A stretch of DNA of 62,384 nt from a virus: positions 1 through 62,384 of the IMG/VR virus record IMGVR_UViG_3300022542_000881; one strand, given 5' to 3'. The position numbers and the translations under genes were made by a program. Shown here in pieces: positions 1 to 62,384 of the stretch. Numbering within the stretch: position 1 is the stretch's first letter; each line of letters begins with the position of its first letter. The notes under the pieces were generated by a model. That model was not told the DNA's origin. It saw nothing but the letters and a program-made list of their open reading frames with translations, and ran no database searches.

Positions 1-141
1 AGTTCTTTTTCAAAATTCATGTTAAGAAACTCTATTCCTTACAAGGACCATTATACCGCAAGGAAAATACTAATCTTATCAGGTGCACCATCAGAAGTGG
101 TATCTAAGCCATATATCTGACGTTCAAGGGCAATGGTCCTA
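1..141. repeat. Terminal redundancy, copy 1 (identical to 62244-62384); assembly overlap of a circular or permuted genome
   Basis: Read directly: bases 1-141 are the same string as 62244-62384. The repeat contains the terL start codon (20 / 62263) and the terS 3' end (51-141 / 62294-62384). Confidence 0.9.
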
Positions 142-479
142 GTTAATATAGTACTAATTTTCTCAAGCACTTTAGTTCGTTCTGCTATCCCATCCTGAAA
201 CTGTAATTGTTTCATAAGAATTACAGTAAGTTCCCGGATTACAGATAATTGCTGTTTATGATTTTTATTGACACTTGTGGAAGTTTCTACCTCTCTAGGT
301 TTAACATCTGCCCAAGGAGATCCTCTATCCTCCCATTTCTCTTCTTTAGCGGCAAGTAGAATAGCAGATAGAGGTATGTTATTATCAGCGGCGGCTTGTC
401 CTAAAGAACCAACACCCGTTGACCATACCTCTTTTATAATTTCCCACTGAACTTCTGGGTGTTTTTCTACTATAGACAT
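51..479 (-). CDS. terS: Terminase small subunit (candidate)
   Basis: 142 aa. After circularisation it lies immediately upstream of terL on the same strand. It is the first gene behind the minus-strand promoter at 617-646. Helix-turn-helix-like N-terminus and helical C-terminus. Confidence 0.5.
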   Translation of the reverse strand: MSIVEKHPEVQWEIIKEVWSTGVGSLGQAAADNNIPLSAILLAAKEEKWEDRGSPWADVKPREVETSTSVNKNHKQQLSVIRELTVILMKQLQFQDGIAERTKVLEKISTILTRTIALERQIYGLDTTSDGAPDKISIFLAV

Positions 480-616
480 ATCATACCATCGTAAAGACTA
501 TTAGTGATTCTTATAAATCAATCACATCACCGTAAAGATTTGGACGGGGCGACCCCAATGGAACTAAACAATGCCAGGAGAAGTTGTCAAAGGGATCACG
601 CCCCTGTTTAGCTTTT

Positions 617-646
617 ATTATAACACATGAAACTAGTCGTTGTCAA
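617..646 (-). promoter_or_regulatory. Sigma70-type promoter for the packaging/structural arm
   Basis: Minus strand reads TTGACA (646-641), an 18-nt spacer ending TGTGT, then TATAAT (622-617). It has the same extended -10 (TGTGTTATAAT) as the plus-strand promoters. Confidence 0.6.
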
Positions 647-669
647 GTTTTTTACTACAAACGTAAAAT
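640..669 (+). promoter_or_regulatory. Possible divergent plus-strand promoter overlapping the minus-strand -35
   Basis: TTGTCA (640-645), 18-nt spacer, TAAAAT (664-669). Weaker match than the others. Confidence 0.3.
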
Positions 670-784
670 CTGTTTATCAAGTGAACTCGTTGCCGATGGC
701 AAATTTTTAAAGGAAGCGCACGCGTGAGACAAAGGCGAATGTGAAATATGTGAATGGACTACGGACATAAGCTATCGGTAGAGC

Positions 785-850
785 GACAAGCGTAATATAA
801 TAACTGTAATATGGCAAGTAGAATATGACAAGCAGAATATGATAACTGTA
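785..850. repeat. Iteron-like direct repeats
   Basis: The 14-nt unit GRCAAGYRKAATAT occurs at 785-798, 813-826 and 827-840. A larger 24-nt unit GACAAGCRKAATATRATAACTGTA occurs at 785-808 and 827-850 (21/24 identical). Confidence 0.6.
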
Positions 851-1095
851 GTTGATTATGAACGAGTGAGCATTCGAAATCGGAAACGGGAGGATTTATA
901 ATAGAAACCCGGCCACCTGATGCGCGCATGCGGCGCGCAGATATACACCAGTGCACGCAAAGGGGGGGCAAAAAGGGCGGCTCTCGCCCGAAAAGGAGTT
1001 CGACGTCCGTGCGACAGAAACGGGCAAAACGAAGCCAACAACAGCCCGCTTTGGGCAACCACAAAACGCCGCCAACAACGGCAGGAGGACACACC

Positions 1096-1563
1096 ATGGA
1101 AACAACAGCAACAACAACCACCACAGTCGAGAACGCAACACAGATCCACACGCTCACTTGCAACGTCTGCGGTCAGAAAGTCGTCGTCCCAACGGGAGCG
1201 AAGAACGTGACGTGTTCGTGTTGTCACCAGACGCTTGAAGTCAGGCTGTTCCCGAAACTGGAACAGTACGTCCGAGGTTTGGGCGTGACCGAAGGTGGGA
1301 ACGACACGTTGGACATTGACGACCAAGTGGCGATTTTCCTGAGAGGCGCAAGCGTTGAAGATTGCTACGGGCTTGTGACGGAAGCGTTGAAGAAACTTCC
1401 AGTGAACAGGTGGTTTGGACGCAAGATGAAGAGGGATTTTGAAAGGTTCACTGGTGGTTTGGACGTGTTCTTTCATGCCAAATACGAACACCTGAACGTG
1501 GGCATGCAAAGAATGAACCTTGGAAACGTCCTGCGTGGTGCTTACAAACGTACAGCAAAATAA
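1096..1563 (+). CDS. Zinc-ribbon protein, paralog A (GC-rich copy) of the 3208-3918 product
   Basis: The ATG at 1096 is preceded by GGAGGACACACC, the genome-typical SD. It has CxxC...CxxC and a C-terminal HLNVGMQRMNLGNVLRG. The whole C-terminal ~130 aa aligns with 3208-3918. Confidence 0.7.
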   Translation: METTATTTTTVENATQIHTLTCNVCGQKVVVPTGAKNVTCSCCHQTLEVRLFPKLEQYVRGLGVTEGGNDTLDIDDQVAIFLRGASVEDCYGLVTEALKKLPVNRWFGRKMKRDFERFTGGLDVFFHAKYEHLNVGMQRMNLGNVLRGAYKRTAK

Positions 1564-1609
1564 GAACGCAGAAAATCGAATGGGGGCTTCGGCCCCCAAG
1601 GAGAAAATC

Positions 1610-1750
1610 ATGTACAAATTTGCACAGACCGTGACAACACAAGCAGAAAAATACGACGAGCACGTGAAATCGGAAATCGTCAAGGGTGTCTTGATCGCCG
1701 CCGTGGTGATTTTAATTTTTGCAATCGGCTACGAATTCGGGAGAATGTAG
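1610..1750 (+). CDS. Small membrane protein
   Basis: 46 aa. SD AAGGAG lies upstream. One hydrophobic helix (VLIAAVVILIFAIGY). Confidence 0.5.
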   Translation: MYKFAQTVTTQAEKYDEHVKSEIVKGVLIAAVVILIFAIGYEFGRM

Positions 1751-1751
1751 A

Positions 1752-1847
1752 ATGACGTCAAGAGAAATAACGAAATTGGTTTGGCAACTTAAAGAAATGG
1801 GTTTTACAAACTCAGAAATCCACTACATCATAAAAGGAGAGCTATGA
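1752..1847 (+). CDS. Hypothetical small protein
   Basis: 31 aa (MTSREITKLVWQLKEMGF...). Tightly packed, with a stop/start overlap with the next ORF (ATGA at 1844-1847). Confidence 0.4.
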   Translation: MTSREITKLVWQLKEMGFTNSEIHYIIKGEL

Positions 1848-1996
1848 ACAAAAAAGAAATCATGGAAAGAATCATACAAGCAACTTGGGAAATGTACCAC
1901 GAAGGTGGAAAAGAAATATTGATGTGTGAAGATGCAACGGACGAAGAAATAAACGCCGCCTTTAAAGAATTAGAAAAAATAACAGGAGAATTGTAA
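1844..1996 (+). CDS. Hypothetical small protein
   Basis: 50 aa. SD AAAGGAGAG upstream. Ends TAA directly abutting the next ATG at 1997. Confidence 0.5.
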   Translation: MNKKEIMERIIQATWEMYHEGGKEILMCEDATDEEINAAFKELEKITGEL

Positions 1997-2287
1997 ATGT
2001 TAGCAATAACAACGTACTGTAGCAAAGATGATGGGATGTTGTTTATCTCAGAAAAGGAAACCCTTAAAGAAGTTCTTGAGGATTTACTCAACGAACTCAA
2101 CAGAACAGAACCATGGTGTAAATTGGTGTGGATCGACAAAGACGAATCCGACAGTGGAGAAGAGGGTCCAGCCATCGTTTCTATGGGTTGGACTCCTGAT
2201 TGTCATAGTGGTACAAAGTGGGTACACTGGATTCAATGGAGCTTTGTTAATTCAAAAGGATGGGCACAAGATGCCGTACAATGGTAA
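1997..2287 (+). CDS. Hypothetical protein, paralog of 6396-6671
   Basis: 96 aa. It shares the N-terminus (C.K.DGML.IS) and C-terminus (W..W......GWAQDAVQW versus GFAQGAVQW) with 6396-6671. Confidence 0.7.
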   Translation: MLAITTYCSKDDGMLFISEKETLKEVLEDLLNELNRTEPWCKLVWIDKDESDSGEEGPAIVSMGWTPDCHSGTKWVHWIQWSFVNSKGWAQDAVQW

Positions 2288-2298
2288 GGAGAAAAAGA

Positions 2299-2544
2299 AT
2301 GAATAAGACACTTTACGTTCTCTCTGCAGAGAGACCACAATGGTATGACAGAGGATCTTGGTTTACTCACAAGGTTGTAGCCATAAGCCATAATAAAGAG
2401 TCGTTGAAGGAGATCGCAACCAACGATGCATTTAAAATAGATGACCCGCTTGAGGAATGGGAAGACGATGGCGAAGTTTGTTATACCTGCTCTGATTCTG
2501 GGGAAAACAAGTGGGTTATCACAAAAATAGGAGAAAAAGAATGA
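2299..2544 (+). CDS. Hypothetical protein
   Basis: 81 aa from the ATG behind AAGGAGAAAAAGA. The track ORF 2260-2544 has been trimmed to the SD-supported start. Confidence 0.55.
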   Translation: MNKTLYVLSAERPQWYDRGSWFTHKVVAISHNKESLKEIATNDAFKIDDPLEEWEDDGEVCYTCSDSGENKWVITKIGEKE

Positions 2545-2864
2545 ATAACGACAATTATGTAAAAGTGTTTCGTGCAATGCTGGAAGTCCATCTTGAAGAA
2601 TCAATAAAGTTGGGCAATACCGACAAGAGATTTGCAGATCCTGAATATCAGCTAAAAAGGTTTTTGGCCTTTGGTGATGTAAAATGGATGCATGAGCTTA
2701 TGTTAAAGGACCTCATAGAAATGGCATTATGTGGTGATTTTCCTGATTTTTCTGGAGATATGACAGAAGAAGATATAAATAATCACATAGTCAGCTCAAA
2801 TTTTGAATGGGACCTTGAAGATATTCATAAATCTCTTCATGAATACTTTGGAATACCTTTATAA
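2541..2864 (+). CDS. Hypothetical protein
   Basis: 107 aa. ATGA overlap with the upstream stop. SD AGGAGAAAAAGA. Confidence 0.6.
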   Translation: MNNDNYVKVFRAMLEVHLEESIKLGNTDKRFADPEYQLKRFLAFGDVKWMHELMLKDLIEMALCGDFPDFSGDMTEEDINNHIVSSNFEWDLEDIHKSLHEYFGIPL

Positions 2865-2878
2865 AACAGGAGGAAACA

Positions 2879-3067
2879 TTGAAAAAGTTAAAAGAAAAAT
2901 ATATTAAGTTCTTGAATGAATTGATGGAGAACAGTGAAATTGAAATACCACCTGGGATCCCCAAATTAAAGGAAAAATTTGGATTAAATTGGGACGAAGC
3001 TACTGAAATCTATCTCCAATTTTTGTGGTCAAAAGGATATAGACCACATAACGATTCACATCGCTAA
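2879..3067 (+). CDS. Hypothetical protein (TTG start)
   Basis: 62 aa. AGGAGGAAACA followed by TTG. Confidence 0.55.
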   Translation: MKKLKEKYIKFLNELMENSEIEIPPGIPKLKEKFGLNWDEATEIYLQFLWSKGYRPHNDSHR

Positions 3068-3103
3068 TTATAAAACAGGATGAGCCTCTTTATATAACGA
3101 TAC

Positions 3104-3132
3104 TTGACAGGAGGCTCTCCCTGTGTTATAAT
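3104..3132 (+). promoter_or_regulatory. Sigma70-type early promoter P1
   Basis: TTGACA (3104-3109), 17-nt spacer ending TGTGT, TATAAT (3127-3132), followed by GTAGGTA and a GC-rich hairpin leader. Confidence 0.7.
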
Positions 3133-3207
3133 GTAGGTAAGAGGGCGGTGTGCGCTCTCTTCCTTTAACCGGGCGACGGCCCTAAATTAAGGTCCAAGGA
3201 GGACACA

Positions 3208-3918
3208 ATGGATTCAAAATATGTAGCAGAAAATCTTGACAAAATGGTTGAGATCGACGACAACGGCCAGGGACAAATCATCGGCTATCTCAAAGGGTGG
3301 GTAGAGGTTGAATTGCCAGATGGCGAAATCAAAAAGTATAGGGCAAAGCAGTTGACACTTTTACCCGACCAAGAAAAACCCGATACAGGATTGAAGGAGG
3401 GTGAGAATGTCCCTTTCGACAACTCCTTGTCAGAACCTGGGGAATCTTTTGAGGTCCAATGCCCCGTTTGTGAAAACACTTGGCATACGGTAAAGCAGGA
3501 GAATTACAAATGTAAGAAATGCTATCACATGTTCAGGGTCAGGCTTCATCCTAACAAAGACAATTATATCATTGGGCTTTCGACCACGGAATCAGGACGT
3601 GACACAATGGATATCAATGATGATGTTGCTGGTCATTTGAGAGGCCTCCCGGTGGAAGACGTCTACGATAAAGTATCTCTTGAACTTTGTGAAATGGACC
3701 AGAAACATTGGTTTAGCAAAGCGAATGCAAAGGCCTGGAAGGATTTCGATAAAAAGGACGAAAGGGACGATTGCTATGAGAAGCTTTTGACGTTCCTTTG
3801 GAAGAAGTATTCGCACTTAAATCTCGGAATGCAGAGAATGAACCTCGGAAACCTGCTCAGGGGTGCGATAAATAGGAGTGGCGATACTTCAAAAGACGAG
3901 GAGGCTGACAAAGAGTAG
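3208..3918 (+). CDS. Zinc-ribbon protein, paralog B (AT-rich copy) of 1096-1563
   Basis: 236 aa. SD AAGGAGGACACA. It has CPVC...CKKC and HLNLGMQRMNLGNLLRG. It carries an extra ~80-aa N-terminal domain absent from paralog A. Confidence 0.8.
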   Translation: MDSKYVAENLDKMVEIDDNGQGQIIGYLKGWVEVELPDGEIKKYRAKQLTLLPDQEKPDTGLKEGENVPFDNSLSEPGESFEVQCPVCENTWHTVKQENYKCKKCYHMFRVRLHPNKDNYIIGLSTTESGRDTMDINDDVAGHLRGLPVEDVYDKVSLELCEMDQKHWFSKANAKAWKDFDKKDERDDCYEKLLTFLWKKYSHLNLGMQRMNLGNLLRGAINRSGDTSKDEEADKE

Positions 3919-4465
3919 ATTGTGAAGGACGTGAATAGACCACGGCGGCCATGGATGAATCAGGCGTAAGAGGAATCTGTGGCCGTGCATGCTTGTTGCA
4001 AACGTTCGTGTAGTTTATGAATGGGTTGTGATAGGCGTGTGCTTCACTGAGTCTGTTAGGTGCGTATAGAACCCCACGATGCATGACCCCTTCACGGAGT
4101 TACGGAATCCACTATAGGAACGTGGACTAGAGCGAGTGGCTTTGTAACATCAAGCCACTCTATCTGGTCTGAGGCTCTTTAAGACACTTTATCTTCCCCC
4201 GGACGCCGGGGAATAAAAAAGAAAGGAACCTACAGAAAGAATGAGAGAGAATCGATGATCATCACTTCTTAGTGTAAGTGTTGTCATCATATAATGGATT
4301 GTGAAGCCTGTGGTAGTGTGTAAACCCCCTATAATGAAAACTCGGCAATATCCACAGGGTCGCCCCCTGGAACACGGCCATCACATCGACAACAATCCAC
4401 TAAGGAGCCTAGCTCTACAAACTTATAACAATGGACCACCAATCACCTCAAAGGAGGGCACAATA

Positions 4466-4792
4466 GTGAAGACATTTTTAAAGCTAAAGATCAGGCGGAG
4501 TATTTTAATTTACCTCAACAACATGGATGAATGGGAAGAACCCCGATACGGTTGGAGTGCCAGTATTCATTCGGATTTTATCAGTTGTATAAATCTTTTG
4601 ATCACTGACATTCATATACATTGCATTGTATTTGATATCGATATTGAAAGTTTTGGGTTAGGCGCATCGCCTATAAAAGTTGATCTCCACCACAGCGGCG
4701 GAATCAAAACATTTAAAGTACTTGCCAATATCGGGATTGAAGACAACCATTATACCGAGATTTGGGCAGTACACGAAGATCGATTATCTTAA
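4466..4792 (+). CDS. Hypothetical protein (GTG start)
   Basis: 108 aa from a GTG behind AAAGGAGGGCACAATA. The longer track ORF (4301) has no SD and runs into a structured non-coding region. Confidence 0.5.
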   Translation: MKTFLKLKIRRSILIYLNNMDEWEEPRYGWSASIHSDFISCINLLITDIHIHCIVFDIDIESFGLGASPIKVDLHHSGGIKTFKVLANIGIEDNHYTEIWAVHEDRLS

Positions 4793-4831
4793 TCACTAGT
4801 TGACTTGATCAACGAATTTAAGGAGGACACA

Positions 4832-5023
4832 ATGAAAATGCACAAACAACGAATTTCTGGTACTTTTAATGGAGATTCAAAAGCCGTGGATGAAAGACGT
4901 AAATTGGAGTTAGGAAAAGAAGATACAATGCTTCTTACTAAACAAGAAATGAAGACATTTAATAGATTTGGCTACATCTCATTAAGATGTCGGAAATGGA
5001 GATTCATCGCAGAATCATCCTAG
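4832..5023 (+). CDS. Hypothetical protein
   Basis: 63 aa. AAGGAGGACACA then ATG. Confidence 0.6.
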   Translation: MKMHKQRISGTFNGDSKAVDERRKLELGKEDTMLLTKQEMKTFNRFGYISLRCRKWRFIAESS

Positions 5024-5031
5024 GAGGACAC

Positions 5032-5244
5032 GTGACAATTTTATTAACAATCACTATGGAAGATTTGGAGTTATGTGATATTGCTACTATGCTAGATAAA
5101 CTGATGGGTAAAATATATAAAACCGCTATGATTCAGTATGGGAATTGGGTATGTGTCGTTTATCAAGGTGATCATATTCCTACATCAGATGAAATCTTAG
5201 ACTTTTATAAAAATCAATCATTTCTATTAGGAGAAACAATATGA
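5032..5244 (+). CDS. Hypothetical protein (GTG start)
   Basis: 70 aa. TAGGAGGACAC then GTG. Confidence 0.5.
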   Translation: MTILLTITMEDLELCDIATMLDKLMGKIYKTAMIQYGNWVCVVYQGDHIPTSDEILDFYKNQSFLLGETI

Positions 5245-5432
5245 AGTGCTTAAAGTGTGGTGGTATCCTTACTCTTAAAGTTTATTCTGATTTCGGGGTG
5301 GGGGAAGATGATGATGGTTTCACGTATATCTGGTCGGAATCAAGAGAAGTTACAACTGAGTGCAGTGAATGTGGCAAAGAGGCCACTGAGGAACAGCACC
5401 GACAAATTTTAAACGCCTATTATGATAAATAG
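5241..5432 (+). CDS. Zinc-ribbon protein
   Basis: 63 aa. CLKCGG...CSECG. ATGA overlap with the previous gene. Confidence 0.6.
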   Translation: MKCLKCGGILTLKVYSDFGVGEDDDGFTYIWSESREVTTECSECGKEATEEQHRQILNAYYDK

Positions 5433-5442
5433 GGAGGACGCA

Positions 5443-5787
5443 ATGGACGCAAAAATCAAAGAATTCCTTAAATGGAAGAATGATCTTGGATATGCCCACG
5501 AAGATGTAGACTTTGAGTTTATGTTAAAGAAGCTATTCAGGCTACCCCTCAAAATTTGCACCATCTCTTCAAGGATTGCAGATGAAAGAATAGATCACGT
5601 GATAGAAACCACATGGTCTATTACATGCCGCTCCCGTATGGAAGCATTATGGATCATAGAAGATAGCATATGGGAACAATACTGTGTGTTATGGGAAGAG
5701 AATTTAGAATACTTCGATGATTATGAGAATAGTGTTCCTGTCCCACCTTTCATGGGTTGGTGGATAGACGGTTTCAATCAGGATTGA
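5443..5787 (+). CDS. Hypothetical protein
   Basis: 114 aa from the ATG behind AGGGAGGACGCA. Confidence 0.6.
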   Translation: MDAKIKEFLKWKNDLGYAHEDVDFEFMLKKLFRLPLKICTISSRIADERIDHVIETTWSITCRSRMEALWIIEDSIWEQYCVLWEENLEYFDDYENSVPVPPFMGWWIDGFNQD

Positions 5788-5854
5788 GTCTTATATTCAG
5801 ATTGGGAAGGCATGGAATACGCTATAACAGAAACTGTCCTACAATAGGACCTAG

Positions 5855-5883
5855 TTGACTTGATTAACGGATTATCCTACAAT
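5855..5883 (+). promoter_or_regulatory. Possible sigma70-type promoter
   Basis: TTGACT (5855-5860), 17-nt spacer, TACAAT (5878-5883). The -35 region is part of a 22-nt repeat also present at 4796-4817. Confidence 0.4.
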
Positions 5884-5894
5884 AGGAGGATACA

Positions 5895-6050
5895 TTGACA
5901 AGAGAAGAAGTTGTGGAATGGTTAGGTGAACTAGAGAATATAACAATGGACCCTGACCCGGAGTTAGCAAACGTTATCTCTATCTTAAGTTCAGATTTAA
6001 CGGATGACCAAATTTATCAACTGGAACAGCACATCATAAACTTTACCTAA
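5895..6050 (+). CDS. Hypothetical small acidic protein (TTG start)
   Basis: 51 aa, below the ORF-track cutoff. ATAGGAGGATACA then TTG. Ends at the SD of the next gene. Confidence 0.45.
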   Translation: MTREEVVEWLGELENITMDPDPELANVISILSSDLTDDQIYQLEQHIINFT

Positions 6051-6060
6051 GGAGGACACA

Positions 6061-6354
6061 ATGTTCGAATTTCAACAACATAGAATTAAACCCTTTTATA
6101 TTCCCCCAAGAATGGAGGAAGATATTTTACGTTACATCAAAGAAGGTATTAAGCCGGGGGAATTTTTGGGTGCAGTGATCAAGAATGATCTTAAATCTGC
6201 CGTGTGGCATGCGGATGATGAAAATATGGGAAACCTTCCCGCATATGTGGCTTTCTTTTATAATTTTGCACCTGGGGGGTGTTGGGGTTCAAAGAAGAAT
6301 TATGAGGAATGGAAAGGTTTCCCAGAATTCAAAACCGATAAATTTGGGTGTTAA
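6061..6354 (+). CDS. Hypothetical protein
   Basis: 97 aa. AAGGAGGACACA then ATG. Confidence 0.65.
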   Translation: MFEFQQHRIKPFYIPPRMEEDILRYIKEGIKPGEFLGAVIKNDLKSAVWHADDENMGNLPAYVAFFYNFAPGGCWGSKKNYEEWKGFPEFKTDKFGC

Positions 6355-6395
6355 TATGGATTTTATTATCACATCTATGAACAGGAGGTAGTGGG

Positions 6396-6671
6396 ATGAT
6401 TATCATATCAACGCATTGTAAAAAGAGGGATGGGATGTTATACATTTCTCAACGTTTCGACGTAAAAATGGCTATGGTAGAAATGGTTGCCCATTTAAAC
6501 AAAGACCAAGAGCACGTAAAGTTGGACTTCGTGTTCAATGAGATAAATGGCAATAAACAGTGGGCCATCGTACCCTTGGATTTTACCCCGGATGACGTAA
6601 GGCTTGTTCAATGGATTGAATGGGATTACGTGGAAAATGAGGGCTTTGCTCAAGGAGCAGTTCAATGGTAA
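6396..6671 (+). CDS. Hypothetical protein, paralog of 1997-2287
   Basis: 91 aa. It aligns end to end with 1997-2287. Confidence 0.7.
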   Translation: MIIISTHCKKRDGMLYISQRFDVKMAMVEMVAHLNKDQEHVKLDFVFNEINGNKQWAIVPLDFTPDDVRLVQWIEWDYVENEGFAQGAVQW

Positions 6672-6677
6672 GGAATC

Positions 6678-7049
6678 TTGAAGAAAAATAAAAAAGGATA
6701 CAAAATGAATGAAGAATGGAAAATTGAGGGGACAAGAAAAATATTTGTTGCCTGGGTTAATTCTGATTTAACAGAGGGGAAAGGGTATCGAATTCCGCTT
6801 TTTATTTGTATGTCACGAACAACAGCAATCAGACTTGGGAAAGGAAGAAATGTTCTTTGGTCCGATGCCTTTATAGAAGAGGATAAGATCTTTAAAATAG
6901 GCGGAAAGTGGTATGGACCATGCCTTATTGAACACCCATCAAGGGAAGATATTGAAATAGATGAAATATCTAAAAGAAAGGAGGAAATAGTAGCAAAAGC
7001 AAAAAAAGCCGGTTTAACTGAGGATGATTTAAAGATCATAGCTTCATAA
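6678..7049 (+). CDS. Hypothetical protein
   Basis: 123 aa from the TTG at 6678. An alternative ATG at 6705 gives 114 aa. Confidence 0.55.
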   Translation: MKKNKKGYKMNEEWKIEGTRKIFVAWVNSDLTEGKGYRIPLFICMSRTTAIRLGKGRNVLWSDAFIEEDKIFKIGGKWYGPCLIEHPSREDIEIDEISKRKEEIVAKAKKAGLTEDDLKIIAS

Positions 7050-7064
7050 ATAAGAGGGTACAGA

Positions 7065-7424
7065 ATGACTTTTTTAATCCCTATACGTTATAAAATCGAT
7101 TGGATACTTCACATTACTGAAATCGATTACCAACCAATTGAAAAGGCCGATGATGTTTATCCCGGCTGTCCAGAAGGAGTGGAACCCACTGATGGTTTTA
7201 TTCAACTTAATTGCGGTGATAATCCAACTGAAACCCAAGCGAAAATCAACCGTCAATTGAAGGAATCACCAAGGTGGTACAACTTTATAGTTGAAAAATT
7301 CTCAGAGGATATTGAGATCGCTATCCTTGAACAAATACAAGAAATGCGGACAATGAACATAGGAGAGGTTGATGCCGAACCGCCGTGGAGGGATTATAGA
7401 TGGCTAAATTCAAGCGTAAGATGA
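7065..7424 (+). CDS. Hypothetical protein
   Basis: 119 aa ORF with SD AGAGGGTACAGA. Confidence 0.55.
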   Translation: MTFLIPIRYKIDWILHITEIDYQPIEKADDVYPGCPEGVEPTDGFIQLNCGDNPTETQAKINRQLKESPRWYNFIVEKFSEDIEIAILEQIQEMRTMNIGEVDAEPPWRDYRWLNSSVR

Positions 7425-7597
7425 AAACAGTACGTATCAAGTTCGATGATGAAATGTACATCTTCAAGAATGGATACGCTAAAGTGCCTGGGTGTTTATA
7501 TAAAGGCAAACCAATGCTAATCTCTTTGAAATACTTTAAGGAGATGGCTCAAAAACATGAGGAGAGGACACAATGTCAGATACCTACACCGATTTAA
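7400..7597 (+). CDS. Hypothetical basic protein
   Basis: 65 aa. SD GGAGGGA. Confidence 0.5.
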   Translation: MAKFKRKMKTVRIKFDDEMYIFKNGYAKVPGCLYKGKPMLISLKYFKEMAQKHEERTQCQIPTPI

Positions 7598-7869
7598 TAA
7601 AGGCACTTGCAGGTGGTAAAGAAAACCCTGGTATGGATGGTACTTATACAATCTATCCGGATGGATCAATAGCCACATGCGGTCATGAAATAACTGGACC
7701 ATTGCTTCCTAGCATGGTTAAATATAACTGCTTTAATGAGCCGGTAGAAATCCATGGCAACAAGGAGGTCAGGAAGATCAGGAGATGCCTGTGGTACCAT
7801 TATAGACAACATGTTAATGGGATGTTAAAAAATATGTGCTTCCCTAGTTGGAGAAGTTGGGACGATTGA
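7573..7869 (+). CDS. Hypothetical protein
   Basis: 98 aa. GGAGAGGACACA then ATG. Confidence 0.6.
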   Translation: MSDTYTDLIKALAGGKENPGMDGTYTIYPDGSIATCGHEITGPLLPSMVKYNCFNEPVEIHGNKEVRKIRRCLWYHYRQHVNGMLKNMCFPSWRSWDD

Positions 7870-7884
7870 TTAAGGAGGACACGA

Positions 7885-8145
7885 TTGAAGCTTATAGATA
7901 AAAAGGAATGTTATAGCAACCTTCCTAAAGCTAAATACGGATTTGATGCCTATGGCAATAAAGTGGAAGCCCCTGAGAGTTATTTTATTTTAGAAAAAAT
8001 GACTCGACTAAAAGAGGAGGATATTCCATTTGATGTTTATGCCGGTTGGCTTGATAATAAATTCAATAAAAGATACCACATTCAAGCCATAAGTGAAGGG
8101 AGATGGACAACTTGGGCAAGAAAAACAGGAAAAAACAATGGTTAA
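7885..8145 (+). CDS. Hypothetical protein (TTG start)
   Basis: 86 aa. AAGGAGGACACGA then TTG. Confidence 0.6.
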   Translation: MKLIDKKECYSNLPKAKYGFDAYGNKVEAPESYFILEKMTRLKEEDIPFDVYAGWLDNKFNKRYHIQAISEGRWTTWARKTGKNNG

Positions 8146-8245
8146 ATGGTACAAATTCTGGAACCCACAGAGCGGATTAATTGGTGGGATGATATTTGGT
8201 ACGGTCATAGGATTGATCATAATATTAATTGAGTTCTTATATTAG
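8138..8245 (+). CDS. Possible 35-aa single-pass membrane peptide
   Basis: MVKWYKFWNPQSGLIGGMIFGTVIGLIIILIEFLY. It fills the gap between neighbouring genes. Below the ORF-track cutoff. Confidence 0.35.
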   Translation: MVKWYKFWNPQSGLIGGMIFGTVIGLIIILIEFLY

Positions 8246-8253
8246 GAGGAATA

Positions 8254-8478
8254 ATGCCAAAGACATACATAACCTTCGGTCAAGCGCACGTACATAGTGT
8301 TAATGGTAAAACCTTTGATAAAGATTGCGTAGCGGCAATCGAGTGTACAGATGAAAAGGACGGTAGGGATAAGGCAATGGAAATCTTTAATGGAATATTC
8401 CACCAGAGCTACTATGAAGATCAACTAACATCAGAAATCATGGCATATTATCCAAGGGGGATAATCAACGTGGATTAA
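8254..8478 (+). CDS. Hypothetical protein
   Basis: 74 aa. TAGGAGGAATA then ATG. Confidence 0.6.
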   Translation: MPKTYITFGQAHVHSVNGKTFDKDCVAAIECTDEKDGRDKAMEIFNGIFHQSYYEDQLTSEIMAYYPRGIINVD

Positions 8479-8490
8479 GGAGAAATACTA

Positions 8491-8694
8491 ATGTCGAAAG
8501 CCCTAGAAAAGATAAAAGAGTTCAAGAGGAAGTTGCTTAGTAAAATGTTAGCAGAATGCACAGACAAGCAACAAAACTTCTTCATGAGACTTTACCCCAA
8601 GGGTGTACCGGATCACAAGATAAGAGAAGCTATCTTACTGGTAGAAAGAACCCTTGATAAAAACAAGAGGACACGTTATGCCAATAAAGTATGA
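8491..8694 (+). CDS. Hypothetical protein
   Basis: 67 aa. TAAGGAGAAATACTA then ATG. Confidence 0.6.
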   Translation: MSKALEKIKEFKRKLLSKMLAECTDKQQNFFMRLYPKGVPDHKIREAILLVERTLDKNKRTRYANKV

Positions 8695-9175
8695 AATTAC
8701 CTTCGATATACCGAAGGCCATTGCACAAGCCGCTAATCAATGGAAGACAACAACCAATGCGTTGACAATGATAGCACCCCTGCTTAATAAATATGATCCA
8801 ATAGGGTTCCTATGGGCGGGTGGTAATGTTGATGAATATATAACAAGACACAAATGGAAGAGGGCCTACAATTCTTATGTTAATGGGTATGATCTTTCTT
8901 TAGATTTTTATCTTGCCCCTGAGGATTCTCTTAAATCCTTTGAGTTCTTGATTGGGTTATTTGAGAATGATGAGGATTTTGAGTTCAATATGAATAAAGA
9001 TTTTACGGATAAGAGAACATTTAGGTTTAAGCATTTGCCTAGTAAAATCGAAAGTGGTTATGGATGGGACACTTACATTTATATCACAATCAATCTTCAT
9101 TTCAAGAGGTCATATTACTGCAAGACCGTGGGTACAGGAAAATTTATAGAAGAGACGAAGACTGTTTGTTATTGA
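8678..9175 (+). CDS. Hypothetical protein
   Basis: 165 aa from the ATG behind AAGAGGACACGTT. Confidence 0.6.
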   Translation: MPIKYEITFDIPKAIAQAANQWKTTTNALTMIAPLLNKYDPIGFLWAGGNVDEYITRHKWKRAYNSYVNGYDLSLDFYLAPEDSLKSFEFLIGLFENDEDFEFNMNKDFTDKRTFRFKHLPSKIESGYGWDTYIYITINLHFKRSYYCKTVGTGKFIEETKTVCY

Positions 9176-9222
9176 TGCAGTAAATATTAACCGAAGGCTT
9201 CGGCCCCCAGATAGGAGAACAT

Positions 9223-9351
9223 ATGATTATAACAGGACATGACGATATGACAGGTGAGCATTTTACTCTTAAAACCGAGCATAAGTTCGGGATTAAAGGT
9301 ATTTGTAAAGCTCTACAGGATAAGGATATGGAATATCCTAAAATTAAATAG
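9223..9351 (+). CDS. Hypothetical small protein
   Basis: 42 aa. ATAGGAGAACAT then ATG. Below the ORF-track cutoff. Confidence 0.35.
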   Translation: MIITGHDDMTGEHFTLKTEHKFGIKGICKALQDKDMEYPKIK

Positions 9352-9482
9352 AAACCGGTATATTACACTATGACTTCTAAAAATGATACAACTATGGCGT
9401 ATGTCATTAAAGATACGGGTTGTGGTATGAGTAATAATGTTTATATTACAGGAATAGCCTACGATGCTTAAGGAGGAATACA

Positions 9483-9674
9483 TTGGTACAGAATAAAAAT
9501 GAAATAGTATGTGAATGTGGTGAAGTTACATATATAACCGATGATGAAGTACTTTCGTTTGCGATAACCGAATGCCCAGATTGTGGGGCAGATATTGAAC
9601 ATGATGATTCTCTTTATGATGCCATCATGGAGCGAAGGGAACTTAGTAAAACCATATACCAAGAGGGTTTATAA
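9483..9674 (+). CDS. Zinc-ribbon protein (TTG start)
   Basis: 63 aa. AAGGAGGAATACA then TTG. CECG...CPDCG. Confidence 0.6.
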   Translation: MVQNKNEIVCECGEVTYITDDEVLSFAITECPDCGADIEHDDSLYDAIMERRELSKTIYQEGL

Positions 9675-9883
9675 TGCCGGTAGTATCACCTGCCTATGGG
9701 CGAGATTACAAAAGTGCTAATGATGCTAAGGAAGATTGGGATAACGGTAAAGATTTTGTATCCCAAGGCGTCATGGAAAGGGGTAGATATTGTTCAACTA
9801 GGGACTTTCCAGTTGGTACAATAGTTGAAATCCGTTACAAAAAAATGACTCAACTGGTCGTCGTGCGTAATAAAAAGAGTTAG
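9674..9883 (+). CDS. Hypothetical protein
   Basis: 69 aa. TAATG overlap with the previous gene. Confidence 0.6.
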   Translation: MPVVSPAYGRDYKSANDAKEDWDNGKDFVSQGVMERGRYCSTRDFPVGTIVEIRYKKMTQLVVVRNKKS

Positions 9884-9903
9884 AGTTATTTGTAATTCGA
9901 GAC

Positions 9904-9932
9904 TTGACAGCCGATGCTCCATGTGTTTTAAT
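9904..9932 (+). promoter_or_regulatory. Sigma70-type promoter P2
   Basis: TTGACA (9904-9909), 17-nt spacer ending TGTGT, TTTAAT (9927-9932), then GTAAGGA. The inverted repeat CAGCCGA/TCGGCTG brackets the core promoter. Confidence 0.6.
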
Positions 9933-9982
9933 GTAAGGACGTCGGCTGTTGTAGTATCACAACATTCACATCAGGAGGGCAC

Positions 9983-10210
9983 ATGTTAAATTACCTTATC
10001 TATGCCGTAGTTTTTTTATTATTAGCAGTTGCAACATTCCGAGAACAGGTGTTTATGTTCATATGGAATATACTCAGTTTTAAAAATGCTGGTATATATA
10101 CAAGTAGTTCAAATTTGTCCTGCGTTCGTTGGATAAGTTTTCCTTTTAAATTCCGTCTTTCTATGGAAGAAACCTTACTTAGAACAACATTTGCAATCAA
10201 ACGATGGTAG
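9983..10210 (+). CDS. Small membrane protein (candidate)
   Basis: 75 aa. CAGGAGGGCAC then ATG. N-terminal hydrophobic helix. Confidence 0.45.
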   Translation: MLNYLIYAVVFLLLAVATFREQVFMFIWNILSFKNAGIYTSSSNLSCVRWISFPFKFRLSMEETLLRTTFAIKRW

Positions 10211-10219
10211 ACCTCGGCT

Positions 10220-10337
10220 TGTCGCTCTGGCCTGAGGCTCGATGCCGGGAGCAGGTCGCCGCGGCATCGCCGTGGCTCTCCGTCGTGCGCTCGTACGGCG
10301 GCGGCTATATCGGCCCGATAAGCGGGCCGGAGCGACA
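10220..10337 (+). ncRNA. GC-rich structured element (candidate cis-regulatory RNA or small RNA) upstream of the ThyA-like gene
   Basis: A 13-bp closing stem pairs 10220-10232 with 10325-10337 (one G-U). An internal 8-bp hairpin pairs 10240-10247 with 10262-10269. The GC content is far above the surrounding DNA. Confidence 0.35.
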
Positions 10338-10378
10338 GGGAGCGCATCTCTAAATATTAACCAATTAAAGGAGTATAA

Positions 10379-11044
10379 ATGAAATTAATTAATATTATAT
10401 CAAACAATCTTTCTGATAGTTGGTTTCAACTTTTATATTCTATCCTTGATAATGGTAGAGAATTTACTATTGATAAAGGAAGTTATGCAGGTCAGAAAAG
10501 ACTTGAGTTTGACTATGTCACTATTGAAATAGATCAACCATTTCTTAGGGATTCTCAAGGTTGGCCGCTTATACCCATTATGCCTGATGGGTGTAATATT
10601 CCTGCGCCCACTACAATTGAGTGTATATCTGATTATGCCAATTATATCTTGACTCCTTATAAAGAACCAGGTGAGCAATATACTTACGGCGAAAGGATTT
10701 TCTCCCAAGTTCCTAAGATTATAGATACTTATAAAAGATTCGGTCACCGTAACAATCAGATGGTATTACAAATAGCTCAAATAGATGATTTAGGATTGTC
10801 TGATCCCCCCTGTTTACGACACATAGATACACGGATACAAGATGGTAAACTTCATTTTTTTATTTATTTCCGTAGTTGGGATCTATGGGGCGGTTATCCT
10901 TCAAACTTGGCCGGTTTATCAATGCTCCAGGAACATATGGCCAGTGAGATAGGGGTTGAACCAGGGGAATTCATCTGTAGTTCTAAAGGTCTTCATCTCT
11001 ATGATTATGTCGTAGATTTCGCAAAAATTCGTTGCATGAAATAG
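10379..11044 (+). CDS. Thymidylate synthase-fold enzyme (ThyA or dUMP hydroxymethylase family)
   Basis: 221 aa. DPPCLRH matches the catalytic-Cys motif (LAPCH in E. coli ThyA). YFRSWDLWGGYPSNLAGLSML aligns to [21 protein letters not shown] with Arg, Ser, Asp and Asn conserved. YGERIF aligns to YGKQWR. Confidence 0.7.
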   Translation: MKLINIISNNLSDSWFQLLYSILDNGREFTIDKGSYAGQKRLEFDYVTIEIDQPFLRDSQGWPLIPIMPDGCNIPAPTTIECISDYANYILTPYKEPGEQYTYGERIFSQVPKIIDTYKRFGHRNNQMVLQIAQIDDLGLSDPPCLRHIDTRIQDGKLHFFIYFRSWDLWGGYPSNLAGLSMLQEHMASEIGVEPGEFICSSKGLHLYDYVVDFAKIRCMK

Positions 11045-11052
11045 GAGAAACA

Positions 11053-12660
11053 ATGGCACCAACAGCAGATATCCCAACAGAAATAATAAAAAAGTTTGCG
11101 GCCTTATACCAAAGTAATAGAATATCATATGGAAATTGGACTCCGAAGAATGGAAAGATGTTCACCACTAAGGAGGAATATACAGATAAGAACATAAAAA
11201 ATCATCTTTCAGGTATAATGGGCCTTGGATTGGTGGCCATAAACGATGATAATAAATGTTGGTGGGGGGCCATTGACATAGATAATCATTCAGGGGAAGA
11301 AATAAACATAAATAAGATAGCAAAAGCTATACATGACAAAGGTTTACCATTAATTGTATGTAAATCAAAATCAGGTGGCGCACATTGTTATCTATTTGGA
11401 TCCGAGCCTCTACCTGCTCATTTTGTAAGATCGATATTAAATAAATGGGCAACTGATCTGGGATTCCAGGGATCTGAGGTTTTTCCAAAACAATCAAGGT
11501 TGGTAAAAAAGCAATTAGGAAACTGGATAAATTTACCCTACTTTAAGAGCGAACAAAGATTGGCACATGAATTTGATAAAGGAGATATCAAGACACTTTC
11601 CTTAACTGAATTTATGGATAAGGCCATGATAAGTCGGGTCGATCAATCGCTCTTAGAAGATTTTATGTTAGTTGAACACAGGGAAGCCCCACCCTGTATA
11701 CAACAAATGATGAAAAACGGGGTAGATTCCGGGCATAGGAACGAAGGCTTGTATAACTTATCAGTTTACCTTAGAAAATCCCACCCTGATGATTACAAAG
11801 AACGTGCATTCGACATCAATCAAACAATTTTCGAAAAACCCCTCTCCTTTGCAGAAGCCAAAAAGACAATAAACTCAGTTAGCGGCAATAGAGATTACCG
11901 ATATAAGTGCCTAGAGGAACCTTGTAGATCATTCTGTGATTCTGAGGTATGTTTAAAACGAGAATACGGGATAACCAGTGATGAAGTCGGCTTTCTATCG
12001 AGAGCGGACATGCCTGAGATTACTGGTTTAAAGATATATGATATGGAACCCCCTATCTGGGAAATGAAACTCAATGGCACTACAGTAGCAATAACTACCT
12101 CACAGTTTTATAACTTTCAGGAATTTGCCAAGGTGGTAATGGAGAAGTTGTTAATAGTTGTCCCGCCGATGAAAAATAAGGATTGGATTAACGTTCTTGC
12201 AGGGTTGATGTCAGTAGCCGAAAGGGTGGAAACACCTGAGGACGCCAGTACACCAGGTATCATAAAGGAGAAGCTCAGGGAATTTATCTACAAGGCTGAT
12301 CTAAAGAGCAATGGCAGGGATGTGAATGATCGTGCAATGATCCGAAGAGGGATGCCAGTTGTACAGGAGGTAGGAGTTGGTGGTATTGCAGGTAGACACG
12401 TAGTATTCCGTGGTGGGGATTTCGTTGCCTTTCTAAAACGTACCAGATCTGAGGAATTAAAAGGTTCCATGTTATGGAATGCCTTGCGTACATTCGGGGT
12501 AACGCATACACGTCTAAGGGTAGAAGGAAGAGTGGCGGCGGTATGGGTAGTTCCAGTAGATGAACATGGTAGAACAAAACTTGATCCTGATTATAATGAC
12601 GAGAAACCTCCGGAAAAGCAGAAGGAGGAAAAAGGATTTCAATTTAAATCAGAGTTCTAA
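11053..12660 (+). CDS. Archaeo-eukaryotic-type primase-polymerase (PrimPol) with PriCT-like domain
   Basis: 535 aa. AIDIDNH (DxD), SKSGGAHCYLF (sGxxH), then PPCIQQMMKNGVDSGHRNEGLYNLSVYLRK, which resembles primase C-terminal (PriCT) domains. Confidence 0.7.
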   Translation: MAPTADIPTEIIKKFAALYQSNRISYGNWTPKNGKMFTTKEEYTDKNIKNHLSGIMGLGLVAINDDNKCWWGAIDIDNHSGEEININKIAKAIHDKGLPLIVCKSKSGGAHCYLFGSEPLPAHFVRSILNKWATDLGFQGSEVFPKQSRLVKKQLGNWINLPYFKSEQRLAHEFDKGDIKTLSLTEFMDKAMISRVDQSLLEDFMLVEHREAPPCIQQMMKNGVDSGHRNEGLYNLSVYLRKSHPDDYKERAFDINQTIFEKPLSFAEAKKTINSVSGNRDYRYKCLEEPCRSFCDSEVCLKREYGITSDEVGFLSRADMPEITGLKIYDMEPPIWEMKLNGTTVAITTSQFYNFQEFAKVVMEKLLIVVPPMKNKDWINVLAGLMSVAERVETPEDASTPGIIKEKLREFIYKADLKSNGRDVNDRAMIRRGMPVVQEVGVGGIAGRHVVFRGGDFVAFLKRTRSEELKGSMLWNALRTFGVTHTRLRVEGRVAAVWVVPVDEHGRTKLDPDYNDEKPPEKQKEEKGFQFKSEF

Positions 12661-12661
12661 T

Positions 12662-12973
12662 ATGGAATTAACACCAGAACAACAAAAACATCTAGATTCT
12701 ATTAGATGGTTAATAAATGGTCCAAGAGCAAGCGGAAAAACAACTGTTCTCGCAATAGCTCTACTGGAGAAGGCTGAAATTGAGTCAGATATGAAGGTCT
12801 CCATTTTTGATCATGATGGTACTATTCTTGGTAAAAAATATATGATAAGGGCAATAGCAGAGATAGCCCATCAAGTAGGATTAGGGGATAGGCTTGAAAT
12901 AATACAAAAAGATTTTGCTATACGTATTCGTAGTAAAAAAGAATCTGATAAAAAGGAAAGAAAAATGTTATGA
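12662..12973 (+). CDS. Small P-loop NTPase-like protein
   Basis: 103 aa. Walker A GPRASGKT and a Walker-B-like SIFDHD. Confidence 0.5.
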   Translation: MELTPEQQKHLDSIRWLINGPRASGKTTVLAIALLEKAEIESDMKVSIFDHDGTILGKKYMIRAIAEIAHQVGLGDRLEIIQKDFAIRIRSKKESDKKERKML

Positions 12974-13275
12974 TAGCAAATATTAATGGAAGTGGAGGAA
13001 CTATTACAATATATTGGGTAGATGATTGTTATGATGGAACTGCCGGATCTTCTTATATAGATGATGATATTATAAGTGATCTATCCAAGTGGAAACATGA
13101 ATTTTGGAATTATTTAAAAGATCTATTTAAACATATATACCCTCCAATTAAAAAGATCTATGTACCACCAATGATAAGAGCAATGTATTATAGAAGAATT
13201 CTTTTCAATAAAAGCGGTTATTTACCGTGGCGTATTCGTAGTAAGAAAAAATCTTCACTACCAACAGATACTTGA
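12970..13275 (+). CDS. Hypothetical protein
   Basis: 101 aa. Its TGA stop lies inside the -35 box of promoter P3. Confidence 0.55.
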   Translation: MIANINGSGGTITIYWVDDCYDGTAGSSYIDDDIISDLSKWKHEFWNYLKDLFKHIYPPIKKIYVPPMIRAMYYRRILFNKSGYLPWRIRSKKKSSLPTDT

Positions 13276-13300
13276 CAGGGAGCGTCGGCTGTGGTATACT
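13272..13300 (+). promoter_or_regulatory. Sigma70-type promoter P3
   Basis: TTGACA (13272-13277), 17-nt spacer, TATACT (13295-13300), then GCGGGTA. The upstream context GATACTTGACAGG is shared with P1. Confidence 0.6.
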
Positions 13301-13349
13301 GCGGGTAGGCCATGACGCTACATAACGAAATTAAAAAAGGATTAAGAAC

Positions 13350-13517
13350 ATGAAAGAATTACAAGAAAAAATAGAAGATATGATGCTAAAAGGAATTACC
13401 GAAGAAAAAGATGTAACAAAAAGGATGTTATTGGTCAGCGAGTACCGTGAATTTATCCAGGCTTGTCTAATGAAAGTTTCCATTATCAAAGAAGAATCTT
13501 CATCAACAGATACTTGA
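13350..13517 (+). CDS. Hypothetical small protein
   Basis: 55 aa (MKELQEKIEDMMLKG...SSSTDT). Its 3' end CAACAGATACTTGA repeats the 3' end of the previous gene. Confidence 0.45.
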   Translation: MKELQEKIEDMMLKGITEEKDVTKRMLLVSEYREFIQACLMKVSIIKEESSSTDT

Positions 13518-13526
13518 AACGAAATT

Positions 13527-13630
13527 CCCGCCCCTTGTTAGCTTTACCGGGCACATAAGTCTGGGTGTATTGGACGGTAATCCGGCCTGACCGGAGAGTG
13601 GGTTAATCGGGCAGGGGGTGGGATTTTTTA
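13527..13630 (+). other. Structured GC-rich leader ending in a U-run (attenuator or terminator-like)
   Basis: CCCGCCCC (13527-13534) pairs with GGGGTGGG (13615-13622). It encloses a TCCGG/CCGGA hairpin, is followed by ATTTTTTA, and then by the SD of 13643. Confidence 0.3.
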
Positions 13631-13642
13631 AAGGAGGACACG

Positions 13643-13957
13643 ATGGTACTTTGGAAATGTATGGATTGTGAAGACGTTGAAGAATGGAACAAGGGAGAGG
13701 AACCTGCTCATTGTGAATGTGGTGGGGAAATGTATTTAAATGATCCTGTGATCGATAAGATTAATAATATGTCCCATATCGAGATGTGTAGATTGTGGAG
13801 ATTTGCTCCATCTGGTCATCCTTATTTTGATTCCACCCAACCTTATTATAAAATATTTAGGGCAAGATTATATGATCATTTCGGTGGTTTTACCCCAGAG
13901 ATAAGTAAAGAAATAGGATTTAAATTGTTTAAATTTGGTAAGAATAATGGCAATTGA
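13643..13957 (+). CDS. Zinc-ribbon protein
   Basis: 104 aa. AAGGAGGACACG then ATG. CMDC...CECGG. Confidence 0.65.
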   Translation: MVLWKCMDCEDVEEWNKGEEPAHCECGGEMYLNDPVIDKINNMSHIEMCRLWRFAPSGHPYFDSTQPYYKIFRARLYDHFGGFTPEISKEIGFKLFKFGKNNGN

Positions 13958-14138
13958 AACTCTTAATATACCGGAGGAACACCTAGAACAAGTTATAGAG
14001 GTCATCCGCATAGGTCTAAAAACAGTAAAGGTGGACACGGCATGTGGATATGCTTTATTAAAATGGTGTAATGAGGAAGAGTTATACCTAGAAAAAGGAA
14101 AAAATAATGATAATAGAAATAACGCCAGAAATCCTTGA
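13947..14138 (+). CDS. Hypothetical protein
   Basis: 63 aa from the ATG at 13947. The track start at 13935 is a TTG. Confidence 0.5.
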   Translation: MAIETLNIPEEHLEQVIEVIRIGLKTVKVDTACGYALLKWCNEEELYLEKGKNNDNRNNARNP

Positions 14139-14424
14139 AGAAGTTATAAAGGATAGTATGGCAGATCTTGGGGCAATAGCCAAGAAATTGAATAATCTTA
14201 TATATGGTGATTCCCCCGGCTTAATATCAATAAAGGATATAGAAGGTAAGGGTATATTAACAAATTTCAGGATAGATAAGGATGCTACCCAAGATGAAAA
14301 AATGTTAATGTCGGCATTGTCCGCAATATTAGGCAATGATTATGGGTTTAATGCCATACTCGGTCTAGCAGAGACAATGATCAAAAATTCACAGGGGGAA
14401 AAGCCACAATGTTCAACCCATTAA
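14107..14424 (+). CDS. Hypothetical protein
   Basis: 105 aa ORF in a tight array. Confidence 0.55.
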   Translation: MIIEITPEILEEVIKDSMADLGAIAKKLNNLIYGDSPGLISIKDIEGKGILTNFRIDKDATQDEKMLMSALSAILGNDYGFNAILGLAETMIKNSQGEKPQCSTH

Positions 14425-14765
14425 TACAGGATATACCAGAATCGATAGCGTGTAGACAATGTTTATTTTGTAAACATTGTAAAATAGAAGAAGGTGCCTC
14501 GATAACTTCTGGAAAATGTGAGACAGGGAATGTGAATATAAACAGCGATTCCCCTCATGATTGTTGGGAATTTGAACGTAACATGGCTCCCGACAGACCA
14601 TTCTATTTAATGGATAGAGGAAAGGATATATGTATAGTATGTAAGAATGAATGTAAGCCCGGATTACCTACTTGTAGTAAAGTGAGGATAAATGGTAAAT
14701 TATATGACCCGATCTGTACAAAATGTATAGTAATCATCGAACGTGTTATGAGGTTGGGTAAATGA
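14409..14765 (+). CDS. Cysteine-rich (multi-zinc-finger-like) protein
   Basis: 118 aa with about 15 Cys arranged in CxxC pairs. Confidence 0.55.
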   Translation: MFNPLIQDIPESIACRQCLFCKHCKIEEGASITSGKCETGNVNINSDSPHDCWEFERNMAPDRPFYLMDRGKDICIVCKNECKPGLPTCSKVRINGKLYDPICTKCIVIIERVMRLGK

Positions 14766-16474
14766 TAACTATTGATATACATAGGGGTAGATTTCTTATT
14801 ACATGTCCGCACTTTGATGCAGGAGCGGTAGCTAACTTACCAAATAGGAGATTTAACAAAAAGAAGGGGACTTGGACAGCTCCCCTTATTCGTATGAACA
14901 TTGAGAATATAATGGGATGGGAAAACAAGATATTAAGTGCCTCTGCCCAGCAATTCTTTAATGAATATAAAAGTAAAAAGGACGAACCAAAAGAACCTTT
15001 TCCAACCGGCTATAGTTTCATGGTAAATAAAGATCCTTTTCCATTTCAACTAGACGGGTTGAATAAGGCATGGAGTATGGGTAATTTTGCATTATTCATG
15101 GATGCCGGGACAGGGAAAACAAAGGTTGCAGTTGATACGGCTACAGCAAGGTGGATGTTAAATAAAATAAAAAAGGTGGTGGTGATCGCATTAGTGTCCA
15201 TCAAAAGAAATTGGGTAAAGGAGATAAACAAACACTGCCCAATACCTCATGTATGTCTTCCTTTAAGATCAAATCAAGCGGGGAAGAACGAATTAAAAAG
15301 ATTTAAAGAGGAAAAACTTTTCCAATGGTTGATAGTGGGTATAGAATCTTTCTCTAATGGCAATGCTTATAATCTTGTTAAAGAGTATATAGATAATAAC
15401 ACTATGTTAATTGTGGACGAAAGTTCTAGAATAAAAAATCATAAAGCAAAGCGTACCGAATTAACCATTAATCTTGGTATGTTGGATCATGCTAAATACA
15501 AAATGATCCTTACCGGAACACCAGTTACCCAAGGGGCAGGGGATTTGTTTTCTCAATTTGAGTTCCTTGATCCTAATATCATTGGTATAGGCGATTTCTA
15601 TTCCTTTCGTAATCGATATTGTGTGATGGGGGGTTATAAAGGCAAGAAGGTTATAGCATATCAAAGATTAGATGAATTGATGAATGCAATATCCCCGTAT
15701 GTCTTCCAAGTAAGAAAAAGGGATGTATTAAAGGATCTGCCTGATTTCTCCAAGGAAACAAGGATAGTACAGATGTCCATGGAACAAAAATCTCTTTATA
15801 AAGAACTTAAAGAAACTATGCGTGTCGAGTATAAGAATAAAAAATTACGAGTCAAGAACATAATGAATCTTATGCAGAGATTCGGTGAGATTACTGGTGG
15901 TCATATTTCCTATGAGACAGAAAATCCTAATCCATTGACAAGGAAGAAGAAACCTATTATATACCAGAGGGTACGATTAAATAAATCCCCTAAATTAGAA
16001 GAGTTGGTGGCACTTCTTGAAGAGATGCCTATGGATGAACAAATAATCATATGGGCATCTAGAAAAGGTGAAGTAGAATTGATAGTTGAACGGTTAGCAA
16101 AGATTTATGGAAAAGAAACCATTGGGCAGATACATGGTGGGATAAAAGCTGAAGTATATCATAAATACGTAACAGAGTTCCAGAAAGGAAATCTTAAATG
16201 GATAGTTGGTAACCCTGCAGTCGGTGGCATAGGTCTTGATCTTTTTGCCGCAAGATATATGATTTATTATAGTAGGGATTTCTCTCTTGAAAATTGTATC
16301 CAAAGTGAGGCAAGGATAGATAGGATAGGTCAAACCAGGGCGATGACTTATTTTGATCTAGTATGTGAAGGTACGATAGATGAATATGTACTCAAATCTC
16401 TGGATGGTAAAAATGATTTCGCAGAAGAAGTAAGGGCCTCATTTGATGATGGGTCACTCATGGATTTAATATAA
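14762..16474 (+). CDS. SNF2/RAD54-family (SF2) helicase
   Basis: 570 aa. DAGTGKT (motif I), VDESSRIKN (motif II), LTGTPVTQ (motif III), GGIGLDL and QSEARIDRIGQ (motifs V/VI). Confidence 0.85.
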   Translation: MITIDIHRGRFLITCPHFDAGAVANLPNRRFNKKKGTWTAPLIRMNIENIMGWENKILSASAQQFFNEYKSKKDEPKEPFPTGYSFMVNKDPFPFQLDGLNKAWSMGNFALFMDAGTGKTKVAVDTATARWMLNKIKKVVVIALVSIKRNWVKEINKHCPIPHVCLPLRSNQAGKNELKRFKEEKLFQWLIVGIESFSNGNAYNLVKEYIDNNTMLIVDESSRIKNHKAKRTELTINLGMLDHAKYKMILTGTPVTQGAGDLFSQFEFLDPNIIGIGDFYSFRNRYCVMGGYKGKKVIAYQRLDELMNAISPYVFQVRKRDVLKDLPDFSKETRIVQMSMEQKSLYKELKETMRVEYKNKKLRVKNIMNLMQRFGEITGGHISYETENPNPLTRKKKPIIYQRVRLNKSPKLEELVALLEEMPMDEQIIIWASRKGEVELIVERLAKIYGKETIGQIHGGIKAEVYHKYVTEFQKGNLKWIVGNPAVGGIGLDLFAARYMIYYSRDFSLENCIQSEARIDRIGQTRAMTYFDLVCEGTIDEYVLKSLDGKNDFAEEVRASFDDGSLMDLI

Positions 16475-16490
16475 TAAATAAAAGAATGTC

Positions 16491-16757
16491 ATGATTGATA
16501 TTACTCCTATATTCGTATGGTATGATTTTTGGATAGGTATTTTTTGGAATAGGGATAAAAGCATTATATATTTTTTCCCTATTCCTATGTTTGGTTTTAA
16601 AATAGAAGTTAATAGGTACTTTGAAATATACAGTACTTTGATAAATGAAGTGGTTGGCTATTGTACAAATAAAGGATTAAAAGAAACAAGTAAACCTAAT
16701 CATATTCATAGACCAATATCAAAACGATATTTTAAAAAGATGATTTTAAAAAAATAA
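16491..16757 (+). CDS. Hypothetical protein
   Basis: 88 aa with an aromatic-rich N-terminus ([10 protein letters not shown]). Confidence 0.5.
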
Positions 16758-16765
16758 AGAAGGAT

Positions 16766-16969
16766 ATGATGGATGAAATAAATAAGATGATAGAAAATGC
16801 TATGAAAGCAAAGGAAGAAATTATTTCATTTACTAAGGGTAAAAGGAATACATCAGGGCGTATTGACCCCTGCCCTGTTTGTAAAGAAGGACCTCTAGCT
16901 TTCTCTGTACATCACAATGGACATGTTCATGCTATATGTGAAACTGGGTGTGTAAATTTTATGGAATAA
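16766..16969 (+). CDS. Zinc-binding small protein
   Basis: 67 aa. CPVC...H..H..C..GC. Confidence 0.55.
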   Translation: MMDEINKMIENAMKAKEEIISFTKGKRNTSGRIDPCPVCKEGPLAFSVHHNGHVHAICETGCVNFME

Positions 16970-17006
16970 TTTGATATAAGAGAATATCTGATTTGTAGTC
17001 CGGAGG

Positions 17007-17036
17007 TTGACAGGATATGCCTCGGCATGTTATAAT
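17007..17036 (+). promoter_or_regulatory. Sigma70-type promoter P4
   Basis: TTGACA (17007-17012), 18-nt spacer, TATAAT (17031-17036), then GTAAGTA. Confidence 0.65.
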
Positions 17037-17117
17037 GTAAGTACACATGGGGGCACAGGGCCTCACAGCGGATTAACCGCAAAACTCATTATTAAGCCAA
17101 TTTAGGAGGTTACTAAA

Positions 17118-17654
17118 ATGAGCGAGAACAAAGAAACAGTAGAAGTAGAAGAAACAGAGAAGCCTATGACCAAAAAGCAGATTGCCGCTGAAAAGGCCCA
17201 GGCCAAAGAGGATGCCAAGATTCCTGAGGGGACCATGGTAACTTGTGATGATGGTGAAGATCGTGCCGTTATCTATCGTGATACTGCCGTTGAACAAGGT
17301 CTCAATCGATACTTTACCGGGGAAAAATGTCGTAATGGTCATATGGTCGAGCGTAAAGTGAAAGGTTACGTATGTACAACCTGCGCACGGCTCCGCCAGA
17401 AGGAACGGCATAAAGCCCGTTTGGCCTCTGATTCTGAATACAAGGCCAAGTTCGCCAAGAAACGTGCAGACAAGCACAAGAAACGGTATGCCGAAGACCC
17501 TGAGTATCGTGAGAAGGTTCTTGGTCGTGCTAAGGACCGTAGGGCCAAGAAAACCGCAGAAAAAGGTAAGGCCAAGGCTGAGAAGGAAATTACTGACAAA
17601 GCCGAAGCTGAAGATACAATGAAAGCTGACGCTAAAGCCAAAGCCGCCAAATAA
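17118..17654 (+). CDS. Lys/Ala/Arg-rich basic protein with a central zinc-ribbon-like CxxGH...CxxC (nucleic-acid-binding candidate)
   Basis: 178 aa. SD AGGAGGT. YFTGEKCRNGHMVERKVKGYVCTTCARLRQKERHKA, followed by K/R/A-rich repeats. GC content is visibly above the genome norm. Confidence 0.6.
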   Translation: MSENKETVEVEETEKPMTKKQIAAEKAQAKEDAKIPEGTMVTCDDGEDRAVIYRDTAVEQGLNRYFTGEKCRNGHMVERKVKGYVCTTCARLRQKERHKARLASDSEYKAKFAKKRADKHKKRYAEDPEYREKVLGRAKDRRAKKTAEKGKAKAEKEITDKAEAEDTMKADAKAKAAK

Positions 17655-17736
17655 CGTGTCCGGAGGTTTGGGGGTCCTCTTATCAAAAACCCCCACTTAA
17701 TGCCAACATAGAGTGATCCACTTAAGGAGTGTAAAA

Positions 17737-18183
17737 ATGAATATACCAGAAAATCTTGAGATAGATTTCAAAGATTATGAAAAACTCACCCTGATCGAAG
17801 CTGTTGAAGCAATGAATGAGATGCGAAAACAGTTAGATTCCTTCGGCGAAGTAAAATCTTATTACCAAAAAATTTACGATCATCTGAGAATGACCCGTGT
17901 CCCAGAAATAATGGATAATGATGCTATTAATACTATAACTTTCGATGACATTGGGCGTGTCACCCTTACCTCTGATATCTATGCCTCCATTCCCACAGAA
18001 AGGAAGGATGATGCATGGGATTGGCTCAGGGATAACAATCATGGTGGTATTATAAAAGAAACCATCAATGCAGGTACCCTAAAAGCTACCTTAAAGGTCA
18101 TTATCAAGAAGGGGGAGCTATTACCCCCTGACCTGTTTAAAGTGACTCCATATAGTCGGGCCTCAATAACAAAGGTAAAGTAA
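17737..18183 (+). CDS. Hypothetical protein of the recombination/replication module
   Basis: 148 aa from the ATG behind AAGGAGTGTAAAA. N-terminal coiled coil. No motif recognised with confidence. Confidence 0.5.
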   Translation: MNIPENLEIDFKDYEKLTLIEAVEAMNEMRKQLDSFGEVKSYYQKIYDHLRMTRVPEIMDNDAINTITFDDIGRVTLTSDIYASIPTERKDDAWDWLRDNNHGGIIKETINAGTLKATLKVIIKKGELLPPDLFKVTPYSRASITKVK

Positions 18184-18344
18184 TGGGTGAAATGGCAGAT
18201 TTTGTACTTGATTGTGCAATGGATGAAGATGAACACTATGATAGATTCAAAGATGCCCCATTCAGTGAACAATATGAAGAGGGTATAATAGATGAAAATG
18301 GTGTATCTATAGGAAACCCAACCTTTATACCAGAGGAAAAATGA
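18183..18344 (+). CDS. Small acidic protein
   Basis: 53 aa (MGEMADFVLDCAMDEDEHYDRF...). TAATG and ATGA overlaps on both sides. Below the ORF-track cutoff. Confidence 0.45.
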   Translation: MGEMADFVLDCAMDEDEHYDRFKDAPFSEQYEEGIIDENGVSIGNPTFIPEEK

Positions 18345-18922
18345 CCAGTTATGACAGTTGCGATAATTGTGGATGTACTATAATCATATGTAATCAAACT
18401 TGGAGGGATGAAAAAGATGATTTATGCCCTTCCTGTAAGGAGAAAAGAAAATCAATGCAAATGTATATTGGAACAAAAATTATTCATGCACGGCCAATGA
18501 CTCTTGGCCATTATAACACCCATCGTGGATGGGAAATTCCTAAAGATAAAGACCCAATGAAGGATGGATTCTTGGTGGAATATGGTGACGGTTATCAGTC
18601 ATGGTCCCCGGCGGAGGCCTTCAAATCCTACCGCCCCACCAATGGTATGAATTTTGGCCTTGCTATTGAAGCGGTTAAAATGGGGCATAAAGTTGAACGT
18701 GCCGGTTGGAATGGTAAGGGTATCAATATTTTTCTTGTTGACGAAGCAACAGGGTTTAAAAGAGTTGGCCATGATGGTGAAAATTGTGATGTCAGATTGC
18801 AAGAGCATATTGTTATCGACACTACCGGTCTTCAGACTAATAATCCCGATGCCCCTAAAAGCATTATCCCTTGGTTAGCTTCCCAGACTGATATGCTGGC
18901 TGATGATTGGGTAATAATATAA
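18341..18922 (+). CDS. Zinc-ribbon / unknown domain / DUF2829 (Tad2-like) fusion protein
   Basis: 193 aa. The C-terminal ~90 aa read MNFGLAIEAVKMGHKVERAGWNGKG...PWLASQTDMLADDWVII, matching the DUF2829 hallmarks FGxAIEAxKxGxKVxRxGWNGKG and PWxxSQxDxLAxDW. The N-terminus has CDNCGC...CPSC. Confidence 0.65.
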   Translation: MTSYDSCDNCGCTIIICNQTWRDEKDDLCPSCKEKRKSMQMYIGTKIIHARPMTLGHYNTHRGWEIPKDKDPMKDGFLVEYGDGYQSWSPAEAFKSYRPTNGMNFGLAIEAVKMGHKVERAGWNGKGINIFLVDEATGFKRVGHDGENCDVRLQEHIVIDTTGLQTNNPDAPKSIIPWLASQTDMLADDWVII

Positions 18923-19174
18923 TCCGATCATATTTTTATGATTCCTGATACAACCGAGCCATTCTAAAAGGAGGTAAAAATATTAAAAAACATCGGTTCC
19001 GAACATAGCAGTCAACTTATTAATTAACCTCTGTGTGAGGTTGTGCTCCATGCCCTGTATGACGGGTGTCATGACGTAGAGCACCGGGGAGATCCCCCAA
19101 CCCATAGATTGTGCCACTTAAGGTACATGGATAAGGTATTAAAAACCTAATAATCTCTTAAAGGAGAATTAGCA

Positions 19175-19948
19175 ATGGCTAAAACAAAAGAAGTAGCAGT
19201 AGCATCATTTAATACAAATGAGCAATTACCTGATTACATGAAGCAGGATTCTGACCGTGGCTCTGAAAATGTCGGCATAGAGGATCTTACCATACCCCGG
19301 CTTGAGATAGTGCAATCTCTTTCTCCTGCCCGTGACAAAAAGGATCCTAACTATATCACAGGTGCCGAAGAGGGGATGCTGTATAATAATGTAAGTAGGG
19401 AACTCTTCACGGAGGGTGTATTCGTAGTACCTGTCATCTTCAAGAAGCAATGGTTAATCTGGAAAGACCGTGATTCAGGTGGTGGATTCAGAGGAGCCTA
19501 TGACACTCAAGAGGATGCCGGGAACCAGATTGCAAATCTTATGGCGGAAGGCGATGCCGGTCCTTTTGAAGACACTGACACTGCCCAACATCTCTGCTTG
19601 ATTCTTAGCATGGATGGTGCTAATGTTAAAAAAATCCAAGAAATTGCTATTTCCATGAGTAAATCAAAGATGAAGATTTCTCGCCAATGGAATAGTATGA
19701 TCAGGATGCTCGGTGGTGATCGTTTCTCCCGTGTATTCCATATCACTGCCGTGGAAGATACCAATGACAAAAATCAGAAGTTTGGTAACTTTCATGTGGT
19801 CAATGTTGGCTTTACCCCCAAGGAAGTGTACAAGATTGCAGAGCAACTGTACAATGATATGGCCTCCGGGGTGCGTGAGATGAAGGTTAATCAAGACCAA
19901 GATGAAGAAACTGCCCAAGAAGGTAAAGAGGGCAATCCTGAATTTTAG
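19175..19948 (+). CDS. Putative ssDNA-binding or recombination-associated protein
   Basis: 257 aa. Acidic C-terminal tail ending in an aromatic residue (DQDEETAQEGKEGNPEF), as in phage SSBs such as T7 gp2.5. Located in the replication module. The fold is not verifiable by eye. Confidence 0.3.
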   Translation: MAKTKEVAVASFNTNEQLPDYMKQDSDRGSENVGIEDLTIPRLEIVQSLSPARDKKDPNYITGAEEGMLYNNVSRELFTEGVFVVPVIFKKQWLIWKDRDSGGGFRGAYDTQEDAGNQIANLMAEGDAGPFEDTDTAQHLCLILSMDGANVKKIQEIAISMSKSKMKISRQWNSMIRMLGGDRFSRVFHITAVEDTNDKNQKFGNFHVVNVGFTPKEVYKIAEQLYNDMASGVREMKVNQDQDEETAQEGKEGNPEF

Positions 19949-20042
19949 CGGCACCCCTCCTCGCCGCAGGAGTTTGTAGGTTCTCCTAAACAAAACCCTC
20001 TGTTAGATTTATAACCCCTTTTCATAGATGTCTGTATTTTAC

Positions 20043-20108
20043 CTAATTTGGTGCGACAGTAGCTAAATAGGTTCAATTTGGTCGGTGGTTCAATTCCACC
20101 AATTTAGG
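20043..20108 (+). ncRNA. tRNA-like element 1 (non-canonical or degenerate)
   Basis: Perfect T-arm GGTGG-TTCAATT-CCACC. 7-bp acceptor-like stem CTAATTT/AATTTAG with one mismatch. The putative anticodon loop AGGTTCA lacks U33. No D-stem. About 66 nt. Confidence 0.3.
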
Positions 20109-20131
20109 GGCCATATAAATTGGAGATAAAA

Positions 20132-20188
20132 AGAATTGAGGCTATTTGGTAGCTACGTTCCTGTTGGGTTCGAATCCCATCGATTCTT
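20132..20188 (+). ncRNA. tRNA-like element 2 (lacks an anticodon arm)
   Basis: Acceptor AGAATTG/CGATTCT (one G-U), D-arm-like GCTA-TTTGG-TAGC, and T-arm TTGGG-TTCGAAT-CCCAT. Only 10 nt lie where a 17-nt anticodon arm should be. About 57 nt. Confidence 0.3.
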
Positions 20189-20435
20189 TTTACATAAAAT
20201 TTCTAACCGGGGATGCTAACTCCGGTGAAAGAAGGGATAACATAGCTGCCATGCATCCTACCCTGGGAAGGCCATGGGAAACTCGATAGACCCTTACGAA
20301 GGAAAGTCGATAACTAAACCTGACAGCCGGGAAATAGACCGGAACTCCCCCCTTATCGATTTATGATGATTAGTTTCATTAATTCATGATAAGGGGGAGG
20401 GGGTACTTTTATTAACCTTAACCTAAGGATACATC

Positions 20436-21869
20436 ATGGACACGGAAGTTATATACGGAAATCCCGGAACGGGTAAAACGTATAATCTAGTAAAACAAAT
20501 TGAAAGTCTCCACAAGGATGGATACAAAAGAGAGGACATACAAGTTCTCAGCCACACCAGAGTGGCCGCAAAAGAAATTGCCGATAGAGCCAAAGGAGCC
20601 AAGGCAAATACCCTCCATAGCCTAGCCTATAAATACGGCGGGATCATCAAAGAACAGGTTGCATCGACCTCAGAAATCAAGAAATTCTCAGGACAAATAG
20701 GTATACCACTTAAAGGTGTAGGGGATGATGGAACTACATCTATTGAGGCGGGTGATGAATATATTAACATAATCACACTGGCATCGAATAAGATGGTTGA
20801 TCCCCTTAAGTATTATAAAAAGGAGTTGTCCACTGCCGGACACTTTAGTGAATTTAAGTATTTTTATGAATCATACCTCAACTGGAAGAGAACTTATGGT
20901 ATGGTTGATTTTAATGACATGATATCGATAGCCTGTGATGGGTATATTGATCCAGATTTTAGGGTCCTATTCATTGATGAAGCACAAGATTTATCCCCCC
21001 TACAATGGCTTTTTATCGATAAGATGATTGATTCAAAGAAAATAGAAAAGGTGGTGATAACCGGGGACCCGGATCAAGCATTGTTTATATGGGGTGGTGC
21101 TGATTCTAAAGGGATGGAAAGATTCGCCGGTAGATATTACTCTAAGGTAATGGAGCTAACTCAATCATATAGGGTACCAAAATTAGCACATCATCTCGGC
21201 AGTTCTATAATATCTAAAGTTAAAAACAGATATATAAAAGATTATACACCAACAGATATTGAAGGTGATGTATTGTTTTATAATAGCCCTTTTGTTATGG
21301 ATTGGAAGAGATATGTTAATCATGATACTTTGATTTTATATCGTACTCATTCCCTCCGTAGAGAAGCCGAAGAGGAACTTATGAGAGCGCATCTTCCATA
21401 CACGGTTCTTAATGGTAGACCAGGGTGGTGTGATAATAGCATTGCTGATGCCCTGCGTATAATAGACCGTATGAGGAATAACAAGAACTTAATGGTATCG
21501 CCTAAGATGATAAGTATCTTGAATAGAGTGGCATCCATTCCAGGTAAGACCCTGTTAGCATATAAAAATTTTGATACATTCTTTAAACATGATCCGGGTC
21601 ACACCCTCAATATACCGATGGAGAGTAACTACTATTATAGGGACGTAGATCTGTCATCAAAACCGAATATAAAGTTATCCACCATACATGGAGCAAAAGG
21701 CATGGAGGCTGAAGTAGTTATAGTGCTTGATGGTATGGTACAAAGGGTAGCCGAAGGTCTTGAAACTAACCCTGATCAGGAACATAGGGTATGGTTCGTG
21801 GCAGTAACTCGTACAATAAAGAAGTTGATATGGGTCAATAGCATACAGGTTGAGGGGTATCCAATATGA
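20436..21869 (+). CDS. UvrD/Rep-like superfamily 1 DNA helicase
   Basis: 477 aa. GNPGTGKT (Walker A), FIDEAQDLSP (motif II), TQSYRVP, STIHGAKGMEAEVV (motif V), VAVTRTIKKL (motif VI). Confidence 0.8.
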   Translation: MDTEVIYGNPGTGKTYNLVKQIESLHKDGYKREDIQVLSHTRVAAKEIADRAKGAKANTLHSLAYKYGGIIKEQVASTSEIKKFSGQIGIPLKGVGDDGTTSIEAGDEYINIITLASNKMVDPLKYYKKELSTAGHFSEFKYFYESYLNWKRTYGMVDFNDMISIACDGYIDPDFRVLFIDEAQDLSPLQWLFIDKMIDSKKIEKVVITGDPDQALFIWGGADSKGMERFAGRYYSKVMELTQSYRVPKLAHHLGSSIISKVKNRYIKDYTPTDIEGDVLFYNSPFVMDWKRYVNHDTLILYRTHSLRREAEEELMRAHLPYTVLNGRPGWCDNSIADALRIIDRMRNNKNLMVSPKMISILNRVASIPGKTLLAYKNFDTFFKHDPGHTLNIPMESNYYYRDVDLSSKPNIKLSTIHGAKGMEAEVVIVLDGMVQRVAEGLETNPDQEHRVWFVAVTRTIKKLIWVNSIQVEGYPI

Positions 21870-22063
21870 TGTATTGTAATGGATGTAAAAATTTAGACCC
21901 TCAGGAAGAAGACCAAACTGATGAAAAAGAACCTCATATGTATAAACTATGGGGTATACGGGTACTTCATTTTGATAAGCATCCTTTAATAATAGTACCT
22001 ACTAATGGTCCATGTAATCATTATGATATGAGGGAGGGATATGAAAACATCATACTTTGCTAA
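21866..22063 (+). CDS. Hypothetical Cys-containing small protein
   Basis: 65 aa. ATGA overlap with the helicase stop. Confidence 0.5.
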   Translation: MMYCNGCKNLDPQEEDQTDEKEPHMYKLWGIRVLHFDKHPLIIVPTNGPCNHYDMREGYENIILC

Positions 22064-22382
22064 ATATAAAGAAAATGATGGTATAAGCATTGCCATAAGT
22101 TCCCCTTATTGGTTTAAAGGTTCATTATATCCTGCCCTATACCCAAAATGGACATTCCTTTCCAGATACCTTAGGAGTAAAAAAACTAAGGAAGATCAAA
22201 AGATATATATTAAAGAGTATTATACTCAAGTATTATCAAAATTAGACCCAGAAAGAGTACTTAAAGATTTAGATAACAGGGTGCTATTATGTTGGGAAAA
22301 AAAGGGAGACTTCTGCCATAGGAGATTGGTTGCCTATTGGATAGAAGAGTCTATACTAGGGGCGGAGGTACCAGAGATATGA
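22041..22382 (+). CDS. DUF488-like protein
   Basis: 113 aa. MKTSYFAKY...LLCWEKKGDFCHRRLVAYWI resembles the DUF488 signature (C..CHR..LA.WL). Confidence 0.5.
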   Translation: MKTSYFAKYKENDGISIAISSPYWFKGSLYPALYPKWTFLSRYLRSKKTKEDQKIYIKEYYTQVLSKLDPERVLKDLDNRVLLCWEKKGDFCHRRLVAYWIEESILGAEVPEI

Positions 22383-22618
22383 AATCAATACAAGAAAGAT
22401 ATTTAAATGATCCTGTATTTCATAATTTAGTGGTTATGATGGTATCGCATATTGATGCCGGTAAATTTACCCCATCAGAAATGAGAGATGCCGCTGTATA
22501 TGCATCTACTTTATATGAAATAAATAATGTAAAAGATTTTATTATACCGGATAATGTGGAGAAATCCTTTGATATCATAAGTGATTATATAAAGAGGAGG
22601 GGTAATGATATTCCCTAA
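22379..22618 (+). CDS. Hypothetical protein
   Basis: 79 aa from the ATG overlapping the upstream stop (ATGA). Confidence 0.5.
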   Translation: MKSIQERYLNDPVFHNLVVMMVSHIDAGKFTPSEMRDAAVYASTLYEINNVKDFIIPDNVEKSFDIISDYIKRRGNDIP

Positions 22619-24431
22619 CCTTACATTATTTGATAAATTTACATTGGACACAGAAACAACTGGTTTAAACTGGAGGCATGATAAAATATTCGGGTTTTCA
22701 ATTTCCACCCCCGATGGGGAAGATTATTATTGGGATGTGAGAGAAGAACCAAAAGCATTGCTATGGTTGGATAATGAATTAAAGGGATTTCGTGGTGATT
22801 TAATAAATCATAACCTTAAATATGATATACATTTCCTGAGGGAAGCGGGTATTAATGTTCTTAATGGTAAATATCCAGGAATTAATTGGGATTGCACCAT
22901 GATCAGAGCGGCCTTGATCGATGAACATAGATTTACTTATAATCTTGATGATGTAGCTAAAGATTATATTGGTCTTGGCAAAATTGATCCTTATCAGGAA
23001 TTAGCTGATATGTTCGGTGGAAAACCAACCCGACATGCCCAATTGAAAAATTTACATCTTGCCCCAAGAAGTTTAGTTGATCCCTACGCAAAAAGAGATA
23101 CTCGTGCAACATTAGAATTATGGGAAGCTCAGGAAAAGATAATAAATAAAGTAAACATGCATCAAGTATGTGGTCTAGAACGTGATGTAATGTATCCTGT
23201 ACAGGATATGGAAAGGAGGGGGGTACGTGTTGATATCGATGCCGCTGAACAAAAAGTATATGAACTCGACAGAATCGTTGACAGAGAAAGAACAGAACTT
23301 GATAAAATTGCTGGATTCCCTATCAATCCAAATCCATCCGGAAGCATTCACAGATTGTTTAACCCTAAGCAGAATAAGCATGGTACATGGATCGCTTGTG
23401 ATGGAACACATCTTGGAAGTACAAAAAAAGGAAAAGCGTCTATTGATGCAGAAGCATTAAGGAATATGAAACATCCTGCGGCAGAGAAAATATTAACCGT
23501 AAGACAGTTAATGAAGTGCCGGGACACTTTTATACAAGGGCATATATTAAATTCAGAAGAGAATGGAAGAGTTTACCCTAATATAAATCAATGTAAATCT
23601 GATGCAGGTGGTACCGTTACGGGCAGATTATCTATTACTAAACCCCCTCTACAAGCTATACCAAAAAGGGATAAAAAAACGGCATCTATGGTACGACCAT
23701 TGTTTATACCAGAGGAAGGTCAGCAATGGTATAGAGCAGATTATTCTCAGGCAGATGCAAGGGGTTTCACTCATTATACACAATCCCCGCCATTGTTAGC
23801 GGCTTATGAAAAAGACCCCCGTACCGATTTTCATGGTTTGGTGGCCTCTCTCACTAACCTTCCTCGCTCTGCCCCCTACAGTGGTGGGGCTAATGCTAAG
23901 CAGTTGGGCTTAGGTCTTTTGTTCTCGATGGGTGAGGGTAGGATGGCGTGTGAAATGGGTTTACCTTATACAACAGAAGTAAGAGGAAAAAGGGAATGGT
24001 TGAAACCGGGGCCGGAGGCAACTGAGATATTTACTAATTTCCATATACAGATACCAGGAGTAAAAGAATTCTCAAAAAAGGCAACTTCCGTAGCCAAAAC
24101 CAGAGGGTATATAATATCATTAATGGGTAGACATATGCACTTCCCCCATGGGCATTATGCTTATAAAGCGGCAGGATATCTCTTCCAGAGTGCCACTGCT
24201 GAGTTTAATAAAGTAAAAATGGTAGACACCTACAACATGATAGAGAACACAGATACAGAGATATTATTATCTGTACATGATGAGTTGAATTTTTCCTCCA
24301 ATGATCCGGATCTCATGGAAGAGGTACAAGAAGAAATGGAAGATTTCCATTCTGACCATGCCAGGATAAAATTAAGAGTACCGATGGTAGCTGATATGAA
24401 AAGTGGTAATAATTGGTGGGAGGCAAATTAA
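22605..24431 (+). CDS. Family A DNA polymerase with 3'-5' exonuclease domain (DpoZ candidate by genomic context)
   Basis: 608 aa. Exo motifs DTETTGL, HNLKYD, YAKRDTRATLEL. Pol motif A RADYSQADARG, motif B ANAKQLGLGLLFSMG, motif C LSVHDEL. Confidence 0.85.
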   Translation: MIFPNLTLFDKFTLDTETTGLNWRHDKIFGFSISTPDGEDYYWDVREEPKALLWLDNELKGFRGDLINHNLKYDIHFLREAGINVLNGKYPGINWDCTMIRAALIDEHRFTYNLDDVAKDYIGLGKIDPYQELADMFGGKPTRHAQLKNLHLAPRSLVDPYAKRDTRATLELWEAQEKIINKVNMHQVCGLERDVMYPVQDMERRGVRVDIDAAEQKVYELDRIVDRERTELDKIAGFPINPNPSGSIHRLFNPKQNKHGTWIACDGTHLGSTKKGKASIDAEALRNMKHPAAEKILTVRQLMKCRDTFIQGHILNSEENGRVYPNINQCKSDAGGTVTGRLSITKPPLQAIPKRDKKTASMVRPLFIPEEGQQWYRADYSQADARGFTHYTQSPPLLAAYEKDPRTDFHGLVASLTNLPRSAPYSGGANAKQLGLGLLFSMGEGRMACEMGLPYTTEVRGKREWLKPGPEATEIFTNFHIQIPGVKEFSKKATSVAKTRGYIISLMGRHMHFPHGHYAYKAAGYLFQSATAEFNKVKMVDTYNMIENTDTEILLSVHDELNFSSNDPDLMEEVQEEMEDFHSDHARIKLRVPMVADMKSGNNWWEAN

Positions 24432-24733
24432 TGGATACGGATAAATTACAGACACCGGTTACAGAAATTGAATTAGTTGAATTTATGCACTGCGAAAATA
24501 TGTTACCTGCAGGTAGAGATATTTTAAGTAGGCTAGCTTTTCAACGGGATTTATTACTAAAAGAAAAAGCTAATAATTGGGCTAGTAGTGATAACCAAAT
24601 TGTAATTGCCTCGGGCATATTATGGGGCCATGATCTCTTGGAAGAATCAGAGAAATTGTTATATATAGCAAAGATTTGCAATTGTTGTGATTGTAAAGAA
24701 TATAGAACAGGACTTCCAACAGAGGTAAAATAA
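24431..24733 (+). CDS. Hypothetical protein
   Basis: 100 aa. TAATG overlap with the polymerase stop. Confidence 0.55.
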   Translation: MDTDKLQTPVTEIELVEFMHCENMLPAGRDILSRLAFQRDLLLKEKANNWASSDNQIVIASGILWGHDLLEESEKLLYIAKICNCCDCKEYRTGLPTEVK

Positions 24734-24912
24734 TGGATTGCGTAGAAAGAGCAAAATTAAGCGGATGTCAGGTTTTTTGTTGCGACTGTTTTTGGGGAGG
24801 ATTTGAAAGTGAACTTGTTTTTGAAAAATTAAATGAAGATTGGATATGTCCCCAATGTGGGAATTCAGAAGTAGAAAAGGATATAAAAAAGGAGGATTGT
24901 GATGGCGGCTAA
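24733..24912 (+). CDS. Zinc-ribbon small protein
   Basis: 59 aa (MDCVERAKLSGCQVFCCDCFWGG...CPQCGN). TAATG overlap. Below the ORF-track cutoff. Confidence 0.45.
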   Translation: MDCVERAKLSGCQVFCCDCFWGGFESELVFEKLNEDWICPQCGNSEVEKDIKKEDCDGG

Positions 24913-25219
24913 TTATTGTGAAAAGAAGATATATGATATCGGTGAAATAAAATGTACAATATTAGATGTCATGAAGGAAGCAAAAATATCCAAGAGCGGG
25001 GCGTATCAACGATTATTAAAATTTATGCAGGGTAAGATATCTGCATCTGATGTTTTTTGTATAAATGGATTTAGAAAGCCAGGGAATCCATTAAATAAAG
25101 CGGAATGGGGTGATTTAACAAATACAGATAGAAGTGGGGATTTGGATAATATGCCAAGTCCTACAAAATATGATGAAGAATTGAGGTTACAACCGATGTT
25201 CACATCATCACATGAATAA
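24902..25219 (+). CDS. Hypothetical protein with a possible HTH
   Basis: 105 aa from the ATG behind AAGGAGGATTGTG. ISKSGAYQRLLKF is HTH-like. Confidence 0.5.
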   Translation: MAANYCEKKIYDIGEIKCTILDVMKEAKISKSGAYQRLLKFMQGKISASDVFCINGFRKPGNPLNKAEWGDLTNTDRSGDLDNMPSPTKYDEELRLQPMFTSSHE

Positions 25220-25353
25220 AAATACGGCGTAGATCCTTCGTCACACAAAACCCCTTCTTTTATCATTTTCCAGGGGTTAGTGTCCTCGGTTTGCTTATGT
25301 TGTTGATTGCTCAACGCACCGGAATAAGTAAAGGATCATGAGAATCATCATTT

Positions 25354-25384
25354 ATTTCCTGGGGGTATAATACCCCCAGGAAAT
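25354..25384. other. Perfect palindrome (12-bp stem, 7-nt loop TATAATA); terminator or operator candidate
   Basis: ATTTCCTGGGGG-TATAATA-CCCCCAGGAAAT, read directly. It lies in the 223-nt gap before the nucleotide-modification operon. Confidence 0.45.
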
Positions 25385-25442
25385 ATCTTATAAAGAGAAA
25401 TAATAAAGAAGAAGCTATATTACATAGATTAGCTGTAGAACA

Positions 25443-25829
25443 ATGTTTAAATTGGGGGTCGGTATGGAACAATTATTAGCAGAGTTTAAAAAGAACGCAA
25501 AATTACATTGGGGATATATAGAATCTTTATTAGAAAAACATTACCCCGATGAGGATACTATATGTCTTATGAAAGAGGATTTTTTTAATATCATAGGATT
25601 TCATTACAGAACAGCCATGGAGCATGGATATAAACATGCATTACAGGATATGGGGTATGATGAAGAAGAAGACGCAAAAATTCCTGATTGGCAAAAAAAT
25701 TTAATACCAAAATTAAAGACAGGTGAGGACGTATCAGCTGAGGAAATGAATAATATACATAGCCCAATCAAGGGACCCCCATTCAAATGGGATGAAGTAA
25801 CTATAAATTCAATAAAATCTAATATTTAA
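25443..25829 (+). CDS. Hypothetical protein
   Basis: 128 aa. An alternative start at 25464 has a better SD. Confidence 0.55.
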   Translation: MFKLGVGMEQLLAEFKKNAKLHWGYIESLLEKHYPDEDTICLMKEDFFNIIGFHYRTAMEHGYKHALQDMGYDEEEDAKIPDWQKNLIPKLKTGEDVSAEEMNNIHSPIKGPPFKWDEVTINSIKSNI

Positions 25830-25838
25830 GGAGGACAC

Positions 25839-26852
25839 ATGAATCCAATAGTAGATATTATCTATGGGGGGCAATATGGATCAGAGGCTAAGAGACTTTT
25901 TATCGAGTATTACGTTAATAAGTATAAGCCGGATGCTATTGTATCTAACTTTGGGCCTAATAGCGGTGGTTTCGTATCTGATGGCGGTAAATGGGCTACT
26001 TTTGCAATGGGGTTTGACGGATTGCATCTTCTTTCTTCCGGATCGATAATCAATTATGGTGATTTTATCAAAGAACATAGAAGATTACCAGAAGGAGCTA
26101 GAGTACTTGTACATAAAAACGCTTGTATTGTTACGCCCAAGGCTATCGAGAATGAAAAACGTTTAGTAAAAATTGGGAGTACTATGACCGGAACTATGGC
26201 CGCAGTAAATATTAAGATGGCTAGAAATCTTAATAATCAAAATTTAGCATGTGTACTTCCCGGAATAAGAAGATATTCGGTTAGTAATGATATGTGGAAT
26301 GAGACGATTAGAAAGATGAAAAGGATTCTTCTTGTAGTGCCTCAGGGTCATAGTCTATCATTAAATTTCGGATTCCATCCATATTGTACAAGCAGGAACA
26401 CTTCCCCCCAACAGGGTTTAGCTGATGCCGGGATTCCTATTCAATGGGTAAACCGAATAATTGGTTGTTTTCGTACCTTCCCGATCCGGGTTGCAAATAG
26501 ATATGATGAATTGGGTAACATGATTGGTTACTCCGGTGGTTGTTACCCTGATCAGAGGGAGATGACATGGGATGAAGTTGGTCAGTCGCCTGAATATACC
26601 AGCGTCAGTAATAATATACGTAGGGTATTTTCATTTAGCATGAATCAGTTTATTGAATCATGTCGGATGAATGGTTGTACTGATGTCTTTATGAATTTTC
26701 TTAATTATCTTCAACCGAAGTACCAAAATATGTTCCTAAAAGACATAAGCCATAATCTTATTAAAAATGAGGGGATATTTGCTAAGTTATCATATTTTGG
26801 TTATGGTCCAACAATAAACGACATAAACAATAGTAATAGGTGGGGTATATGA
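25839..26852 (+). CDS. purZ: Adenylosuccinate synthetase (PurA)-fold enzyme, PurZ-like (divergent)
   Basis: 337 aa. AAGGAGGACAC then ATG. Segments colinear with E. coli PurA:
- IIYGGQYGSEAKRL vs VLGTQWGDEGKGK
- IGSTMTGTMAAV vs IGTTGRGIGPAY
- PQGHSLSLNFGFHPYCTSRNTS vs [22 protein letters not shown]
- CFRTFPIRV vs AYSTRVGAG
It is coupled to MazG-like and HD genes. Confidence 0.6.
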   Translation: MNPIVDIIYGGQYGSEAKRLFIEYYVNKYKPDAIVSNFGPNSGGFVSDGGKWATFAMGFDGLHLLSSGSIINYGDFIKEHRRLPEGARVLVHKNACIVTPKAIENEKRLVKIGSTMTGTMAAVNIKMARNLNNQNLACVLPGIRRYSVSNDMWNETIRKMKRILLVVPQGHSLSLNFGFHPYCTSRNTSPQQGLADAGIPIQWVNRIIGCFRTFPIRVANRYDELGNMIGYSGGCYPDQREMTWDEVGQSPEYTSVSNNIRRVFSFSMNQFIESCRMNGCTDVFMNFLNYLQPKYQNMFLKDISHNLIKNEGIFAKLSYFGYGPTINDINNSNRWGI

Positions 26853-27190
26853 TAAAGGGAATTGAAATAGATTTAGATGATCCTGTAACTTTAAAAGCGG
26901 CAGGCCTATGGGGAACTATTGCTCAATTAGAAATTCTTCAAGAGGAATGTGGGGAAGCAATTGAATTGTTGGTGATAGCGTTATCAAAAACTATAGCTAA
27001 AACCTCTAGATTCAAGAGAAATAGGATCACAAAAGGAGAGATAGCAGAGGAAATAGCCGATGTATTAGTGTGTATGAAATCGGTGATACCTGCTCTCAAT
27101 ATTGCAGATGAAGTTGTCCAGTTTATGGAATGTAAAACTGAAAGATTAAAATTAAGAATAGAATCCATAGAGAAGGGGGGTATAACATGA
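26849..27190 (+). CDS. mazZ: MazG-like nucleoside triphosphate pyrophosphohydrolase (MazZ-like)
   Basis: 113 aa. LQEECGEAIE (ExxE) and EEIADVLVC (EExxD) motifs of the all-alpha NTP-PPase fold. ATGA overlap with the purA-like gene. Confidence 0.6.
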   Translation: MIKGIEIDLDDPVTLKAAGLWGTIAQLEILQEECGEAIELLVIALSKTIAKTSRFKRNRITKGEIAEEIADVLVCMKSVIPALNIADEVVQFMECKTERLKLRIESIEKGGIT

Positions 27191-27774
27191 GTAGATTATC
27201 CATACAAGATATAGCCCGTGCCGCTCATGTTGACAGATGGCAGATAATACGTACTCTCCGCCAACAAAACATTGCAGAGCATCAGTACATGGTTACCATG
27301 ATAGCACTTGAAATTGCTGAAAGGGTAATAACTAATAATGATTTTACCCCGGATAATAGGATAATACTAATGGATTGGTGTCTTAGGCATGATCTTCCAG
27401 AAGTATATATGGGTGATATTTGTACTCCTGTAAAATTACGAATAAAAGCGGCATGTGATGAAGATATTTTTTCTAAGATAGAAGAAGAAATATGTGATAT
27501 ATGCCATCAATCACGGCTCAGGGTAACTGGTACTGTATATGAAGGTATAACTAAATTGGCAGATCTCATAGATGGTATCAGATTTCTTACTACGGAGGGG
27601 AGCGGTAAACATGCTGAATTTGCCCTTAATAAGATAAAAGGTATGTATAAAGAACGTTTATACCACCTGAGTAAGGAGTATACCAAATATCGATGGACCG
27701 AAGTAAGTAAAATTCTAACCACTATGTTATACGATGAATGTGGATTCATAGGATTTGAGGGTCCGATAAAATGA
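27187..27774 (+). CDS. datZ: HD-domain phosphohydrolase, YfbR-like (DatZ-like dATPase candidate)
   Basis: 195 aa. VDRWQIIRTLRQQNIAEHQYMV aligns to [22 protein letters not shown] of YfbR. RHDLPEVYMGDICTPVK aligns to YHDASEVLTGDLPTPVK. ATGA overlap upstream. Confidence 0.6.
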   Translation: MSRLSIQDIARAAHVDRWQIIRTLRQQNIAEHQYMVTMIALEIAERVITNNDFTPDNRIILMDWCLRHDLPEVYMGDICTPVKLRIKAACDEDIFSKIEEEICDICHQSRLRVTGTVYEGITKLADLIDGIRFLTTEGSGKHAEFALNKIKGMYKERLYHLSKEYTKYRWTEVSKILTTMLYDECGFIGFEGPIK

Positions 27775-27962
27775 AAAATAAAGTAGTTGAGTATATTGGG
27801 AATGAATTGTTACATCATCTTTTAGAAGTTGATCAAGAAGCTATAAAATTAAGAAAATACCCTGATTTTGGTGATCCAACTGAAAGTGGTGGTCTTGATA
27901 TAGCTGTCCTAAGAGAAAGACTAGAGAAAGCTATTAAATTAACAGAACTTCTGGTAAAATGA
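27771..27962 (+). CDS. Hypothetical helical protein, last gene of the coupled operon
   Basis: 63 aa. ATGA overlap with the HD gene. Confidence 0.5.
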   Translation: MKNKVVEYIGNELLHHLLEVDQEAIKLRKYPDFGDPTESGGLDIAVLRERLEKAIKLTELLVK

Positions 27963-28151
27963 GTAAAAAAGCGTATTATAAGATGTTATCATTTTTTATT
28001 TTTATATTGAGCATACTGGCTGTCAGTATGTTCCTGCTGTCTTTCTGATACCACGGAAAGGCTTTAGAGGGCCTTCTCCCTGGACTCGCCCTTACAACTG
28101 GTCGGGTACCAGAGAAGCATTAGCCCTACAAACATAGTCAAGGAGAATACA

Positions 28152-28427
28152 ATGAGTTATGGTAACGATTGCGAAGCACAGGCAATAAGTAGCACACCAA
28201 GGAAACCATGTAAATCTGATATTGAAGAGCAGATGAAACGGGTAGTGTTAGCGGCAAAAGTCGATAAAAACCTGTTGGATGCTATTAAAGCTTTTACAGC
28301 ACATAACGGGGAACATGCTTTTGAAACTTTGGGATTGGATAAGGTTCTTGGCAGAGTGTATATAAACCATAAGAAAATCATAAAACGGATTGAAAATCTC
28401 GAAAAACAACTGGAGATCGTAGAATAA
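28152..28427 (+). CDS. Hypothetical protein
   Basis: 91 aa. AAGGAGAATACA then ATG. Confidence 0.6.
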   Translation: MSYGNDCEAQAISSTPRKPCKSDIEEQMKRVVLAAKVDKNLLDAIKAFTAHNGEHAFETLGLDKVLGRVYINHKKIIKRIENLEKQLEIVE

Positions 28428-28716
28428 TGGGGAATTGGGCCGATATACCAGAGTATAAAGGATATTATCAAGCATCCAAGGGAGGTAAAATTAAAAATAT
28501 GGCACACAAGTAGAAAATGAAAAAATGAAGATGTTAGCTGGTAATGGACCTCAAGGGACCGGGAATCATTTTACTAAACTAACTGAAATCGATGTTATAA
28601 AAATTAGATTATTATTAAAAGATAATCCAATAAAAACTAGAATTGCTGAGAAATTTAATGTTTGTTTAACAACCATCAGTAATATAGAATCTAAAAAAAC
28701 TTGGTCCCATATATGA
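28427..28716 (+). pseudogene. Decayed HNH-family homing endonuclease (NUMOD4-like N-terminus plus C-terminal HTH; nuclease core missing)
   Basis: A 28-aa ORF (28427-28513) reads MGNWADIPEYKGYYQASKGGKIKN, like the N-terminus of the intact HEG at 56864-57379 (IWKNIPGYEEKYQVSNKGRVRS). The 63-aa ORF 28525-28716 ends ...TTISNIESKKTWSHI, like ...PTINRIKNNKTWAWV. No HNH core lies between them. Confidence 0.55.
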
Positions 28717-28782
28717 GGTGATATTATTAAATTCTTATGGTTTGACACGGAAACCACCGGTACTGATGCCTTAAAAAATGGT

Positions 28783-29331
28783 ATGATACAGATAGCCGGT
28801 ATTGTGGTTATCGGTGGAGTTGAAAAGGCTCGGTTTGATTTAAGATGCAATGTACACCCAGATGATGCAATTGAGCAAGAGGCACTTGATGTGAATGGTA
28901 TAACCCGTGAGCAAATAGCGGAGTATCCTAATCCAAAAGAAGTGTATTGGGCATTACAATCCATGTTTTGTAAGCATATTGATAGGTTTAATAAAGAAGA
29001 TAAATTCTTTGCCGCAGGTCAAAATGTAAAATTTGATGTTGATTTTTTACATAACCACTTTCTCAAACATGGTAAACCACACCCAAAGCAGGAATGTACT
29101 GGTGATCCTTTCCTTTTCTCTTTTATTCATGGTGCCACCTTCGATACTATGAATTTAGCCATGATGTATGAAATGAGAAAGGGATACAAGGTTTTTAGTC
29201 CAAACTATAAGCTTGAAACCATTTGTAAAACTCTTGGTGTTAAGCTTGAAAAAGCCCATGATGCATTGGCCGATATAGAGGCTACCAGGAAAGCGGCAAA
29301 CATTATGTGGGCATTTATTACAGGAAAATAA
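28783..29331 (+). CDS. DEDD (DnaQ-like) 3'-5' exonuclease; the first ATG lies downstream of the ExoI motif
   Basis: 182 aa from the ATG. ExoIII HDALADIEAT and ExoII-like NVKFDVDFL. The in-frame upstream sequence (28717-28782) encodes ...FLWFDTETTGTDALKNG, the ExoI motif, but contains no ATG, GTG or TTG. Confidence 0.7.
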   Translation: MIQIAGIVVIGGVEKARFDLRCNVHPDDAIEQEALDVNGITREQIAEYPNPKEVYWALQSMFCKHIDRFNKEDKFFAAGQNVKFDVDFLHNHFLKHGKPHPKQECTGDPFLFSFIHGATFDTMNLAMMYEMRKGYKVFSPNYKLETICKTLGVKLEKAHDALADIEATRKAANIMWAFITGK

Positions 29332-29332
29332 T

Positions 29333-29590
29333 ATGCTGGATTTTAATTTACTAAAAGCATGTATGGAACAATTACTTCAAGGGGATGCAGAAACGCTCCC
29401 CATGAAGGATTATTACCTTACTGGATGTACTCTTATAATTGATTTAAGTATAAGAGATAATATAAAAATAATTGTAGAAAGGAAGGGAGTGAAAATTTCG
29501 GAAATGGAATGTGGTAATATACTTGCTTCCAGTAATATAACTTTGGAGGGCCTTGATATCAGATTCAAGGTAGATTTAAAAAGTGGCTAA
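29333..29590 (+). CDS. Hypothetical protein
   Basis: 85 aa ORF abutting its neighbours. Confidence 0.5.
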   Translation: MLDFNLLKACMEQLLQGDAETLPMKDYYLTGCTLIIDLSIRDNIKIIVERKGVKISEMECGNILASSNITLEGLDIRFKVDLKSG

Positions 29591-30005
29591 AGAAAAACAG
29601 TTATGGGATAAGATAAAAGGGCAGTTAGGTAACGCCTGGGACGCTCAGAGGCATGAAGACGAGTTCTCCGTGGGCATCCCGGACGTGTCCTACGGGGCGG
29701 CGGGTATCAACGGGTGGATAGAGCTTAAAAGGCTAGAACGGTACCCGAAAAACCCGCAAACGGTAATAAAAATAAAACACTTTACCGGGGTCCAAAAAAA
29801 TTGGCTATATGAAAGACAACAAAAGGGTGGACACTGTTGGTTATTGCTTCAAATTGCCGATGATTATTATCTTTTTAAAGGGGATCGATGCGATAAAGTG
29901 GGATCATATTTAAATAAAGAAGGATTAGAAAGAAATGCCCATTCTATATATTCAAATAATAAGGATATATCCCTTGGGGCATGGTTGTGGAAGAATATAA
30001 TATAA
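29583..30005 (+). CDS. PD-(D/E)xK nuclease, VRR-NUC / Holliday-junction-resolvase-like
   Basis: 140 aa (GTG start). GIPDVSY...GWIELKR gives the D...ExK catalytic pattern. Last gene of the plus-strand arm. Confidence 0.55.
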   Translation: MAKEKQLWDKIKGQLGNAWDAQRHEDEFSVGIPDVSYGAAGINGWIELKRLERYPKNPQTVIKIKHFTGVQKNWLYERQQKGGHCWLLLQIADDYYLFKGDRCDKVGSYLNKEGLERNAHSIYSNNKDISLGAWLWKNII

Positions 30006-30087
30006 AATATCCCTAAGAGGCATAAGACACAGGGAGCATCCGCAAAACTCATATACCCCCCAGGGATATTACTCTATGATAATTATA

Positions 30088-30312
30088 CTATTTAAGTAAT
30101 TTCTCTTGTCTCTTTTTCCTGGCCACAATTACACCCCCTGCGGCCTTAGCACTAAAAGGATGTCTACGTGCTTGTTCCTGAGCCGATAGAACCCTTTTTG
30201 CAATAGGTTTTTTCTTTTTTGGTAAAGGTTTAACTTTCTTTTTTACTCCTTTGCCAATTAAGGCTTTTGCACCCAATCTTGCAAACTCTGCTACATCTTT
30301 AATGAAGGCCAT
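30088..30312 (-). CDS. Very basic small protein
   Basis: 74 aa, K/R-rich. SD AAGGAG. Last gene of the minus-strand arm. Confidence 0.5.
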   Translation of the reverse strand: MAFIKDVAEFARLGAKALIGKGVKKKVKPLPKKKKPIAKRVLSAQEQARRHPFSAKAAGGVIVARKKRQEKLLK

Positions 30313-30322
30313 CTTTTTCTCC

Positions 30323-30808
30323 TTAAATTACTATTCCATTTACACTACATTCTGCTCCGGCTATCTGCATTATATCCACGAATAATGCCGGATGTATCTT
30401 TGCAGGATCAATTATCCATCTTTTTTTAATAACAACTGGAGTTACTGCTATCTCAGAACAAAACATCTTATTCTTACGATCTTTCGTCTTAAAGACAAAA
30501 GCAATAATACCGGCCCAATCATAAGGGATTTTTTCCGCCGCCGCTTTTTCATAATATGATATACAATAATCATAAATTTCTTCGGAAACGGATAATTCCC
30601 ATATTTCATATTTCGTACCGGGGGTATGTGCTGACCAATCACTCCAATCTGTCCAGGACTTTATACCCCCTTTATGAGGCCATGCTTCTATTAATCTTTC
30701 ATTTGGCATCAATATAGCAATATGGGAATATCCTTTCGATCTGGTCCAAAATCGAATAGCCTTTGATACAAGAGACTTACCTCTAAAAGCAACAAATTTT
30801 AAAATCAT
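30323..30808 (-). CDS. Papain-fold (NlpC/P60 or YiiX-like permuted) peptidase, cell-wall hydrolase candidate
   Basis: 161 aa. GYSHIAIL...EAW and MFCSEIA give a His/Cys arrangement resembling permuted papain-like amidases. Located in the lysis cassette. Confidence 0.45.
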   Translation of the reverse strand: MILKFVAFRGKSLVSKAIRFWTRSKGYSHIAILMPNERLIEAWPHKGGIKSWTDWSDWSAHTPGTKYEIWELSVSEEIYDYCISYYEKAAAEKIPYDWAGIIAFVFKTKDRKNKMFCSEIAVTPVVIKKRWIIDPAKIHPALFVDIMQIAGAECSVNGIVI

Positions 30809-30847
30809 TTTATTAATCCTCTCTATCTGTCATTAAGATCCTTCTTT

Positions 30848-31294
30848 TCATATGTATACCAACTCTATATGAGGTAAGTCATGGAATACTTGATCAGTGA
30901 ATATATCATTCCTATTCCAGTCCAGTCCAAATCTTACATCGTGAGTAATTCGCTTGGCCCTGATAAGCCTATTGACTATCCCCCTGACTATCCCCATCAT
31001 AAAATAAAATCTGGCATAATTCTTTTCTGTAGGCTTAAATGGATCATAACCCTTTTTATAAGGAACTATATCCATGGCTTTAGATGGGTTAAAATTATGT
31101 TTACCTTTTATTGTGATACCATCAATCTGAGTTCTTGGAGGCTCCATGCTATATAATCTTTGTTGTTCAGCCACTGTACGATGTCCACATATAATACTAT
31201 GGTCATATTCTAGTAATAACTCAGTACCTATAAGTTGAAGATCAGGATCAAGAGTTATATAGTGCCTCATTGATCGTTTACCATAATGATACAT
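30848..31294 (-). CDS. Peptidase M15 (VanY / L-Ala-D-Glu peptidase-like) endolysin
   Basis: 148 aa. GHRTVAEQQRLY, KGKHNFNPSKAMDIVP (H..xxxD) and HDLPHIEL (DxxH.E) match zinc D,D/L,D-peptidase motifs. Confidence 0.7.
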   Translation of the reverse strand: MYHYGKRSMRHYITLDPDLQLIGTELLLEYDHSIICGHRTVAEQQRLYSMEPPRTQIDGITIKGKHNFNPSKAMDIVPYKKGYDPFKPTEKNYARFYFMMGIVRGIVNRLIRAKRITHDVRFGLDWNRNDIFTDQVFHDLPHIELVYI

Positions 31295-31704
31295 TATCTA
31301 CTTCCCCTTGGACAACAATCGGATTGACATTTCTCAAAAGAAGTCCATATATCGTTTTTCTCCAATCTCCAATTATCATAACACTGTTGAATGGACAATT
31401 TTCTTTCTTCCTTTTCATCAAATATAGCTTTTCTTCTGTCCTTTGATTCCTGATTAATTGCTGTTTTTCTATCTTTAACTTCTTGTTCAATATGCCCCAT
31501 TAAATCTATATCTTTATCCCGCATATATGATTTAAGATCTTGGTGTATATAAACAATAAGAGCCGCGATAACACCTAGACTTACAAATATTATAGAGGCT
31601 ATTGCAACAAGTAAAGGCCAATCAGAGGCCCCGGTTAGAGTATATTTATAATTAATCGATTTATCCAATACATCGATCAATTTATCGAATTGATTCGGTG
31701 TCAT
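31294..31704 (-). CDS. Single-pass membrane protein with a coiled-coil ectodomain (holin or i-spanin candidate)
   Basis: 136 aa. TM helix WPLLVAIASIIFVSLGVIAALIVYI followed by a charged helical region. Adjacent to the endolysin. Confidence 0.45.
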   Translation of the reverse strand: MTPNQFDKLIDVLDKSINYKYTLTGASDWPLLVAIASIIFVSLGVIAALIVYIHQDLKSYMRDKDIDLMGHIEQEVKDRKTAINQESKDRRKAIFDEKEERKLSIQQCYDNWRLEKNDIWTSFEKCQSDCCPRGSR

Positions 31705-32060
31705 TACTTCTTAGCTCTCTTATCGAATCCCCTAACATGGAAATGTTTTGACCTAATATTAGGTTCATTTGGAGAATAATCAGAAGAAAATCCATCTGCA
31801 TCATAAGCAGTTGCCCTATACCAATTCATTCTTGGTGGCGGTTCAGTTAATGAAAAATAACACATACCATCCGCATCAGGAATCGGTAGACCAACATCTA
31901 TCGCCGCTTCATATGGTCCACCTTGGACATTAGCCCAATGAATCCTATACCCAGCAGGATTATCAGTATTACAAATCCACTCAAAATTAATTGGCTCAAG
32001 GGCATTAGCAGTTGATATTGACATCATGATACCTAAAACTAAAAATAACAATTTTTTCAT
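31704..32060 (-). CDS. Secreted protein with a Sec-type signal peptide
   Basis: 118 aa. MKKLLFLVLGIMMSISTANA then LEP. There is no lipobox Cys. Beta-rich mature part. Confidence 0.5.
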   Translation of the reverse strand: MKKLLFLVLGIMMSISTANALEPINFEWICNTDNPAGYRIHWANVQGGPYEAAIDVGLPIPDADGMCYFSLTEPPPRMNWYRATAYDADGFSSDYSPNEPNIRSKHFHVRGFDKRAKK

Positions 32061-32069
32061 AATATTCTC

Positions 32070-34379
32070 CTATCTGTTAAATTTCGATCCACGTGCTATT
32101 TGTTTAAATTCAAGATTAACTTTTTCTTCACGTTCAAATTCAAAATTAACTTTTTCTTTACGTTTAAATTCTGGTGCGCCTATTAAACTTATATCATCTG
32201 CCCCGAATCGAATAAAAATTGCTCCATCGAATTCCTCGGTATAGGAACTGGTAATTTTTATTTTACCATCGAATATATCAGTATAGATATTAGTTACTAT
32301 AGTTTTACCATCAAATATACTAACATCAGTATCGGATATGGAAACTTTACCATCAAATATATTAACATCCGCTCCCACTAACGATACTACAACCTTACCA
32401 TCAAATTGAATAGTACTACTATCAAGTACCGTTGCTCTGCCATCAAAGATATCTGTATCTTTATTTAGTAAGGTGATTTTACCATCATATATCGTGGATT
32501 CAGTAAGATAAACAATGAATAAACCATCAAATAAATCAATATTGGAATCCTTGATCCGGGCTTTACCATCAAAAATATTGATATTAGTATTAAATATATA
32601 AGCACGACCATCAAAAATGCCTATATCAGAGGTAGCTATTATTGCTTTACCATCAAATAATGTAGTTTCTACGTCCTTTACAGTAATAGTACCATCAAAT
32701 AATGTGGTTTCTACGTCCTTGATCTGGGTTTTACCATCAAATAATGCAGTTTCTACGTCCTTGATCTGGGTTTTACCATCAAATAGATTAATATTGGAAT
32801 TAGCTACAACCGCCCGACCATCAAATATTGTAGTCTCTTCGTCTTTAATAGTTATAGTGCCATCAAACGGATCTACAGACCAACTATATATTAAAGCTTT
32901 GCCGTCAAAAATATCAGTATTAGAATCCTTTACCGTAACCAGACCATCAAATAAATCGATATCTATCAAAAACACTATAACCCTGCCATCAAAGATATCA
33001 GTATTTTCGTCCAGTATATTAATTTTACCATCATAAATATCTGTATCAGATCCGACTACCGTTACGAATACTTTACCATCAAATACCGTGGATATATCAT
33101 CCTTTACAACAATTTTACCATCAAATACTATAGTTTCTGTATTATATATGAATAAATCGCCATCAAATAAGCCAATATCAAAGTCTTTTATTTGAGTACG
33201 ACCATCGAATATATTAGTATTAACATTTGCTACAACTACTTTACCATCAAATATTGTAGTTTCTATATCCTTTATTTGGGTTTTCCCATCAAATAAATCA
33301 GTATCCACATCAAGTATTTGAGTTTTCCCATCAAAAAGAGTAGTTTCTACGCCCTTGATCTGGGTTTTCCCATCAAATAAATTAGTATCAGTAAAATAAA
33401 TATTTAATAATCCATCAAATAAATTAGTTACATCGACAATTACTTCAACCAATCCATCAAATAGATCGATATCCTCGTCAAGTATCCGTGTTTTACCATC
33501 AAATAGATTAGTAACGGTGTTAGCTACTATAGCAAGGCCATCAAATAAATTAGTATCCTTATTGAGTATCTGGGTTTTACCATCAAATAAATTAGTATCC
33601 TCATTAAGTATCTGGGTTTTACCATCAAATAGATCGGTATTTGCGTCCTTTATTTGTGCTCGACCATCAAATAATGTGGTTTCTACGTCCTTGATCTGGG
33701 TTTTACCATCAAATAGATTGGTATTTATGTACTTTATTTGTGTCCGACCATCAAATAGATCAGTATCTGAGTTTTTGATAATGATCTTACAGTCAAATAG
33801 ATCAGTATCAGTTGAAACTGCAACAACCGTTCCACCACCAAAATCATCAATACGGCCTGTTATTTTACTTATTGCTGCAGCAATATAATTAGCACCTGAA
33901 TACGTAGAATCTGTAGCACTTATTACACTGGCCCAACTCCCACCATATGTTCCGTATATTTTAATAGCAGAACCAACAGCTTCGATCCCGAATTTATCAC
34001 CTAGTATAGCATTTGCATAGTAAATAGATCCTAATTGAGTATATACTCCTGCATCAAACCGCTCTAAATAGGCTTCGTCAGTCCCTGCTTTTTGTATAAA
34101 AGACCCACGATAACCATTATTCCCAGATATGTCATAGCGAACATAAAAATAAATACCGTTATTATTACCTGGTGCGGCAGTAAGCGTGATATAACATTCA
34201 CAGTCAGGTCCATAAGTAGCAACATTATAATAAGTAATATTATAAGCATTGGCATCACCAGCACATACATTAGTATCAACCTTTAAGCCATTAAAAATAT
34301 CAGTCCAGCTAGAGCTTGGAGGCGGACCTTCATCAGATCGATTAAAATTATCGAGTATGGAAGTGGTTGGAAATGCCAT
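32070..34379 (-). CDS. Tail fibre / receptor-binding protein built from about 38 tandem 14-aa repeats
   Basis: 769 aa. An N-terminal ~190-aa globular, jelly-roll-like domain is followed by repeats of consensus (D/E)T(D/N/T)LFDGKTQIKD. Confidence 0.65.
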   Translation of the reverse strand: MAFPTTSILDNFNRSDEGPPPSSSWTDIFNGLKVDTNVCAGDANAYNITYYNVATYGPDCECYITLTAAPGNNNGIYFYVRYDISGNNGYRGSFIQKAGTDEAYLERFDAGVYTQLGSIYYANAILGDKFGIEAVGSAIKIYGTYGGSWASVISATDSTYSGANYIAAAISKITGRIDDFGGGTVVAVSTDTDLFDCKIIIKNSDTDLFDGRTQIKYINTNLFDGKTQIKDVETTLFDGRAQIKDANTDLFDGKTQILNEDTNLFDGKTQILNKDTNLFDGLAIVANTVTNLFDGKTRILDEDIDLFDGLVEVIVDVTNLFDGLLNIYFTDTNLFDGKTQIKGVETTLFDGKTQILDVDTDLFDGKTQIKDIETTIFDGKVVVANVNTNIFDGRTQIKDFDIGLFDGDLFIYNTETIVFDGKIVVKDDISTVFDGKVFVTVVGSDTDIYDGKINILDENTDIFDGRVIVFLIDIDLFDGLVTVKDSNTDIFDGKALIYSWSVDPFDGTITIKDEETTIFDGRAVVANSNINLFDGKTQIKDVETALFDGKTQIKDVETTLFDGTITVKDVETTLFDGKAIIATSDIGIFDGRAYIFNTNINIFDGKARIKDSNIDLFDGLFIVYLTESTIYDGKITLLNKDTDIFDGRATVLDSSTIQFDGKVVVSLVGADVNIFDGKVSISDTDVSIFDGKTIVTNIYTDIFDGKIKITSSYTEEFDGAIFIRFGADDISLIGAPEFKRKEKVNFEFEREEKVNLEFKQIARGSKFNR
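32205..33812. repeat. In-frame 42-bp tandem repeat array inside the fibre gene
   Basis: The plus strand shows ACCATCAAA recurring every 42 nt, with two 48-nt units. About 38 copies. Confidence 0.85.
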
Positions 34380-34385
34380 TTTATA

Positions 34386-34601
34386 TCACCGGACTTGAGC
34401 TATGCAATCACAATTTGTTAAAGGTTCTTCACAAAAAGCACAATAACCAAAGTCTTTACATGCTTTCACGTAATCCACCCACATGGCATCTTTCTTATCT
34501 CCGGCTTCTATTTCAGCTTCTCGTATCTTTAACCAAATATTTTTCTGTCTTTTAGCTAAAATTCGCAGTTTGGTAAGTTTTGGATTTACCGGTATTGTCA
34601 T
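34386..34601 (-). CDS. Cys-rich small protein
   Basis: 71 aa. C-terminal CKDFGYCAFCEEPLTNCDC. Confidence 0.5.
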   Translation of the reverse strand: MTIPVNPKLTKLRILAKRQKNIWLKIREAEIEAGDKKDAMWVDYVKACKDFGYCAFCEEPLTNCDCIAQVR

Positions 34602-35092
34602 AATGTTATCCTTACATCAATTAATTCAACGTCTTCACATGGGATAGGAGTCCTATCAAATATGATAGTTCCATTATCATTGCGTGGTGGGATTCTTTTT
34701 GTAGCCATAAACTTTAACACATCTCGCAGGGTACTTGCTCCTAAATCATTACCTAAAGAATCTTTAATCTCCTGAATGGTATACCCTTGATCAAGCATCT
34801 CGTCTTTTAAAGCGTTTTTAACTCCTGTAGAAAGATCAGATAAAGATTCTCCAAGTAAATCCTTTGGAAGTCTTTTAAAAATAGAATCAAGAGTAAGTAG
34901 GGTGGTTTCTTCTGCCAAGACTTTAACAATTGCCCGATCTCCAAGAATTTCAACCTCACTCCACTTTCCGCTATCTATATATATGATCTGTTGAGAATAA
35001 TCATCCATGGCACAATAACGTTGTAGTTCAGGTTGCTCAGGATTTTCTGGGCGTAGTTTATATGGAACGATATACCAAGAGGTCTTTTTCAT
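34598..35092 (-). CDS. Hypothetical virion-module protein
   Basis: 164 aa. ATGA overlaps. Confidence 0.55.
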   Translation of the reverse strand: MKKTSWYIVPYKLRPENPEQPELQRYCAMDDYSQQIIYIDSGKWSEVEILGDRAIVKVLAEETTLLTLDSIFKRLPKDLLGESLSDLSTGVKNALKDEMLDQGYTIQEIKDSLGNDLGASTLRDVLKFMATKRIPPRNDNGTIIFDRTPIPCEDVELIDVRITL

Positions 35093-35490
35093 CTTATTTT
35101 TACCCTATCTAAGATTGCGGGGTGCACATGGTTTATTAAAGCCTTGACAGTCATGGTGTAATTTTTTACGAACTGTCCGGTCTTGAAGTCGATATCAGTA
35201 AGGTAGCAGATAATCCCATCGGTCCAACCCACAGTCCACAGATGTATCCGTTTTATGGTTTTATCTGGTTGAGCTATCTGTCCTCCCCATCTAAAATTCA
35301 TGAATCCAACAAATCCTTCTTGATCGGAATTAAATTCATGGACATTACCTTTAATCTTAACAAGGATCTTTATTACACGATCCCACGCCACATCTCGCCA
35401 GTTTATTTGGCGGGAGTCCATCACTTGACCATCATCAAGGATGAACTCCTCCCATTGTTGTTTATATTCATTATCTAAATGTTTCTTCAC
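35089..35490 (-). CDS. Hypothetical virion-module protein
   Basis: 133 aa. Confidence 0.55.
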   Translation of the reverse strand: MKKHLDNEYKQQWEEFILDDGQVMDSRQINWRDVAWDRVIKILVKIKGNVHEFNSDQEGFVGFMNFRWGGQIAQPDKTIKRIHLWTVGWTDGIICYLTDIDFKTGQFVKNYTMTVKALINHVHPAILDRVKIR

Positions 35491-35529
35491 AATTCCTCCT
35501 TATTGTTTATACTTTATCCACAACTCCTA

Positions 35530-36108
35530 TTATGAATAAGCGTATTTAAAAGAAAATTGAAGTTCATAACCGGCATCAGTACCCTTATATGTACCAGTAG
35601 TCTCACCAGAAGCAATAGCCGCATACATGGCCCAGAAAACAACATCATCAGATGTGGTAGAAAGAACCATGCTTGAACCTTCGTCCGAAGGATAAACATT
35701 AATAGCACCCGGCTCAGTCTCAACCATTGTCGCCCAAGTATAAGAACCTATAACTGCATTAACTATATAATTTTCAGTAAGACTCGGGGACCCCTGATCA
35801 GCACCGGAAATTGGTTGTACTTTGATAACGGAACCAGCTATATCAAAACCATTATCTGATAACCATAATTTGAACGTATCAACCGCCGTATTACCACCAT
35901 CAGCCGTAACATCCCAGAGCATGTGAAGAACTCCGGAATTATTGGCACCACCTGAAATATCAACGGTACCAAAATCCGCCTCGTTACCTACCCCTGTCGT
36001 AATTACTGACTCACCTGTAATAGCCGCAAGTCTCTCTGACGCTTGATCAACTGCCGCTACTGCTGTGTCATTAGGTATCAGCCTAAACCTCGTCGTTGGA
36101 ACTGCCAT
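35530..36108 (-). CDS. Hypothetical structural protein
   Basis: 192 aa with beta-rich, Gly/Thr/Ala-rich composition. Confidence 0.55.
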   Translation of the reverse strand: MAVPTTRFRLIPNDTAVAAVDQASERLAAITGESVITTGVGNEADFGTVDISGGANNSGVLHMLWDVTADGGNTAVDTFKLWLSDNGFDIAGSVIKVQPISGADQGSPSLTENYIVNAVIGSYTWATMVETEPGAINVYPSDEGSSMVLSTTSDDVVFWAMYAAIASGETTGTYKGTDAGYELQFSFKYAYS

Positions 36109-36123
36109 AATTTTACCTCGCTT

Positions 36124-36429
36124 TTAAGTTTCTTTGACGATTATTTTACCGTCTATTTCCCATTTGTTGCCTGTACTTGTTATAATCCTTATGGTAAATA
36201 CATAGGGACTTAATATTTCTACTCCATTTTGTATTCTTACGTAATACTTAAATCCATCAATGTAATCTGACCCGGATTCAATAACGGAAGATGTAACATC
36301 ATTACCTGATTTATCCCTACAAGTGACAACACCATTTTGTATAGTTTCACCTGTAACCATAGATTTAGTAAAATTTCCAAATACAAAATATTTTTCGTAT
36401 GATTGTTTTTTAGTACTTTCTAATGTCAT
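36124..36429 (-). CDS. Hypothetical structural protein
   Basis: 101 aa. First gene behind the internal promoter at 36451-36479. Confidence 0.55.
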   Translation of the reverse strand: MTLESTKKQSYEKYFVFGNFTKSMVTGETIQNGVVTCRDKSGNDVTSSVIESGSDYIDGFKYYVRIQNGVEILSPYVFTIRIITSTGNKWEIDGKIIVKET

Positions 36430-36450
36430 ACTTTTACCTCAGTTTCTTTA

Positions 36451-36479
36451 ATTAAAACACAAAAACAGCCCCGTGTCAA
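36451..36479 (-). promoter_or_regulatory. Sigma70-type promoter internal to the late arm
   Basis: Minus strand reads TTGACA (36479-36474), 17-nt spacer ending TGTGT, TTTAAT (36456-36451). The TGA stop of the 2419-aa gene lies inside the -35 box. Confidence 0.55.
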
Positions 36480-39400
36480 GGGGTTTTAACCAAACGTGAT
36501 CTACTTTTGAATTTCTTTTTATACCATTTAGAAGCTTCATTCAACTTTCTTCTTTCTTCCTTGGTTAAAGTCTTATAAAATTTAGATCTTATGTCCTTAG
36601 GCAAACCACCCGTTGGTTCTGATAATTTAAGAGATATTTTTTTACCCCTAATAGAACCGCCAAGATCATAATATCTTTCTAAATGTTTACCGGCCAAATC
36701 TAAATCACTGAATCTAAGGGATTGCTTGTAGTAATACAAAGCCTTTGATTTAGTACTCGGGATATGTGATGGTCTTTCTCCTTTTTCTTCTTTTACAAAA
36801 TCATTAACCTTTTTCCTTATTTGAAAATATGCTGCTTCCCCTGGGTCAACATTGTACCATAATCTAGATGTAAAATCCCCCTGCATACCCCTAGTAGGGA
36901 TACCCATAGCCCTTCTGGTTATAAGTTCTAAAGAGAATGTTCTAAAGATATGATCCCATTTATTATAAATTGGACGTGGATTCCATATATCGGGATAAAA
37001 ACTCTTACCCGCAAGTGCTTCACCCGTAGTTTTAACTATAGGTCGTGCGCCCCCTACTAATCTGTTACTAAATGAAGATCCGGCCTCAACTACTTTTTTC
37101 ATGGGACCTATTTCTCCACTTGCAACATCGGCGATATCATATTCAAGATCTTCACCACCAAACCAACCAAGTGCATCACGGAAAGCACCTGATATTGGTA
37201 AATACCTAACACTTCCATCCGGATTTCTACCCAAGAGTATGTGCATCTTACGTCTTTGATCAGGTGTTAAATCTCTTTCTTCATCTCCAAAGAAAGTAAA
37301 ATTCCACAGGGCTATTGTAGCAGAGAATGCCATAAATCTACCTGCAATACCAGTAGCCTTCTTTGCAGTCTGCCATGATATAGTTTTTGCAATACTCTTA
37401 CTATCCCTTCCTTCAGCCTTTGCATTGGCCATCATTCGGTAATACCTGGGAGCATTGATCTCCATCCAGGAATAAAATGGTATAAGGTTATTACGAATAT
37501 AATCACCAGTTTCAGTAAGTCTACCATAATCACCCAATAATTCACGAGATAACTTTGCCGCTTTCTCGATAGGATCTACGATATCATCAATATCTGCAGG
37601 ATTTGAGGCACCATATATTGCTTTTTCTCCTGACTCTATTCTATCCCTAAAATAACGGAATGCGGCAAGTCTAAGAGTGTTCTCCCTCATGTTGTTTAAG
37701 GCCCTGGTATTATCCATCCACCATGCAAAGGGTCTAGTTACCTTATTAATCGCCCCTGGCTTTGGACCTTCCATTATAGCCCTAAAATCAGAATCTATGT
37801 CCTGTACTTCATGGAGCACAAAACCAGATCCTATAACATCATGTTCATAAGCCAATTTCAGTTCTTCATGTAATTCTGGGGATACACCTTTTGCCCCCTT
37901 CTCTGATGAAAATGCTTTAGCTCCTATATTTTTAGTATCTGCCCTAACATCAGAGAATGCTTGTCTCGTATACTTCATTATACGGTGATCATAAGCAACC
38001 ACGGCATCCAAGTCACCGGACATATTATTTGTTGAATATCTAAAGAATCGAAAGGGATTCATCAATGTCCATTTCTTCCAGGTATTAATAAAACTTCTAC
38101 TTATACCTTCCAATCCACCTGTTTCGGCAACAGGGACTTGTAATTTCTTAAGTGTATCAGCAACTTCATTTGGTACTATCCATGTTTCATCAGGACGCCT
38201 AACAGTACCAAGTATTAAATCATCAAAGGTTATTTTTTCATTCTCAAGTATCTTTTTAATGGTTTTCTCAGGAACAGTATGTATCATACCCCAATTCATA
38301 TTAGGATCTGGTTTAAATACTGAAAATCCTGGGGTTTCTTTTAATGTTGCTTGCCAATCTACTTTACCAAGACCCCATTTATCGGCTTCGGCTTTTGCTT
38401 TAGCTACAACACTTGGGAAGATATCATATTTTCTCCTTATATCCATCTTTATTTTCTTAGCCGCAATAGCTTCATGAGCCTGTGAAAGCATCTCATATTC
38501 AGATGACAAATATTCGGTATTATAATCCTCAAGGCTACCCTGTCGGGCTTTAAATGATGATTTTCTTTGGTTTCTTACAGATTGTTGCTGATTAAACATT
38601 ATAAATGTATCTTCCCTTGCCATATGTTCAAGTACCTGATGATGAAAATAATTCTGATCAGTAAGTACTCTTTCAGGGAGAAGACCTAAATCAACTAACT
38701 CTTCCTGTACTATCTTTAATTGTGAACGACGGGTAGCTAAAGCTTTCATTAATCTTGGGGATTTCCTAGCTTGTCCCTGAAAATGCCTTAAACTATCTTT
38801 TACTTCCGCTATCGTATTAAAGTTAAAGGGTAACCATCCATCATCAAGTAACGATTCACCATTTTTATCTAATTGGGCATCCCTAAGAATATCAGTCAAC
38901 ACTAATACTCTACTGAATACCTCACGCTCAGCAGTATCAAGACCTTTTACATTAGTATATACTGTATCCCATGCCTTATATGCACCCTGCCGGGATGTAT
39001 TTTTAAGTAGACGTAACCAATTTTTTAATTGACCAAATTTTCCAGGCCTTAACTCTGCATGAGCACTGGTGGATTTTTTAAATATTTCATCAGCCTTACG
39101 TTTAACTCTATCCATCCATGTATCTGGATTAAGTTTAGCAGAAATCATCCTACTTTCAACATCGGGATTGGGATCTTTAACATCAAGACCATATGCATTA
39201 TCTTTACGAGAGAATTTAAATACGGGTTTCTCTGCTTCCTGTTCATTGATTTCATCTTCTATTGCAGATATCTTATTCTCTATTGCAAGGCTTTTACCCT
39301 CATTCTCTGTAGTAGTTAATTCATCATAAAGGGCTTCCAATTGTTCCTCAAGATTAACTTCATCTTCCGGACGACCAAGACTATCCCTTATTGTACTATT

Positions 39401-42400
39401 TATATCAGCCATTTGTTCTTCTACTAATTCCTCAAGTTCTTTTTTCCTGGCCTTTTTGGGTATAAATCGTGGTTTAGAATCTTCCTTCTCCCCCTCAACA
39501 GGACTAGTAGCAGTAGCCGCGCTTTTAACCATTACTGGTTTAAATCCAGGAACCTTTTCTTTTACTTCCATGGAGATATTTATAGAATCATTAACTGATA
39601 ATCCTTCTAATTCTCCCTCTACTATTTGTCTTTCCGCTTGTTCACGAAGTAGTCTTATTCTATTTGATAAAGACTCTATCTTTTTGGTGGCTCTAGCAGA
39701 ATTTAATTTTCGTAAGTCTTTAATATGATTAATAGTTGATACAACATCTTGTATAGTTTTATTATATTCCTCCAATCCTTGGGGTATTTCCTTTGGCCCA
39801 GGTCCTTTTTCCAAGTCAAGGAATACTTGAGTAACTTTCAACTTAGGCTTGGGCTTCTTCTTGGCTGTCGGGGCGGCGGGGGCCTCAGGTACCGGAGCGG
39901 CTGTCGGCGGCGTAGGAGCGGCAACGGGAAGCGCAACCTCGGCCTGCTCAGGCGTCAGACCCTGCTCGGCTAGCCGGGCCTTAGCATCAAGGTCTACTTT
40001 AGCTTCCAATTCCTCTGCTTCTTTTTCCCGTTTATCATACTCTTCTTGAGCATCTTTAGATATTTGTTCAGGGGTCCTCCCTGTCATTTCTATTAGATCA
40101 GTTTCAAGTTGATCAGTTTCCTTATGTAATATATCAACTACCCTGGCATCTTTTCTATGACGAGTACGAACACCATCATCCTCCATCATCTGGATTCTGC
40201 CCCTTAGCATATCAATTCTTTCGGGATCAGTTTCTTCCCTTAGTCTAGTTTTAATATATATATAATCATCATACTCTTCAAGACTATCAAAAGCATTTTC
40301 ACGGAAACTATCAACTCTATTAAGGACAAATGCTAATCTATGTAATTTATCAGCTATTGGATCTGTAGTAGGTTCTTCTACCTCTACACCGGCCTCTTTT
40401 TCGGATGCATAGAAATAATCAACATTAGCTCTGGCCTGTTGCATTTGATATTCTGCCTCAGTCGCCAATTCATCTGCAGTAGCTATATCACCCTCGTCAG
40501 CTTTTTCCCTTACAAGAGTATCAAATTTATTCTTAGCCTCATCATAGGCGGTTTTAGCTTCAATGGCTACATTAGGATCTATAGTACCACCGGCATCAAC
40601 TATTCTTTTTGTTTCTGCATCGGCATCAATTTCAGGTCTTTCTATTAATCCCCTAGATTCTGCTATAGCGGCATCAAATACGTCTTTAAGATCCCTAGTT
40701 ATATTACGAAGTTCTACCATCTTGGCAAAATCAACATCAGATTCAGATTCTTTATATCTACGTTTTACTTCACGATATTGTTTACGTGCGGATTTCCATT
40801 CCTTCTCTGCTTCTTTTACAAAACCAGGCATCATTTGTACTTGACCCCTGATTCTCATAGAAACATCTGCAGTTGGTAATATAGTAATATCTGGCTCTTT
40901 TCCTTCAATCACTCTTATATGACTTATAACAGCCCCGCCTTTCACCCCACCCCTATTCATACTAGATTGTGGGAAGAAATATGAATTATTACCCATACCA
41001 GTAAATAACATTCTTTCTACAAAAAATGGATGGGAATCTCCAGTACCGATGGCAATTACCTTTTTCTTTGCGTCCCTGGCATATGAAAGTAATTGGATAA
41101 GAGCTTTCGTAAATTCAGTTTCATCAGGTTCATATGCATATCTATCGATATATATGGCATTCTCATCTTCCCTTATACCTATAGATGCACCCTCACCAAC
41201 GATAAAGTTAGAATACCTATCACCTATCTTATCTATCGTGGTAGCTTCAATACCAAGTTTAGATTGCATATGTTCAACAGCACCTATTTCCCCTATATAG
41301 GCACGGGTTACATTAGTAAGAGTAGATTGTAAATTATCTATATTGTTAAAAAAATCTTTTGAAATAATATCATTACCAATAACATTCTTATTACTGATAA
41401 TTTTATCTATAATTTCTTTAAGTGCCGATAACACTTTCTCAAAATGAGTGGGGTCTGAGGAATGTAAATTATCCCAAAATTTCATTGAATTGAACTGATC
41501 TCCAACGAAATCAGCCAACATTTCCTCTTCTACTGCTACAGTTGCGGCTCCTTGACCCTCTCTCTTATAGGCATCCCTTAATTTTTGTTCATATTTAGAT
41601 TTAGCTTCCTTACTCATACCCTCTTGGGCTACGGTCATTAAAGTATTAAAAGCATCAGGATCGCTATTTTTTAAGGAATGTGTAAACTCGTGACCGAGAA
41701 CCCATTGAGCAGTTTTATCATTATTTTCGTTCATAAACAGAACATTAGGATTGGCAGGAGAAAACCCACCATTTATAGGCATAGCACCTTCATTGTTTTC
41801 TCTAAATCGTACTATCCTTACCCCAAATAAAGTTGCTATAGCATCTGCAACATGATCTTGTTCTGAACGTTTTTCACTTATAGTTATATCACTTTCGCTA
41901 TAAACGTTGGAATCTTTTGATTGAGTATTAACACCTTCCTGTAACTCAGAAACCAATTGTACATCAGCGATATCTTCTACAGGTACTTCTCCAGGAGCTA
42001 ATTCCTTAGGGGGTATTCTTTTTATGGGTTCTTCTGCTTTAGGTATCTCACCAGTTTTATTTATTTCATCTATGAATTTTGAATCTTCTTTATCCTTGAT
42101 ATCATCGGATATATCTTTAATTTCTTCTGTGGTGAATTCCTTTTTATCAGCCTTGTCCCATTGTTCCTTGGTAAGAGTACCCTGCCTAAGTGCTAGCATT
42201 ATCTTTGGTTTATCTGGTTCAGCTAATTTAACAGAATCCCCAAATGCAGCCTTCTCTAATTCGGATGCATCATCTTCAATTTTCTTTGCTTCGACCTGTT
42301 CCCTTAATTGTATGAGTAGTCCATCTCTTTGGGTATTAAGATCTTCCAATTGCGCTTGTGCGGCAACATCATCAGGTTTTCTTTTAAGATGGACTTCAAG

Positions 42401-43735
42401 AGATTTATATTTATTCTCATTAGCGGATACCTTTTTTCTTATATCGGCAAGAACTTCAATATCATATTGTGTTTTCCCCTCTTCTACCTCAGGTTTAATG
42501 CCCTCTTCTTCTACTTTTATCTGTTGAAGATCAGCCCTAGCACCGATAGTACCAAATGCAGTACCACCTACTGCTCCTGCGGCGAAAGTATTAATAAAAC
42601 GTTTAGCGGTTTCTTTCCAATCAGCGGGGGCCTCTGCACCTGTTATACGTTCATTTGCTATGGATAAGAATTCCTGTACAACTTCCTGTATACCTTCAGC
42701 TCCCGCTGATTTAGGTATAGCTACACCGGCACGTTTAAGGAAATTTTTTATGCCCTTGATGGTTTCATTATATGCTTCCCCTGTCAATTTCTTAGGGATA
42801 CCAGTGGGTACTTTTGCAAATTTTTTAGCCAATATACCAAGAGGAGAAAATAACTCAGTTGCTCCTGATAAAGTACCAAGCATAGCGGCTGAGAAAGGGT
42901 TTGCATCTTCTATACCACGTCTCTCGGCATCTGTCATAAACATACTACCAGATTCTTTAGCACCAGAAGAAGCAACAAGGGCTATGGACGCACCGACACT
43001 TCTTGATGCGGCAGATTCCATAGCTTCTTTAGTCATACCCCTATATATACCCTTCTTTACTCCTCGTTTTATTTGGGCATCTACCATCTTCCCAAGGGTA
43101 GCTTTTAGGGCTTTTCTTCCTGTGGCCCCTGCGATGGCTCCACCAACTGTACCTGCTCCGGGGACAGCGGCAGTTCCTAAAGCCGCACCTATTAACGTGG
43201 ATAGGGCAGTTTCAGCGGCGGCGGGTGCCATTTCTCCTAGAGTAGACATAGCAAAGGTATGAAGATCGGATATAGATCCCGCTACCCCTCGTTTTTTAAA
43301 ATCGCTTACAATAGATGTAAACTCTTTTGCCTTAGAAGGATATAATTTTGCTTCTTGTATATTACGTTGATATCCCTTAAATGCTTTTGTGGCTGTTTTC
43401 TCTGCCCCGACAGCTTTTGCGGCAAGACCAAAAGCACCGAATCCCATGCCTTGAGCTTGTTGTACACCCCTGGCCACAGCTCTTACAAATTCCGGTTCTT
43501 TAAGATTACGTTTTTGTGTCTTACGTTGTTTATATGAAAGGCCAGATGAATCTATTTCTGGTCCAATAACGCCCGTCGGTTTTACTCTAGTGGGTTTTAT
43601 ATCAGTAGTACTTGACTTTGCTATATCTGCAAGTTTACTCTTAAATGTGTCAAGACCTGTATCACCAGTAACTTTCGGGGTTAAAGCTTCGGATCTTTTA
43701 TCCTCATAAGCTTTTATATCTGCAAATAAACTCAT
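36476..43735 (-). CDS. Giant 2419-aa virion protein with a zincin HExxH motif (polyvalent internal/ejection protein candidate)
   Basis: A single uninterrupted ORF. Features:
- Gly/Ala-rich hydrophobic N-terminal ~400 aa
- VLGHEFTHS at aa ~680 (nt 41678-41692)
- long coiled-coil stretches
- a Pro/Ala-rich linker (nt ~39840-39930)
- a ~900-aa C-terminal region without recognisable motifs. Confidence 0.7.
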   Translation of the reverse strand: MSLFADIKAYEDKRSEALTPKVTGDTGLDTFKSKLADIAKSSTTDIKPTRVKPTGVIGPEIDSSGLSYKQRKTQKRNLKEPEFVRAVARGVQQAQGMGFGAFGLAAKAVGAEKTATKAFKGYQRNIQEAKLYPSKAKEFTSIVSDFKKRGVAGSISDLHTFAMSTLGEMAPAAAETALSTLIGAALGTAAVPGAGTVGGAIAGATGRKALKATLGKMVDAQIKRGVKKGIYRGMTKEAMESAASRSVGASIALVASSGAKESGSMFMTDAERRGIEDANPFSAAMLGTLSGATELFSPLGILAKKFAKVPTGIPKKLTGEAYNETIKGIKNFLKRAGVAIPKSAGAEGIQEVVQEFLSIANERITGAEAPADWKETAKRFINTFAAGAVGGTAFGTIGARADLQQIKVEEEGIKPEVEEGKTQYDIEVLADIRKKVSANENKYKSLEVHLKRKPDDVAAQAQLEDLNTQRDGLLIQLREQVEAKKIEDDASELEKAAFGDSVKLAEPDKPKIMLALRQGTLTKEQWDKADKKEFTTEEIKDISDDIKDKEDSKFIDEINKTGEIPKAEEPIKRIPPKELAPGEVPVEDIADVQLVSELQEGVNTQSKDSNVYSESDITISEKRSEQDHVADAIATLFGVRIVRFRENNEGAMPINGGFSPANPNVLFMNENNDKTAQWVLGHEFTHSLKNSDPDAFNTLMTVAQEGMSKEAKSKYEQKLRDAYKREGQGAATVAVEEEMLADFVGDQFNSMKFWDNLHSSDPTHFEKVLSALKEIIDKIISNKNVIGNDIISKDFFNNIDNLQSTLTNVTRAYIGEIGAVEHMQSKLGIEATTIDKIGDRYSNFIVGEGASIGIREDENAIYIDRYAYEPDETEFTKALIQLLSYARDAKKKVIAIGTGDSHPFFVERMLFTGMGNNSYFFPQSSMNRGGVKGGAVISHIRVIEGKEPDITILPTADVSMRIRGQVQMMPGFVKEAEKEWKSARKQYREVKRRYKESESDVDFAKMVELRNITRDLKDVFDAAIAESRGLIERPEIDADAETKRIVDAGGTIDPNVAIEAKTAYDEAKNKFDTLVREKADEGDIATADELATEAEYQMQQARANVDYFYASEKEAGVEVEEPTTDPIADKLHRLAFVLNRVDSFRENAFDSLEEYDDYIYIKTRLREETDPERIDMLRGRIQMMEDDGVRTRHRKDARVVDILHKETDQLETDLIEMTGRTPEQISKDAQEEYDKREKEAEELEAKVDLDAKARLAEQGLTPEQAEVALPVAAPTPPTAAPVPEAPAAPTAKKKPKPKLKVTQVFLDLEKGPGPKEIPQGLEEYNKTIQDVVSTINHIKDLRKLNSARATKKIESLSNRIRLLREQAERQIVEGELEGLSVNDSINISMEVKEKVPGFKPVMVKSAATATSPVEGEKEDSKPRFIPKKARKKELEELVEEQMADINSTIRDSLGRPEDEVNLEEQLEALYDELTTTENEGKSLAIENKISAIEDEINEQEAEKPVFKFSRKDNAYGLDVKDPNPDVESRMISAKLNPDTWMDRVKRKADEIFKKSTSAHAELRPGKFGQLKNWLRLLKNTSRQGAYKAWDTVYTNVKGLDTAEREVFSRVLVLTDILRDAQLDKNGESLLDDGWLPFNFNTIAEVKDSLRHFQGQARKSPRLMKALATRRSQLKIVQEELVDLGLLPERVLTDQNYFHHQVLEHMAREDTFIMFNQQQSVRNQRKSSFKARQGSLEDYNTEYLSSEYEMLSQAHEAIAAKKIKMDIRRKYDIFPSVVAKAKAEADKWGLGKVDWQATLKETPGFSVFKPDPNMNWGMIHTVPEKTIKKILENEKITFDDLILGTVRRPDETWIVPNEVADTLKKLQVPVAETGGLEGISRSFINTWKKWTLMNPFRFFRYSTNNMSGDLDAVVAYDHRIMKYTRQAFSDVRADTKNIGAKAFSSEKGAKGVSPELHEELKLAYEHDVIGSGFVLHEVQDIDSDFRAIMEGPKPGAINKVTRPFAWWMDNTRALNNMRENTLRLAAFRYFRDRIESGEKAIYGASNPADIDDIVDPIEKAAKLSRELLGDYGRLTETGDYIRNNLIPFYSWMEINAPRYYRMMANAKAEGRDSKSIAKTISWQTAKKATGIAGRFMAFSATIALWNFTFFGDEERDLTPDQRRKMHILLGRNPDGSVRYLPISGAFRDALGWFGGEDLEYDIADVASGEIGPMKKVVEAGSSFSNRLVGGARPIVKTTGEALAGKSFYPDIWNPRPIYNKWDHIFRTFSLELITRRAMGIPTRGMQGDFTSRLWYNVDPGEAAYFQIRKKVNDFVKEEKGERPSHIPSTKSKALYYYKQSLRFSDLDLAGKHLERYYDLGGSIRGKKISLKLSEPTGGLPKDIRSKFYKTLTKEERRKLNEASKWYKKKFKSRSRLVKTP

Positions 43736-43750
43736 ATTTATCTCTATTTT

Positions 43751-44494
43751 TTAAAAGAATGGAACAAATGGAATATCTCTTTCTTCTTCTAGGGGTTCAA
43801 GGTCTGGGAACATCCTCTGAATATCTGGACTTAAACCCTCGTATAATTTTGCTCTTTGTTCCTCGATAATTGACCTGTCCCCCTCAGTAAGTTCTTTATC
43901 CCCGAACATTTCATTGATGGCTCTAAGTCTATTAGAGGTTTCCTGGAATGCAATATTCTGTTGTTTTAAATAAGCGGGTCCACGTTCTGCGGCAAGTCTT
44001 TGTTCTTCACCCATACCCGCATATTTTAAAAATCTACCCTCTTCTTCCCCCCTTACCCTAGCGGCTAGAGATTTTTCTTGCTGAGCAATAGATCCTGTTC
44101 TAAATTTTTCCTGAGAAGCTAATTCCGCCTCTCTAACAGCAAGACCCTTCTTACTTACATCCACCTTCCCTCTTTGAAATTCAGCAGTTGCAACATCTTT
44201 AGCTTTTATAGCACCTAATTCTTCCCTTCTAACTCCTAGGGTTTCTCCCAATCGTTCACCGGCACCTGCTTCCTTCAATCTTGCCACTCCTAGAGCACCC
44301 GCTTCCCTGATTTTTGCTGTATCAAGTGCTGTTTGGGCTGTCTGGCGTGTTTTAAATCTTTCGGTAGCTTGTGCTTCTCTGGCCCTTATGGTTTTTGGCC
44401 TTACTCTATCCCTGGCGGCTCTATCACCTTCAATTGTACCGGTTGGTAAACCCGCAATATCTATAGCAGTACTACCAAATCTTCTCCGTGCCAT
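43751..44494 (-). CDS. Arg/Ala/Glu-rich helical protein (internal virion protein candidate)
   Basis: 247 aa. Directly upstream of the giant gene. Confidence 0.5.
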   Translation of the reverse strand: MARRRFGSTAIDIAGLPTGTIEGDRAARDRVRPKTIRAREAQATERFKTRQTAQTALDTAKIREAGALGVARLKEAGAGERLGETLGVRREELGAIKAKDVATAEFQRGKVDVSKKGLAVREAELASQEKFRTGSIAQQEKSLAARVRGEEEGRFLKYAGMGEEQRLAAERGPAYLKQQNIAFQETSNRLRAINEMFGDKELTEGDRSIIEEQRAKLYEGLSPDIQRMFPDLEPLEEERDIPFVPFF

Positions 44495-44497
44495 AAT

Positions 44498-46156
44498 TTA
44501 TCTCCTCTTAACAAATTCACGTCTAAGAAAACGTGTAGTTTTATTTGTATACGATAGCGTATTGCTAATTCTAAAAGATTCTGTGTCATTAAGACCGGCA
44601 TTTTTAATTTCTATATCTGAAACTGTTAAATTTACTACAGTAAATCTAGAATTATATGATATTGATAATGTTGGTAAAGAGGCAATTAAATTACCTATAT
44701 TTCCAATAAATCCACCAGATCCAGGAACTTTTATAGTTATATAATCTGAATCATTATCAACTGAACCAAACATTAGAATATCACCAGATAAATCCACATT
44801 AAAACCAGGAATACTAAAAATATTCTCAATTGAATGTTCAATATTCTTTGCCCATACAAAAGTACCACTAGGATCATGTTTAACAAGAGTTATGATCTGT
44901 GTGGAATCAAAATTATTTACTAAAAGGTATATATTACCTACTCTATCAACAGTCATACGGGGTATAAAGTCATTATCCGATTCACTATTAGAGTACGGGA
45001 CAGATACCGTCCATGTCCTATTGGCTACCTCATTTCCTGAATCATCAAATTTTGTTACTATAGCATGAAAATCCCCCGATGTAGAATCAAATGGATCTAT
45101 TTCTCCACATAAAGTATATACTCCATCATGAACTACTTCGGTATTTATACCCCATATATAATTACCTGCTTTACCGCTAACTGTATAATTAAAATGTTTA
45201 GCCCAAGAAAAAGCCCCCGCATTGGTCAATTTAATTAAAAATGGTGCTCCGATAATTGAAAAAGAACCATAATAAAAACGGCCTATACCATATACATTGG
45301 CTATGGCGTCAATAGTGATATCTTCTAAAAACGTTAAATCCCCATTTGTTATAGGAGGACCAATTACATCATATCCTCCAATTCGCTTCTGCCAAGATAA
45401 TGAACCATTAGATTGACTAAATTTAAAAATCCATCCCTGTTGTCTATCAGGATTTGGACCATTAGCATAATCTCTTAACCACCCAGAGACATAAACACTA
45501 TCGCTACTAAGGGTCAATCCTGTACTGTATACGCTTGTATATAATATCCCAATATCACGTTGCCATGAAATCGAGAGGTCGGGAGAATACTTAGCTAATA
45601 TAGTATCAAAATACCCATCTGCTCTTTCACTGTAACCATCGAATAATACATATATATTACCTTCGGGATCTACGATTATGTCAGTACCAAATTCTATAGA
45701 AGTGTTATACCCCAAATCCCTTTGAGCTATGAATATACCATTTCTATTATATATAGCAATAAATACATTATAATTAGCTATAGCTGTTTTTGTACTACCA
45801 ATAACATATACTCTACGCCTGGAATCAGTATATACAGCCATTGGGTATGATTCAAGCATACTTCCTGTTATATCAGCATGCCAATAATATTCATACCAAA
45901 TATCGTAATGTATTACTCCTTCTATTTCCTCTTTTGCCTTAACAGGTCTTACGTATATATTTATTATTTTAATATTATAACATATATAACAATCTATCTC
46001 AATACCTGGTTGCAAACGTGTAACTGATCTATCTTGCCTTAAACCCATAAAAGTCATAGAATTCTCTAATACACGTAAACGTTCCTTAGAAAACCCAACT
46101 AGGTTCTTTGCTAATTCAACATTCCCAAATAATCTTATTGAAGGTTCTATAGTCAT
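44498..46156 (-). CDS. Beta-propeller-like tail-associated protein
   Basis: 552 aa with recurring ...GNIYV... / ...W.+... blade-like segments. Confidence 0.5.
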   Translation of the reverse strand: MTIEPSIRLFGNVELAKNLVGFSKERLRVLENSMTFMGLRQDRSVTRLQPGIEIDCYICYNIKIINIYVRPVKAKEEIEGVIHYDIWYEYYWHADITGSMLESYPMAVYTDSRRRVYVIGSTKTAIANYNVFIAIYNRNGIFIAQRDLGYNTSIEFGTDIIVDPEGNIYVLFDGYSERADGYFDTILAKYSPDLSISWQRDIGILYTSVYSTGLTLSSDSVYVSGWLRDYANGPNPDRQQGWIFKFSQSNGSLSWQKRIGGYDVIGPPITNGDLTFLEDITIDAIANVYGIGRFYYGSFSIIGAPFLIKLTNAGAFSWAKHFNYTVSGKAGNYIWGINTEVVHDGVYTLCGEIDPFDSTSGDFHAIVTKFDDSGNEVANRTWTVSVPYSNSESDNDFIPRMTVDRVGNIYLLVNNFDSTQIITLVKHDPSGTFVWAKNIEHSIENIFSIPGFNVDLSGDILMFGSVDNDSDYITIKVPGSGGFIGNIGNLIASLPTLSISYNSRFTVVNLTVSDIEIKNAGLNDTESFRISNTLSYTNKTTRFLRREFVKRR

Positions 46157-47574
46157 TAAGTTTCTTCATATGAATGAGATTCTGTTAATCCAGCACTATA
46201 CGATAAAGATTCAGACTGACTTTCATTATGACCAAAAGATTCACTAATGGATTCTTGACCACTATATCCAAGTGATGCGGAAGCATTAACTGAACTAAGG
46301 GCAGATGCAACAGCTTGTGACGCTATCCCTGCCATTGATGATGCTACCGCTTCTCTAGTCGTCATCTCAACTTCGTATCCCTTCAATTGGGCATCGATTA
46401 TTGATAAAGCTTCTCTTAATTCTAGATCAGCTTTTTGTAATTTTGTTTTATAATTCTCCAGATCAATAGTCTGGTTTACGGAATTGGCTCTAGTTTTTGC
46501 TTCAAAAGCACCAATCTCACCATTAAACCCATCCATTAAAGATTTATTCTTAGAGGCAATGGCATTAACATTTGAACTATATGCTTCAACTAGACCTCTA
46601 TATGTATCTATTAGGCCCTTGTTATATTGGACAACTCCATTTAAATATTCAACCTGAACTTGAATATATATCTTATTACCCTCGGCTATAGCTAAGAATG
46701 CCCTTACTTTTTCAGTGTAATTTTTTAGAATAAGGTCTGCGATAGCCTTTTCTTTATCTAAACTACGATCAGATTGTTTTGAGTTAAATTCCCGGAGTAA
46801 TATCTCAATAGCAATTGCTTGTTTAATTATAAATTGGGAATTATTCTGAGCTAAATTAGCTTGCTCAATAGCAATTTTTCCATTTATTTCAGTATTATTC
46901 CTGGCTATTTCTGAATTAGCTTCCGCCAATCTACCTGCCATAGCTCCTGGGGGAAGGGTAAAATTACGAGCGGCAAAATAATCTTCAATTTCCCGATATT
47001 TATCATCATTTTCGGTCTGTTGCCTATTTAAGGCCCTATCCCATATCTCTTGTTCAATATCTGGATCAAGACCAGTTGCACCATATTTTATATCATTAAG
47101 TACACGTGTTAACAAATCAACATATACATCAGAATTATAAGGTACTTCATCCCAATCGATTGTTGGATTTACTTCATTTGGTGGGGTTCCTGGCTTAAGA
47201 TCTCCCAAATTTACTTGAGGAATTGCATCTAGAACAGGTTCAGGAGTAGTAAAATCTGGAATGTTATCTAAATCCGGCACTTCTCCCAATGATGGTAAGT
47301 CAGGGACAGTTGGGGTAAAATCCGGTACATTAACCCCTATATCCCCTATGTCTGGTACAGCGTATGTTTCTAGGAGATTATTAAGTTCACCTAAATATCC
47401 AGACTCACCATCCTCGCCTACTAACCTTATCAACATCTCACGAGTGATGTTCATAGATTCATCAAATCTCTGAGTAACAGTAGACCATGGTGCACTAGGA
47501 TTTACATAAATGGATTTATCTTCCATTTCCATATTAAAGGCAGGTAAATCACCTACTTGAACAAAATCGCCCAT
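46156..47574 (-). CDS. Tail-associated protein with a central coiled coil
   Basis: 472 aa. Ser/Glu-rich C-terminal tail. Confidence 0.5.
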   Translation of the reverse strand: MGDFVQVGDLPAFNMEMEDKSIYVNPSAPWSTVTQRFDESMNITREMLIRLVGEDGESGYLGELNNLLETYAVPDIGDIGVNVPDFTPTVPDLPSLGEVPDLDNIPDFTTPEPVLDAIPQVNLGDLKPGTPPNEVNPTIDWDEVPYNSDVYVDLLTRVLNDIKYGATGLDPDIEQEIWDRALNRQQTENDDKYREIEDYFAARNFTLPPGAMAGRLAEANSEIARNNTEINGKIAIEQANLAQNNSQFIIKQAIAIEILLREFNSKQSDRSLDKEKAIADLILKNYTEKVRAFLAIAEGNKIYIQVQVEYLNGVVQYNKGLIDTYRGLVEAYSSNVNAIASKNKSLMDGFNGEIGAFEAKTRANSVNQTIDLENYKTKLQKADLELREALSIIDAQLKGYEVEMTTREAVASSMAGIASQAVASALSSVNASASLGYSGQESISESFGHNESQSESLSYSAGLTESHSYEET

Positions 47575-47577
47575 AAT

Positions 47578-48054
47578 TTAACTCCCTTGTGTTATACCAT
47601 TAGATCTTACTATTGGAAGACCTTTAATAGAATCCATTGAAAAATCCTTTCCATCTACATTCTTTACTCTAAATGCCCAATACCCACCATGGTTTAAACG
47701 TTCTATGGGAACTCTTGATCTCTGCTGACCAGATTTATGTGCAAGAATGTCATACGTCCTTGAATCACCTTGATCAACATAAACATCAACTTCTAGATCA
47801 TCATCCTCGTTAGCTTCAAATGTAAAATATAAATAACGAAAACGCTTTGCATTATGCATACCGAAATTAGAAGTTTTTCCCTCAAAATAGGCATCTATTT
47901 TAATACCATTATCATCGTCTCCACAACATAAACTAAATAATCCTAATTCATTTGCTCCAATAGATATGCCATTAAAATATACCATACTGGAGAAATTAAA
48001 ATTTGTATATTGGGATGAAGCCCTTATTTTTATATTACTTGCTACAGTTAGCAT
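47578..48054 (-). CDS. Hypothetical tail-module protein
   Basis: 158 aa. Confidence 0.5.
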   Translation of the reverse strand: MLTVASNIKIRASSQYTNFNFSSMVYFNGISIGANELGLFSLCCGDDDNGIKIDAYFEGKTSNFGMHNAKRFRYLYFTFEANEDDDLEVDVYVDQGDSRTYDILAHKSGQQRSRVPIERLNHGGYWAFRVKNVDGKDFSMDSIKGLPIVRSNGITQGS

Positions 48055-49028
48055 GATGGGTTCCGTTCATGTTGCATTATATAAGAATCTTCTGGATTAT
48101 TTATAATACCATTTATTATTAATTTAGGTAAAATAATATCTCCTGATTTATCCCCAAGCGGCGAAAAATTACCCTCACCAGAAATAATAAAAGCTTGTAA
48201 TAATATGGTACCATTAGCATTCGGAACAAAAATAGAAGTTCCATTAGTAACTAATTTAGGTAAAATAATATCCCCATTACTTAAACCTATAAAATCAGCA
48301 ACACCATCAACGATAAGACTTCTAAAATTTATAACTCCATTACCTATATGATCAGCAGATCCAACACCATCAACTTGCATAGAAGGAAAATCAATATCTC
48401 CGACACTTCCTGAATATCCTTCAATTTTTAATTTAGGTAATGATAATTCTCCAGTAGCGTAATAGGATTTATCATTTAACAACTCACCCGAAATAACTAC
48501 ATTCTTAAGTTGTATAAATCCTGTTGCTGGATTAGAATAACCAGCAAGTCCTATAAGGGATTGGAGATAACTTAAAGATTCTCCATATACATAATCCCCG
48601 CCCTTAGATAATAATACAGGAAGATCTGGGTCTCCTTCCCCATAATCACTTTGTATTATTATACCATCAGAAGCAAGTATTTGTAAATTCCCATATCCAA
48701 TGGAAATATCTTCTGGATCATAACTACCTGCGGCTTCTCCTGATGATGTTAAAGATGGAAGATCTCCTGTACCTTGAGACGTTGTATTTATTGCATCCCT
48801 TCCTATATTATTTAAAGCAGGTAATTGCGCTCTGCCATAATAATATATAGCATTGGCATAAAAATAGCTTGTCCCACCCATAGTGGATGAAGCAAGTTGG
48901 GCATCAAGAATGGTTAAATGGCCGTACCCACTTAAAAGCGCATCAAAATCATATGCAGTTAATGAGCCAACACCTGATAATGTTACTACTTGTCCTGCAT
49001 ATGCTGTTAATGAACTAGTACCTTTCAT
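48048..49028 (-). CDS. Hypothetical tail-module protein with internal repeats
   Basis: 326 aa. Repeated GDIILPKL(V/I)(T/I)NG segments. Confidence 0.5.
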   Translation of the reverse strand: MKGTSSLTAYAGQVVTLSGVGSLTAYDFDALLSGYGHLTILDAQLASSTMGGTSYFYANAIYYYGRAQLPALNNIGRDAINTTSQGTGDLPSLTSSGEAAGSYDPEDISIGYGNLQILASDGIIIQSDYGEGDPDLPVLLSKGGDYVYGESLSYLQSLIGLAGYSNPATGFIQLKNVVISGELLNDKSYYATGELSLPKLKIEGYSGSVGDIDFPSMQVDGVGSADHIGNGVINFRSLIVDGVADFIGLSNGDIILPKLVTNGTSIFVPNANGTILLQAFIISGEGNFSPLGDKSGDIILPKLIINGIINNPEDSYIMQHERNPSC

Positions 49029-49789
49029 TATGCGCTACCAAATTGAACTGTCCCTGTTTCGAAGGAAGAATTTAATATTATATCACCACCAGTGTATAAA
49101 AGGGCATAAACATAAAGCGGTATGATACTAGGAATAGGTATAGAAGTAGTTTCATGAACCTCGACATCCGTTCCTGATATAAATACATAAACAATACGAC
49201 CATCGGCTTGCCTATAAATACGTAATTCAGTGTCTATATCATATATACTAGATAATGTCTTAATAACTTGTCCATTTTCAAATACGCTTATTCCTGTTTG
49301 ATCAGCAATTATACCATGCTCAAATCTATCTATATGCTGACCCGATATACCTACTCCACCTACTCCTACAAAGGAACCACTAATACCTGGATTAAGATTA
49401 TATGTTATATAATCCCCAATAATCAATTGAGATATACTCACAGACGAGGTATTCCACCCAATGTTTAGTGATCTGGACAGTTGAGAGGGTATAGCAGGCA
49501 ATCCTGCAAAACCTGGAATTACGGCTTGAGCAGGAACCCAGACATCTATATATTTAGAGGTATGAGTATAGATAGGAACAGCACTATCATTAGGTGATAA
49601 AGCTTCCCCTGAACCCCCTGCACCTATTAAGTTATTAAAAAGGGTATAATTTGAATACGAAACCGATACTATAACTGATAATACTGTTTCATAATGTCCT
49701 GGTATATAAGGTGAACCGGGATATGCGGGAACCTCTGGGCTACCCGGAATAATTGAAGTAACTATGTCTTTAACAAGAAAAGTTGACAT
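49028..49789 (-). CDS. Hypothetical tail-module protein
   Basis: 253 aa. Confidence 0.5.
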   Translation of the reverse strand: MSTFLVKDIVTSIIPGSPEVPAYPGSPYIPGHYETVLSVIVSVSYSNYTLFNNLIGAGGSGEALSPNDSAVPIYTHTSKYIDVWVPAQAVIPGFAGLPAIPSQLSRSLNIGWNTSSVSISQLIIGDYITYNLNPGISGSFVGVGGVGISGQHIDRFEHGIIADQTGISVFENGQVIKTLSSIYDIDTELRIYRQADGRIVYVFISGTDVEVHETTSIPIPSIIPLYVYALLYTGGDIILNSSFETGTVQFGSA

Positions 49790-50592
49790 TATTTTGAATA
49801 CCTATAAATATATCTAGACGAGCTATCTGCTATATATAATTCATCTTCACTAGGGGAAAAATGTATTCCAAAAACATTAGAAGATTGTAACGATATATCC
49901 AAAGCATAACCGTTATCTACTCCTGTTGTTATATCCCATGCAGTTGTCAAATCTATTTGAATTATGGTATCATACCCCTTATCAGCAATAAATAGTTTAG
50001 TACCATCATTAGAAAAAGAGATATCCAGTGCTACTCCGCTTGTAAATAAATCACTCTGATCCCCTGAGTATGACATAGACGATAACGCCCATGGTGTGGA
50101 CATCAGATAAGCGTATATTCGATCATTTTGTGTGCCCATGAGAAACATCATGGTACCATCAGATTTAAAATGTACACCTACACCTGAATTATCTTGGGTA
50201 CTAGCGTTATAAGACCCTATATAGCTAGTAGTCGTTAGATCCCAGGCTACTGATAAATTATACTGATAAATAGTATACGAATATTGTATGTAAAACTTTG
50301 TGCCATCTGGCTTAAATTCTATATTAAATGCACTTAAAAATAATCCAGTAGAAAAAGTATAGCTATAAGAAGCTGTGGTTATATCCCAAGCAGTACTCAT
50401 TACATATACAAGTACATTAGAAAAAATATCATCAGCAATATATAATTTAGTACCATCGGCGGAAAGTGCTACACCTGTTACATAGTTTATCTGTTTTGAG
50501 TCACCAGTATATAAAAAATCCTCTACGCTGGCTATCTGTGGACAGACCTCATGCTGATCAATATGTTTTTCCCAGAACGGACATTCAACCAT
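49789..50592 (-). CDS. Beta-propeller repeat protein
   Basis: 267 aa with five ~50-aa repeats of the form (F/S).DGTK(L/F)YI...(A/P)WD(I/L)TT.SY. Confidence 0.55.
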   Translation of the reverse strand: MVECPFWEKHIDQHEVCPQIASVEDFLYTGDSKQINYVTGVALSADGTKLYIADDIFSNVLVYVMSTAWDITTASYSYTFSTGLFLSAFNIEFKPDGTKFYIQYSYTIYQYNLSVAWDLTTTSYIGSYNASTQDNSGVGVHFKSDGTMMFLMGTQNDRIYAYLMSTPWALSSMSYSGDQSDLFTSGVALDISFSNDGTKLFIADKGYDTIIQIDLTTAWDITTGVDNGYALDISLQSSNVFGIHFSPSEDELYIADSSSRYIYRYSK

Positions 50593-50603
50593 ATTAGTTA
50601 CCC

Positions 50604-51047
50604 TTAAACAGCTGGCATCCCAATTGAATAGAAGTCAACTCTTTGTTCCTGACTGATGGTAAGATTCACATCAGCAAGCAGTAAATCGGCATTCAATGTT
50701 CCTACAGTACCCTGTGCTCTCTTCTCGGTAGTGCTCAAAAGACCACCATCTGTAAGGGAAGAGAACCGATAAAAGGAGGCAACTCCCGTAGCAGCATTTG
50801 TACCTTTCCAGGTTTCAGCAGGGGCCTTACTCAGGATACCACTGGCGGGGGTAGTATCCATACTTATACCTCCGCCGCCCCCATTATCAGAGATGGTACA
50901 TAATAGAACAGCCGCTCCAAGAGCAGCATCTGCATCACTTGGCTCTGATCCAGAGTAAATTCTTATAACTCCGCCATCAATCCCTGCTTTTAATGATCCG
51001 GTAGCTAACATATGGTCACGAAGACCAGTACTTATTTTAAAAGCCAT
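50604..51047 (-). CDS. Structural protein, paralog family member 1 of 2-3
   Basis: 147 aa. MAFKISTGLRDHML...GVIRIYSGSEPSDADAA aligns with 51478-51942. Confidence 0.55.
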   Translation of the reverse strand: MAFKISTGLRDHMLATGSLKAGIDGGVIRIYSGSEPSDADAALGAAVLLCTISDNGGGGGISMDTTPASGILSKAPAETWKGTNAATGVASFYRFSSLTDGGLLSTTEKRAQGTVGTLNADLLLADVNLTISQEQRVDFYSIGMPAV

Positions 51048-51057
51048 GATTTCCTCT

Positions 51058-51459
51058 TTAGTCTAGCTGAGCTATAATTTCGTCAGCATTAAAAGTAAGT
51101 ACCCCAAGAGCTACAAGTACCCTTGCAACCTGCAGAGAACCCTTAAATAGACAGTTACCACTAGTAACGGCATCCCAAATTGAAATATGAGTTACTGTAT
51201 ACCCACTGGACCCACTGTTCACTGTCCAAGATACTGACCCCGCATTCTCGGTTTGACCATCACCACTAGGTGTATTAAATGTAACCGATTTACGGACATA
51301 ATCTGCATCTATACCAACAGTCACCTCATTGGACGCCCCCGTTTCTCCTGGATCACCTGTATGGGTAGCAACATACCATGCCGTGGGTCTGGTGGCGGTG
51401 TCCGTAGTTAGCATCCACTTTAACAATAAAAGCTCTGAAAAATTCGTTAATCCGCTCAA
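51058..51459 (-). CDS. Structural protein (possibly a distant member of the same family)
   Basis: 133 aa of similar size and composition. Sequence similarity to its neighbours is weak. Confidence 0.5.
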   Translation of the reverse strand: MSGLTNFSELLLLKWMLTTDTATRPTAWYVATHTGDPGETGASNEVTVGIDADYVRKSVTFNTPSGDGQTENAGSVSWTVNSGSSGYTVTHISIWDAVTSGNCLFKGSLQVARVLVALGVLTFNADEIIAQLD

Positions 51460-51477
51460 TTTAGTTTCCTCTCTCTA

Positions 51478-51942
51478 TTAAGATGCAGGAAGGGTAACAC
51501 CATAGGAATCGATAGTTATCGTTCCACCTGTTACCAATCTGGTATTTGCCATTGCTATCTCAGCACCCGATGTTGCTACAGCACCATCATACCTAATAGC
51601 CGTAGTACTATCGCCAGTGTTAACATTATTATCATAATGTCGAAACCATCCTGCAATTCCATCAGCAATAGCTAACCCAGACCATGTTTCAGCCACCGCT
51701 TTAGAAACTATACCATCTGTGGCAACATCCAAGTTGATACCATTGGTTGGAGAACCAGGAGTAAACGCCCCACTATCCAATGTTATTGTAGCAAGGAGGG
51801 TTCCTGTTTCTGCCGAATCAGCATCTGTTGGCTGTACTCCGGAATAAATACGAATTATTCCATTCGCCAAGGCATCAGCTAGACTCTTCCCTGTTGATTT
51901 TAAGACCTCATTCCTAAGGCCGGTACTCAGTCTTTCAGCCAT
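51478..51942 (-). CDS. Structural protein, paralog family member 2
   Basis: 154 aa. MAERLSTGLRNEVL...GIIRIYSGVQPTDADSA. Confidence 0.55.
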   Translation of the reverse strand: MAERLSTGLRNEVLKSTGKSLADALANGIIRIYSGVQPTDADSAETGTLLATITLDSGAFTPGSPTNGINLDVATDGIVSKAVAETWSGLAIADGIAGWFRHYDNNVNTGDSTTAIRYDGAVATSGAEIAMANTRLVTGGTITIDSYGVTLPAS

Positions 51943-51955
51943 AATGTTTTACTCC

Positions 51956-52876
51956 TCATTCAACTGTATTTATTATTTTGCTTCCGTTTATTAAACTTGC
52001 GCCTTTCGTTCCCGAAGGATAGATAAGCTTATCTACTGTTAAATTATGAACAGACCCATCTTTTACACCAAGACATAATCCCTTATCACTGGACCATATG
52101 GCACACAATCCAAATTCAGGTATACCTAAATCATTACCATCAACTAATCCAATTGCATCAGACCACTCATGTGCAGGACTAGAAAATATTTCATCTTGAT
52201 GCATTTCTTTAGGATTTGTGCCTTGAAGAAAGTATATAGCTGTTGAATCTGAAACAAAAAGACCTGTTGACACTGATTTTACCATACGGAGATCAGAGCC
52301 AAACCAGAAAAAATTTCTAGATAAATCAAATTTACCATATGCAAATGGTTCTGAATACCATAACATAGGTCCATCAATTATCCACATGCGTCCCGCAAAA
52401 TGTGTTAAATGAGTACCAACGGGGGCACTACTAAATGATCTACTTGTTTCAGCACCAACATGGGATTGTACTGGCCATGGTATCGATATACTATCCTCAA
52501 TTACACCATTTTCAATCCCATTACTATAATATGTAGCTTTACCTACCTGGGCAAAACTCATACGTTTATCTTTCGTTAACCCGCTTCTGAGGCCAGTTAA
52601 AGAATAATCTGTAGCTATTTGTTTTAATGCCGCATCACTGGTACGTTCTTCGATAGTAAAACAATCCCCTCTATCACAAAATACACTATGGAATTCACCA
52701 TTTTTTAATTCACGTAACCCCTTTCTACGGGATATTCTACCAGTATCATCTATATCTATATTAACAGCTATAGATAAATCAGTTACGCCAACCTCAGGAT
52801 CAAAGGCTATACGAACCGGATCTTCTACAGTATTAAGACCAGAGGTTCCTGTAAATAATGTTATTGGAGTTGCCAT
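51956..52876 (-). CDS. Hypothetical head-tail / tail protein
   Basis: 306 aa. Confidence 0.5.
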   Translation of the reverse strand: MATPITLFTGTSGLNTVEDPVRIAFDPEVGVTDLSIAVNIDIDDTGRISRRKGLRELKNGEFHSVFCDRGDCFTIEERTSDAALKQIATDYSLTGLRSGLTKDKRMSFAQVGKATYYSNGIENGVIEDSISIPWPVQSHVGAETSRSFSSAPVGTHLTHFAGRMWIIDGPMLWYSEPFAYGKFDLSRNFFWFGSDLRMVKSVSTGLFVSDSTAIYFLQGTNPKEMHQDEIFSSPAHEWSDAIGLVDGNDLGIPEFGLCAIWSSDKGLCLGVKDGSVHNLTVDKLIYPSGTKGASLINGSKIINTVE

Positions 52877-53550
52877 TACATTAATGCGTTAAAGTCAAAA
52901 CTACCAGAAAATGCGTTATTTTCAAGAGGTATATAGGGTTCATCTTCTTCATCCCCAAAATACCTTTTAGCCTCAGCAAATGCCTCCCTATATTCACCCT
53001 TATGGTATGCGGTATTAACCTTCTCTCCCTCCATACCGTCTTCCAGTTTTGAATAAATATATTGACATGCGTAATTTATAAACAATTTATCAAGTATATC
53101 ATCAGGAACATATGATGGGAAGGTATCAGATACATCATCAGGTAACGAGTAATATGATAACTGTAACGTTTCAACCGATGCAGGTTTTCTCTGATAATAA
53201 AGATTAATACCTTCTTTAGCTACCCCAACAAGATTACCCACTTTATTAACTCTCCCCATTCTCCTATCGATAAGGGATCTACTATTATGTACCCTAACAT
53301 GTTTATTTGTAGTTAAATTAAAGCATGTCTTTAAACCTTTGTGAAAATTATCAGGTAAGGGGGCGACATTCGCCCCCACTACAGTATCGACTGTGCCAAC
53401 TACACAAAGATCAGGGATAATATAGACATTAGCAAAATTCTGTAATGCTCGATTGAAGTATTTCAATACAATCTCATCATTAGTTTGCGATTTGTCTTGG
53501 ATTATATCCTGGACTTCCTCAATCAATTCTTCTATAGTTGACCTAGCCAT
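52876..53550 (-). CDS. Hypothetical head-completion/adaptor-region protein
   Basis: 224 aa from the ATG at 53550, immediately after the upstream stop. The track ORF extends to 53622. Confidence 0.5.
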   Translation of the reverse strand: MARSTIEELIEEVQDIIQDKSQTNDEIVLKYFNRALQNFANVYIIPDLCVVGTVDTVVGANVAPLPDNFHKGLKTCFNLTTNKHVRVHNSRSLIDRRMGRVNKVGNLVGVAKEGINLYYQRKPASVETLQLSYYSLPDDVSDTFPSYVPDDILDKLFINYACQYIYSKLEDGMEGEKVNTAYHKGEYREAFAEAKRYFGDEEDEPYIPLENNAFSGSFDFNALM

Positions 53551-53551
53551 A

Positions 53552-53791
53552 TTATAGACCCACTGCCATCCAAAATCCGGCCTGTGCACCACCAGGATCT
53601 GCAAGGGTAACTGTAACTTCACCCCCGGAAACGGACATATTTAATGCCCCCATCAATTCAAAATATTTAATATCATAAAGACCTGTGACAACTACGCCAC
53701 CAGTATCTCCACTTACCTGACTAAATTCACCATAGACAACACGGTTTGTACCGCTAATGTCCCGATGTTTAGCCTCACTTGCAAAACTCAT
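53552..53791 (-). CDS. Small structural protein
   Basis: 79 aa, beta-rich. Confidence 0.5.
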   Translation of the reverse strand: MSFASEAKHRDISGTNRVVYGEFSQVSGDTGGVVVTGLYDIKYFELMGALNMSVSGGEVTVTLADPGGAQAGFWMAVGL

Positions 53792-53830
53792 ATTGTACCT
53801 CCAAGGCTACAATTAAAGGTGAATTATCCC

Positions 53831-54556
53831 TTAGTCGATTGTAAGGAATACCGGTTTATACTCGCCATCAACACCGACAGTACCCCACATTGTACCAACG
53901 ATAGGCTGATCAATATCAAGGGTCGCATTGATAGCAGCAAGAGCACCATCAGTAGCTCCCATGGTAAGCATACTACCAATTGCTGGAGTACCGGAAATTA
54001 GTGCAAGGGCAGGTCCACCGGTCTGTGACCAGAAGTAATATCCATCGGTAACATCAACAGCAGGAATGCCAGTACAAAGGGCCTCAGGAGTGGCACTTAC
54101 AATGACTCCAGATTGCTCATTATGAACCAGGGCAACTTTGGTAGTACCATCGGAAGCGGCCATACGGTCTGTAAGAGCCAGAGTAATGCTTGTACCGGCG
54201 GCAGTAAGGGCAGTATTAGACTCAATACGATAAGTTCTGCCTTCACCAGTACCAGTTTCTACTTGCAAATAACCGCCTGCAAGAGCATTGGAAGCAATGG
54301 CAGTACCAGCAGTAACGGTAACTTCTACCTGGGTACGGCTCGTATTGAGAGCGGCAACTGCGCCAGTAATATGCTGAGATGCAATGGCGGCGGCGGCGGT
54401 AGATTTACCTGCAACCAATGTCCCACCTGCTTTAGAATAACGGAATTTACGTCCGTCCTCCAAAATACGTAGAGTACCAAGACGTTCTTTCTTGGTAGAT
54501 GAAATTGTTACGATTCCTTGACGAAATCCAGTTGTTTTAACGGGTGCTTCTCTCAT
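53831..54556 (-). CDS. Ala/Thr/Gly-rich structural protein directly after the capsid gene (decoration/accessory capsid candidate)
   Basis: 241 aa. Assigned by position and composition only. Confidence 0.35.
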   Translation of the reverse strand: MREAPVKTTGFRQGIVTISSTKKERLGTLRILEDGRKFRYSKAGGTLVAGKSTAAAAIASQHITGAVAALNTSRTQVEVTVTAGTAIASNALAGGYLQVETGTGEGRTYRIESNTALTAAGTSITLALTDRMAASDGTTKVALVHNEQSGVIVSATPEALCTGIPAVDVTDGYYFWSQTGGPALALISGTPAIGSMLTMGATDGALAAINATLDIDQPIVGTMWGTVGVDGEYKPVFLTID

Positions 54557-54635
54557 GTTTTCGATCCTCCATAGATCTAGTTTTTTAGAAGGGCCAACAC
54601 AGTTAAGTGACTGACCCCGCCAGAATTTGGACAGA

Positions 54636-55607
54636 TTAACTCAGGTTTTTATGCCCAATATGACCTTTACGGTTAGAACAGACCATATTACCATCGAAGT
54701 AAATCTTCATTGTACGATCCTCAGGACTATCCTCGATAACACGCCATGGACCCCTCATGAAGAAACCTTTCTGATGTACTGCAAACCCAACATATTTAGA
54801 GTTTATCAGGAACAGATGACCTGCAGGACAGTAATCATCCGGTGTAAGAATTTTGCCTTCAAATTCAACACCAGTGAAACCGGCTTTTGCAGTATCAGCA
54901 GAATTAACAAATCTCTGCTGAATGGTCAGGGCATCAACAATTTTGTTAAAAAGTTCCTCAGGCATAACACCCATATTGGGTTTACCATTCCTACCATCAC
55001 GGATTTTGGCCTGAGTAGCCATATTACGGACGATGGTAAGAGTGATAGCCTCAGTGGTATCAATCATCTTGCCTTCCCAAGGACGATCACCATCGGCGGC
55101 CTCAAGATCCTGCTCAGCAATATTACCATAAGCAAGAGTGATATCCTCATTACATAGCGCACGAAGACCAGTAAGGCGGGTAGTATCACCAGAAGGAAGA
55201 TCATAAAGACTCTCAGCAAGCACTTTGGTAAGAGAAGACTGAGCAGTTTCAATCTCGTCAAATACCAACTCAATCTGGGCCTCAGGACCAGAGTTCTCCA
55301 GTGTATCCAGGCGAAGAACAGTAGCGTTACCGTAGGAATGAGAAAGGGTGAAATATGCGGCATTGACGTTATCTCTTTTATCACTGGAAAGAGTATCGCC
55401 ACGGCCATAAAATCCTGCCTCAGCACCATCGTATTTCAGTGGGATACGTACCCGGATACCGCCTGATGGACGTTTCCACATACCCCGCTGTTGTTTGATA
55501 AAGAAATTCAGCAAAAAAGATGAATCAAAATAGATATCGGTGGCTCCACCGTTATCAAGAATGAAATAATCATTGGTTACTGATTCTAGTTGACTCCAAG
55601 TTAACAT
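54636..55607 (-). CDS. Major capsid protein (candidate)
   Basis: 323 aa. Position portal - scaffold - this gene. Size and composition are typical of HK97-fold capsid proteins. Confidence 0.6.
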   Translation of the reverse strand: MLTWSQLESVTNDYFILDNGGATDIYFDSSFLLNFFIKQQRGMWKRPSGGIRVRIPLKYDGAEAGFYGRGDTLSSDKRDNVNAAYFTLSHSYGNATVLRLDTLENSGPEAQIELVFDEIETAQSSLTKVLAESLYDLPSGDTTRLTGLRALCNEDITLAYGNIAEQDLEAADGDRPWEGKMIDTTEAITLTIVRNMATQAKIRDGRNGKPNMGVMPEELFNKIVDALTIQQRFVNSADTAKAGFTGVEFEGKILTPDDYCPAGHLFLINSKYVGFAVHQKGFFMRGPWRVIEDSPEDRTMKIYFDGNMVCSNRKGHIGHKNLS

Positions 55608-55625
55608 TATTTATAGCCTCCAGAG

Positions 55626-56462
55626 TTATAATAGCCCGGCACGGGAAGCGGCAACTTTGGCCCTACCCCCGAACTTTTTAGTATCTTTTACTGCGGCATC
55701 ACGCTGACTAGGTGGGATATTAACTCCCGCCCCGATTGTCTGTGATCCCAATTTAGTTGTGAAATCTTTAGAGGCCTCTTCGGCACCCTCCTTCTTTGCA
55801 CCAGCAATACGAGCCGCAATTGTCAACATTTGATGCGCTGACATTGCATTGTGGCCTGGGTTATTATTCATATATCCCTGAATTTCACCATTGTCCCACA
55901 ATTTTTCAAAATCGCTATTATCTTTGGCATATGCCTCGATAGTACCTTCAATTGAAGAATTTCGTTTGTCAAGGTCATTTTTCTGGCCAACTGAAGTCAT
56001 TACTGAAGATTTTACTTCATTAAATATTGACTCAATTAATCCATGTGGATTTTCAGTGACCATAGCAACCAGATCATCATGCTCAAGATCAAGGATAGAT
56101 TTGTTCTCTTCCTCTAACTTTTCATTGTCACTACTGGCGGCAGTTAATTGCTCTTGAAGATCAGATGTTTGCTGTTGCAATACGGCAATCTGGTCTAATA
56201 GAGCGGCGTTTGGATCAACCGGTGGAATTTCTCCTCCTTCCGGTAGGATTTCTCCCCCCTCTGGCGGAATCTCCCCTGGAGGGGTCTCTCCCTCAACAGT
56301 ACCGGTTGGTAATCCATCTCCTCCCTCAGGAGGTATCTCTCCACCATCACCTGGAAGATCAACAGGAGGTAACTCCTCTTCCGGCGGTGTAGCACCCGGT
56401 TTTTCTACTGGCGGTGCAAAAAATGGTGTAAACATATCGTCTAATTTGTAAGTTTTGTACAT
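55626..56462 (-). CDS. Scaffolding protein (candidate)
   Basis: 278 aa. Pro/Glu/Gly-rich repeats (PPEGGEI) followed by a helical region. Immediately upstream of the capsid gene. Confidence 0.5.
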   Translation of the reverse strand: MYKTYKLDDMFTPFFAPPVEKPGATPPEEELPPVDLPGDGGEIPPEGGDGLPTGTVEGETPPGEIPPEGGEILPEGGEIPPVDPNAALLDQIAVLQQQTSDLQEQLTAASSDNEKLEEENKSILDLEHDDLVAMVTENPHGLIESIFNEVKSSVMTSVGQKNDLDKRNSSIEGTIEAYAKDNSDFEKLWDNGEIQGYMNNNPGHNAMSAHQMLTIAARIAGAKKEGAEEASKDFTTKLGSQTIGAGVNIPPSQRDAAVKDTKKFGGRAKVAASRAGLL

Positions 56463-56474
56463 GATGAACTCCTT

Positions 56475-56861
56475 TTATAATATGATTGCTTCACGAGCTT
56501 TGAATTTATCTTTAAGCCCATTCATCCTCTTGCGCCTTTGCGCTTTCTTCTCCTTTCTGGTCCCTCTTTTTATCTTCTCACCCTCTTCCATAGGTCGTAA
56601 ACCTTCCCCCTTCATCCAGGCTTTATAATTTCTACGACTTGGGTGATTCAAAAAATCTTGGCAATGTTGTCCACCTTCTTTATCAACAACTTCAAGAGTA
56701 TCTTTCAACCATTCAACTTCCTCATGAGCTATACCTTTAAAACCTTTATATACCCTTTTTGCATCATTCTCGCATATCGGGCAATGTGCGGTATATTCAT
56801 CCCATTTTACTACTACCTCAAATTCATACCCGCATCTACACATATAATCATGAATAATCAT
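56475..56861 (-). CDS. FmdB-like zinc-ribbon protein with a basic tail
   Basis: 128 aa from MIIHDYMCRCGYEFE...CPICEN (CxxC...CxxC). The track start at 56873 would overlap the HEG. Confidence 0.5.
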   Translation of the reverse strand: MIIHDYMCRCGYEFEVVVKWDEYTAHCPICENDAKRVYKGFKGIAHEEVEWLKDTLEVVDKEGGQHCQDFLNHPSRRNYKAWMKGEGLRPMEEGEKIKRGTRKEKKAQRRKRMNGLKDKFKAREAIIL

Positions 56862-56863
56862 AT

Positions 56864-57379
56864 TTATACCCAAGCCCAGGTTTTATTATTTTTTATTCTA
56901 TTTATAGTAGGATAAGATACATTAAACAAATTAGATAATTTAGATTGACTAATTCCTGCCCATAAAAATTCTTTAATTCTTTTTACCTGAAATATATTTA
57001 ATTTAGAATGTATAGTCTTCCTATCAATCTTAAAAGCTTCATTACATATTTTACTTCCATAACGAAGATTACTAAATTCAGGATTTCCTGGATCATCATC
57101 AATATGAAATATTTCTTGTCCTTCTGGTTTCGGTCCTTTAAAAATTAACATTACTAAAATATGTATTAAATAAGTTTTTCGTATACTGTGCTTAGAAAGA
57201 CTAATCCTAGCATAACCGCCCTTATTATAACTATATTTTAAAATTACCCCTTTTCTAAAATAATTTCCACCTTGATTATCAAATATTTCTCTATCAAGAC
57301 TACGAACTCTTCCTTTATTTGATACTTGGTACTTTTCTTCATACCCTGGTATATTTTTCCAAATTTCATGTAATGACAT
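56864..57379 (-). CDS. HNH-family homing endonuclease (NUMOD4-like N-terminus, HNH core, C-terminal HTH)
   Basis: 171 aa. WKNIPGYEEKYQVSNKGRVRS, then HIDDDPGNPEFSNLRYG (H-N/D-N pattern), then SYPTINRIKNNKTW. Free-standing between conserved head genes. Confidence 0.7.
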   Translation of the reverse strand: MSLHEIWKNIPGYEEKYQVSNKGRVRSLDREIFDNQGGNYFRKGVILKYSYNKGGYARISLSKHSIRKTYLIHILVMLIFKGPKPEGQEIFHIDDDPGNPEFSNLRYGSKICNEAFKIDRKTIHSKLNIFQVKRIKEFLWAGISQSKLSNLFNVSYPTINRIKNNKTWAWV

Positions 57380-57513
57380 TACTTCTTTTTCCTCTTCTTG
57401 CCAGCCTTTTTCATAGCGGCGGCAACGGCTTGATTTTGGGGATATCCTGCCTTCATCATCTCACTAATATTTTTAGAAATAATCTTTTGAGATTTACCTT
57501 TTTTAAGCGGCAC
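57379..57513 (-). CDS. Small basic protein (44 aa, GTG start) overlapping the portal stop
   Basis: [52 protein letters not shown] lies 5 nt upstream. TAATG junction with the HEG. Below the ORF-track cutoff. Confidence 0.4.
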
Positions 57514-59635
57514 TTTCTTCCCTCACATTCTTTTTAATATCAGAGATTGATTTTGCTCTTTCTATTTTTATTTTATCGTCTTCCTGCCTTATTGATTCAT
57601 TTATTTTTTTAACTTCAGCATTCATTTTTCCTGTTCTGGCACTGGATTCCTCAACCTCAGAAGTTAATTTATCAATTTCAAGCTGTTTCTTAGGATCTTC
57701 ATTCATACCCTCGATATTGAATACCTCAGTAAAAAATGGTATCTCATGTCTTTCAACAGCCCTCTCAAGTTTCTTGGTATCGACAGTCGAAATATTTCGT
57801 AAGTAATCAAGGATTTCAGGAGGCGTCCCGGCAACTTCAAGATTATTGATAAATTCATCAATAGGACCTGTCTTCATTCGGGTTACCACATCTCGATAAT
57901 TTGGATAATCAAGTTGTTTCAGTAATTCTTCATTATCAATAGCTTGAGCTTTAAATAGCTCTAACGCTTCCTCACGTACCTGTATTTGGGATCTAGGCAT
58001 TGTAGACCCGGACACTACCATCAGCTTATGCTGAAAATCGAAATCCCTTCCAGTAATAGAAAATACTTTATCTTGGCCATCCTGGTCATAACTAACAATC
58101 CTATCCTCGGTGTACCAATTCTGAGCAAGAGAGATATACATCCGGCCTCTCTCCCTAATTAGTTTACCATATGCCCGGATTTTTCCCCGAATCATAGTAG
58201 CAGCATTTTCTATTAATGCCGCAATAGCTTTGTATGCTATAACCTGACTACCTTCCCCTTGCGCTTGCTCCAAATCAAACGAACCCGCCACCATGAAGAA
58301 AAGATCTCGAAATACATCCAAGGAGTTCAAAAGATCCGGAGGGATTGGTGGCGGGTCCATATATTGAATACCGTGATTAATCGTAGTTTCTGGTCTGATT
58401 ATATTCACGCCATTAGCAAATTGAGAATTTGCCACTCCTGATGTCTTTGGATTTATAATCTTTACACCCGCTACTTTATCCTTTAGTGTAGCATATTGGC
58501 TTATAGATTTATCTATCTCCATCTGGAGATTTGCAAGTTGTTCAAAATCGCTCTCCCCCCAGAATATATCAGAATCATTATTCGATGTAGCTTTGTTAAA
58601 AGGAAACTTATCATATAAGTATGTTTTAACTGCTATATCACGTGGCAAATTAGGATTAATAGATGGATTTGATCTATCTGCTAGGACAACGGTACTATTA
58701 CAAACCGTAATGCATCTGATAAATCCATCATACAACGGACGAGATTTCATAACTGTTTCATACGCATCAGGAGATGTTCTTCCTAATTCGTCTTTCACTG
58801 GCACTCTGATTTCTTCGGAAACGATGGTATAATCTTTAACCCAACACTCAATAACAAGTGCTTCATCAGATTTTTCATCCCCTGTACCAAGGGCACCGAC
58901 AAGATTTACTAATGATCCACCAAAGGTAGTTTGACCTGTACCGATGGTATTTTTCATATCAAGTCCGCTTACTTCTCGTCTACTGTCCCCAAAGTCATCT
59001 TTATAGGTTTCATAATCTGAGGTTATCATTTCCGCTTTTTCAGGAAACATCCTCTTTAACCTACGTACTGATATTGGGTAAAAATGGAAACAGGCTTCTG
59101 CCTGGGGTATTTCTACTACTTTTGGTGGATATATGGCAAAATTAAATGGGTCAACTACATCTGTAACAACTTCGCCAATTCCATATTCTGCATTGATATC
59201 AAATCGAAGTTTTTCAATACACACCCCATAAGTCTCGCCTTTAGTAATTGATTTAGAGAGAATGGATTGTTGTTCCATCTCATTCCACCAATGTTCAGCA
59301 GTCCGGAGTATTTTATTGGTCTTCTCCTCCATTTGATCATCATTAGAGGCGGCCCTAACATTAAATGTCGGGTTATTATCAGTTAGGAGATTGACAATTC
59401 TTCTTCGATGAGTATGTAGGAGATTAGCTGATATTAATGACAAATTAGGGTTATTGGACCGCCAATGACGATTCTTGCCTAGTTCATAAAATCTATGCCA
59501 CTTGGCAGGAAGACCTAAATTTTCCTTATCGGCAATGGCCAGATCAAAGAGTTGATATATCGCTTGCGCAATATCCTGCTCTCCGCATTGAGGTATAAGC
59601 TCTATGCATTCTTCAACTTTTTCTTTTTTAGCCAT
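57503..59635 (-). CDS. Portal protein (candidate)
   Basis: 710 aa. Its size and its position downstream of terL and upstream of scaffold/capsid support the call. Charged helical C-terminus. Confidence 0.6.
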
Positions 59636-59706
59636 TGCCCATTACCTGTTTAAATAACCACCTTGGCAATTTATCTAATTTTGCCAAGATGTAAATTCTT
59701 TTGGCA

Positions 59707-60456
59707 TTATACATTTTCTTCATCGAGTTCCTCTATCAGATCAGATTTTCGATGATTTTTGCCTTTATATTCAAACCAACTCCCATTTTGTTTGATAAGG
59801 CCGCTATTCATATACATGTCGAATAACTGCTGGCCGGTCAGCTTGTCTACAGCGTCCGGGCTGTCGTCCGTGGCATCCGCTTGCCCTCCCTCGGCCTCCG
59901 TGGTCGGCTCCGGTATGTCGGTGCCCTCGGAGTCGGCACGGTCAGGAGCGACACCACTGACAAGATTATTTTTAACATCATCAGGTAACCCATTCAATTT
60001 TTTAATATATTCAGGAGTAAGATGAGGGTTGTCAATTCCTTCAATAGAAGGTTTAGGAGCGTCCTTGTTAAATGCTAACATCTCCTCGGTTAAAGGATTA
60101 TTAATAACTTTTAATGATCCATTTATAGTACCACCAGGAACATCTTCCATTAAAGCCGCAGGATTTATCAATCCATTTAGATCCGGGACAATTTCGATAT
60201 CTTCTATTTTATCGGTAGCAATAGACATACCCTCTTTACTAATGTCAATAAAACCATCAGTAGTAAGTATCTTATGTTCCTCGATAATCGGGCGGTAATG
60301 ACAGTATGGGCATCTCATATCCTGCCACTGTTGCATTACATTAAATGGCATTGGCAAATGTGGGGCAAGGGGATGAAACATCGACCCTTGTATAGGTTGT
60401 ATTACACTACCTACCCCGGCAATTTCGTTTTTGCATATCTCACAGATTAGATTCAT
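59707..60456 (-). CDS. Hypothetical protein with an N-terminal zinc ribbon
   Basis: 249 aa. CEIC...CPYC. Acidic low-complexity middle with a local GC-rich patch. Confidence 0.5.
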   Translation of the reverse strand: MNLICEICKNEIAGVGSVIQPIQGSMFHPLAPHLPMPFNVMQQWQDMRCPYCHYRPIIEEHKILTTDGFIDISKEGMSIATDKIEDIEIVPDLNGLINPAALMEDVPGGTINGSLKVINNPLTEEMLAFNKDAPKPSIEGIDNPHLTPEYIKKLNGLPDDVKNNLVSGVAPDRADSEGTDIPEPTTEAEGGQADATDDSPDAVDKLTGQQLFDMYMNSGLIKQNGSWFEYKGKNHRKSDLIEELDEENV

Positions 60457-60785
60457 GCTGTTTTCTTCCTCCTGTTATCGGGTTCCCCCTCCCATGCCTC
60501 GTTAAATGGATCAGCAAACGCCTCCTTTTTTTGGTAAAATTTATCAAATACCTTAACGCTTGCTATCCTCTTTAATATACTTTCTTGGTCCTCAACTTGT
60601 TCCTGGATACCTGCCTCAGTTTTAATGATTATTTTTTGTATATCCAAGACCTCCATCTTTAATCGAGTTAGCCTTATTTGTAAAGCAAGAGACACTATAA
60701 AAAGTACGACTAAAAGAATAACCAAAAAGAGTAACATCCTTGGACTCATTTGCATTATGTCTACTATCGTTTGTTCAATCATCAA
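60453..60785 (-). CDS. Single-pass membrane protein
   Basis: 110 aa. TM helix MLLFLVILLVVLFIVSLALQI. ATGA overlaps on both sides. Confidence 0.5.
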   Translation of the reverse strand: MMIEQTIVDIMQMSPRMLLFLVILLVVLFIVSLALQIRLTRLKMEVLDIQKIIIKTEAGIQEQVEDQESILKRIASVKVFDKFYQKKEAFADPFNEAWEGEPDNRRKKTA

Positions 60786-62263
60786 TGTACCCCTCCGTAC
60801 AGTCCGCCTATTCTGTCATTCATATCATTTTGATATTGATCATATGTATCATGGGTCGATTTCTCAAGGTCTATTATCCTTTTATCAACTTCACTGTATG
60901 GTGATTTTTTCTCCTCGATTATCATTGGTCTAGCCATGCACAGGTTACATGCTTCATCGTATACATGATCTTCGCCATTGGAGTCAATATCTTCCATCGT
61001 CCGTTGTTCCATTACTAAGTCAGGTATTGTCCGAATGAATTGTTTACATCTTTCGTATACCATCATCATCGGTTTACCATCATCCTGGATTTTTAATCTC
61101 TCCCTAAATTGCCTAATTTTTAGGACCCGGAGAGAATCACCTGGATTTAGATAGATTCCATGCTCAGAAAAAACTTCCGAAGTTGATTTACCTTGCCCAC
61201 CCCCTCTATAATCTGGTTTTTTATTAAAAACGTCATTACCGGCAATCCTTAAGAATTCCCTTGGCAATTTATTTACTTCCCATTGTTTCTCTCGTTGCTT
61301 TATACCCTTTGCAACTGCCGAATCGACCATCCTTACCCCTTCATTAGGAGTGCCGTTCCAACCATACCATTCATCAAACCTTATTAACCTACCATCTCCA
61401 TCTATATACCACCAACCGATGCTGAATGGTTTTCCCCAACCCCAATCGTATGTCATATAACATTGTGCGCCTCTCGGTATCGGGGTAGAGTTCTTGAGAA
61501 CGTGGGTCTTTTTATTAAAATCAGTAAATGCTTGTCCAATGAACATGTCCCATGATCCATTGACAAAAGCTTCTCTGAGTGCCTCCGGTAGTGTATTAAG
61601 TATTCGATAATACTCAGCATCAAGATGAGGGTTATCCACAGCTTTAGATGGAATGTAATGAAACTTATCTTCAAATCCTTTCCATTCATCTGCGAATATC
61701 CTATCTATCCATAACGCTTTGTGCCAACCATGCCCAATTGATCCTGGGTTTGTGGCCCCCATAAACTTTAAGATGTTATCCGGCACTCCTGGGAATCGTA
61801 AGCGTGTTCTGAGAAAAGTAAATATCTCATATTTATTCTTGGTCGATTCATCTACGAAAATGAATGCGAATTCGGCTGATTGGTATTTGCTAGTGTCATC
61901 TAAGTTCCTAAGAGCAATAACCCCACCACCAAATTCTGGTGCCAGTACGTAACACCTCCCATATGCCTTGTGATCATTATGCAGTTTCCCCAACCATCGA
62001 GGAAACTCTGTGATCATCTTTGTTATCTGTCTGTCCTTTAGACTCGGGTAATTTTCACAAGCTATCATCCCTACCGGTGCTTTTACGTTATACTTACTCG
62101 CCAGTATCATCAACTGTCTGACTGCACCCCATCTTAATAGATAACTCTTACCTCCGCCCAATGCACCCCCATAAAGGAGGTATTTAAAGCGGGGATCATC
62201 CAAGGCTTTTATTGCTACCATTTGCCTTGGGGAAAACCCCGCTAGTTCTTTTTCAAAATTCAT
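60782..62263 (-). CDS. terL: Terminase large subunit
   Basis: 493 aa. Walker A GGALGGGKS and Walker B FIFVDEST. C-terminal nuclease-like region with a conserved Asp (GEDHVYDE). Confidence 0.8.
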   Translation of the reverse strand: MNFEKELAGFSPRQMVAIKALDDPRFKYLLYGGALGGGKSYLLRWGAVRQLMILASKYNVKAPVGMIACENYPSLKDRQITKMITEFPRWLGKLHNDHKAYGRCYVLAPEFGGGVIALRNLDDTSKYQSAEFAFIFVDESTKNKYEIFTFLRTRLRFPGVPDNILKFMGATNPGSIGHGWHKALWIDRIFADEWKGFEDKFHYIPSKAVDNPHLDAEYYRILNTLPEALREAFVNGSWDMFIGQAFTDFNKKTHVLKNSTPIPRGAQCYMTYDWGWGKPFSIGWWYIDGDGRLIRFDEWYGWNGTPNEGVRMVDSAVAKGIKQREKQWEVNKLPREFLRIAGNDVFNKKPDYRGGGQGKSTSEVFSEHGIYLNPGDSLRVLKIRQFRERLKIQDDGKPMMMVYERCKQFIRTIPDLVMEQRTMEDIDSNGEDHVYDEACNLCMARPMIIEEKKSPYSEVDKRIIDLEKSTHDTYDQYQNDMNDRIGGLYGGVH

Positions 62264-62384
62264 GTTAAGAAACTCTATTCCTTACAAGGACCATTATACC
62301 GCAAGGAAAATACTAATCTTATCAGGTGCACCATCAGAAGTGGTATCTAAGCCATATATCTGACGTTCAAGGGCAATGGTCCTA
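62244..62384. repeat. Terminal redundancy, copy 2
   Basis: Identical to 1-141. Confidence 0.9.

Follow-up and report, generated by a model that had tools for sequence, protein, structure and literature searches.

The question raised by this locus is whether an operon of three overlapping genes in the genome of an uncultured tailed phage equips it to replace adenine with 2-aminoadenine (Z) in its DNA, and what kind of PurZ enzyme it would use to do so. Z-genome phages, like the PurZ/MazZ/DatZ/DpoZ pathway, have been on a firm footing since 2021, and purZ has been recorded in hundreds of phages. The window analysed here is the whole of the IMG/VR record IMGVR_UViG_3300022542_000881 (62,384 nucleotides), which is a complete circularly assembled genome of 62,243 bp with a 141-bp terminal overlap. 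An earlier note had read the three genes as the PurZ/MazZ/DatZ module, with a PolA nearby. In this study, we find it very likely that the genome carries a full Z-DNA system within its replication module, and that its PurZ comes from a derived clade with a rebuilt active site. What we observe in favour of a Z genome is homology, conserved residues, synteny and genome composition; the presence of Z in the virion DNA is a prediction from these, and we infer all the enzyme activities of the cluster from homology with the systems of phages S-2L, phiVC8 and SH-Ab 15497.

Results

Organization of the locus

The three reading frames were found exactly where the earlier note had placed them, and the translational coupling it described through ATGA overlaps at 26849 and 27187 is real (Table 1). 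The start of the MazG-type gene overlaps the stop of the PurZ-like gene at 26849-26852, the start of the HD gene overlaps the stop of the MazG-type gene at 27187-27190, and a ribosome-binding site, AAGGAGG, lies ahead of the PurZ-like gene at 25828-25834. A near-identical contig from JGI, whose genes were called independently, has the same three starts. No terminator-like site was found on the + strand within the trio, and scans for promoters and terminators performed no better than on shuffled sequence. A fourth gene, absent from the earlier account, is also coupled through ATGA; its 63-aa product has no match in Pfam or PHROG and no homologue in related loci, and it probably lies outside the core Z module. 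The exonuclease farther downstream matches PF00929 (1.4e-14) and phrog_192 (1.1e-28), and an AEP primase separate from the polymerase is also encoded in the window, in which neither a purB nor a kinase gene was found. Megablast of positions 22000-30000 against GenBank phages gave no DNA match. At the protein level, the family matches of the trio and of the PolA, given below, are far stronger than chance would produce.

Table 1. Position and assignment of the genes of the predicted Z-DNA locus (positions are those of the window)
Feature	Coordinates	Strand	Product
DpoZ-type family A DNA polymerase with 3'-5' exonuclease domain	22605..24431	+	608 aa
PurZ-like (putative) succino-amino-deoxyadenylate synthase, histidine-less subclade	25839..26852	+	337 aa; ATG start
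MazG-type all-alpha NTP pyrophosphohydrolase, presumed dGTP to dGMP supplier	26849..27190	+	113 aa from ATG
DatZ-like HD phosphohydrolase, presumed dATP triphosphohydrolase	27187..27774	+	195 aa
Small ORF, ATGA overlap with datZ	27771..27962	+	63 aa
DnaQ/RNase T-type 3'-5' exonuclease, downstream of datZ	28783..29331	+	182 aa

Family and phylogeny of the PurZ-like protein

The first protein of the trio had been described as having the adenylosuccinate-synthetase fold, and its best matches in both sequence and fold are indeed the PurZ structures of phiVC8 and S-2L. It belongs to phrog_1211 (3.9e-52), and among PDB sequences it matches phiVC8 PurZ (1e-46) and S-2L PurZ (2.5e-35), with weaker matches to PurZ0 (2.3e-15) and archaeal PurA (~2.5e-11). 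The AlphaFold2 model (pLDDT 92.6) superimposes with a TM-score of 0.88 on both PurZ structures (6tnh, 7odx), 0.81 on archaeal PurA and 0.77 on PurZ0. The curated NCBIfam model amino_Aden_PurZ (NF038379) is its best family, PurA models scoring far lower, yet at 188 bits the protein remains below the curated cut-off of 300 bits, while phiVC8 PurZ and Wayne PurZ0 reach 397 and 367 bits, respectively. About 300 bits are reached by 20 of 53 aligned homologues, a total that, taken as a count and not as a list of members, fits 20 of 21 canonical and none of 32 subclade sequences.

With the PurZ of cultured phages, the PurZ-like protein shares 34-36% identity, and the histidine-less subclade to which it belongs had no member in 50,697 GenBank phage records, where all matches were below 36% identity. 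In a neighbour-joining tree built with 50 bootstraps and with archaeal sequences left out, the subclade and the canonical ATP-type PurZ form a monophyletic group that excludes PurZ0 and PurA in 50/50 bootstraps, so that the phylogeny with cellular PurA that the earlier note proposed as a check sorts the protein with PurZ. The subclade sits on a long branch (0.36), apparently not at the base, and this branch makes its placing inside the PurZ group tentative. The suggestion of a deep or novel branch therefore stands as far as divergence is concerned, but not as regards depth, since the protein groups inside ATP-type PurZ. A PurZ0-like nature of the subclade, which its P-loop beginning GSEAK as in PurZ0 might suggest, was rejected in view of 0/50 bootstraps, lower identity and the retention of the F/Y residues that stack on ATP.

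Active-site residues of the PurZ-like protein

In the motif Q-Y-G-S-E-A-K-R, S15 aligns with S14 of phiVC8 PurZ and with Asp13 of E. coli PurA, the catalytic residue whose position is occupied by Ser in 100% of phage PurZ and PurZ0 (PMC12884076). In phiVC8 PurZ, F12, S14 and T262 make room for dGMP's 2-amino group and F295 and Y298 stack on the adenine of ATP (bioRxiv 10.1101/2025.10.22.683976); their equivalents here are Y13, a conservative change, S15 and T254, and F287 and Y290. Kept as well are W244, Y236, G248 and P215, which correspond to phiVC8 W252, Y244, G256 and P233. In the aspartate-binding loop, Thr has been replaced by Ser at S255 and S257.

The motifs of phosphotransfer are not kept. 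This site in the PurA family is formed by the P-loop G-x-x-G-K-G and by N-A-G-H, the histidine of which (His41 in E. coli PurA) is indispensable to the reaction. In the PurZ-like protein these motifs read G-S-E-A-K-R and N-S-G-G, two residues have been deleted, and the catalytic His and the P-loop Gly are replaced by G44 and R19, respectively. Both replacements occur in 42/42 subclade sequences, while KG and NAGH are kept in all 79 canonical PurZ compared, in 2 PurZ0 and in what we take to be the sequence of E. coli PurA. The subclade has a mean identity of 58% with 75 invariant columns; this strong conservation across 42 sequences indicates a gene under selection and led us to reject a pseudogene or decaying enzyme. 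To judge from the alignment, the paired His to Gly and Gly to Arg changes look compensatory, and we infer that the P-loop Arg may take over the role of the catalytic His in the subclade. We propose, tentatively and at somewhat less than even confidence, that the histidine-less clade phosphorylates dGMP with ATP by means of a rebuilt site in which R19 replaces His and the mobile loop is shortened.

A DpoZ-type polymerase upstream

The PolA noted near the trio lies upstream of it and passes the curated model for DpoZ, phage_DpoZ_1 (NF038380), with 763.8 bits against a cut-off of 500, scoring only 26 bits with phage_DpoZ_2 (cut-off 350). It is 39% identical to phiVC8 DpoZ over the full length, and its PDB match to that enzyme (7pbk, 7.1e-134) far exceeds the one to Taq polymerase (3.4e-27). 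The DpoZ subfamily is marked by insertions 1-3 and by L455, F459 and G548 (PMC8599892). The alignment to phiVC8 DpoZ is gap-free at insertions 1 (SDAGG for GEDGG) and 2, insertion 3 is present although shortened by 5 aa, and the L, F and G of the three positions are all kept. The best 30 tblastn matches listed have 41-46% identity and come from phages of PurZ-encoding groups.

The HD protein

The series of motifs announced for a YfbR-like HD phosphohydrolase is present as R17-W18, E31-H32, H68-D69 and G76-D77. The protein matches phrog_7076, 'dATP triphosphohydrolase', at 2.6e-26, with the next family at 1.6e-10, and the same phrog is the best match for the S-2L and phiVC8 proteins of the DatZ slot. 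It is 31% identical (E 3e-21) to p25, the phiVC8 HD phosphohydrolase in that slot, and among PDB sequences S-2L DatZ (6zpa, 1.3e-8) comes slightly ahead of YfbR (2paq, 1.7e-7); it also matches the YfbR family PF12917 (4.1e-13). There is no curated DatZ model in NCBIfam, and neither the HD nor the MazG-type protein passes any curated NCBIfam model. Each of the 13 residues that PMC8065100 names for S-2L DatZ is present by sequence comparison: the metal ligands H34, H66, D67 and D119 (H32, H68, D69 and D126 in the window), the phosphate ligands R19, K81 and K116 (R17, K83 and K123), the gate to base and sugar W20, I22 and P79 (W18, I20 and P81), and Q29, A32 and G74 (Q27, A30 and G76). The W20/I22 pair of S-2L DatZ excludes both ribose and the 2-amino group (PMC8065100), and this gate is W-P-L in E. 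coli YfbR versus W-x-I in DatZ.

The MazG-type middle protein

The EExGE and EExADV motifs from which an all-alpha MazG-type protein had been recognized are found as E32-E33-C-G-E36 and E67-E68-I-A-D71-V, and the protein matches phrog_2245 at 6.2e-14. A word-indexed protein search returned one relative only, and an exhaustive HMMER search 49 proteins, the query included. PF03819 MazG is matched by 31 of 48 aligned members of this family, in which E33, E36, E68, D71 and K96 are invariant. The model (pLDDT 88) has fold matches only within the MazG superfamily, weak ones (E 0.03-0.4, TM-score ~0.5), with S-2L MazZ absent from the top 50; as far as a predicted model goes, the fold search confirms the superfamily but does not discriminate between subfamilies or substrates.

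The identification of this middle gene as MazZ did not hold. The protein has no match to PF04447/DUF550, which S-2L MazZ matches at 2e-11, BLASTP against S-2L MazZ gave E 0.18 over 7 residues, no alignment was obtained with p26, the small phiVC8 protein in the same slot, and in a profile search YpjD (4e-5) came ahead of S-2L MazZ (0.015). By sequence, it is not a MazZ orthologue, lying outside the PF04447/DUF550 MazZ-1 group and being unlike phiVC8 p26. Comparison of the family with S-2L MazZ by hhalign gave 90% probability (E 1.6e-6) and aligned E33/E36/E68/D71/K96/R103 with E35/E38/E50/D53/K76/R83 of MazZ. At the position of MazZ Asp60, which contacts the 2-amino group of guanine, the window protein has S78 and the family consensus Gln, so the sequence gives no indication of guanine specificity; as this is a different MazG-type (PF03819) protein, a specificity for dGTP would be assigned to it from its position only.

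Related loci and distribution of the subclade

The same gene order is found in ~9 related metagenomic phages. Twelve loci carrying a subclade purZ were fetched. In 11 of them, genes for a DatZ homologue and for a DnaQ-type exonuclease follow at most ~2 kb downstream, the exonuclease homologue directly after the datZ homologue (11/12), and a DpoZ-like PolA lies upstream of the subclade purZ wherever the flank is present. The slot between purZ and datZ is occupied by a MazG-type protein or by DUF5664 (PF18909, dGTP_diPhyd_N), a domain shown in Z phages to have dGTP/dATP pyrophosphohydrolase activity (PMC12884076): the MazG-type homologue follows purZ in L005, L012 and L020 and is absent from many relatives, the DUF5664 protein having its slot in L004, L006, L007, L017 and L018. 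The subclade comprises at least 42 sequences, which come from metagenome and MAG assemblies only. A scan of GTDB genomes with the single PurZ-like protein found nothing, and a scan with the subclade alignment returned three contigs, binned as Omnitrophota, Desulfobulbus sp. Tol-SR and a gammaproteobacterial MAG; since for two of these an identical viral contig exists in IMG/VR, the three look like phage and give no reliable host.

Depletion of G/C-only palindromes

Palindromes of 6 bp made of G and C only are strongly depleted in the window (3 observed vs 22.0 expected, O/E 0.14, P = 5.7e-7), with O/E of 0.71, 0.94 and 0.88 for those containing 2, 4 and 6 A/T bases. The O/E for G/C-only palindromes is 0.00-0.15 in the relatives L004-L007 and 0.16 in a 13-kb segment of phiVC8. 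In T5 and SPP1, which do not have Z, these sites are no more depleted than those with 2 A/T bases, a comparison made on small counts and with these two control phages only. S-2L, a Z phage, shows no depletion of G/C-only palindromes.

Discussion

The core of the earlier reading as a Z module, with PurZ and DatZ types, a presumed supplier of dGMP and a DpoZ-type PolA, is borne out by each of the tests made here, but the middle gene has no orthology to MazZ and the PurZ is atypical. If the homologies hold for function, the MazG-type enzyme would convert dGTP to dGMP, which the PurZ-like enzyme would phosphorylate at O6 with ATP or dATP and condense with aspartate to N6-succino-2-amino-dAMP. The host PurB would then remove fumarate to give dZMP and host kinases would carry this to dZTP, while the DatZ-like HD enzyme would keep A out by breaking dATP down to deoxyadenosine, and the DpoZ-type PolA would polymerise Z opposite T.

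One of the closest known systems is that of phiVC8, in which PolA likewise comes first and is followed, all on the same strand, by purZ, a small all-alpha gene and an HD gene, with identities to the window of 39% (DpoZ), 34% (PurZ) and 31% (HD/DatZ protein). A Pam3_gp34-like gene and the depletion of G/C-only palindromes are also common to both. However, the small middle protein p26 is unrelated in sequence to the MazG-type protein, phiVC8 PurZ has a canonical GSTGKG P-loop and NAGH where the window has GSEAKR and NSGG, and the phiVC8 genome is 39 kb against 62 kb. S-2L, whose PurZ, MazZ and DatZ suffice to introduce Z into the DNA of E. coli (PMC8342488), has the purZ, mazZ and datZ functions in the same order, and agrees with the window in all DatZ catalytic and specificity residues, in the acidic tetrad of MazG and in the equivalents of K76 and R83. 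Its PurZ is ~28-31% identical to the PurZ-like protein; its MazZ belongs to PF04447/DUF550, whereas the window protein is PF03819-like and lacks Asp60, and S-2L replicates with a PrimPol and not with a DpoZ (PMC8065100), in contrast to the window with its DpoZ and separate AEP primase. Among cultured phages, the closest relatives of the polymerase are the SH-Ab 15497 group and Salmonella phage PMBT28 (44-46% identity), and the closest PurZ (~31-36%) is that of the Acinetobacter phage SH-Ab 15497 group, PMBT28 not being among the PurZ matches listed. The cluster of SH-Ab 15497 and PMBT28 consists of PurZ, a DUF5664-DUF550 pyrophosphohydrolase, DatZ and DpoZ; the window has neither DUF5664 nor DUF550. 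The PurZ0 of Arthrobacter, Gordonia and Microbacterium phages, an enzyme of the PurA family, resembles the window protein in having Ser at the catalytic Asp and a P-loop that starts GSEAK, but keeps KG and NAGH, has ~26-30% identity and falls outside the clade of the window in 50/50 bootstraps, and PurZ0 phages carry DutZ/DmtZ (PMC12884076) and a different DpoZ family.

Other readings of the locus have to be weighed against a full Z system. The loss of the catalytic histidine might mean that the PurZ-like enzyme has a changed or lost function and has become inefficient at making succino-dZMP, the DNA being partly substituted or a different purine nucleotide being made. The two active-site replacements, fixed throughout the subclade and absent from every canonical PurZ, PurZ0 and E. 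coli PurA sequence compared, the score below the curated PurZ cut-off and the Thr to Ser changes in the aspartate-binding loop all speak for this; we nevertheless consider it improbable, because the clade is strongly conserved and under selection, all the residues of the dGMP and ATP substrate pocket are retained, the two replacements look compensatory as a pair, and complete DpoZ/DatZ clusters surround PurZ in ~9 phages. Moreover, such a cluster would be pointless, and the depletion of dATP harmful, unless dZTP were made, which argues against a loss of PurZ function. It is highly improbable, in our judgement, that these are ordinary nucleotide-pool genes in a phage with normal DNA, serving only to enlarge or clean up the supply of dNTPs: an auxiliary metabolic gene of the PurA type, a MazG with a housekeeping role and a 5'-nucleotidase like YfbR. 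The PurZ-like protein has Ser for the catalytic Asp of PurA and scores far lower with PurA models than with the PurZ model, the polymerase passes the DpoZ model, and the order of genes is that of the proven Z phages phiVC8 and S-2L. The likeness of the HD protein to YfbR (PF12917 and 2paq) and of the middle protein to generic MazG, YpjD and DCTPP1, together with the failure of both to pass a curated NCBIfam model, would suit pool genes, but the HD protein has the DatZ-specific W-x-I pair and the phosphate-binding residues.

At least with regard to the middle gene, a different role deserves consideration within the preferred reading of a Z system: the MazG-type protein could remove dATP or dUTP or clear non-canonical nucleotides, with dGMP drawn from host pools. 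It has no orthology to MazZ-1 or to the small phiVC8 protein, the Asp60 of S-2L MazZ is replaced by Ser (Gln in the family consensus), its closest folds include dCTP- and dUTP-specific enzymes, and many relatives do without the gene. Against this, the four acidic residues of catalysis and the counterparts of K76 and R83 are preserved, and where the gene is absent its slot is filled by a PF18909 protein with the dGTP/dATP pyrophosphohydrolase domain (PMC12884076). The exchange of unrelated genes at a single position speaks for a common task, the supply of dGMP, and we regard another role as rather unlikely.

The window thus holds a known kind of system carrying a new PurZ enzyme variant. Because models such as NF038379 would not name this clade of at least 42 sequences, surveys that rely on curated cut-offs undercount Z phages, and a selective shortage of G/C-only palindromes might serve as an inexpensive pointer, from sequence alone, to genomes with modified A. 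The alternation of MazG-type and DUF5664 proteins in one slot is a further non-orthologous replacement at the dGMP-supply step, and extends the picture of 'functional convergence' (PMC12884076). The fixed pair of changes, His to Gly together with Gly to Arg, offers an example of active-site rewiring that can be tested directly, in an enzyme family that has been studied in depth. If the rebuilt site works as we propose, it would represent a different, naturally occurring route to catalysis within the adenylosuccinate-synthetase superfamily, and a site based on R19 might bring altered phosphate-donor use or kinetics that would be useful for the engineering of Z-DNA synthesis.

Results

The PurA-like protein of the window is well supported as PurZ-type in its predicted function, and not as a cellular-type PurA, because its family and structure matches, its fold and its conserved residues all agree. 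It matches PHROG 1211, the PurZ family (3.9e-52), and among solved structures it is closest to phiVC8 PurZ (1e-46), followed by S-2L PurZ (2.5e-35), PurZ0 (2.3e-15) and archaeal PurA (about 2.5e-11). Its AlphaFold2 model (pLDDT 92.6) gives TM-scores of 0.88 to phiVC8 and S-2L PurZ, 0.81 to Pyrococcus PurA and 0.77 to PurZ0, in agreement with the adenylosuccinate-synthetase fold and PurZ identity claimed in the earlier note. S15 occupies the position of the PurA catalytic Asp13, and this Ser replacement is a hallmark of all phage PurZ (PMC12884076). F287 and Y290, whose equivalents are reported to stack on the ATP adenine (bioRxiv 10.1101/2025.10.22.683976), are kept, as are W244, Y236, G248 and P215.

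Relatives of this protein in a collection of 5.8 billion proteins fall into two tiers, about 44 at 46-75% identity and, after a gap, ordinary PurZ at no more than 41% identity. We aligned 124 sequences: the 42 members of the first tier with a length of 300 aa or more, 79 ordinary PurZ, PurZ0 from phages Wayne and Goodman, and PurA from E. coli. All 42 members of the first tier carry G-S-[E/C]-x-K-R as their P-loop, together with P-N-S-G-G-[F/Y]; K-G and N-A-G-H are present in all 79 ordinary PurZ, both PurZ0 and E. coli PurA. The lost histidine is the counterpart of E. coli PurA His41, the acid catalyst in phosphotransfer, and the Gly to Arg change lies at P-loop Gly17. Sixteen positions distinguish this histidine-less subclade from ordinary PurZ, and they are concentrated in the P-loop, in the aspartate loop and in the His loop, which has also become shorter.

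In a neighbour-joining tree of the subclade, ordinary PurZ, PurZ0 and PurA, the subclade was monophyletic in 50/50 bootstraps, and it formed a group with ordinary PurZ that left out PurZ0 and PurA, again in 50/50. Its branch is long (0.36), and the tree fixes no attachment point within PurZ. This grouping on a long branch indicates a derived PurZ lineage, contrary to the deep branch contemplated in the earlier note; the phylogeny against PurA proposed there as a check places PurA outside the PurZ group. The window protein scores 188 bits with the NCBI curated PurZ model, below its 300-bit cut-off (phiVC8 PurZ, 397; Wayne PurZ0, 367), and of the 53 homologues aligned no more than 20 come to about 300 bits, a count that fits ordinary PurZ alone. 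No subclade member occurs among 50,697 GenBank phage records, where every match is below 36% identity, and we found no account of the subclade in PMC12884076, PMC8342488 or bioRxiv 10.1101/2025.10.22.683976.

Features of the window, with positions in nucleotides
Feature	Position	Strand	Length	Observations
Thymidylate-synthase-like	10379-11044	+	221 aa (short)	PPCL (catalytic Cys region) kept; best model methanogen-type TIGR03283, matched end to end at 94 bits (cut-off 174.55 bits)
AEP-type primase	11032-12660	+		phrog_21866 5.5e-125; PF22548 AEP-TOTE 5.4e-19
Tad2-like (Thoeris anti-defence 2) domain, C-terminal	18341-18922	+		PF11195 1.4e-20; homologues in related loci L004 and L005
DUF488-N3a domain protein	22041-22382	+		Shortly upstream of polymerase; PF22751 2.5e-6, 28.2 bits (cut-off 27)
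PolA (DpoZ-type)	22605-24431	+		NCBI curated DpoZ model, 763.8 bits (above the 500-bit cut-off)
PurZ-like gene	25839-26852	+	337 aa	AAGGAGG at 25828-25834 ahead of start
MazG-type gene	26849-27190	+	113 aa from ATG	ATGA 26849-26852 overlaps PurZ-like stop
DatZ-like HD gene	27187-27774	+	195 aa	ATGA 27187-27190 overlaps MazG-type stop
Fourth small ORF	27771-27962	+	63 aa	ATGA-coupled to datZ; no Pfam or PHROG family match; homologue absent from related phages
DnaQ/RNase T-type 3'-5' exonuclease	28783-29331	+
Enoyl-CoA hydratase/ClpP-like "moron" protein	30323-30808	-		Where the two gene blocks meet; phrog_1128 2.9e-18
Structural-module ORF	36476-43735	-	2,419 aa	Without a PHROG hit at E <= 1e-5; product a presumed giant tail or fibre protein

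The coordinates and ATGA overlaps of the three genes proved exact, and the same three starts were called independently on a near-identical 62,298-bp contig from JGI sample 3300022540; no terminator-like site was found on the + strand inside the trio. The motifs noticed earlier are also present: the 113-aa protein has EExGE and EExADV, and the HD protein has RW, EH, HD and GD.

The 113-aa protein is a MazG-type all-alpha pyrophosphohydrolase outside the described MazZ. Pfam returned only a sub-threshold MazG match, whereas S-2L MazZ belongs to PF04447/DUF550, and BLASTP against S-2L MazZ and the phiVC8 slot protein found nothing meaningful. An exhaustive HMMER search gathered 49 proteins including the query, with a PF03819 MazG match in 31 of 48 aligned, and E33, E36, E68, D71 and K96 are invariant across this family. 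In a profile comparison (90% probability) these residues and R103 align with the catalytic E35, E38, E50, D53, K76 and R83 of S-2L MazZ. Within the earlier reading of the trio as PurZ/MazZ/DatZ, membership of a described MazZ family is not supported. Since MazZ orthology is lacking, a Ser takes the place of S-2L MazZ Asp60, which touches N2 of guanine, and YpjD, E. coli MazG and DCTPP1 rank above S-2L MazZ in profile and fold searches, we infer dGTP specificity from gene position only.

The HD protein bears out its assignment as DatZ-like. Its best PHROG, 7076 "dATP triphosphohydrolase" (2.6e-26), is also the best family for S-2L DatZ and for the phiVC8 HD protein of the same slot, to which it is 31% identical (3e-21), and S-2L DatZ is its nearest solved structure, narrowly before YfbR. 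All residues named for S-2L DatZ (PMC8065100) are found, including the metal ligands H32, H68, D69 and D126, the triphosphate ligands R17, K83 and K123, the sugar gate W18, and Q27, A30, G76, P81 and I20, whose equivalent sterically excludes the purine 2-amino group (PMC8065100).

The nearby PolA noted earlier is DpoZ-like by structure match (DpoZ 7.1e-134 vs Taq 3.4e-27), and is 39% identical to phiVC8 DpoZ over its full length. Of the features that PMC8599892 describes for the subfamily, it retains the insertions as well as L455, F459 and G548. Its nearest cultured relatives, at 41-46% identity among the matches listed, are phages of PurZ-encoding groups, including SH-Ab 15497 and PMBT28. 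The phage encodes an AEP-type primase in addition; in S-2L, by contrast, PrimPol alone replicates the genome.

Positions 1-141 and 62244-62384 are identical in direct orientation, and this exact 141-bp overlap of the ends makes the window a circularly assembled phage genome, probably complete, with 62,243 bp. It has about 38% G+C, no tRNA genes and no DNA-level match to any GenBank phage. One half carries replication genes on the + strand (thymidylate-synthase-like, AEP primase, SNF2 and UvrD helicases, DUF7307, Pam3_gp34, Tad2-like and PolA), and the other the terminase, portal and major head genes on the - strand. The thymidylate-synthase-like protein could be ThyA or a pyrimidine hydroxymethylase, and in the latter case a second base modification becomes possible.

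Discussion

Synteny among 12 loci with a subclade purZ, about nine distinct phages, shows the histidine-less PurZ within what are predicted to be complete Z clusters. Eleven of the 12 carry, within about 2 kb downstream of purZ, a datZ homologue together with an exonuclease of the DnaQ/RNase T type, and a DpoZ-like PolA lies upstream wherever that flank is present. The window has the same order of purZ, small all-alpha gene and HD gene as phiVC8 and S-2L. The purZ-datZ slot is filled by a MazG-type gene in the window and the related metagenomic loci L005/L016, L012 and L020, and by a PF18909/DUF5664 gene in L004, L006/L019/L021, L007, L017 and L018. It is this exchange within conserved loci that places the histidine-less PurZ in such clusters, and because one gene replaces the other in a fixed slot, it supports a shared role for their products; dGTP/dATP pyrophosphohydrolase activity has been demonstrated for Z-phage DUF5664 proteins (PMC12884076).

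In this phage lineage the exonuclease always comes after datZ, in the window as in L004-L007, L012 and L016-L021, and none was found in the fetched stretches of phiVC8, S-2L, Barton and VLCpiS6a; it may add a proofreading or nucleotide-salvage component to the Z module of the lineage. The exceptional locus is L003/L022, where a subclade purZ, 59% identical to that of the window, adjoins a TROVE (Ro60-like) gene with no datZ, MazG or PolA homologue within 10 kb. Its A+T-rich, phage-like contig (135,678 bp, up to 229 kb) is binned as Candidatus Omnitrophota; either the pathway is arranged differently there or the enzyme serves another purpose.

Modification of A:T pairs would leave exposed only those restriction sites that consist of G and C alone. 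With expectation from a maximal-order Markov model, G/C-only 6-bp palindromes in the window have an observed/expected ratio (O/E) of 0.14 (3 observed vs 22.0 expected; Poisson P = 5.7e-7), against 0.71, 0.94 and 0.88 for palindromes with 2, 4 and 6 A/T bases, and CGCG is at 0.18. The G/C-only O/E is 0.00-0.15 in L004-L007 and 0.16 in a 13-kb segment of phiVC8, a proven Z phage; S-2L shows no depletion (1.00). A related purZ phage, L001, shares this depletion with the window and L004-L007. In the two non-Z controls, depletion at G/C-only sites does not exceed that at 2-A/T sites, with 0.81 vs 0.56 in a T5 segment and 0.39 vs 0.41 in SPP1. Selective depletion could be a circumstantial signature of A-modified DNA, given small counts and two controls only.

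For the enzyme activities we infer the following pathway from the observed homology, residues, synteny and composition. The MazG-type enzyme would convert dGTP to dGMP, and PurZ, using ATP or dATP, would activate the dGMP O6 and then add aspartate, with R19 perhaps providing at the gamma-phosphate the positive charge or proton relay normally contributed by His41. Host PurB and host kinases would complete dZTP, no purB or kinase gene having been found among the window's genes; DatZ would remove dATP and DpoZ would incorporate Z.

It is therefore likely, as a prediction, that this phage has a Z genome, as the earlier note proposed, in view of its PurZ-, DatZ- and DpoZ-type proteins, synteny and composition. 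The module is an already known kind of system, and its novelty lies in a PurZ clade missed by curated models, with a predicted rewired catalytic site, and in the occupation of the MazZ slot by a MazG-type enzyme that is not a MazZ orthologue.
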